Source: Craspedostauros australis | Lineage: Eukaryota | Direction of reading: 5' to 3' | Length of the DNA stretch: 38,315 bases | Assembly (NCBI GenBank): GCA_030167865.1 | Contig: JALAGF010003427.1 | Span: forward strand, 1-38,315 | Shown here: piece after piece, positions 1 through 38,315 of the stretch | Layout of the letters: each line of letters starts with the position of its first letter | How positions within the stretch are numbered: position 1 is the stretch's first letter | The notes under the pieces: model-generated | What the model was told of the DNA's origin: nothing | What the model saw: the letters and a program-made list of their open reading frames with translations, nothing else | The model's database searches: none | Made by a program: the position numbers and the translations under genes

Positions 1-605
1 ACATTGATGTCCACTCCACATGATCCAACGAGGTACTCCACAACATCCAAGTGTCCATGAAGACACGCAGCATGGAGGGCATTCTCACCCTTCTTATCTT
101 GCACGAAAGCGCTTGCAGAATATGACTCGATCAGAGTCTTCACGATGGCCACATGTCCCTTGGTACATGCGTCGTGGAGTGCCACCTTGCCGGAGTTGTC
201 CTGGAGGTTGGCATCTGAAGAATGCGACCCAGCTAGGTATTCCACGACATCGAGGTTGCCCTGTGCGCATGCATAGTGTAGCGCAGTCTCTCCATTCATG
301 GATTGGGCATTGACGTCCGCTCCACATGACTCCACCAACTGTTTGATCGTTTCAAGTTGGCTGTTGGAGCATGCGAGGTGGAGTGGAGTCTTGTCGCGGC
401 TATCCTTGATCGTGTCGATGGAGGTTTGTGGAAATGCCGTCTTCCACGCAGTGAGGGTGTCCACATCTCCCTGTTCTGCGGCGCGAAGGAGATCCTGGTT
501 GGTGACGGTCGGGTTGGATGCATCACCAGGAGTCGACTTGAGCGGAATGAGAGACGGTGAGGCTGTGGATAGTGATGTCCGGACTTGGTGGTTGTGGTTG
601 CGCAT
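1..605 (-). CDS. Ankyrin-repeat protein, 5' part; runs off the left edge of the window
   Basis: Manual translation of the minus frame, open from 689 to the window edge: ...LLRAAEQGDVDTL...DSRDKTPLHLACSNSQLETIKQLVESCGADVNAQSMNGETALHYACAQGNLDVVEYLAGSHSSDANLQDNSGKVALHDACTKGHVAIVKTLIESYSASAFVQDKKGENALHAACLHGHLDVVEYLVGSCGVDIN. This gives at least four canonical ankyrin units. The first in-frame ATG is at 605 and an upstream exon is possible. It is missing from the ORF track because it has no stop inside the window. Confidence 0.88.
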   Translation of the reverse strand, partial: MRNHNHQVRTSLSTASPSLIPLKSTPGDASNPTVTNQDLLRAAEQGDVDTLTAWKTAFPQTSIDTIKDSRDKTPLHLACSNSQLETIKQLVESCGADVNAQSMNGETALHYACAQGNLDVVEYLAGSHSSDANLQDNSGKVALHDACTKGHVAIVKTLIESYSASAFVQDKKGENALHAACLHGHLDVVEYLVGSCGVDIN

Positions 606-942
606 TGGTGAGGCGAAGAGCGTAAGGAGGCGTGGAAGGATGAAGACCTTGCTGGAGCAGGTGTGTTTCGTGATGGAACGGCTTGTTGCTCAGATGTGAT
701 CAATGCGACGGGCTTTTCATGTGATTTGAATGATTGTTTGGATGATCGTGGTCGCTTGCTCGCATCTGTGTCTGCTTTTTATGAGGCTGGTGGTCTTCTT
801 CATTATCGTTGGTGGTGGTGTCCATTGTTCTGTTTCACGCGGCGTGCATGGCATTGCGTTGATTGCTGTTTCACGATGTTTCTCATTTCATGTTGTTGCC
901 ACGGTACCGCTCGGTGATTGTCCCATCAACTTTGGCGTCAGC

Positions 943-1023
943 ATGAACGTAGTCTTGAACATTGACTTGGTCGTGAACGTGATCTTGAGCGTGAACTTGA
1001 ACATACTCTTGAACGTGATCGTG
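943..1023. repeat. Degenerate 6/12-nt periodic tandem repeat (TTGAACGTGATC-like)
   Basis: Sequence tgaacgtagtcttgaacattgacttggtcgtgaacgtgatcttgagcgtgaacttgaacatactcttgaacgtgatcgtg; reads HDHVQEYVQVHAQDHVHDQVNVQDYVH in one minus frame. Confidence 0.6.
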
Positions 1024-2569
1024 GCCAGCCACAGAAGGAGAAGTTGATCGTGGGCGCAGGCGTCGGAAGTCATCATTGTACCAACATCCTTGGAACGTGG
1101 AGACGACCGAGGATCCTGCGAGCGTGGAATGGCGCAAAGCGTCGGAGTCAACATGAGTGGGGGATGCTCTTGCTCTTGCTCTTGCTTTGTCTCTCTCTCT
1201 CTCTCCCAGGCCCTGGTTCCTTTTGACCTTGCGGTCTTCCGCAGCGGTACCGTGTGAGGGCACCATGATTGTTGGTATCTCCTTTGTCGTGCTTTCGTGT
1301 TTGTTCGCCTCTTGATCTTCGCGGAAACAATTGAGTCCAACTAGTCCATGTTCGCCAAGCGACAAGGTCCTTCGCTTTTCGGCGAATCAGAGACAAACGC
1401 TCATCTTGCGCCACACCCGAATCAGCGCAACGCAGCCTCCACGCCGGCTTCATTGAGGCCACGGCGATGATGCATCAACCATCATCATCACATGACCACA
1501 CCAGCGTGTCGCCTCCAGTCTCATCTGGTGCGCATCGTTGAAGCATGATTGATGATCGGATGACTTGAATGGTCGCCGTGCCAACAACGGGACTGATACA
1601 TAATACCATCAAGTGTGGAGGCAAAGAGTTCAAGAACGACGTCATGTGGTAGTACTCGTCGCATCTATCTCCGCTTCTGCGTGTATAGTATGGTGATTGT
1701 CACCTCATCAGAGTGCTGGCATTCTGCTTGGGCTGGCAGGACAAGACATCCTGGAAGCCACGAGGACAGAATGTGGGAAAGACACTGCCATTCGCAATTC
1801 CCCGCCTCACGTGCGCAGGCATGGTGGATGAGCTGAGCACCATCAACGCTCGCACTTCAGAGGCAGATCTTCCGGACTCACCAGGTCCAAGTGCGAAACA
1901 GTCCCGTCAGTTTCCACTGATCGGTCGAAATCGAGCAACAGCAGCAACATGTTGTGCAACTCCTGATTGAGCGGACTGGCGATGGCATCGTCGATGATGG
2001 ATCCAAAAGGCGATGATTGAGGACGCCCACGCTTGGTATTGCTGCAGCTGCGAGAGACGTTATGAACCCTCGTGCCGCTGATCCGCAAGCTCTCAGAGAT
2101 GTCGCCGACAAACAGCCGTGGAGTTGCTGCGTCGTGCCATCCCACAGCAGTGGAGAGCGCGATCTCATCATGCAGCAAGGGCACACACAACGCTGCACAT
2201 ATAGTAGATGTGGGAATAGAGTGGAGTATGGCATTCCTTCCATCTTTTCTTCGTCTGGTTTCCATTGTCGTGTGCACAAGCAACAAACTGCAGCCTCTGT
2301 TGCGCTCTACCATACTCAGCGAGTACAATTTGAGATGACACAACAGCGCCATGATGATAGCATCAGCTCTACAGCGTACTCCTTGTATAATATTTGATTG
2401 CACTCCAAGGCGTGTCTCGAAGAGCAGTCGAATTGCAAGACCATGTGCCAGTACCACCACTACTACTGCTTCTGTTGGTTGTTGTAGAGGGTCCGACTGG
2501 GGTAAACTCATGACAATAGTTGAAGCTGGAATTGTTGGGGTTGAGTTTGCTGGTTATCCGCTTTTAGTC

Positions 2570-2935
2570 TTATGCCTTGACAGCGAACTTGATGGGTGGG
2601 TTGGCCTTCTCCTTCTTCTGCTGCTTCTCCGTCTTGACGCTTCTCTGGGCATCGGTGAGGGCGCGGCGCATGGCTCTGGTCTTCTTGATTCGCAGATCCT
2701 TTGGCACGTACTTGTCGTTGGCTGTGGCCTTGCGGAGTCCGATCTTCTGCTGCTGGTTGTGGACGGTGAGGACGCGGGCGATGGATTTTCGGACCGACTT
2801 GATCTTGGCGATCTTGCTGGCGGCACCATCGGTGACCTGCGCGACACGCAGACCAGCCAATTCCTGTCGCAGCTCAGAGAGCTTCTTGAGCAGGTCCTCC
2901 TTGGACAGATCTCTCAATTCGTGTGCCTTGACCAT
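2570..2935 (-). CDS. RPL35: 60S ribosomal protein L35 (uL29), intronless, 121 aa
   Basis: [58 protein letters not shown]...[17 protein letters not shown]...KFAVKA matches the eukaryotic L35 pattern over its whole length. Confidence 0.97.
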
Positions 2936-4257
2936 TTTGTGATATGTTGGTGGTTCTGTGTTTGTATTTCAACGTTGTTGATGTCAATGTCTGAAGTGGT
3001 GTTGGAGTGGGGAGACGGAGCAGAAAGGGCAAGGTTGAAGGCAAAACGGGGGCTGTCGCGATGAGTTCATCTGATTGTGTTCAACATCATGGTTGTGATG
3101 GCTGTTGCTGCGTTTGGTGGGTGGCATGGTACGGTGATGCCTTGGCTTCTTTCTTTGGTTCATTCCGTTCTGCATACCAAATGGCCGGTGATCCGCGGGA
3201 AAGATTGCGTGGACCGAATCGCAGCCGCATCCCTCCTTCATGGCCACCAACATCGTCGCATCCGTTTGCATCAGCGTTGATGCCACGCCATGACAACGAC
3301 CGTCGTCTTGAACGACCGCCACACCATGATCCACCCAACTTCCGTTCCACCCGGCCGATTGACACCGCGTTTTCGTCATTCATCCCGCAGCAAGCACCAC
3401 TCTCCGCACGCATGCTCCGCATGTCATCTCCATCGTCATCGTCGCCGCAAGCATCGTTCCCACATCGTCCCATCTTGCTCCACACACACCTCGAGAACGG
3501 CAGATGTCCTTTTCGTCGTTGGCTGGGTCTCATTGCCGACAACCGCAAAGCCGACTCTCGAAACTGTTGTTGCATCCTGCAAGTCTGTCCGTCAATCCGT
3601 CTTCCAAGTAAAAAGGTAACGAGCATTCGAAACGGGACTCGTCGATTCCCACTACGAGAAACAATAGGGACTATATCATTCCTTTTGGAGAAGGCACGAC
3701 CGGCGCGCACACTGCGACACGGAGGCTGTTTCATGAATGGTTTTGACACCACGATGATGGCTGGGCCTTCTGTATTTGTTCTGCAAACCGTCAGCTGTCG
3801 CCATGTCTGTTCTCGTTTGACGTTCTGATGTTTTCTGCGCTGGCGATGGTGAGGTCTTTTCGTATTTTTGAACCGCTTCGTTGTGTGGTGGGAGGTTTGC
3901 GTGGCGAACATGGCATCTGTCTTGGGTGATGTCGCCATCACGAATGACAACAAGCTCAAAGGCGAGATGAGAGAAAGAGCGCAATTGCAAACAACAACGT
4001 AAGAGAGGAAGCAAGCATTGAGGAGGAAGCCTCCATTGCCCGACAGCCACCAACACCAATACTCGTAGTAGTACGATCCAGTGCACCCCAGGGAGGAAGG
4101 AGCAATCCATCGAAGCAACTCAAGCAGCAGCATCATCATCATTCCGCGCAACAATCAGCACAATCAAGAGAACTGAGCTGAGCGATCCTGGAACAAGAGA
4201 AGTCATCAAGAGATCATCGCAGACATCATTCTGAACGGCTGAGGAACAGCGGGATCC

Positions 4258-6414
4258 ATGAAAACAAGAAGACCAATGGGGACAGCAAGAGCAACAGAAG
4301 CAAGGCCAATTGCAGGAAAGAGAAGAATGGCTGCGCAGGGAGCTTCCGGATGCCGCATCGGCTGGGTTGCAATTGTTCTGTGCGTGTCAATGTCCACATC
4401 GATGCTGAAGGCATCATCGTCCACCATGGTGGCTGCATTCTCAGCCCATTCTCTGTCCAAGCCGTGGGACGGTCAGGAACAGCAGCAGCCGCAGCAGCAG
4501 CAATCGAAAGATCCGCACTCTTCTTTGTCGGCCCATCTCTCTGCCGTGCAGGGCGGCGATGCGGATGGAGGCGATTTGTCCAGCAACAATGCAACATCGA
4601 CCGCAGCATCCACGGGCGATGGCGTCAGCCACCAGATGGAGGGTGTCATGATGAATGACACGTCCGCAGTTCGCGAACCTGCGCAGCTTTCCAGCGTCAA
4701 GATCTCCATCTCTCAACAACAATATCAACAACAGCAACAACAACAACAACAGCAACAGGAAGAACTACTGCGACAGCAGCAGGAACTGGAGCAGCATGAT
4801 GACGACCACCAATACAGACTCGGTCTCCATGGTGCGGCAGCGGGAACAGATGCTTCTATCCATCATTCAGAACCCAATCCCTTTCCGATTCCACTTCATC
4901 AGGATGGCCTTGAACAATGCGATGCACCACAACATGTCAAACAGCCATTGCCCGATGCGATTGCATCGCCTGTGAACACAATTGTGGAGCCCACGCAACA
5001 TGCGGAGACGAAACGTGAAGGAGCTTCGCCAATGTGCACTTCTCATTCAGATGAAGACGCGCTGCACGTTCTGGGAAAGACACACGGAACAAATGTCGAT
5101 CTCCACCAATCGCATTCGGAGCCTGCGTCGCAGCTTTCACCACCGGCGTCAACGTCATTGGCGGCAAAACCTGTTACCGCAGCATCCACGATTGCGCCAA
5201 TGCCACCTTCCGCTTCTGCCAACAGTGCAGCATCCAACAAAATCACGAGCACCGGTGTCAAACAGATTCCATCGCCCGCATCAACGCCATCCCTCTTGTC
5301 ATCTTCGTCGTCACCCAGAGCACTCAACACACCAACAAACGTTGCATCCAGGACGAACGGAACGCCGGTTGTGACACCAGCATCATCCACCTCGGTACCT
5401 GCGCCACCCACAACAGCGGCAGCGCCGCCATCCCAACAGGCAACCATCAGAAGCTGCCTCCCTGATCTGCTCCACATGACGCGCCCAGTCAATGACCCCG
5501 GCGTCGTCCTCTTCCACCTCATCGGCGTATGGCTGGCTGTGCAAAGCCTTCCAGGTTCCAGCGCCGCAACTTTCTGGACCGCCATCTCTCGTCCGTCCAT
5601 GATGGTGGTCCTGCTGGCCTTGCTACTCACGTCCTCCACCAGCATGCTGGTCAATGACTACTACGACACCAAGCTGGGAAACGACTCGCACAAGCATTAC
5701 CAGCCCCTCAAGGACCACAAAGTTCCCATGATCGTCGCGAAGCGATTCCTCAGCGTCCTCTACGCCGCGGCTCTATTCTGCACGACCATCGTGCCAGGGA
5801 TACCGGCGCGACTTACTGTCATGACCGGCCTCGTCCTCACCTTCTGGTACACGCAACACCTCAAGCCAAGAACCTGGCTCAAGAACTGTGTCTGCGCCAG
5901 CCTCATCGCACTGGCACCGCTCACCAGCGGCATGGCGACATTATCCCTGCTCAGATCAGGAACGCCCATTCAACTGGGACCATTGGCGCCGTTGCTCCGC
6001 CTTGTCTGCCTGCTCTTCGTGGGGATCATGGGACGTGAAATCAGCATGGACCTCAACGATAGGATCGAGGACAAGCACCATGGAGTGTGGACGGTGCCCG
6101 TCGTCCACGGACCCAAATTCGCCACCAGAGTCAGCTTCGCATGTTCTCTTGCTGTCTCTGCGCTGGCCATGGCGGGGCCAGCGCGCTCCGTCCTCACCGG
6201 CGTGCTCAACATGATATCAGCATCAGCCACGGCGAATGCAGCCATCTCGTGGGCCATCCTACGTCGTTTCAGTCTGGCAATGGTTGGCAGTCTCATGCAG
6301 CTGCGTCGATCCTACCAAGTCCTTCAAGTGGAGGGCCGGGACAAGGACGTCGTCAACAAGGCCGTCGAAGAAGGTCTCATCTCCGTTGTGCTCTTGCTGG
6401 CGAGCTTCGTATGA
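4258..6414 (+). CDS. UbiA-superfamily membrane prenyltransferase (DGGGP-synthase-like) with a long low-complexity N-terminus; start may be 4327
   Basis: The C-terminal ~310 aa carry multiple hydrophobic helices, the first Asp-rich motif SMLVNDYYDTKLGND, WYTQHLKPRTWLKN, and the second motif GREISMDLNDRIEDKHHGVWTVPVVHG. The N-terminus has a hydrophobic stretch (WVAIVLCVSM) followed by VAAFSAH, then poly-Q and S/T/P/A-rich sequence. Confidence 0.85.
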   Translation: MKTRRPMGTARATEARPIAGKRRMAAQGASGCRIGWVAIVLCVSMSTSMLKASSSTMVAAFSAHSLSKPWDGQEQQQPQQQQSKDPHSSLSAHLSAVQGGDADGGDLSSNNATSTAASTGDGVSHQMEGVMMNDTSAVREPAQLSSVKISISQQQYQQQQQQQQQQQEELLRQQQELEQHDDDHQYRLGLHGAAAGTDASIHHSEPNPFPIPLHQDGLEQCDAPQHVKQPLPDAIASPVNTIVEPTQHAETKREGASPMCTSHSDEDALHVLGKTHGTNVDLHQSHSEPASQLSPPASTSLAAKPVTAASTIAPMPPSASANSAASNKITSTGVKQIPSPASTPSLLSSSSSPRALNTPTNVASRTNGTPVVTPASSTSVPAPPTTAAAPPSQQATIRSCLPDLLHMTRPVNDPGVVLFHLIGVWLAVQSLPGSSAATFWTAISRPSMMVVLLALLLTSSTSMLVNDYYDTKLGNDSHKHYQPLKDHKVPMIVAKRFLSVLYAAALFCTTIVPGIPARLTVMTGLVLTFWYTQHLKPRTWLKNCVCASLIALAPLTSGMATLSLLRSGTPIQLGPLAPLLRLVCLLFVGIMGREISMDLNDRIEDKHHGVWTVPVVHGPKFATRVSFACSLAVSALAMAGPARSVLTGVLNMISASATANAAISWAILRRFSLAMVGSLMQLRRSYQVLQVEGRDKDVVNKAVEEGLISVVLLLASFV
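4714..4757 (+). repeat. CAA/CAG trinucleotide tract encoding poly-Q in the UbiA-like gene
   Basis: caacaacaatatcaacaacagcaacaacaacaacaacagcaacag encodes QQQYQQQQQQQQQQQ. Confidence 0.85.
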
Positions 6415-7374
6415 TGACGTTTCCATACTAACCATACTTTACCACTACGAGTACGGACACTCACCTCAATCAAGCAGTACTCGGAGAGAACAAACACGGA
6501 TGACTCATCGGGACGATGGACAGCCTGGTGTGTCTCCAGTCTGCCCGCATACTGCAAATACACAACCAAGCAACGGTTCGCGTGCACATACAAGCGCCAC
6601 GGCAGAGGCGCGCACTTGGCAGTCGCTCAGATGGACTGCCGTGGCGATGAACGCATCCCGGCGACTGCATGCAGACCGCGCAAAGGAAGGCATCCAATGC
6701 GCGCAACAGTTGCAAAGCCACGCCCCTCCAAGGCAAGACGGCATCTTGCGGCTGGGATGTCTCATTGAGTATGCACAACTTATATGCGTGCTGTACGCGA
6801 GACAGCCGAAGGGCCAGACAACGTGCAGGGTTGGAAAATGGCAAACCAACAGGCACTCGCAGCCAAGTGGCAGTTTAGCGTGATGATGATCACAGCATGA
6901 CGAGTGCAATACCATACATTACATGACATATTAGTAGACAAGAAAGCACTCTGAAATGTTCGCCGTCCTCGTCTATGCATACCACTGCGGCTTGGTGGTG
7001 TTGCTTCGACACGGCTTGGGATGAACTGGAGCGTGGACACTCCGACAGCCAGGTTTCGGAACGTGTTTGTGTTTGTTTTTCCACGATCGCTCCCAACGGA
7101 ATGCTTCATCGTGGAAAAGGCGGCTTCAACGTTGCACCGAGAGTTGTGAGACACTGTATGTGTTGCGTACGAGTATGTGTGGTACGAACAAGTTGATGAT
7201 GGCTAAGATTAGTGTTTACGAGTACGTTGCTGTGCACAGAGCGCTAGATCAGTGGGACTCAAATAATGTCGAGTATGTTCCACCACGGGGTTTTGATTGC
7301 ATCGCATGCCACGTCCTGATGATGACGATGATGGAGTTTGCCCATGCCCATGCCGGGGCTCCCTCAACGAGCTC

Positions 7375-10300
7375 TCACGCCCTGAACAATGCTGGATGCA
7401 TGTCGCTCACGTAGAAGAATGTCCGAAGGAGATCGGATTCCATTGCTGACACACCACACGCATCCGAACAAAACACCGAGTCGAAACGATGCCGATTGGG
7501 ACAGCCTGAACGTGCGCACGGCCCACCCTTTGGCTTGGTGTCTCCCTCCTTGCCGTTCTCATCCGACTTCTCCTGCGGGATGTCTTTCGCACCATCGTCT
7601 GGATGATTCGGTGGTAGGTTCTCGTCAACGGTAACGTCGACGTCAATGTCGACGTCAATATCAATACCACCACCAGTATTGATATCAACAGTCCCATCGA
7701 CATCGACGTCGACATCAGCATCCATTGCACTTGGATTTGTGGTTGTAGTTGTACTTGTACTTGTGACGTTGTCTGATATGTCGGATAAACAGCTGTCCTT
7801 GCTCTCCGCCTGTTGCTTTTCTTTTGTGCCGTTGCCATTCGTCAGTTCGGGCTTGGTGCTGTCACCCTCACCGTTGCCATCATTCTCATCGTCATTCGCA
7901 ACGCCCGTTTTAAACTGCTCATTGGCATTGACGCCGCTGTCGTTTTCGTTCTCGTTTGCGGAGGCTTGTTCAGCGATGCCATCGTCACCATCGTCGATTT
8001 CCCCCTTCTTACCTTTACCAGCACCGTCAGCATCATTCTTAACATCATTACCAGCACCGTCGCTATCAGCATCGTCATCATCACTGCTGTCCTCGCCATC
8101 ATCCTCTTCGGGATCGAAGATGTTCTTCATCGATTTCTCGAATCCAACTGGACGATCGCGTTGCGAGTCTTCCAGGAGGAAGAGCATCATGTTGTGACGA
8201 TCCGTGTGGCCCTCAGCGTCCTCCACGGACACCAGCAACCGTTCCAGCTCCTTCGTCCTCACTTTCGTCCGATCCCTTCCCTTGGTGTTGTAGTTGCGGC
8301 CAAGCCGGGTAGCCATGTCCGCCCATTGCTTCTCTGCCTTGTCATGACGGGAATGCACGCTGCGTGTGTGACCGCCGATGTGAGTCGCTGAGACGCTTCC
8401 CAACGGCCACTTGTAGGTCCCACCGTGCTTGGAGAAGGACGCTTGCCGCATGGTGGCAGACGTCGCCAGGGCGCGCCGCAGTTGTTCGGTCCGCTGCTTG
8501 TCGATCCTCGCACGTCCGCTCGAGTGTTCGCGCAGGATTGGTTCCTCCTCGTGACAACGGTCGCAGATAATCGTCAGCGGTGTGCTGATACATTCACGCA
8601 CAGAGAAGGGCTTGTAATGGCCACCGCATTCGGCATGACGCCAGGTTCCGCACTGCGAGCAGCACACCATCATGTTGTTGGGGTAGAGCTCCGTCACCTG
8701 AAAGCAATGCACATGTTCCGGCGCGACCACACTCTTCCGTTTGTTCATGAGCATTCGATGGACTCGGCAAGGTGGCACCTTCTCGAGAACGCCCGGTTCG
8801 GCCTCCGTGGCGAACTTTTCGCGAATGCGCGGCATGTTGGCGCGGAATTGTGAATTGGGGGCAGGCTTGAACTGAGGATCATCTTCGAAGTCATCCTCAT
8901 CTACCGTCCGTCCACTGGCCTTCCTTTCCTTCCGGATGCTGCTGATGGATGGCCACCACGGATCGATTTGGTACGGATAATCCACGGTCGGCACCTCCGG
9001 CCTCTTCGATGCACCGTCCAACGACGAGCCTTTGCCGTTCTTCGAGGATAACTTGCGACGTGACTTGCGTGATTTGCTTGGGTCGAGAATAAATGCTCCT
9101 CGCTGGAATTCCTCCGGCGACAACGGCAACTCGGGTTCTTCCGGCAGCTGAGGCAGGACAGATTGCATGCCGGCCAAGTTGATCGTTTCACCTCTCTCCG
9201 TCGCAATCTGAATCCCCTGCTCCACAGCATCGCAATCATTGTCGATGCCGTTGTCCGTGTCTGATTCCATATCAGCTTCGGCCGCGACTTCCCTTTCGCC
9301 TTCGCCTTCGGTTTCACCCTCGCTTTGTTCAGACTCTTCCCACTCAACGTTGGCCTTCATGTCGATGAGCGTCGTCGCAGCATCGTCAAACTGTTCCATG
9401 GCTTTCGTGGCCGCCAACAGGTTCAACATGGACTTGTCTTGCTGTGAGGTTGCAGCTGCTGTGCCAGCTTGGGTCTCAGCAGGACCATCACCGTCTTCGG
9501 TGCCTGCACCTTGATGCTGCGGTTGCGTCTTCACGCCATTCGCATCGCCCTCGCCCGTATGACCTTCGTCCTCAACGTCCATCGCCGCTCTGCTGCTTTC
9601 TTTGGTCGGCATCGAAGCCGTGGCTAGATCAAGCAGCGCTTCAACCTGGGCCGGCGCATCGACCATGACGCTTGTTGATCCGGTACTTGCTGCAGTGATG
9701 TTGCCAATAGCGTCAGAGAGGGTGTCGGGACTGGCGTTATCTTCCGCAGCATCTTCATACTGCGGCTGCGTATCCAACGACACGGGCTTCGTCGCTTTGC
9801 CGTTGCCATCATCGTTGGCGCTTGCTTTAAAACGTTTCGCCGGCGGGCTAGTAATGTTGCCATCGCGTGCACCAGCTTCCGACGCAGTGTGGCTTTCAGC
9901 ATCCTTTGGCTGCGGCGGTGATCTCTTCGCGGACTTGGTCTTTGTCGGTTTGTCCTTGGGTTTGGATGGACTCTGCAATCCAGCCTTGTCTTGACTATCC
10001 CCGCTGGCTCCAGTTCGCTCCGCTTTCTGTCCCTTGGGCGTGGGTTTGGACTTGGTCTTCGTTTCCGATTTTGATTTGGGTGTGCTCGGCGCTGCTTTGC
10101 CGGTTGCCTTCAGTTTTGCTTTTGCTTTGGAGGCTGATTTTGGCGATGACAACGATGACGAAGTGGTTTTCTGCTTCTTCCCCTTCTTCGCCGTCGGTTC
10201 CTTCGATGCTCCGACGCCTGGCTTTGCTGTTGTTAGTTGTTGCGTCGGGATTGGTTGAGAAACCGGCATGGGAGCTGGCGTTGATGCAGGGCCGTTCACG

Positions 10301-11536
10301 GATACTGCGGTCGTCCCAGCAACTGTGATCGCAGGTGCCGCGTCGGGTTGTGCCGGTATCGACGATTGGTTGTCAGGTTCTGTGTTGGCGTCAGCAGCCG
10401 CTGCTGCCTTCTGCGTTGATGGTTGTGCATCCTTCGCGTTGTTGCCATGTGGGAGAGTATTTGCAGTGCCATTTTGCACGGCGCTTGGTGTCGCGGCTGG
10501 ATGCAACGATGACGCTGCTGTTGTTACTGTTGCTGCGGATGGCGCTGATCCCGGTATGGCCGTTGCAATGGGTATGGCAGCAACCGTGGAAGGTACGTCT
10601 GCCGCGGTCCCATTCGCATTGGCGTACGCTGGTACCGCGACTGCGACCGCCACTGGCGGCGATTCGGCGGATTGGACTTCTGCAGTCGGGGTTGCGTCTT
10701 CGTTTGTTGCAGCAGCTTCTGACGAGGATCCATCTGCTGCTGCTGCCTGGTCGGCGGGATGCGTGCCCGGTATTATGGGAGGCAACCCGTAGCGCCTGCG
10801 GCGCATCTCCTCCTGCTGCTGCAGCTGCGCTTGCTCCTGCATCATGATCTGATGGTAGTGCCGTTGCAGATCCGGGATCTCATGCATGTGCTCCCCCACT
10901 GCCTGTATGCGCTGCTGCTCCTGGAGGATGGTGTCATACCGAGCCTGTCCCTGCATCATCATTTGGTGCAGCTGGAGGTCTCTCTGCAGCTCTTGCTGCC
11001 TTTGTTGGAAGATGAGCTCATCGACGTTGAGACTCCCCAGCCCCAGCGCAGCTCTCAACTGCGGATTTTGCAACTGTTGATGTTGAAAGTTGGGGCGATT
11101 CAGTGCAGGAGGAACCATTTGGGAGAGTGCGAGTACGTCGTTAGGTGTTGCAGGTACCGTGCCGTATCATTTGGTGTCACGTGGTGTTATGTTTGTTGTG
11201 GGAGGGAGGCCAAGACACACGGAATGGTTAGAGAAGGAGCGCTCCGATGTCACGAATATTCGTACGAGTACGATGATGCGTATCAGTGCCATGCCATGCC
11301 ATGCCATGCCATGCATAGATCCACTCGTGTCTCTGCAGGCACCGATGCAAGCATCGGCAAGGAGTCGGATGCAGTCGGATGCAGTTGGGTGTTCGGAACA
11401 GGACCGGCAGCGGACAGTCGTGATGCATCTTCGTGAAAGACAAACACACGGAGCAACGCAAGCTTTGGCCACTTACTGGATTGTTGGCATCATGTCCCTG
11501 CTGGCCGTTTCCACCAAAGGGGTACCGCCCATCCAT
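7375..11536 (-). CDS. Large chromatin-type protein with an atypical PHD finger and a C-terminal Spp1/CFP1/DIDO-like Cys motif; model join(11536..11477, 11073..7375), about 1252 aa
   Basis: PHD-like core MMVCCSQCGTWRHAECGG...IICDRCHEE at about 8550-8675. C-terminal CARSGCPNRHRFDSVFCSDACG at about 7450-7520. Q-rich, K-rich and acidic low-complexity regions lie between. Proposed exon 1 (MDGRYPFGGNGQQGHDANNP) ends at a GTAAGT donor at 11476 and joins in phase 0 at CAACAG|TTG (11074/11073). An unspliced start at 11118 is the alternative. Confidence 0.75.
11287..11316. repeat. (TGCCA)5 pentanucleotide microsatellite in the predicted intron
   Basis: tgccatgccatgccatgccatgccatgcat seen directly. Confidence 0.9.
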
Positions 11537-11600
11537 GGTCGATACACAGTGCCTTCCTTGCCTGGGCTAGTTGATTGGTTAGCAGAGCGCGGTGTACGGA

Positions 11601-11635
11601 GTGTAGTGTAGTGTAGTGCGGTGTAGTGCGGTGTA
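11601..11635. repeat. (GTGTA/GTGCG)7 pentanucleotide repeat about 65 nt upstream of the PHD gene start
   Basis: gtgtagtgtagtgtagtgcggtgtagtgcggtgta seen directly. Confidence 0.9.
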
Positions 11636-12288
11636 TGGAGTAGCGTTCTCTCCTCCACAAGCAATATGCCTTGCAATGTCGGTGTGGAGGTGGACGAGTC
11701 TCTATCTCTGCCTCTGCCTCTGTCGACGACTGTGAATGCGAATGTGGATATGCTACCAATCTTCAGAGTCTCTCTATCCAATCCGCATGTTCAGCCACCA
11801 CGATGCGATTGCGAAGGTTGACACCCACCGAGGAATAAAGCGCGGATGCAATCAAGACAGAGTGAAGTGGATCGCAGTGAGAGTAGAGTCCGTGAGTACT
11901 GACATGGTGTGGCATCGCATGGTGTGGTTTGGCAAGAGCGAAGGTCAGAGAACAGGCATGGTGGGTCACAGCAGGGCATGGCTCGTGTTGGAACCAAGAG
12001 AGCCGCGTGGTCGTGTTTTGGCTTTGCGTGGTATACTACGATCTGCGATGGCAAGGCGTGACAGCTGCTGCTCACATTCTGTGAGGCTCGTGGGATGGTG
12101 TCGTTTGGGGAACGGTGCAGTGTTGCTCCCATCTCCACTCGCAGCCACAAGCACACGTTGGTGGGATGAAGCCAGGCTGCCCACAAAGTCGTGGACAGGC
12201 CACAAAGTCGTGGTTGGATTCACAAAACCGAGCAAGAAAACTGCGCATGGAAGCACGTGAAAAAACAGGAGGCACACAAACTCCAACG

Positions 12289-12316
12289 AATTGCGCCAAA
12301 TTGCGCCAAATTGCGC
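12289..12316 (-). promoter_or_regulatory. Tandem 10-mer repeat containing two TTTGGCGC (E2F-consensus) sites
   Basis: aattgcgccaaattgcgccaaattgcgc; the minus strand has TTTGGCGC at 12293-12300 and 12303-12310. The repeat is certain but its function is inferred. Confidence 0.35.
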
Positions 12317-13091
12317 AGACCATCTTGCTTCCCTCCACACGTTTCGTTGTCGGCCGTCAACATGAGCCAAACAGGCACGGATCCTTACCAAAGTTCACTG
12401 CCGCCGATCGATTGCTCTCACTCTTCACGTCGATGCTCTCACCATGGGCGTCTCCCGCCGAGTCTGCCTTTGCGATTGTTTGCTCCACTTTACTTCACTT
12501 CCCTGCAACCTCTATCTGCTCTTCGTGTCAAAGCGCTCGTTGTGATGATTTGCTGTTGCGGTTGTTCGTGTCGTCCGCCTTGTGTTTGTGATCGCAGCAG
12601 CGGATGCCACAAAATTGTGACGGATTTGCTGCGCGTTCCGCCTGTTCCGGTTTCGAGAAGCGCTACTTTCCTCGTACTCTTTGAGCCACTTATTGCAGAA
12701 CAATGTCGCATGCGATGTCACAGCGCACATCGATTGTATTCATCTCTCGACAACATCGAATGGAAACGTGGATGGTCGATGCCAATCAATCATTTTAGTC
12801 GAGCGTGTGGCCGTAGACCGCGGAAACAAACTACTCGAGGGTCCTCAACTGCGAGTGTTTCATTCACCACAATGTGGGTTGAATATGGAGAGTATGTGCT
12901 GGCAACACTGATAACTTATCTCTGCTCTGCTGCATTGTATTATATGATCCATGTGCCAAGGTGAGGAGATGTCATGGTGGAGTACTCCTCGAGTGCGACA
13001 ATGAGACCCATTATTCCGAAATGCTCAAGCGGTCTGCGATCTGCTCCAAAAAGAACGTGCTTGCAACTCACAAGAACAGGTCACCCTTCAG

Positions 13092-14821
13092 TTACTCCAA
13101 GGACGCAAAGAAATCATCCAAGTCCTCACTCTCGTCAGCATCAGCATCGGCCTCGTCTGCATCTTCCACCAGCGTACGAGTATCCTGCGGCGATGGCTTC
13201 GGGTCCTTGCCGAGAACAGGGATGGTATCGTCATGACCGGACTTGCTCCTGCTTCTCGTTGCACCGTTGTCTTTTTTCTGCGGGCCGCTGTTGGCAGCCT
13301 GAACGGATAGGACGATCCCTCCTGGTAGCTCGGCACCGTCCATCTGTGATCATGCCATGTGTTTTGTGATGTGAGACAATCTTTTTTGGTTCATCATGCA
13401 CGCAATCAATGTGGATATCACCACGCAGTCGCAGAGGATTACTGTATTGGTATTCCACGGTGCGTCTCTGCGTGAGATCTGCGCACGGATCCCTTGTGGG
13501 TGCTTCGACTCTGCTATACATACGTGCTTGGATGTCTTGGGAGACAGCAGAGTGTGGTGATCCACACGACACAGCACGACAGGACACTTGCCTGCATCGC
13601 ATTCGATAGAACCCGCAACAGCACAACGACAACGAAACGCAATGTGATACGTTCCTGATCTCGCCTTCATTCGCAATATGTCGCGTACACGAGATCGGCG
13701 GCGTGATTGGCAGTGGCACATTCATCAAGTGCGATTCAAAGCCCACTCTCTCTCTCTCTCTCTTGCTCTCATATAATATAATAGTATCGCCGACACAATG
13801 GCCGTCATGGGACATCCAAACAACGATCACGTACCTGGGAACACACGGTCGCGATGAGCCTGTCATCGTCATCCTTGCTTGCCTCGTAGAGCACAAGGGC
13901 ATCGCCCTTCAAACGCCCCGTTGCCCGATCTCTGTAAAAATGAATCCTTCGGATGGTCCCGAACGCACCAAACATGGACTGCATCAAGGCCTCCAACGTG
14001 GGACCGTTCGCTGGCAGTCCCGACACGTAAATCGCTATAGACTTGTTGCTATTGTGCTGGTTGCCATGCACATGAGCGATGCGCTGCTGCAGCAACCGAT
14101 CATGATGCTGCCGCAGCTGCTGTTCGGCCTTCTGAGCGCTGTGCATGCGAGATAGACCTTCCTGCAGTTTCTGTCGTTCCTTGCGTTCCACGTAAGCGAG
14201 ATTCCTCATCAACGCCCTGCGCTTGCGATCCTCGTACGTGACCATGAACTGATCGCGTTCTCTCGTGAACTGTTGCGCCGTTTTGTGGGGCGTGATGTAC
14301 ATTGGCGGGCGATGGTGCTGTGGTGGTATGTGAGCAGTGTGATATTGGTTGGGATCTTGTGCGATTGGCATGTGGGTGGCTTGCGGCATCTGATGAGCGA
14401 ACGGTTGTTGCGTCGCATGTGCAAAGGAATGAACAGACACTTGCTGCGGCGGCGGCGGCGGAATAGGTAGAGAAATAGGCGCTGGTGGTGGCGGCGGTAT
14501 CGGCAGAGATATCGGTAGTGGTGGAGGAGGAGGAGGGCAAGCGGAGGCATTTTGGTTGTGTTCGATGATGCCGCTGGCCTGAAAGCCTTCAATGACACCA
14601 CGTGCCTTATTCCTTCCAGCCGCAACCTCCAGGCCGTGCGACATCAACGCATCACCACTGCTGTTGGATCCGTAAGTCGGTGCTGTCTGATGAGATGCGC
14701 TGACTCTTGCAGATGGTGGAGGCGGATGCGATGACGCTGCTCCGTTCCTGTGCACAGGCGAACAATCTGAGGAATGGGAATGGTCATGATACCCCAGACC
14801 GCAAGAATCCCAGTCGTTCAT
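13092..14821 (-). CDS. RRM-domain RNA-binding protein (TAT-SF1/Cus2-like RRM); join(14821..13835, 13343..13092), about 412 aa
   Basis: RNP2 AIYVSGLP and RNP1 region YRDRATGRLKGDALVLY. Donor CAG|GTACGT at 13834 and acceptor CACAG|ATG at 13344 complete the RRM (VCSQ|MDGAELPGGIVLSVQAA). The protein has a proline-rich N-terminal half and an acidic tail ending EDLDDFFASLE. The ORF-track start at 14896 is TTG; the first ATG is at 14821. Confidence 0.82.
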
Positions 14822-15267
14822 TGCAAAGCTCGCTACTCTCCTTGATGCAGTCGCAGGATGATGATGTCTTCTCTCCTGTTGTTTGTATGGAAGCAATACT
14901 CGTACGACTACGACTATGGTGCTGTGATGATCTGAAGCGTTGCTCTTTGAGTGAGGATGCTGCGTTGTGTGTGTGTGTGTGTGCGACAGGAGATGGCTTC
15001 TGCTTCTTCGGTCTCATGTGTTGTCCACGATTCGCAGTCACGCTTCTCAGTCACGCTTCGTGCGTGACTCCAGCTCATGCGAACTCACAAGCAACCTCAA
15101 TCTCAAGAGAGACGATGTCACCAACGCACTCTACCTACTCCATTGTATTGAAAACCATACTGCCTTCCTCTACTCTGTTAGAACAAGTTTGCCATACTAC
15201 TCGTATAATATAATATAATAGTATGTACGCTGGATAGTGTATGCTGAACAGCACTCGACGTTACGCT

Positions 15268-16182
15268 CTAGTATTCGGCAAAGTTAGCATGCCCCGTAGC
15301 CTCCGCATGTTGCTGCGCTTCCATGGCACCCGTGAATCCCTTCTGACACACCAAACAGCGCAAGGTGAAGTTGCTGATATCCGTGTAGGCTTTCTGCGCA
15401 TGCTGCTCGCGACACATCTGCTTGGCGTGTTGCAGCACCCAATCATCGTCCACGGCGAACTGGGTCACATCTGCGTCCTTGGGCAGGTTCGTGTCGAACG
15501 TGTACGCCAAACAATCATAATGCGCTCCATCGTACATGACGTATATCCGCCGCACGTAGTTGCCTTCCTGACCGTAAATGTCCACCTGATTGCGCACGAT
15601 GTCGCACGCCACGATCTCGCATTCGAACAGCTTGCTGAAGACGAGCAGCTCGATCTGCCCGCCCCAGGCAGACGGCGTCGTGATGAAATCGATGTAATCT
15701 GCGGGCGGCCGGCCGAGGAACGCCTCCGTGTAATATCCGGGATTCTCTATCACCGCCTTCGCCACCTGATCCCGCAACCTCCTCGGGTACTCCAGCGATT
15801 TGTTCAGCAGGCTGTATCCGATGGAGTTGAATAGACACGAGTTGTCGGCGGGGATGACGCGCTTCACCAGGAATCCGTCCGGATCGGTGCGCTGAGGCGG
15901 CGTCTGCGGGATCACGATGGAGAAGCCCGCGGTCGCCGATGCCACGCTGGGGTCCTCGCCATCGCGCGTATCCGAGACATGGATCACCTCGTTGATCTCG
16001 AAGGGATCGCGCGGCGAGCACGTCACCTTCTTGGGCGGGAACCCGATCTTCCAAACCTGCTTCGTCGCCGCCAACGAGGGCAACCTGCCTTCGATCAGCT
16101 TGCTCACATCTTCGTTCGTCGATCTTGGTGGGATCTCGATTGCTGCTGATCCAGCCGCGTGCCGCACTCGGATTTTGGGCAT
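15268..16182 (-). CDS. OTU1: OTU1/YOD1-type ubiquitin thioesterase, 304 aa, intronless
   Basis: N-terminal ubiquitin-like segment (MPKIRVRHAAG...WKIGFPPK). OTU catalytic motifs IPADNSCLFNSI, WGGQIEL and YDGAHYD. C-terminal C2H2 finger CLVCQKGFTGAMEAQQHAEATGHANFAEY. Confidence 0.93.
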   Translation of the reverse strand: MPKIRVRHAAGSAAIEIPPRSTNEDVSKLIEGRLPSLAATKQVWKIGFPPKKVTCSPRDPFEINEVIHVSDTRDGEDPSVASATAGFSIVIPQTPPQRTDPDGFLVKRVIPADNSCLFNSIGYSLLNKSLEYPRRLRDQVAKAVIENPGYYTEAFLGRPPADYIDFITTPSAWGGQIELLVFSKLFECEIVACDIVRNQVDIYGQEGNYVRRIYVMYDGAHYDCLAYTFDTNLPKDADVTQFAVDDDWVLQHAKQMCREQHAQKAYTDISNFTLRCLVCQKGFTGAMEAQQHAEATGHANFAEY

Positions 16183-16667
16183 TGTGGCGGCGTCTTTTTC
16201 TCTCGTTCCTGCTGCTGCTGCTGCTGCTCGTAGTCCTTCTGAATGTTGTGCAAAATAGAATAGAATAGAACAGGAGAGTAGAGTGTTATCAGTTCGCTCT
16301 CTTTCTCGAATGGTACGACCTTGGCATGTGCAATACTCGTATGGTTGTGAATGAGCCGGCAAGAGAGTTGTGGGTGCGTCTTGTGATGGATGCGCACGAT
16401 CGTGCCCATCGCCTGAGCTCTCTTCCTCTCGTCTTCGCCTGCTATTTGTTGTTCGTGATGATTGAAAAAAGAATGTTCTCTTCGCTTCTCCAGCAATCGT
16501 AGTCTGAAATGAAAACGGGACTGGGCGGTAGCTACACCTTTCTATTCTTGCGAGCTAGATTGGTTGACCCTTGCAACATCAACAACAACGCCGACAAACC
16601 TACAATCCATTCCATGCAGACTCGTACCAGTGCTATACTCTGCATCCTTGCACTCTAAGTAAATACT

Positions 16668-18501
16668 TTACTGATCCTTCCTTTCCTTATCGACGGCTCG
16701 CTCCAGAATCCAATTGACGGTGTCGTTCAGGACCATGGCGCAATTCTCATCCGGCTCTCCGTTGAACATGGAGTGCCACATGCCCTCGTACAGCTTGATG
16801 GTCTTGTCCTTCGATTTGGACTCATCGTAGAGGGCCTGGGAGAGCATGGGATCGGTGACGCGGTCTGATTTGCCGTGCTGCACAATGAATGGAACATCGA
16901 AGTCCTTCAGAGATTGGGAGATCCTTGTCGTGGCATCCTGTGGCATTGCATGTGCGGGAGGAACAAACATTGGTCAGAGTTGAGGGGTTTGCGTTGATTC
17001 GAGTCAGTGTGGTGAGTCAGGACATCGTGCTCTTTCGTACGAGCAGGAAAAGTGAACAAGCAAACGCGATGAACATCATAACTTACGATCATTTCTCGGC
17101 CTGTGGCGATGCGGGGGTTGCGTCCGAAGACTGTCGGACTGCGGGTAAAGAGCGCCTTCTTTTCAGGGAGCTTGAAGGACAGAAACTTGAGATCTCCTCT
17201 GCTGGGAGCGATGGGGAGATATCCAAGAGCGTTGACGACCCCCTTGGGTCCTGCGACCAAGCGGACAGAATCGACGACCCATTGCGGTGGCATCATGTTG
17301 TCGGCAATCTTGCACATGGGACAGATGAATGCGACGCCCGCAAACACGCCGGCATGCTCTTGCAAGATGTGGAATGCCACGGCGCCTCCCATGGACTGTG
17401 ATGATTCAGTCGGAGATATGGTGTTGCATGAATGTCGTAGAGTAGGCAGCATATTCCACACCATACATCGCGGAGCGCCAGAGAAGGGCAATTCGACATT
17501 GTCGACCGAGTGGCAACCAGGACCGATCAGCGAAGCCACAATCACGAGGTGAGTACGAGTATGATGCAGTGCGACGCACATGAGATCACAGCACGAAGAA
17601 AGCAGAGTATTTGATTGTGAGATGCAGGTACAGTCGCAAATACATGCGCATGGCTCCTTGCGATTGTGACATACACTGGCACACAGCCGAAATGAGGAAC
17701 GTTCCATCATGGGACGTGCAATTCATGCGTGGTACGGAGTCATCGAAGGTCCATCAACCGAACTATCCTGCACCATCGTTGATCTGGTTGACAACGCCAA
17801 TGCCATCAGGCAACGCCAATGGGAGCACAACAATCACCATCACACCAGCACACCATCACTAGTCCGAGTACGTCACATACCTCGCCCATCAAAAACGCCT
17901 TGACATCTGGGAAGAGCTTCTTGATTGTTTGAAGGTAGTACGTCGCGACATCGTTGACAAGAACATCAAAGTCCGCAACGAGGGTGAGATGACCATCGCT
18001 CCTGCCATGGCCTTCGTAGGCGATCATGAGCACGGCGATGCCGCGCTGCGCCAAGGTCGAAAAAAGCCTGAGCTTCGTGTAGCACGCATTCTCAGCGTAG
18101 CCGTGACAATGGCACATGACCGCCTTGACCGGCACATCCTTGGGCGTGATGGTGGTCGTGTGCAGCAGCATGCCTCTCGAGTTGGTCCAGTAGCCCTGCG
18201 TGACGCTGACGTCCGATGGGATCTCGCGCAGATGGTCGGAAACCTTGTCGTTCTTCTCGAATTCGTGCAGCAGCATGCGGCGGCTCGCGCCTTCATCGTT
18301 GATGCGCAGGGAGTACGTCGTCAGCTTCCACACGAACACCGTCAGGATGAGCAAGGATGGTGGCCAGATGGATGCCAGGATGTACACGAAGATGCCGATG
18401 GCAAACACGGTCTGCGTCGAGACGAGCGGCGGCGCATCGTACGAATCATCGCGGGAGCCCTCTGCCGCTGCGTCGCCAGGCACTTGCTTGGTTTCGGCCA
18501 T
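16668..18501 (-). CDS. Alpha/beta hydrolase, monoacylglycerol lipase/lysophospholipase family; join(18501..17881, 17395..17087, 16937..16668), about 399 aa
   Basis: HCHGYAE oxyanion motif and YEGHGRSDG. The nucleophile elbow GE|SMGG is restored by splicing (GAG|GTATGT ... CACAG|TCC). Acid motif HGKSDRVTD and base motif YEGMWH. Second intron ATC|GTAAGT ... CACAG|GAT. There is an N-terminal hydrophobic segment VFAIGIFVYILASIWPPSLLILTVFVW. Confidence 0.92.
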
Positions 18502-18543
18502 CTTCAAAGGCAGTAAGTATCCTTCCTCGTGTTGTATCGTCTA

Positions 18544-18583
18544 GTGCAGTGCCGTGTAGTGCAGTGCAGCGCAGTGCCGTGTG
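18544..18583. repeat. (GTGCA)-type pentanucleotide repeat about 43 nt upstream of the hydrolase start
   Basis: gtgca gtgcc gtgta gtgca gtgca gcgca gtgcc gtgtg. Confidence 0.8.
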
Positions 18584-19068
18584 GTCGGCTGTGGGTCCTT
18601 TGTCTTAACACTTGCACGGGTCGAGACTTATGGCTGAGTTGTGGATACTCCTGCGATACCGATACTTCTGGGACGCAATGCAGCGCAATCTCCTATTGTT
18701 AGAATGGTAAACAGGGAGATGCTTTGGTGTTGTTGTTGTCGCTCTGCATGCGTCTTGGGCAGAATGGTCTCTCACCAGTTCCTCGTGCATGTGCGCCAAG
18801 GAGGCGTTTGTTCGTCTTCTTGGTCTTGTTTGCGAGGAGGAAGACGTTCTCAGAACATCCATGTGACGTCACGATCTTCCACCAATCAAGCAACGCAAAA
18901 CACGATGAAACACTGATGGGATTCGACCCACGCGAGAAAACGAGACCTCAACAATGGCGAAGCGAAACAAGAGAAGGAAGTCGCCAACTCGGCCCACAGT
19001 TTGTGATCACGCAATGCTGACATTGATGACAATGGTATTGACGCTTCCTACAATACTAGCACCGCACT

Positions 19069-21419
19069 CTACTCTAACCTGGCCTTCTTGGCCGCGCGTC
19101 CATTCTCGGTCTGCTTTCGCAATTCTTCCAGCGAACTCTCCAACCGATGCTCCAGCGACATGTGATTCTCCGGCGCGAGTCCCAAACAGGCTCGCATCAC
19201 GTTGATGATCGCCTGCCTCTGAGCGAACAGCGCGTTGACGACGGGCGCTCCGTTCGGGACCAGCGGCGCCTTCAGCATGTACGAGAGGAGGGACAGGACA
19301 GGATGGAACGTTTCCCACGACTCTGCGTCGGTCTTCTTCATCGTGATGCGTTCGCACAGCTCGGCGAGGATCACGAGATCGTAGATCAGCGGGGTGGCCA
19401 GCAGGGAGTCCTCGCACGTGTTGTGCATCACGATCGTGTTCTTGCCGCCCATGAAGATCTCCGACGTGTACTCGTCCATGGCGCGTTTGGAATCGGCGAC
19501 GTACGGCACGTACTTGATCACGACGACGTGATCGGGATGCTCATCCTGCTCGAACAGAATGCGGTTGGAGGCGACCATGTCATCGACGACGTTGGATTTC
19601 GATATCTCCTTGCTGCGGAACTGGCTGGGCGCGCTCAGGTTCTTTCCGTCGTTGTTGCCGAGATGGTTGTACGACACGACGGACACCGGCTTGATGCCGG
19701 CCGAGACGAGGAAGTCGACGAGCACGCTCTTCATCTTCGTCTGCCCGCTTTTGAAGTCGTCGCCGGCGATGAAGACCTTGTTCTGTCGTGCGAGATCCAC
19801 CACGCCCGGAACGAACGTGTTTTGCGGCGATCCGTTGATGAAGGTGCAGCCCTCCAGGATGGATGCCACAGCGAAGACGGTCGATGCGCTCATCTCCTCC
19901 TCGCCGCGTTTGATGCTCTCGAGAACGTTGTTCGCCGTGTCGTTGATGCCCTCCTCGACGCTGGCGAACCGCTCCGTGTTGGCCGTCCAGAGCAGTATCA
20001 CCTTATCCAGGCCGTTGGCCATCTTGAAATTGCGAATGTCGGAACGCAGGTGCTCCATCTGCTGCTGCTTGGATCCCTTGAGGGTGTTGTTGGCGCGCTC
20101 GCCCTGGTTGGCGGCGATGAAGTCTGCGAAGTAGGCCGATGGCAACGGTTTCATGTCCTTCATGTGCGGGTAGAGCTTCTGCTGCAAATCGTAATCGAAG
20201 ACCTTGGATCGTTTCATGGCGTCCCCGAGGTTGGTGCCGTTGATGTCCCACCCACCCCAAACGATCTGGTTGGGATCCACCATGGGGAGCATGTTGCTCA
20301 TGGGTGTGTAGACGGCGTTGCCCTGCGAATCGTTACCCAGCTTAACGGTCGATGACATGACGAGGGATCCGAAGTAGTTGGATGCGTGCTTACCCTCCTT
20401 GGTCTCCCACGTGATTCCGAGCTTATTCGCGATGGCTCCGCCAATGCATGTGCTGTGGCGTTGCATGTTCATTTGTGCAGGTATGTGTGTGTGTGAAGCA
20501 TATAGTAGTGTGGTTTGCAATTTGCGATGCAGGAGGCGAGCAAGCGACAGGGCAATTTTTGTGAGATGAATTGAGAGGCAGGTTGTGAAAGATGGACGGA
20601 GACATGCCAAGCAACCCGACTCCATCGCATTTTGAGAGAGCCATGGTCGCATACGAAATGAAATGAATATATCTCATTGGGCCTTGCTTTTGGTTTGTTT
20701 CGTTTTCAGTTTGACGTACCATCCATTGTTACCGCCCATACCAATGAGCATGACTCCCACCTGTTCATGACAGCGATAGTGATGATGACCATGCGGTGAT
20801 GAGAGTGCGTTGAGGAAAGTTTCGGAGAAGAGAAAGGATGAGCACATCAATCGTGCAGAATGGATTGCGATGTGCGTGGAATACAGACATGGATGTACAA
20901 ATGTTGGTCAGGGCCAGATGGTCTGTTCGTTCTCGTGATGACAGAGAAGCATGCGTGAAAGAGAGCGGACGATTCCGGTCTTGCTCTACGAGTACACGCT
21001 CTGCACTGTATGTACGTACCTTTCCGACCTTCCTTTGCGTCTTGAATTTCATGTTGGTCACGACAGGCTTGACCTTGTTGCCCTCGACGAGGGTCGTTTG
21101 GTATCTGTCGATGCATCGGTAGGTGTTGTTGTATGATGTGGTGGGATGATGTCCAATTGACAACCCATTGACAACCAATTGACCATGAATCGAATTAAAT
21201 GAGTCGAACGAAGAATGGGAAGCATCGCAAACCAAAATGAATGAATGAGTGAGTACTCTGTGCATTTGTGAAGAGAAGAAGTCATCACGTCACAAACATC
21301 AAGCCACATTTTTGCAATGATCCGACTCACGTGTAATCCGAAAGGATGGCATCGTCCGAGTATTGGCACTTGTCGGATTGCACTTCAAATGCACCGTCCA
21401 AGTTTTTGCAGTTGCTCAT
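19069..21419 (-). CDS. INO1: myo-Inositol-1-phosphate synthase; join(21419..21331, 21104..21020, 20760..20720, 20452..19069), about 532 aa
   Basis: All four MIPS signature blocks are present: GMGGNNG (exon 3), [20 protein letters not shown] and [10 protein letters not shown]. Also [26 protein letters not shown] and CEDSLLA. Three GT-AG introns with consistent phases (2,0,2) give 1599 nt in frame. Confidence 0.96.
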
Positions 21420-21428
21420 GATGAGATT

Positions 21429-21520
21429 GAATGGAATGGAATGGAATTGTATTCTGTTGTATTCTGTTGTATTCTGTTGTATTGTGTTGTATTGGATTAG
21501 ATGGAGAATGGAGTGGAGTA
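21429..21520. repeat. Compound 5/10-bp-period repeat, (ATGGA)n(ATTCTGTTGT)n, in the INO1 5' leader
   Basis: atggaatggaatggaattgtattctgttgtattctgttgtattctgttgtattgtgttgtattgg... starts about 10 nt from the ATG. Confidence 0.88.
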
Positions 21521-22552
21521 TGGTGTCGTGCTTGATCCGAACGTGTTGTTGGTCGGAGTGATGTGTTGGCACTGCGCACTCTGCTATTGCGATTGGTATT
21601 GTTGAGTGATGGAGTGCGATTGGTATTGCTGAGTGGTGGTCAGACAGGATAGAGCGAGATGGAATGGCTTGTCTTGGGAGGGAAGGTCTCTTGGAGCGGC
21701 GCCGGTATGGTGCTGGAATGAGTGCGGTGATGGGTCTTCGCCTTGTCTCTCGGAGCTTTGCCTTCGTAGCAGAGCGTGCTGAGTCTTGTTGTTGCAGTTG
21801 TTGTCGTTGTTGTCGTTGTTGTTGGCTTCATCTCTTTGGCTTTAGCCATCCAACCCACGTCTCCTCTCGTGTCTTGGTTTGGTTTTGCTTTCGTCTTTGG
21901 TGGTGTGTTGTTCGGGTTGTAGTAGTAGCGCTTCGCTTCACGGCGTCCGCAAATTGTCCGTTGTGTTGTCCAGCACTCCAATCGAATCATTGTTGTCGTC
22001 TGACGTCAGTCACGTCCCCAACGAAGATCTCTCCGCAACACCAGCCAACTTGGATCGACCACAATCATCACCAGACATCGTCCAATGCTTTCATCGCACG
22101 AGTACGAGTGCATGCTCTATCCACTCCATTACTCTAATTACCTTGAATCATCATGCTCAAAGCATGGCATACTTCCAACATCGTTCATTAGTCGCTGTAT
22201 CTGGCGAAGCGTGGTGAATTTCGTTTCGCCGTGTTTGTGTTGCCAGTAGAAATATTCTAGTCTTCAATCACATGCTATGCTGCCGATTTAGTCCCGCTTG
22301 ACGTGTCAATGGCATTCACGGTTTCAACACGATTTCGGTCGGAACATCGAAATGGTTGGTTGTGGCACGTTTCCCACCACAACGCGACATGGAAACAACA
22401 ACCAAGACTGGCTGTATCGACACAAGAAACACTTGGTCAACCCGTTGCAATACTCGTGCACGCATCACTCTATTCTAATCGTAGCTCACACAAGTAGCAA
22501 AGCACCAGACAGTGCAATCAGACCAACCCAACCCAAGACAAGGCAAGGCAAG

Positions 22553-23209
22553 ATGGGAAAGGGCGGCAAGTTGATGTTCAAGGGGGAGAAGAAGAAAAAG
22601 AAGAAGAGCAAGTCGAAGCACAGCAAGCGATCGTCCGAAGAGCCCAGCAGCAGCGCCATTCCGGTGATTGCAGCAGCAGCGGATGCTCCAAGCAGCAGCG
22701 CGGTGAATGAGGACCGCCCATCTGCCGCCAGCGCCCAGACAAAGATCCAAAAGGGTAAGGGCACCATCACGACATCGGGAACGGTCGTCACGGGCATCGA
22801 CACGGCGTTCGAGAAGCAGCTGGGCGTCGGCGATGCCATTCTCGTCGATCTGCCCCAAAGCGGCAAGCAGGAGATGAGGGTCATCACGATGCGCCTGTCC
22901 AACACCTCCGTCAATCTATCCTCGGCCTTCACGGAGAGCCTCAAGTCGCCGCAGTCCTTCAGCTTTGTGCCGAAGCCCAGGAATTTGCAGAAGGAGCGCA
23001 AGCAGAAGGAGAAGGAGCGGCAGAAGACGAAGGAGCTGGAGGAACGGCATGCCTTCGGCACCTACGGCGGTGCGGGGCGGACGTTGGTGTACAGGGAGAA
23101 GACCACGTCGGGGTCCTACCGGATACGTCAGGAGAAGGTCGGATCGCAGAATTCCAGAGGCGATCTGCTCCAGATGCGCTCCAAGAAGACGAGCGACAAG
23201 TACTGCTGA
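22553..23209 (+). CDS. Basic, probably nuclear protein of 218 aa with FRG1-like N- and C-termini
   Basis: Clear coding-style codon use. N-terminus MGKGGKLMFKGEKKKKKKSKSKH and C-terminus GDLLQMRSKKTSDKYC resemble FRG1 ends (KLxxKG plus poly-K; LLxxRxKxxxDxYC). The centre is GTITTSGTVVTGIDTAFEKQLGVGDAILV. The coding status is confident; the family assignment is tentative. Confidence 0.75.
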   Translation: MGKGGKLMFKGEKKKKKKSKSKHSKRSSEEPSSSAIPVIAAAADAPSSSAVNEDRPSAASAQTKIQKGKGTITTSGTVVTGIDTAFEKQLGVGDAILVDLPQSGKQEMRVITMRLSNTSVNLSSAFTESLKSPQSFSFVPKPRNLQKERKQKEKERQKTKELEERHAFGTYGGAGRTLVYREKTTSGSYRIRQEKVGSQNSRGDLLQMRSKKTSDKYC

Positions 23210-23530
23210 ATTGGGGGCTGCAGGTGGCCACCAGTAACTTCGTCCCGAAGAGTACATGTGAAGGAGTACTCTGCACTCGTACTGGACTCGATTATAGTGT
23301 TTGAGTAATGTTTTGCAATGCCCAAATATGTGTGGAGTACTGCACTTATGCTCTCCTTTAACACTATTACTCCGTTGTGATATGCACCATGTTGCGAACA
23401 CTGCGGATTACATTGGAGCAGAGTCAGACGAAATGCAAGGTGCTGCTATTGGCTGCACTTTGTGGCTTGTTTGAATCAAACACTCGTAGTCGTGTTTGTA
23501 CGCGTTCGACATCATCCGCTCGCATCAAGT

Positions 23531-26462
23531 TTATGACGACGGGGCCGGTCGCGAGAATCGGCCACGAGCATTCGTCTCGACGACGGTGGTCTTTCCAGCA
23601 CTGTCGTCACCCGCGGCGGCACCTCCCTCGCCATCGTCGACCTGAACGACGGGGTACTTGTTCTTGATCTTGTCCCACGTGGTCCTCTTGTACACGATGT
23701 TGTGGATGATGTCGACGACGTCATCCTTTGGACAGCGGATCTGGATGGTGGAATCGCGCTCGCGGATGGTCACGGAGTCATTGGTGAGGGTGTCAAAGTC
23801 GACGGTCACGGCGAACGGCACACCGATCTCATCGGAACGGGCGTATCGTCGGCCGAGCGACGCGGTGGACTTGTCGACGCGGGTTGCCAGGTCAGCTTCC
23901 ATCAGTGCTCCCGAGATCTCATCAACCTGATCATTGCGCAATTGCGGTTCGTGTGGAATGTGCGGGTGGCGTGGCATGGTGTATCCGGTTGTACATGAGT
24001 CACAGGCGCAACGAGTGCAGACAGATGCCGCAATGCAAATGGAATAGAGGAAAGCGTATGCGTGAAGCAAATGTGAGATGACGAACGCACATAAAGGACG
24101 AAAGACGAAGTCGTCATCTAACCAACCAACATGCAAGTACTGCAGCAAAACGTACCACGGCGTTGCACTCTGGATTGCTGCTGATGGGAAGGACGGCGCA
24201 CTTTTGGGGTGCGACTTGCGGGTTGAATCCCATGACGCAGCGCTGCTCATCATTCTCACGCTGATAGAACGAATGCTCCAGCAAGGAGTACAGGATGCGT
24301 CCCATTCCGAAGGATGGCTCGATGACCGAAGGGGTGAACTTGACCTGGTGCACCGTCTTCTTGATCTTGCTCCATGTCAGCATTTCCTTTTTGATCTCGA
24401 AGCCGTCCACGGTGGCGACGCCGCTGGATTCCAGCGCGGTCGCAATTGGTTCAAAGTCGGCCCAATTCTCTGCCAGGGCATCCAGGGCGCCAGTCACGGT
24501 TCTGGCGTCGCCCTTGAAGGCCATGCCGAAGGACTTGCGATCGAACTTGAGCTTCGCCATGTCGATCTCGCGGGGGTTGTCAAGCTTCATGGTGGCGACC
24601 ATGGGCGTCTTGGTGGCCTTGGCATGGACGTCGAGATCGTAGCAGGCACGGTCGGCATGTCCGACGCATTCCACCCAGCCGTAGCTGGACTCGATCTCCA
24701 GATCCCAGCAGTCGGCGGCGTAGTGCGCCATCTCGGTGGAGAGATGCTGACGGAAACGCAGACGCGCCGGGTCCATGCCGATCTTTTCCATGTACAGCTG
24801 GGTCCTGGCCATGAAGTAGCCCAGGGTCTGGTTGTTGACGAGCCCTGCCTTGACGGCCTCGCCAATCGCGACTGTCTTGGTCTTTCCAGATCCGAGCTGG
24901 TCATCCCTTCCGAAGAGGACGAGTTCCTTGCCAGCGACGGCAGGGAAGTTGGGATGGTCCTTGTTGTTGGGGTCGACGAAATGCTCGATCTCTCCCATGC
25001 AGAATTCTCTCACGCGCAACAGGCCGCTGCGTGGGGCGATCTCTGCATTCGTCAAGACGTACGCGCATGCGTAAGAGAGGCACGAGTGTGTTGAGAGGGC
25101 GTGGTAGATTCGTGCGGAGCAGTGTGGAGTGCAGCGAAGAAATGAAATTTGTGAGAACATGAATTGGAACAGCGAGGAATGAAGCGCAGTTGTCGTGCTC
25201 ATTGCGTTGTGCTCATTGCGTTGTGCTCATTGCGTTGTGCTCATTGCGTTGTGCTCATTACGTTGTGCTCATTGCGTTGTGTTGTACTGTCTTGCACCAG
25301 GCAACACGCAATGCAACACCAAACGCAGCACCAAATACAAGCCAACGTACCGTTACGGAAACCAAGACCAATCTGGGCGGCGGCGAATGGCATCTTGTCA
25401 GCATTGAGATCCAAGAGACGCTTGAAGTTGACAAAGAGACCCTGGGCTGTCTCTGGTCGCAAGTATCCTACTGCCGTTCCCTCTGGGCCGATGCTGGTCT
25501 TGAACATGAGGTTGAATGGGAAGCACGCGCCGAAGGGATCTCCGTTGGCAGCTTTGCAGCCGTACTTGGCAAGGAGCCCATCCAGCTCCTCCGGGCTGAA
25601 GGCATCCGCTTGCCGTTGGGTCTTGAGGTGATCCTCGCGCTCCTCGGCCGGCATGGTGGGGGTCTTCTCGATGAGGTCATCGATGGCATCTTCCAGCATC
25701 TTGTCAGCGCGGAAGCATTCCCCGGTCTGCTTGTCCTTGACCATGAGATCGGTGAAGCGCTCCACGTGGCCGCTGGTCTTCAAGACGGATTCTGGGGTCA
25801 GGCAGGTGCACTCCATTTCCAGCATGTTCTCCGCCAACACGAAGTGCTTCCTCCAGAGATCGATCATGGCGGCCTGTTGCATTCGAGTTGTTGTGTTAGG
25901 GACGAGAAATAATTGATTAGTTTAGTTGGCGCATTTCATGGAGGAACAGAATATAGTTTTGGATTGTATCATAGGTAGAGTTCAAGTACACAAATGTAGT
26001 AGCAGAGCAGAGTGCGCAGGAACACTTGCATGGTGATCCACTCCACTATCAGTGGCAACAGTTAGACGCAACAGATAGACGCAACAGATAGACACAACAG
26101 CTAGACACGACAGTTAGACCTAACTGTCAGACTCCACTCACCTTGAGGCCGCACGCAGGAGGACCAAGATCGAAGAGCCCCTTGACACCACCATGGATCT
26201 CGAAGGACGGAACGACGAACATCTTGCGCACAACCAAGTCATCGAAGGATTTGCGGTTGAACTGCGGCACGTTGGCCTGCAGCTTGCCCTGCAGATCCGC
26301 GGCGGAGATCTTGAGAGCCTGCAACGCCTTGATTGCCTCATCGATGGCATCCGCAGCAGCGCCATCCTTCTTCAGCTGCCGCACTTCGGATCCATGCTTC
26401 GTGATCTTGGCGTTCAGAGCATCGAGCTCGTCCTGCATCTTGGACTCTTCTTCTGTCGACAT
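23531..26462 (-). CDS. GARS: Glycyl-tRNA synthetase (eukaryotic alpha2 type) with N-terminal WHEP domain; join(26462..26142, 25873..25351, 25042..24156, 23926..23531), about 708 aa
   Basis: WHEP segment ([29 protein letters not shown]), [47 protein letters not shown], motif 2 [43 protein letters not shown], motif 3 [11 protein letters not shown], and anticodon domain [21 protein letters not shown]. Three GT-AG introns give 2127 nt in frame. Confidence 0.97.
25195..25281. repeat. 14-bp minisatellite (GTGCTCATTGCGTT) x6 in GlyRS intron 2
   Basis: Six head-to-tail copies, one with a G>A change (gtgctcattacgtt). Confidence 0.95.
26056..26120. repeat. 13-bp degenerate minisatellite (CAACAGNTAGACR) x5 in GlyRS intron 1
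   Basis: caacagttagacg caacagatagacg caacagatagaca caacagctagaca cgacagttagacc. Confidence 0.9.
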
Positions 26463-26465
26463 CTT

Positions 26466-26505
26466 GCTTAGCTTGGCTTGGCTTGCTTCGATTTGATTTG
26501 ATTTG
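26466..26505. repeat. (GCTTG)n(ATTTG)n pentanucleotide repeats abutting the GlyRS start codon
   Basis: gcttagcttggcttggcttgcttcgatttgatttgatttg. Confidence 0.8.
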
Positions 26506-28093
26506 ATGGGTATGAGCATTGAGGTGTGGTGCAAAAAGCAATTGGATGCGCTCTTCCTTGTGCTCGCAGACTGTCTCCCTCCAACACCGCTGTTGATGTC
26601 CCTCTTGATGTGTGGGTGGATCCTGTCGCACTTTCCCAAACACGCCCGTTTCGCGTGTGTTTCGGTCACAAGATCAACATCTCGTTCGTCCGTTTGTTGC
26701 GTCTCATCATTTGATTACCCCGACTATTGTTGCATCGATTCGTGTCCAAACGTGCCTCTGACTCGAATGGGTCGTGTTTGCATTGTTCGTGAACGGTGTG
26801 GTCGCGAACGTGGAAACGGAGTCGAACAAGGACAAGAACATCAACCTGAACTGATTGTGGAAATCACAAACTGACTGACAAACACAACCAAAAGACAAAC
26901 AAACTGTCAATCATGGCCGGAGAAGGACAGACAGACACGCAACGTTGCATCCAAACGTACAATCTTCCGACTTCTCAGTTCGACATCGGAAGTGGAAATG
27001 CTCTGTTCAGCAGACAACGGGAATGAAACGTGACGAACATGTGCGAGGAGGCGCCAACAAAAGCTCGAACCCATTGTACCGGAACAATCCCACTAGACAT
27101 TTTGAACGGCACTTGGGAACCCAACAGTCATCAAGAGGGAATGAAAAAAACCGATCCGAGCGAAGCAAGAGCGACAGCATTCATACGCCTCTTCGCAAAT
27201 GTCGCGTGGGCACTTCACACCTATCCCATAAGTCAATGCCCTTGATATCCCCAGATTTAGGCCCGATTGTTCTCCTATCGCTCGTCCAATCTTGGACAGT
27301 CGCTGTGGTCATTCACTGTGTTAAGGAATCTATGTCTGCTTTTGGTGATGGATGACCATACTACAATTTTGTCCTGAGCAAGATCTCCGGGTTCGCAATG
27401 CGATGCGTCACCAGTGTGTGACACTATTCGTTGATTGGAGCGTTTCCTTCTCTGATGTCCAGTGCGTCGTCGAATCTGGCTTATTTGTCACGTGTACGTT
27501 TCTGCTTTGCGTTGACAAAAGAGTGAAACAACCCCGCTTCGCGTCCATGTGCTGCATGTCCGACAGTCGATCGACTTCCTCATTTCATGGTTCATTCGTG
27601 TCCTCGACGACTTTTTCGTGGATGCGCATCGCCACGAGACGAAATAGTTTCGCATCGCCACGAGCAAACATACCAAAACATACTGTTTGCCACAAAGCTC
27701 CCACTTTTCGAAAGCCCAGAAACTCCACACAATCTGACATCATGATAAATAACGTGGTAGTTCTCGTTGCTCGTTGTACCTCAACATTCTCTTGGTTGTA
27801 TCAGCCTCCACTTCTACCTCTCTTGATCTTGGATTCGTGTTCGATCGCCTCTGCCTCATGTGCCTCTTCTCCGACACTACCTCATTCGAATGTCCTTCTC
27901 GGTCTTGGACTCGTGTGCTTTCGGCGGCTAGAGCCAGAAATGCCGACAGGCTTGAATGGAACAGAGCGAGTATGTCCCTTCCACAGTCCTCCAACCAGTG
28001 CACAAATCGTCCTCACAAAACGCACTCAAAACGAGCTTGCCGCTTCCGAAAGCCATCCTCTGCCAAACATCGACGCCGTCTCATAAATCCAAT

Positions 28094-28174
28094 CAAGCCA
28101 AACCAAACCAAACCAAGCCAAGCCAAGCCAAGCCAAGCCAAGCCAAGCCAAACCAAACCAAACCAAACCAAGCC
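28094..28174. repeat. (CAAGC/CAAAC)~16 pentanucleotide microsatellite upstream of STAND ATPase copy 1
   Basis: caagccaaaccaaaccaaaccaagccaagccaagcc...caaaccaaaccaagcc seen directly. Confidence 0.95.
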
Positions 28175-28426
28175 GACCAGTACTCCTCGTTCTGCCAACC
28201 CCTCGTCAATCGATCATAGTACTTGTGCATAAATTCTTCCCCAGCATCGACAGCAGCATCAATACCAGCATCGGCATTACATCCTCTGACAACGACACAT
28301 ACTCTCACAGCCGCACATACAGTTAGCTCAGACACCCGCACCCACACTTACATTTTCAGTTCCAGCTCCAGTTCCAGCTCTGGTTCCAGTTACGCGCACA
28401 ATACATCTATCATATACTATAATACC

Positions 28427-31400
28427 ATGGAGATCCAGCACGCATCTAGCCCAGTCAGCCAGCAGCGCCCATCCAAAGCGCAGGTCTTTTCGTCAGGCAG
28501 AGACTTCTACGATGATGGATACACCGAGGAGGAGCAGAACATCAACAACCTCCCATCCACCGTCTTCCCTTCTGCTAGCGCCATGAGCAACAGCGGCAGA
28601 AACATCGACGATGGCAAAGCCGGTGAAACCAGCGATCCATCCGGATCATCGAACGGTGGTGCTCCGTGGAGGGAATCATCGTGCTTTCTCGGCAGAGAAC
28701 CAGAGCTGGAGCAACTCCGAAACCTCAAGAAGCAGATCATCGAGCAGGATCAGAACGTCGATCTCCATGCACAGGAGCCATCGAACGAGAGTGGCCCAAC
28801 GGCACCAACTGGAAAGCCTGACGTGCATCCGGCCGTGCTGCTCTGGGGTATCAGCGGTACGGGCAAGTCTGCGCTCGTCGATCACTTTCTGGCCACATGC
28901 TGCACCTGCAACAGCAGCTCCGAGCATCAACAGCAGCAGCAGCAGCAGCAGCAGCAGATGGACAACGAACAGACAGCAGCAGAAACATCAGCAGCAACTC
29001 CACCTACGGAAGCATCATCGTCATCATGCTGCACCTGCTGCTACATCGTGCGCGGCAAGTCCGACGAGTGCACTGGCCAGAGCAGCCCATTCTCGGCCAT
29101 CATCCAGGCCATCGAGGACTTCACGGCCCAGCTCAAGCGCGGCCCCAAATCGGAGCTCAACCGGCTGCGCGAATGCATCCGAGTGGCCTTCCCCACCGGA
29201 GGCTTCCGCCCGCTGGTGACTGTGATCCCATCCCTCTCCATCCTTTCGCCCAAGCCGGCCCGGGCAGATGCCTCCGTCACGAGCAACTCCGCTAGCTACC
29301 GTGTCAGCCTCAATGGCAGCCAGATCAACGGCGCAGGCTCCTCGACGGCACCGAACGAGGTGTTCACGGAGAACACTTGGAATCAGCTCCAGTACATCTT
29401 CGTGCAGTTCATCAAGGCGATCTCCACGAAGGAACGACCCATCTACATGTTCCTCGACGATCTGCAATGGTCCGCCAGCATCGGCCTGGACCTGCTTGTC
29501 CACCTGGTGGCCGATCGGACCCTGAAGCATTTCATGCTGCTCGGCGCCATCCGCCAGGAGACCAACCCGCACACCGACGAGCCGTTGGAGCTCGCCCCCG
29601 ACCACCCCCTGTCGCAGTGCCTCGTCAAGCCGCTGTCATCGGTCGACGCCCAAGAAGACGGCCAGACCTCTGACATCAACGACGAAGGGTCCACCAGGAC
29701 CGAGTCCACGCCAAGATCCCAATCCAACGACCGCCGCCGTCCACGAACCCTCCATCAGATTGCGCTCGCCAATCTCACGCTCGCTGAGATGACGGCGTGG
29801 CTGTCGACCATGCTGGAACGCGACGATGTGCAGGACCTGTCCCGGAAGATCTACAGGAAGACTGACGGCAACATCTTCTTCACGTTGCAGGTGCTGAGAG
29901 AGCTGGAGCGCAAGAACATCCTCGTCTTCAGCCGCATCTCCTTCCAATGGGAGTGGAATATTGCGAAGCCAGCTGAAGATGAGAGGAGCAACGCCAGCAG
30001 CGCCCAGCTGCCCGTCAGCGACAACGTCATCGGCCTCATCGAGTCCAACATCCGAGACCTCCCCAAGCAGCTGAGGCAGATACTTTGCATCGCCGCCTAC
30101 ATCCGATCGATGTTCGAGATCTCGGTGCTGCACCGAGTTCTGGAGAACGAACTGAAGCACGTGGATGGAGCCTTCGAGGCGACCAAAGGCGCCTTCACCA
30201 CGCAAGACCTCTCGAACTTGCTCGAGCGCGCCGTTCTGGAGCGTCTCATCTCCAACCCCATCGGCGGCACCAAGTACCACTTCGCGCACGACCGCATCCA
30301 GCAGGCGGCGCACGGCATGATCCCCTACGGCGAGGCCCGCGACAAGCTGCGCCTGCGCATCGGCCGCTGCTTGCTGAGGCTGCACCGCACCAAGCAGGAG
30401 CATATGCGCGACGACGAGCACAAGCACGAGTTCGGATATGCTGCTGCCAAAAGTGCCACCGCCAATGTCGCGGCCAACAACAAGGCCAAAGCCGTTCCGT
30501 CCAGAGCCTCTCATACCAAGACGAGGGACAGGGCCTACAGTCATGACAGGACCTCGATGTGCTCTCAATCCACCCATTCTGCCACATCTGCAGAATCGTC
30601 CATCTCGGGCTTCTCCGTTTCCGGCGTGGATGACGGCCTCCTCTTCGTGGCCGCGGACCACTTGAACAGCGTGCAGACCAAGGACCACATGTTCTCCGTC
30701 ACCATGAACCTCGAAGTCGGCGAGAAGGCGCTCGAGATGGCGGCCCTTCAAGCAGCTGCGACATACCTCCAAAAGGCACATGCAGCCCTGCGTCGTGTGC
30801 GAATCGGGGCATCCCACAAGACCGCCGCAAGCCAAGCTGCAACCAGCCAATCGATCTGGGACAGCGACGAGCACTACGACGTCTGCCTGAAGGTCTACCG
30901 TGCTCGCGCCGACGTCGAGCTGTCGCTTGGAAACTACGAACTGGGCTACAGCCTGTGCGACGAAGTTCTCGAGAAGGCCAGATCGATGGACGACAAGACG
31001 CCAACATACTTCTCCATGGCGAGAGCCTTGGGCAGAGAGAACCGTCATGCAGAGACGCTGGACGTGGAGCTGCGCGTGCTCAGATCGCTCAAGTCGTTCC
31101 CCAAGCGATGGTACATGTTCCACATCGCCAAGGCCATGGTGAAGCTCAGGTCCTTCCTGAAGAAAAACACCAACGAGGAGATCCTTGCAAGGCCATGGAT
31201 GACGGATCCAACCAAGAAGTACGTCATGAAGATCTCCGCCGATTTCGCCGTCTGCACCAAGTCGACGAACAACATGCTCCTCGTGGTCCTCAACCTCTGC
31301 AAGATGCTGTCCACCACCATGAAGTACGGCATCTGCAAGGAATCGGCCGGCGCCTTCGTCACCTACGGCCTCGTCGTCGGTGGTATGGGAGACCAAGCCA

Positions 31401-32656
31401 CAGCAGATCGCTGCGCAGAGCTCGCACATACCATCCTGGATCAGGCGGATGGGAAGACCGCCCAAGGCCAAGTCCGATTCATCACGGGCTGGTACATCAT
31501 CCCTTTCAAGGCGTCTTTCCCAGGCATGCTACGAGAGTTCAGGAGGGGATATCTTGACTCTCTGGAGGTCGGGGAGTTCGATATGGGCATCATCAACTAC
31601 CAAGCCTGCGCGTTTGCGGGATTCTCCTACGGATTGGAGCTGGGGCCGTTGCAGAAGGCGGCTGAGGCAGCCCTTGGCCAGATGTCGGCGTACAAAATCA
31701 AAGCCTTCAGCGGCATTGCCGAACACCTGCAAATCATGCTGAGGTACTTCACGGAGCAACAGGCGATCAATTGGCCTGAGCTGGACGCAGCATCCCGCCG
31801 CAATGTCATCACCGAGGATCTGAACCAGTCTGAGGTCGTCTGGAACTGCATGTTCTTCCACACCCGGTCTGTTCTGGCCTTGTTCCATCGGCGGTACGAA
31901 ATGTCAGAGCGGCTCCTCAACAGCTTCCTGACCATATCGGAGGGGGAACCCTCTTACTTGTACATACTCGCAGAGAGTTTCTTTGGTGGTCTGATCGCCG
32001 CAGGGAAGTACAGAGAGAAGGGAAACCGTCGCGAACTCGCAAACCTGCGAAGAAGGATCAAGAGGTTGAGACATGTGGCCAACACGAGAGGACGAATCTG
32101 GATCCATCAAGTGCTCCTGCTGGAAGCGGAAGAGCTCGCGATCACCACGAAGAACAAGGTGCACTCCAAGATCGAGCATGCCTACAACATCGCCATCATC
32201 GCAGCAACTCAAGCTGGTTGCATTCACGAAGCTGCCCTTGCCAACGAGATGGCAGGAGAGCATTTCGCGCAACACGGCTCCAAGGCCATGGTTGGTGACT
32301 ACTTCGTGCACGCCGTTGACTACTACAAGGCGTGGGGTGGCAAGAGCAAGGTGACCGACATCAAGCAGCGTCGCAAGAAGTACCTGAAGACCCTCAATGA
32401 CCCGTACCGTCAGCGTCCCGAGGGTCTGACCAACGATGGCGACGGCAACTATCTCTTCGGCATCACCAAAGATCCTTTCACTGGAGCGATCACCTCGAGG
32501 TGTACAGAACTCGATGCCTTCGCCGATCGCTCCAAGCACGGTGCTGGCGCCGAGTCTTCTGGCGACGCGCTTCAGTTCGGATCAGGGTTCAACGATGCTG
32601 CGCGTGCCTCGATGGGCCTCGAGGATGACGATGTCTCCGTCTTGACCGACATGTAA
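28427..32656 (+). CDS. STAND-class P-loop ATPase (AAA_16/COG3899-like) with long C-terminal helical (TPR-like) region, copy 1, about 1409 aa, intronless
   Basis: FLGREPELEQL, Walker A GISGTGKS (28847-28870), SPFSAI, Walker B MFLDDLQWS, sensor LLGAIR, KTDGNIFF, winged-helix YHFAHDRIQQAA, AADHLN, and C-terminal EAALANEMAG...YYKAWGGKSKV. ATG 28427 (MEIQ) matches the paralogue's start; the track start at 28223 is TTG. Confidence 0.9.
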   Translation: MEIQHASSPVSQQRPSKAQVFSSGRDFYDDGYTEEEQNINNLPSTVFPSASAMSNSGRNIDDGKAGETSDPSGSSNGGAPWRESSCFLGREPELEQLRNLKKQIIEQDQNVDLHAQEPSNESGPTAPTGKPDVHPAVLLWGISGTGKSALVDHFLATCCTCNSSSEHQQQQQQQQQQMDNEQTAAETSAATPPTEASSSSCCTCCYIVRGKSDECTGQSSPFSAIIQAIEDFTAQLKRGPKSELNRLRECIRVAFPTGGFRPLVTVIPSLSILSPKPARADASVTSNSASYRVSLNGSQINGAGSSTAPNEVFTENTWNQLQYIFVQFIKAISTKERPIYMFLDDLQWSASIGLDLLVHLVADRTLKHFMLLGAIRQETNPHTDEPLELAPDHPLSQCLVKPLSSVDAQEDGQTSDINDEGSTRTESTPRSQSNDRRRPRTLHQIALANLTLAEMTAWLSTMLERDDVQDLSRKIYRKTDGNIFFTLQVLRELERKNILVFSRISFQWEWNIAKPAEDERSNASSAQLPVSDNVIGLIESNIRDLPKQLRQILCIAAYIRSMFEISVLHRVLENELKHVDGAFEATKGAFTTQDLSNLLERAVLERLISNPIGGTKYHFAHDRIQQAAHGMIPYGEARDKLRLRIGRCLLRLHRTKQEHMRDDEHKHEFGYAAAKSATANVAANNKAKAVPSRASHTKTRDRAYSHDRTSMCSQSTHSATSAESSISGFSVSGVDDGLLFVAADHLNSVQTKDHMFSVTMNLEVGEKALEMAALQAAATYLQKAHAALRRVRIGASHKTAASQAATSQSIWDSDEHYDVCLKVYRARADVELSLGNYELGYSLCDEVLEKARSMDDKTPTYFSMARALGRENRHAETLDVELRVLRSLKSFPKRWYMFHIAKAMVKLRSFLKKNTNEEILARPWMTDPTKKYVMKISADFAVCTKSTNNMLLVVLNLCKMLSTTMKYGICKESAGAFVTYGLVVGGMGDQATADRCAELAHTILDQADGKTAQGQVRFITGWYIIPFKASFPGMLREFRRGYLDSLEVGEFDMGIINYQACAFAGFSYGLELGPLQKAAEAALGQMSAYKIKAFSGIAEHLQIMLRYFTEQQAINWPELDAASRRNVITEDLNQSEVVWNCMFFHTRSVLALFHRRYEMSERLLNSFLTISEGEPSYLYILAESFFGGLIAAGKYREKGNRRELANLRRRIKRLRHVANTRGRIWIHQVLLLEAEELAITTKNKVHSKIEHAYNIAIIAATQAGCIHEAALANEMAGEHFAQHGSKAMVGDYFVHAVDYYKAWGGKSKVTDIKQRRKKYLKTLNDPYRQRPEGLTNDGDGNYLFGITKDPFTGAITSRCTELDAFADRSKHGAGAESSGDALQFGSGFNDAARASMGLEDDDVSVLTDM

Positions 32657-34090
32657 AGAGGAGCCTGACATCGCATGAGTCAGTAATCTAAGAATAGGAC
32701 ACGATCAAGAGTTACGAACAACGCCATTTTCCACGACTTCAAGGAGGTGCGCAGACCCACGACTAGTTTGAAGAAGTGGAATGTGTGCACTTGGGATCCA
32801 CTGAAGGCACTGAGATGAGCGGTGACGTTGTGACAAACATACATGCCATTGTGTGTTCACACAAACAAACAGACACTGCACTCAAACAGGCACCTCGGAA
32901 ATGAGCGGAACACAGCAAAGTAAAATTACACATTTCTGCTTCCATGCAAACATACAGACAGATAGGAATCTGCCACAGCCAGTTTCCAACGACAGCCAGC
33001 GAGTGAACTCGATGGAACTCTTGACTGGGCTGATTGTTCGTGTAGAAGGCACGGAGTTGTTGTTCGTTGCAGTGAAATGGCCGAAATGAGAAGAAACTCT
33101 GTCTGTCGGTGATGTTTTTTCCACACAGTTAATCTATCTCCCAACTGCCCTTCGGTCATCACGCCCGAAACTCTCTCGCGAACAACACGTTCTGCTCAAC
33201 GTCAGCACCATCAGAAACTATGGCGCAGTCGCTCGTCAAGTCTTGACGTACCGTATTATTAATCCATCGTTCGCACGGAAGCCACAGATTCCCGACGAAC
33301 CGCGCGTCATCAGAACGCACAAAGTGCCCAAGGCTACGTCGGAACAATTGCCTTCTGTGATCGTTGAATCTGGTGAGTTTGTTGGGAAGGATCGGAGAGT
33401 AATCCGAGCTCACCGGGGCATGGTGATGTGTGTGGATTGACTTTTCATCAACTTCTTCGTCGTGGCGGTGTTATGCGCGACTTGGGCGACTCCTCAGTCC
33501 GCTCTTTCGCAATGTGACCGCCGCAGCCATTGCACCTTCCCGCCAACACAATCACTCCTGGGACTGTGCGTGGCATCTGTTGTTGTTCTTGAAGTGCCCC
33601 TCGCTTTCCTCAGTCGACGCTGTGCTTTTTCTTTGGGCCTAATAGGTGGCTCCACTTATTCCTTCAACGAGACAGCATAGTTCGGCGATTTGCGAAGAAC
33701 CTGACACGTCCACCCTGCGCGCTTGCGTCAACTTCCTTCATCGTTTCGACGCTTTCGCGAAGCCTGCCACCAACGAGGCACTCGCACACGAATGTTCGGT
33801 CCCTGCAACAGTGAACCATCACAGAATCTCCAGGTGCAGTGACTTCACAACCCCTCCAAACAGCTACCCACACAGAAACGGCACGATAAACAACAACTTC
33901 TCGCAGACACACGAGAACGCACGAAGTAGACGCGCACAAATGACATAGCTCCAATCGCACCATTCAACACTCACGAATAGGGACGCGCATACCATCCTCA
34001 TTCGTTCGCAAAGAAAATCATAAATCGACATTACCTCCACACGAGCACATACATAACGTCACTGCTGCCATACTTTTGATGCATAGCAAC

Positions 34091-37000
34091 ATGGAGATTC
34101 AACAACGCCATTCCCGTCTCCAGAGGCTCCCGTCGATCGGGGAGGCCCACCATGGTGAACCAGATGCAGACAAGCATGTAATGCTCAACAGTCTGCCCTC
34201 TGATCTCGTCCATACCGACGCCCCTAATAATCCAACTGTTGATCAACCCAATCTGTCTGGCCCAGCAAGCGCCATCGCTCCATGGAAAGATTCATCACGT
34301 TTCCTCGGCAGAGAGGCGGAGCTCGAGCAGCTCAAAGCTCTGAAGGACAAGATCATCGGTGAACACCAGAGCAATGCCACTCCTCCTGCACCGGAATCAT
34401 CTGCTGATGAGGCCAAGGACAAGACCAAGGCAACAACACCACCAGCACCCAAACCAAAGCCAAGGAAGAGACTCGATGTACATCCAGCAGCACTAGTCTG
34501 GGGTGTCAGCGGTACAGGAAAGTCCGCTCTCGTCGATCACTTCCTCGACACGTGCTGCATCTGCAACACTGGCGTCGACCAGAAGCAGCAGCAGCAGCAG
34601 CAGCAGCAGAACAACGACCAGGCAGCATCCTCATCATCCTCTTGCTCCTGCTGCTACGTCCTTCGTGGAAAGTATGACGAGTACACGGGTCAGAGTGACC
34701 CCTTCTCGGCCATCGTCCAAGCCCTCCAAGACTTCACGACCCAACTCAAGAACGGACCCAAGGAAGAACTCGATCGCATGCGTGAATGCGTGCGGAAGGC
34801 CTTCCCCACTGGTGGACTTCGCCCAATGGTGAAAGTGGTGCCATCTCTCTCCATCCTGATGCCCAAGTCAGCCCGAGGCGATACCTCCGTCATCAGCCAG
34901 TCCGTCAGCCGTCGCGATGACTACAGCATGAGCATGAGTATGCACGGCAGCCAGATGAACGGCGACTTATCCGCGCCTTCGTCGGGTGGAGCAGTCACCG
35001 ACAACGCATGGAACCAGCTCCAGTACATCTTCGTGCAGTTCATCAAGGCAGTCTCGACGAAGGAACGACCCATCTACATGTTCCTAGACGATCTGCAGTG
35101 GTCTGCCAGCATCGGATTGGACCTCATCGCACAAATGGTGGCCGATCCCGGGCTCAGAAACTTCATGCTGCTCGGCGCCATCCGTCAGGACGTCAACCCG
35201 CATACTGATGAACCCATGGACTTTTCCCCCGACCATCCTCTCTCGCGATGCCTCGTCGCGCCGCTGTCGCCAGACGCTGCCATCGATAACGACCAAAATG
35301 CAGCTGCTGGGCCTGACGATGCATCAGTCATGACTGCATCCACGTCAATGTCCAAAGTCGGCAAGCGCCGTCATCCAAGGAATCTGCGCCAGATCACGAT
35401 CACCAACCTCACGCCGGACGACATGACCGCATGGCTCTCGAGCATGCTGGACTGCAACGACATCGAAGATCTGTCCGAGAAGCTCTACGCCAAGACAGAG
35501 GGTAACATCTTCTTCACCATGCAGGCTCTCGAAGAGCTGGAGAGGAAGGACATCCTCACCTTCAACCTCCTTTCCCAGCAATGGGAATGGAGCCTTTCCA
35601 ACCCAGAGGATGACGATAATAGCAACGCCGGTAGCGCCCAGCTGCCCATCAGCGATGACATCCTCGGCATCATCGAGTCCAAGCTGCGAGACCTTCCCAT
35701 GCAGCTGCAACAGGTGTTATCCGTTGCCGCCTACATCCGATCGATGTTCGAGATCTCGGTGCTGCATCGGGTACTCGAGAACGAGTGCAAACACGTGGAC
35801 GGTGAGATCGACGATATGGATCGCATATCGACCGCCCAAGAGCTTTCTGACATGCTGGAGACCGCAGTTCTGGAGCGTCTCATCTCCAATCCCATCGGTG
35901 GTACCAAGTACCACTTCGCGCACGATCGCATCCAGCAGGCGGCACAAGGCATGATCCCAGCCGGTGAGGCTCGCGACAAGCTGCGCGTGCGGATCGGACA
36001 CTGCTTGCTGAAGGTATACCGACGCATGCAGGTTCGTCTTCAGAATGAGCACGAGGAGGACTATGAAGAGCCTCACGGGATCAACCATAGGCACAAGAAG
36101 GCGAGCGGGACGGAAGCCGAAGACAAGAGCAACATGTCGTCTGAATCCACGCATTCGACGACGTCGGCCGAAACGTTCACTTCGACCTTCACCACTTCAG
36201 AAGTCGATGACGGTCTCCTGTTCGTGGCCGCGGACCACTTGAACAGCGTACCAACCAAGGACCATATCTTCTCTGCCACCATGAACATGGAGGTGGGTGA
36301 GAAGGCCCTGGAGATGGCAGCCCTCGAATCTGCTGTCGGGTATCTTCAGAAGGCACATGCTTCGTTGCAGCTTGTGAGAAGCAGCGCACCTGCGACGATC
36401 TCCACCAAGACCAAGGGATCTGCCAGAAGCCAGGCTGCTGCCAGCCCATCCATCTGGGACGGCGATGAGCACTACGGTCTCTGCCTGCGGGTCTACTGCG
36501 CGCGCGCTGACGTCGAGCTTTCGCTGGGAAGCTACGAGGTCGGCTACAAGCTGTGCGACGAAGTGCTGGAGAGAGCCCGCTCGTTGGAGGACAAGATGGC
36601 GACATACCTCTCCATGGCAAGAGCCTTGGCCAGACAGGACCGCCATGCCGAAACCCTGGCTGTGGAGCTGCGTCTGCTCCGATCACTGAAGACCATCCCC
36701 AAGCGATGGTACGCGCTTCACATCATAAAATGCATGATGAAGATCAAGTCTTTTCTGAAGAACAACACCAACGAGGAGATCCTCTCAATGCCACTGATGA
36801 CGGACCCAAAGAAGCTCTTCGCCATGAAGGTCGCCGCCGACTTCGCCATCTGCACCAAGGCCACCGGCAACATGCTTCTGGTGATCCTCAACCTCTGCAA
36901 GATGATGTCCACCACCATCAAGTACGGCATCTGCAAGGAATCGGCCAACGCCTTCATCACCTACGGCCTCGTCATTGCCGGTATGGGGGAACAAGCCACG

Positions 37001-38248
37001 GCAGAACGTTGCACAGAGATCTCACATGATATCCTCGATCTGGTGGACGGGAAAACGACCCAAGGCAATGTCCGATTCATCACGAGCTGGTACATCATCC
37101 CCTTCAGCCGTCCTTTCCCAGATCTGCTGCGGCAGTTCAGGAGAGGCTATCTGGATTCTCTCGAGGTCGGAGAGTTCGATATGGGCCTCCTAAATTATCA
37201 AGGCGCCGTCTTCGCGGGAATGCTCTCCGGGCTGGAGGTGGGACCGCTGCTCAAGGCGGCTGAAGCAGTCCTTGATCAGATGGCGGCATACAAGATTACG
37301 GCATTTGGAGGCATCGCCGTGCATCTCCGGGTCATGTTCGCAAACTTCCGAGAAGAAGAGCCGGTCGACTGGCCTGAGTTGGAGGCCTCGTCCAAGCGCG
37401 ACGTCACGACGGAGACTCTGGACCAATCTGAGCTCATCTCGGCTTCGATGCTCTTCTACACCCGGGCTGTTCTGACCTTGTTCCATCGGCAATACGAACT
37501 TGCGGAACGACTGATCCGAAACTTCGTCCTCCTCAATATTGGCGAGATATCATTTCAGTACATAGTGGGGGAGTGCTTCATCACAGGACTGATTTCCGCT
37601 GCGAGGTTTCGAGAGACAGGAAAACGCAGCTATCTCACGACCCTGCGCAAGCTGACCAAGAAGCTGAGAGACATCGCCAAGGCCAGAGGCCAATTCTGGA
37701 TGCACCACGTGCTCATGATGGAGGCAGAAGAGCTCGCGATCACCCTCAAGAACAAGCAGAGCCCCAGGATCCAGCATGCCTACAACCTTGCGATCATCGC
37801 AGCAACCAAGGCCGGCTGCATCCATGATGCTGCCCTCACCAATGAGATGGCAGGAGAGCACTTTATCGAGCACGGCTCCAAGGAAATGGTTGGCGACTAC
37901 TTCGTGCACGCCGTTGACTACTATGCGGCGTGGGGCGGCAAGAGCAAGGTGACCGATATCAAGCAGCGGCGCAAGAAGTACTTGAAGACTCTCAATGATC
38001 CGAACCGTCAGCGTCCAGAGGGCCTCACAGCCGACGGCAATGGCAACTACCTCTTCGGGATCACCCGGGACACCTTCACTGGAGCGATCACCTCGAGATG
38101 CACCGAGCTTAACGTATTCACCGATCGTAGCAAGGGTGGAGATGGTCACGGCAACGCGCTCGTGCTCGGATCGGAGCTTGGGGATGGTCTGGATGGTTCC
38201 GTGGGCCTCGATGATGATGATCTCTCTGTGCTGACTGACATCGATTAA
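34091..38248 (+). CDS. STAND-class P-loop ATPase with helical-repeat region, copy 2 (tandem paralogue), about 1385 aa, intronless
   Basis: FLGREAELEQL, Walker A GVSGTGKS, DPFSAI, MFLDDLQWS, LLGAIR, KTEGNIFF, YHFAHDRIQQAA, AADHLN and YYAAWGGKSKV. Collinear with copy 1 throughout. An alternative in-frame ATG lies at 34079. Confidence 0.9.
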   Translation: MEIQQRHSRLQRLPSIGEAHHGEPDADKHVMLNSLPSDLVHTDAPNNPTVDQPNLSGPASAIAPWKDSSRFLGREAELEQLKALKDKIIGEHQSNATPPAPESSADEAKDKTKATTPPAPKPKPRKRLDVHPAALVWGVSGTGKSALVDHFLDTCCICNTGVDQKQQQQQQQQNNDQAASSSSSCSCCYVLRGKYDEYTGQSDPFSAIVQALQDFTTQLKNGPKEELDRMRECVRKAFPTGGLRPMVKVVPSLSILMPKSARGDTSVISQSVSRRDDYSMSMSMHGSQMNGDLSAPSSGGAVTDNAWNQLQYIFVQFIKAVSTKERPIYMFLDDLQWSASIGLDLIAQMVADPGLRNFMLLGAIRQDVNPHTDEPMDFSPDHPLSRCLVAPLSPDAAIDNDQNAAAGPDDASVMTASTSMSKVGKRRHPRNLRQITITNLTPDDMTAWLSSMLDCNDIEDLSEKLYAKTEGNIFFTMQALEELERKDILTFNLLSQQWEWSLSNPEDDDNSNAGSAQLPISDDILGIIESKLRDLPMQLQQVLSVAAYIRSMFEISVLHRVLENECKHVDGEIDDMDRISTAQELSDMLETAVLERLISNPIGGTKYHFAHDRIQQAAQGMIPAGEARDKLRVRIGHCLLKVYRRMQVRLQNEHEEDYEEPHGINHRHKKASGTEAEDKSNMSSESTHSTTSAETFTSTFTTSEVDDGLLFVAADHLNSVPTKDHIFSATMNMEVGEKALEMAALESAVGYLQKAHASLQLVRSSAPATISTKTKGSARSQAAASPSIWDGDEHYGLCLRVYCARADVELSLGSYEVGYKLCDEVLERARSLEDKMATYLSMARALARQDRHAETLAVELRLLRSLKTIPKRWYALHIIKCMMKIKSFLKNNTNEEILSMPLMTDPKKLFAMKVAADFAICTKATGNMLLVILNLCKMMSTTIKYGICKESANAFITYGLVIAGMGEQATAERCTEISHDILDLVDGKTTQGNVRFITSWYIIPFSRPFPDLLRQFRRGYLDSLEVGEFDMGLLNYQGAVFAGMLSGLEVGPLLKAAEAVLDQMAAYKITAFGGIAVHLRVMFANFREEEPVDWPELEASSKRDVTTETLDQSELISASMLFYTRAVLTLFHRQYELAERLIRNFVLLNIGEISFQYIVGECFITGLISAARFRETGKRSYLTTLRKLTKKLRDIAKARGQFWMHHVLMMEAEELAITLKNKQSPRIQHAYNLAIIAATKAGCIHDAALTNEMAGEHFIEHGSKEMVGDYFVHAVDYYAAWGGKSKVTDIKQRRKKYLKTLNDPNRQRPEGLTADGNGNYLFGITRDTFTGAITSRCTELNVFTDRSKGGDGHGNALVLGSELGDGLDGSVGLDDDDLSVLTDID

Positions 38249-38315
38249 GGATTGGGATATTATTACATTATGCATTACAAACACAGCATTACATCATGCA
38301 AAGGTATACACCTAG

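Follow-up and report, generated by a model that had tools for sequence, protein, structure and literature searches.

Tandem genes for stand-alone STAND-type ATPases with superhelical repeats, probable members of a diatom-expanded AAA_16/COG3899 clade

Two long, uninterrupted reading frames, ORF1 and ORF2, lie head to tail on the + strand of the window (the whole stretch of DNA analysed, 38,315 nucleotides), as established by its translation. With a probability of roughly 60%, they are best explained as old tandem duplicates that belong to a diatom-expanded clade of stand-alone AAA_16/COG3899 (SWACOS-type) STAND NTPases, in which a MalT-like nucleotide-binding module is followed by a superhelix. 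It draws on the structure of the genes, their family membership and fold, the lack of output domains, the signs of purifying selection, and the diatom setting.

The pair had originally been predicted as two collinear ORFs of ~1400 residues lying ~1.4 kb apart; the proteins are of 1409 and 1385 residues, counted from the MEIQ start common to both, and the gap from the ORF1 stop to the ORF2 ATG is 1.42 kb. The frame of ORF1 is open from 28220/28223 to 32656, with an upstream stop at 28217-28219 and its earliest in-frame ATG at 28427, and that of ORF2 extends from 33944 to 38248 and includes ATGs at positions 34079 and 34091. The GC3 of the pair falls inside the range of the adjoining genes and, with native codon usage, both are eukaryotic nuclear genes. 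ORF2 is covered over its final 1 kb alone by a single sequencing run, the RNA nature of which is a guess, and the 3' end of this ORF is found in two contig forms, between which 10 of 17 differences are synonymous. The genes and the spacer between them are as follows:

28427..32656, + strand: ORF1, complete intronless CDS, 1409 aa plus stop
32657..34090, no strand: intergenic spacer without coding signal; longest stop-to-stop frame 121 aa
34091..38248, + strand: ORF2, complete intronless CDS, 1385 aa plus stop; alternative ATG at 34079

In both proteins, AAA_16 is the sole Pfam domain above the cut-off of 32.6 bits (62.7 and 56.6 bits, respectively). The ATPase module begins at PW..S..FLGRE, preceded by ~79 residues in ORF1 and ~63 in ORF2, and 100 and 98 residues, respectively, follow the final V of AWGGKSKV. 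Residues 80-665 of ORF1 make up three sub-domains (P-loop, helical, and winged-helix) and contain three low-complexity insertions that are disordered. The parts and motifs, the latter located by translation, are:

28427..28663, + strand: ORF1 N-terminal low-complexity tail, aa 1-79; no Pfam match, low pLDDT at the start of the model
28664..30421, + strand: ORF1 nucleotide-binding oligomerisation module, aa 80-665; AAA_16 E 7.8e-17
28847..28870, + strand: ORF1 Walker A, GISGTGKS (K147)
29447..29461, + strand: ORF1 Walker B, MFLDD (D344, D345), then QW
29552..29554, + strand: ORF1 conserved Arg376 (GAIRQ)
30281..30307, + strand: ORF1 winged-helix motif, FAHDRIQQA (H621, D622)
30422..30631, + strand: ORF1 low-complexity linker, aa 666-735, from paralogue divergence
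30632..32416, + strand: ORF1 TPR-like superhelical domain, aa 736-1330, ~28 helices, from the AF2 model
32330..32353, + strand: ORF1 AWGGKSKV, which closes the conserved module
32417..32653, + strand: ORF1 disordered C-terminal tail, aa 1331-1409; pLDDT <50
34280..36040, + strand: ORF2 nucleotide-binding module; AAA_16 E 5.7e-15, alignment to ORF1
34502-34525, + strand: ORF2 Walker A, GVSGTGKS
35078-35092, + strand: ORF2 Walker B, MFLDD
35183-35185, + strand: ORF2 conserved Arg, R365
35915-35941, + strand: ORF2 FAHDRIQQA
36206..38014, + strand: ORF2 TPR-like superhelical domain, by homology to that of ORF1
37928-37951, + strand: ORF2 AWGGKSKV
38015..38245, + strand: ORF2 C-terminal tail, homologous to the ORF1 tail up to the final DDD.SVLTD and stop

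Each of the motifs named in the original prediction (Walker A and B, the Arg, FAHDRIQQA, and AWGGKSKV) was thus recovered in both ORFs, and their conservation was judged over 68-104 homologues. The G, G, and K of Walker A are invariant or nearly so in homologue alignments A1 and A3, while in Walker B D273 is invariant and D274, Q276, and W277 are nearly invariant (A3; N-piece numbering). Nearly invariant too are the conserved Arg (R305 in N-piece numbering), F548, H550, and D551 of the winged-helix motif, which in the ORF1 model forms a strand (545-548) followed by a helix (551-558), and, in alignments of the repeat region, W573 and G574 of AWGGKSKV. Arg376 is a putative sensor Arg, and FAHDRIQQA, with H621 and D622, probably corresponds in position to the MHD-type motif known from STAND proteins elsewhere.

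A STAND-type ATPase with helical repeats had been proposed, and the AAA_16 matches, the AF2 models and MalT-like structural matches all agree with it, the check by structure prediction having returned a STAND-like fold in confident models (pLDDT 81.1 with pTM 0.80 for the N part; pLDDT 87.7 with pTM 0.86 for the C part, which consists of helical hairpins throughout). The P-loop NTPase of the STAND class is represented by AAA_16 with intact Walker A and Walker B; the AF2 model places after it a helical domain, then a winged helix bearing a conserved His that may contact the nucleotide; the C-terminal repeat region is a superhelix of ~28 helices. The top three structural matches of the N part are all STAND proteins (MalT 8bob_D, Z 14.6 over 335 residues; 6mfv_A, a STAND protein bearing TPR repeats, Z 14.6; the NB-ARC of NRC1, 6s2p_N, Z 14.3), and these alignments span all three sub-domains with rmsd 4.0-4.5. 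NRC2 (Z 13.4), Apaf-1 (Z 11.5), and Avs3 (Z 10.4) also match; Orc1/Cdc6, at Z 13.7, comes near the STAND scores, but with an rmsd of 10.6. The C part is matched best by TPR proteins and by domain III of MalT; an APC subunit (4ui9_O) scores Z 16.0, and MalT domain III (1hz4_A) scores Z 15.8 with 332/366 residues aligned, although a Z of ~13-16 for helical repeats barely exceeds the background reported by the tool. Entries 8bob and 1hz4 were taken as MalT from their PDB titles, and PDB sequence searches gave no match to MalT at the sequence level.

That no input or output domain is recognisable, as had also been claimed, is upheld by the finding of AAA_16 alone in Pfam and by blank results in the flanking frames and in tblastn searches of the window. 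No Pfam domain was detected in the 10 plus-strand frames flanking the ORFs and no domain in the 1.7-kb region upstream of ORF1, and in the spacer five plus-strand frames gave 0 Pfam matches, while tblastn with the kinase, GAF, HK, or cyclase parts of bacterial proteins gave none either. With parts of the bacterial proteins as queries, tblastn found neither kinase nor GAF, histidine-kinase, or cyclase sequence across the 38-kb window. At E<=0.1, neither NACHT nor NB-ARC was reported by Pfam for ORF1 or ORF2, and 0 families of the PADLOC defence models were matched. No CARD, PYD, TIR, or CC is present at the N-terminus, where 63-79 low-complexity residues lack a Pfam match and are modelled with low confidence, and at the C-terminus, in place of an LRR sensor, lies an all-helical, TPR-like domain. 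Pfam likewise disclosed no Avs-type fused nuclease, protease, or other effector, and no GerE match indicative of a LuxR/GerE DNA-binding domain, the residues after the repeats being predicted to be disordered.

The family is large, already catalogued in databases, and functionally uncharacterised: 11100 library proteins matched with E<=1e-3, of which 1262 had E<=1e-30, which together with the AAA_16 scores puts the similarity far above chance. As proposed, the module is homologous along its entire length to the middle of kinase-AAA_16-GAF-HK/cyclase proteins, according to both phmmer, in which kinase/GAF/HK proteins matched with E 4.6e-49 to 1e-5, and tblastn, in which bacterial fused proteins covered both halves of the module in the window with E 1e-39 to 1e-14. 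For three bacterial Pkinase-AAA_16-GAF-HK/cyclase proteins, the match to the window is confined to residues ~320-1330, with residues ~765-1328 of the fused proteins homologous to the superhelical domain of ORF1, and the counterpart of AWGGKSKV directly precedes the GAF domain in the bacterial relatives. COG3899, which we take to be the SWACOS clade, is hence the family indicated by sequence homology. The name of the SWACOS clade derives from proteins fused with a Ser/Thr kinase or with an adenylate/guanylate cyclase, but no such fusion was found in the two proteins, their flanking frames, or the 38-kb window.

Stand-alone architecture is common among the homologues. It was seen in 104 of the 117 top representatives with a full module, and all 39 stand-alone homologues scanned had AAA_16 and were without kinase, GAF, HK, and cyclase; a few of the homologues scanned gave sub-threshold NACHT matches. 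A Stauroneis transcript (MMETSP, 1345 aa) has a layout identical to that of ORF1 and ORF2. In a midpoint-rooted tree, the pair falls inside a clade of 72 stand-alone proteins (support 0.999), two of which carry taxon names, both those of diatoms, and this clade is not nested in the kinase-fused clade. Judged from sequence, a bacterial origin of the pair, if any, would not be recent, given the best identity of 24-29% to bacterial relatives, a GC3 like that of the neighbours, and the position of the stand-alone clade outside the fused one.

The neighbouring inositol-3-phosphate synthase places the organism among the diatoms, because its lineage-named matches are all from diatoms, except for one eukprot scaffold labelled Alexandrium. 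Atlas clusters of the homologues are mostly Bacillariophyta. Table 1 of the Thalassiosira oceanica genome paper lists 42, 48, 11, and 2 copies of COG3899 ('Predicted ATPase') in four diatoms, and COG3899 appears there among the most abundant diatom domains (2012, PMC3491386). Those genes have the COG, the lineage and the multi-copy character in common with the pair; the table presents them as counts, without architecture, structure, phylogeny, or function, and from diatom species other than the pair's, as the best match to ORF1, at 39% identity, indicates. ORF1 and ORF2 are most likely further members of this diatom COG3899 expansion.

Over their full length, ORF1 and ORF2 are identical at 859 of 1436 aligned positions (60%), with 93 gaps, and their placement as sisters in the tree (support 0.998) supports the tandem duplication that had been suggested for them. 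Identity is only 31% over the N-terminal aa 1-85 and 39% in the linker (dN/dS 0.60); it reaches 69% in the superhelical domain, with a fall to 48% in the repeat stretch aa 1101-1200, and 66% in the C-terminal tails, which are conserved between the two paralogues only and have no family-wide consensus. Comparison of ORF1 with ORF2 gives a dS of 0.83, together with dN/dS values of 0.28 (ATPase module) and 0.26 (repeats); at dN/dS ~0.27, purifying selection acts on both domains. Diversifying evolution of the sensor was considered and is unsupported, as the repeats are constrained as strongly as the ATPase and carry motifs conserved family-wide.

By analogy with studied STAND proteins, the likeliest way in which the pair would function is through ATP switching, oligomerisation, and recruitment of partners. 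The repeat domain would keep the ADP-bound module closed until a ligand or partner on the superhelix led to ADP/ATP exchange and self-association. As the protein itself has no enzymatic or DNA-binding output, the signal would then presumably be relayed by separately encoded proteins drawn to the oligomer or the tails.

The pair could instead represent a split signalling module, in which the regulatory core of the bacterial kinase-AAA_16-GAF-kinase/cyclase proteins is encoded alone and controls a separately encoded protein kinase, histidine kinase, or cyclase in trans for ordinary environmental signalling, a reading that we consider possible but unlikely. Homology to the fused bacterial proteins does extend through all of the module, repeats and terminal WG..KV included, and the best 80 bacterial loci comprise 67 that are N-terminally fused, 10 cut by contig ends, three borderline, and 0 stand-alone. 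The strong conservation of motifs in the repeat region further suggests a conserved interaction, but nothing kinase-like or GAF-like lies nearby, though linkage is not expected in eukaryotes, and the stand-alone proteins form a deep clade of their own, apart from the fused one, so any partnership in trans would be ancient and hypothetical.

A role as NLR-like sensors that detect viruses, bacteria, or parasites inside the cell, with the tandem copies acting as a sensor/helper pair, is rather improbable. Such a function would suit the layout of module and repeat sensor and the structural likeness to NRC1/NRC2, Apaf-1, and Avs3, yet effector or adaptor, NACHT, NB-ARC, and LRR (Pfam), death-fold or TIR domains, and any PADLOC model match are all missing. 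Tandem duplication, the strong variation in COG3899 copy number among the four diatoms of Table 1 (PMC3491386), and the fast divergence of the family (best non-self match of ORF1 39% identical vs 86% for the neighbouring housekeeping gene, the inositol-3-phosphate synthase) are consistent with it, as is the divergent repeat stretch. The repeats as a whole, however, are under the same purifying selection as the ATPase, and many of their motifs are common to bacterial signalling proteins, unlike hypervariable recognition surfaces. With the head-to-tail order, identical architecture and lack of an integrated extra domain also counting against it, the immune 'sensor pair' reading is mildly disfavoured.

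A bolder, and doubtful, proposal is that diatoms possess a lineage-specific, copy-number-variable repertoire of effector-less MalT-like STAND receptors that serve as intracellular surveillance or infochemical sensors, in which a ligand would induce assembly, with ATP, into oligomers that recruit executioners encoded by separate genes. If true, NLR-type signalling would have been invented independently in a major phytoplankton group, and tandem duplicates like ORF1 and ORF2 would be its raw material. That the ORFs are central exons of longer genes, with kinase or output exons missed or beyond the window, is very improbable: the window does stop 67 bases past the ORF2 stop, but both ORFs begin with MEIQ and finish in a matching acidic tail and stop codon, a divergent aminoacyl-tRNA synthetase gene lies upstream of ORF1, no domain occurs in the 1.4-kb spacer or in the 1.7 kb upstream, and a transcriptome and many independent assemblies give equal stand-alone length.

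The favoured assignment, to a diatom-expanded clade of stand-alone STAND NTPases, may be set against several known systems. Paired plant NLRs are functionally different partners, usually head to head, one of which has an integrated domain, whereas ORF1 and ORF2 are arranged head to tail, share an identical architecture and 60% identity, and have no integrated extra domain. NLRs, Apaf-1, and Avs proteins resemble the pair in the order of nucleotide-binding module and repeat sensor, but the pair has AAA_16 and not NACHT/NB-ARC, TPR-like and not LRR/WD40 repeats, and no N-terminal effector or adaptor; the likeness to Avs3 is confined to the NTPase. With bacterial and some fungal COG3899 proteins, sequence homology covers the module in full, beginning with the GRE.EL helix and Walker A and ending at WG..KV, and the invariant motifs are identical; the module is ~950 residues long in the bacterial proteins and ~1160 in the pair, owing to low-complexity insertions in the latter. 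Unlike the bacterial proteins, the pair lacks both a preceding kinase and a following GAF, PAS, HK, cyclase, or GGDEF, and it is eukaryotic nuclear and in a separate clade at 24-29% identity. A review describes 'CP1' kinases and pseudokinases that are linked to COG3899 (PMC12599244). Finally, although MalT, a STAND transcription activator of Escherichia coli, ends in a C-terminal LuxR/GerE DNA-binding domain where the pair has a disordered tail, and the repeat domain of the pair is nearly 2x as long, MalT provides the best structural match for both halves, with an identical domain order.

The original prediction had described two collinear reading frames carrying a series of ATPase motifs, and every detail of that description was upheld by translation and BLASTP. 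The pair comprises:

28427-32656, + strand, ORF1, an uninterrupted frame of 1409 aa starting Met-Glu-Ile-Gln
34091-38248, + strand, ORF2, an uninterrupted frame of 1385 aa starting Met-Glu-Ile-Gln, with an alternative ATG at 34079

Spaced 1.42 kb apart, the two frames encode proteins that are collinear from start to stop, with 859 identities over 1436 aligned positions (60%; BLASTP). With coordinates checked by translation, the Walker A motif was found to be GISGTGKS in ORF1 and GVSGTGKS in ORF2, and both proteins possess the Walker B motif MFLDD, the Arg in GAIRQ, FAHDRIQQA, and AWGGKSKV. The residues ahead of the conserved start of the ATPase module number 79 (ORF1) and 63 (ORF2), and those behind AWGGKSKV number 100 and 98, respectively. 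A poly-Gln run encoded by AGC/CAG repeats is present in each (28923-28957 in ORF1; 34580-34609 in ORF2). That the low-complexity insertions represent in-frame retained introns was judged unlikely because both paralogues keep their frame despite the differing lengths of these insertions. The C-terminal tails are disordered (ORF1 aa 1331-1409, 32417-32653; ORF2 aa 1309-1385, 38015-38245), and both keep a common block, GNYLFGIT.D.FTGAITSRCTEL, and an acidic end, DDD.SVLTD. No conservation of this block and end was found in other family members, and they may constitute a pair-specific short linear interaction motif.

AAA_16 was the only domain above cut-off in a Pfam scan of the two proteins (E 7.8e-17 for ORF1 and 5.7e-15 for ORF2); TPR_12 was sub-threshold, with 16.5 (ORF1) and 15.6 (ORF2) bits against a cut-off of 30.1. 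An NCBIfam scan of both gave nothing near its cut-offs, and PADLOC no match. The AAA_16 match extends over approximately 240 residues, compared to the 167 positions of the profile, because low-complexity loops, including the poly-Gln run, interrupt the domain. Ten plus-strand frames flanking ORF1 and ORF2 gave no Pfam match at E<=0.1. When three bacterial relatives with the architectures Pkinase-AAA_16-GAF-cyclase and Pkinase-AAA_16-GAF-(PAS)-HisKA-HATPase were compared with the whole window (tblastn, E<=1), only ORF1 and ORF2 were matched, through residues ~320-1330, and the kinase and output parts found no match in the 38 kb. With no kinase or output sequence in the window, the effector-less state is therefore genuine to the extent that the window can show, and the earlier claim that the pair has no input or output domain was borne out within it. 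Only 67 bases of the window follow the ORF2 stop; the tail and stop of ORF2 are the same as in ORF1, which argues against hidden exons beyond it.

An exhaustive HMMER search using ORF1 aa 130-1329 as query identified 11100 cluster representatives at E<=1e-3, of which 1262 reach E<=1e-30; the best match is just 39% identical. The best 150 relatives were distributed by length as follows:

Lengths of the best 150 relatives
Under 1000 aa: 47, many visibly fragments
1000-1500 aa: 93
1500-1700 aa: 2
Over 1700 aa: 8

A complete ATPase module was present in 117 of these 150, and in 104 of the 117 the module is preceded by fewer than 250 residues and the total length is below 1550 aa. A Pfam scan of 39 stand-alone homologues, a non-random choice from the higher-ranked full-length matches, gave AAA_16 in each one; at E<=1e-4, domains of the kinase, GAF, histidine-kinase or cyclase type were absent throughout. 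Taxon names were obtained for two of the 30 proteins looked up, from Stauroneis constricta (1345 aa) and Seminavis robusta (1216 aa). The former is an MMETSP transcript, so that in one relative the stand-alone layout has RNA-level evidence. The latter (P0085) bears the public name 'Serine threonine kinase with two-component sensor domain', but Pfam identifies AAA_16 only; fused relatives in bacteria are the probable source of the name. Two AAA_16-only Atlas clusters are mostly Bacillariophyta. Together, these data show the diatom clade to be consistently stand-alone. In prokaryotes, with each species represented by one genome, a pattern scan found at least 563 loci encoding relatives. The best 80 of these, mostly from filamentous cyanobacteria but also from Bacteroidota and Myxococcota, are 24-29% identical; the Walker A motif lies at least 250 residues from the ORF start in 67 of the 80, 10 end at a contig edge, 3 are borderline (236-248 residues), and none has the stand-alone form.

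A tree of 148 sequences was constructed with FastTree (LG+gamma) from 435 columns of the ATPase module, using ORF1, ORF2 and all search matches covering the module; 35 of 181 matches, being fragments, were left out. ORF1 and ORF2 are sisters (support 0.998), as the tandem duplication proposed originally would have it, and are joined next by a homologue from the protein search, P0034 (0.994). They lie inside a clade of 72 (support 0.999) composed of 71 stand-alone proteins and P0066, a homologue with a long N-terminus lacking any Pfam domain; the Stauroneis and Seminavis sequences also belong to this clade, one on each side of its basal split. The tree shows the pair to be a lineage-specific duplication within a deep stand-alone clade. 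A separate clade of 37 members (support 0.999) accommodates 34 of the 38 proteins with at least 250 residues ahead of the module (P0066 is one of the four outside it), together with two long C-terminally extended forms and one stand-alone form. More stand-alone clades occur near this 37-member clade. Midpoint-rooted and mostly unlabelled, the tree is silent on which way any transfer went.

For structure prediction with AlphaFold, ORF1 was folded as two halves, using alignments of 68 (N) and 64 (C) natural homologues. The N half (aa 72-668) was modelled with a mean pLDDT of 81.1 and a pTM of 0.80, its low-confidence stretches being the insertions, and was searched against 48161 representative chains. 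The C half (aa 731-1409; mean pLDDT 87.7, pTM 0.86) was predicted to form approximately 28 stacked helices, with a tail that is disordered from about aa 1337 on.

Structural matches to the predicted halves of ORF1
N half: MalT 8bob_D, Z 14.6, rmsd 4.5, 335 residues
N half: TPR-bearing STAND protein 6mfv_A, Z 14.6, rmsd 4.2, 304 residues
N half: NRC1 NB-ARC domain 6s2p_N, Z 14.3, rmsd 4.0, 244 residues
N half: Orc1/Cdc6, Z 13.7, rmsd 10.6
N half: Apaf-1, Z 11.5
N half: Avs3, Z 10.4
C half (wide structural search): APC subunit, Z 16.0, rmsd 8.5
C half (wide structural search): MalT domain III 1hz4_A, Z 15.8, rmsd 5.3, 332/366 residues

STAND proteins take the top three places for the N half, and their alignments cover its P-loop, helical and winged-helix parts. 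Foldseek retrieved the same families (E 3e-5 to 1e-3) with Orc1/Cdc6 first, at TM-scores below 0.45. Assignment to Orc/Cdc6 was dropped for two reasons: the alignments with STAND proteins take in all three sub-domains at a much lower rmsd, and a repeat domain follows the N half. With the C half, Foldseek gave no match at E<=1e-3, returning generic TPR proteins only (E>=1.2e-3), and the likeness to MalT is moderate support since Z values up to ~13 are common among helical repeats. Both predicted halves point to one solved protein, MalT, and the models bear out the expected STAND-type fold followed by helical repeats. A single-protein sequence search of the PDB gave no match at E<=1, and a profile search gave only P-loop-level matches (E>=3e-4), with no solved structure of a close relative.

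Substitution rates between ORF1 and ORF2 (Nei-Gojobori) were 0.24 (dN) and 0.83 (dS) over the whole length, with dN/dS values of 0.28 for the ATPase module, 0.26 for the repeats, and 0.60 for the linker; even the least conserved repeat stretch (aa 1101-1200) retains 48% identity. Given the low dN/dS, both copies are functional genes. The duplication is old, and the lack of similarity between the DNA upstream of ORF1 and of ORF2 beyond the start codon fits this. The GC3 of the pair is 0.77 and 0.71, compared to 0.60-0.80 in five neighbouring genes. A bacterial origin had also been suggested; of this, a recent foreign source is rejected, since GC3 is in the range of the neighbours and identity to bacterial proteins does not exceed 29%. 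One public sequencing run, whose RNA nature is a guess, matches 37270-38315 and a 34-base piece (32312-32345) only. Its contigs over the 3' end of ORF2 (37627-38014) occur in two forms with 17 differing sites within ~300 bases, 11 at third codon positions and 10 synonymous when taken singly; the forms could represent two alleles or two strains, with the gene under constraint, or else a very similar additional paralogue.

The window neighbours of the pair are eukaryotic genes. They include a UbiA prenyltransferase, an inositol-3-phosphate synthase, an OTU1 deubiquitinase, a gene for ankyrin repeats and a class II aminoacyl-tRNA synthetase. Features of the window with their positions are:

7375-11118, - strand, ORF of 1247 aa without interruption, where AT skew is strong
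16907-17710, - strand, Hydrolase_4 (serine aminopeptidase S33) frame, profile positions 82-177
17806-18507, - strand, Hydrolase_4 (serine aminopeptidase S33) frame, profile positions 3-83
23531-26714, - strand, the class II aminoacyl-tRNA synthetase, spread over several frames, its 5' end (26127-26714) facing ORF1
23531-24259, - strand, anticodon-binding domain of this synthetase
26127-26714, - strand, WHEP-TRS domain of this synthetase
28094-28174, microsatellite (CAAGC) x16, ~250 bp upstream of the ORF1 start codon, between ORF1 and the divergent tRNA-synthetase gene

Judged from its N-terminal sequence, the synthetase looks like a glycyl-tRNA synthetase, and its gene appears to have introns, unlike ORF1 and ORF2. 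The microsatellite may be part of the ORF1 promoter or 5' UTR. The two adjacent Hydrolase_4 frames are probably one alpha/beta-hydrolase gene with an intron. The 1247-aa ORF, which had no Pfam match and only weak Atlas leads (0.80, with a low recognition value) to PHD-finger clusters, may be an orphan or low-complexity diatom gene. Inositol-3-phosphate synthase had 7105 relatives; the lineage-named matches among the best 120 are all diatoms except one eukprot scaffold labelled Alexandrium, the named diatom enzymes (Trieres, Conticribra, Cyclotella, Seminavis, and a Bacillariaceae MAG) being 75-82% identical and the top unnamed match 86%. This places the window in a diatom.

The two genes are paralogous, intronless, constrained diatom genes, and their products are predicted to consist of a MalT-like STAND module, its catalytic motifs intact, and a long superhelix of TPR type, without further folded domains. 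MalT, Apaf-1 and the NLRs are the studied STAND proteins from which the switch model derives. By analogy, the ADP form would be kept closed by the winged-helix His-Asp and the repeat domain; a ligand or partner on the superhelix would then lead to nucleotide exchange and oligomerization and, with no built-in output, the signal would proceed via recruited proteins. A probability of roughly 0.6 is assigned to this general switch-and-scaffold mechanism. The repeat region contains many motifs common to the whole family, bacterial fused proteins included, and this, together with the purifying selection, is more in keeping with a conserved interaction than with an arms-race surface. Regulation of a separately encoded signalling enzyme by the pair, itself rather unlikely, is therefore ranked slightly above an immune receptor pair. 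The NLR-like immune reading of the original prediction, possible but unsupported, is less probable still. Points in its favour are that copy number differs strongly between diatoms (42, 48, 11 and 2 COG3899 copies in four species, counted in 2012; PMC3491386, Table 1), that the family diverges fast (best identity 39% against 86% for the housekeeping neighbour) and that the duplication is tandem.

The pair are ordinary tandem duplicates in a large, database-visible, unstudied family, whose construction resembles that of the switches behind innate immunity and sugar sensing in other organisms. Diatoms contribute a large part of marine primary production, yet, to our knowledge, little is known about their intracellular sensing of viruses, bacteria and chemical cues. 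Among searchable papers, none was found in which the stand-alone clade of diatoms is characterized by architecture, structure or function, and searchable literature linking diatoms with STAND NTPases, NB-ARC or NLR-like proteins yielded nothing relevant. The contribution made here is the stand-alone state of this clade, confident models tying both halves to MalT, and the exposure of at least one misleading public annotation (the Seminavis member named as a Ser/Thr kinase), which together form a concrete starting point for experiments. Importance would rise sharply should infection-dependent oligomerization or positive selection on the superhelix prove true.

SWACOS is an established STAND clade name beside AP-ATPase, NACHT and MalT/MNS. 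The module of ORF1 and ORF2 is the COG3899 'predicted ATPase', which would correspond to SWACOS, reportedly as set out by Leipe et al. (2004). By the published domain count, COG3899 is among the more abundant diatom ATPase families, with Phaeodactylum and Thalassiosira pseudonana among the carriers (PMC3491386), and three genes of T. pseudonana are described as combining it with a diatom-specific 80-residue domain (PMC3478156). In bacteria, COG3899 has a physical linkage to CP1 kinases and pseudokinases and to GAF/PAS outputs (PMC12599244). The stand-alone, effector-less form is a eukaryotic (diatom) variant of this known signalling module: the bacterial module is fused to its kinase and outputs, whereas the diatom form stands alone and, while MalT has a DNA-binding domain, the ORF1 and ORF2 proteins are without one.
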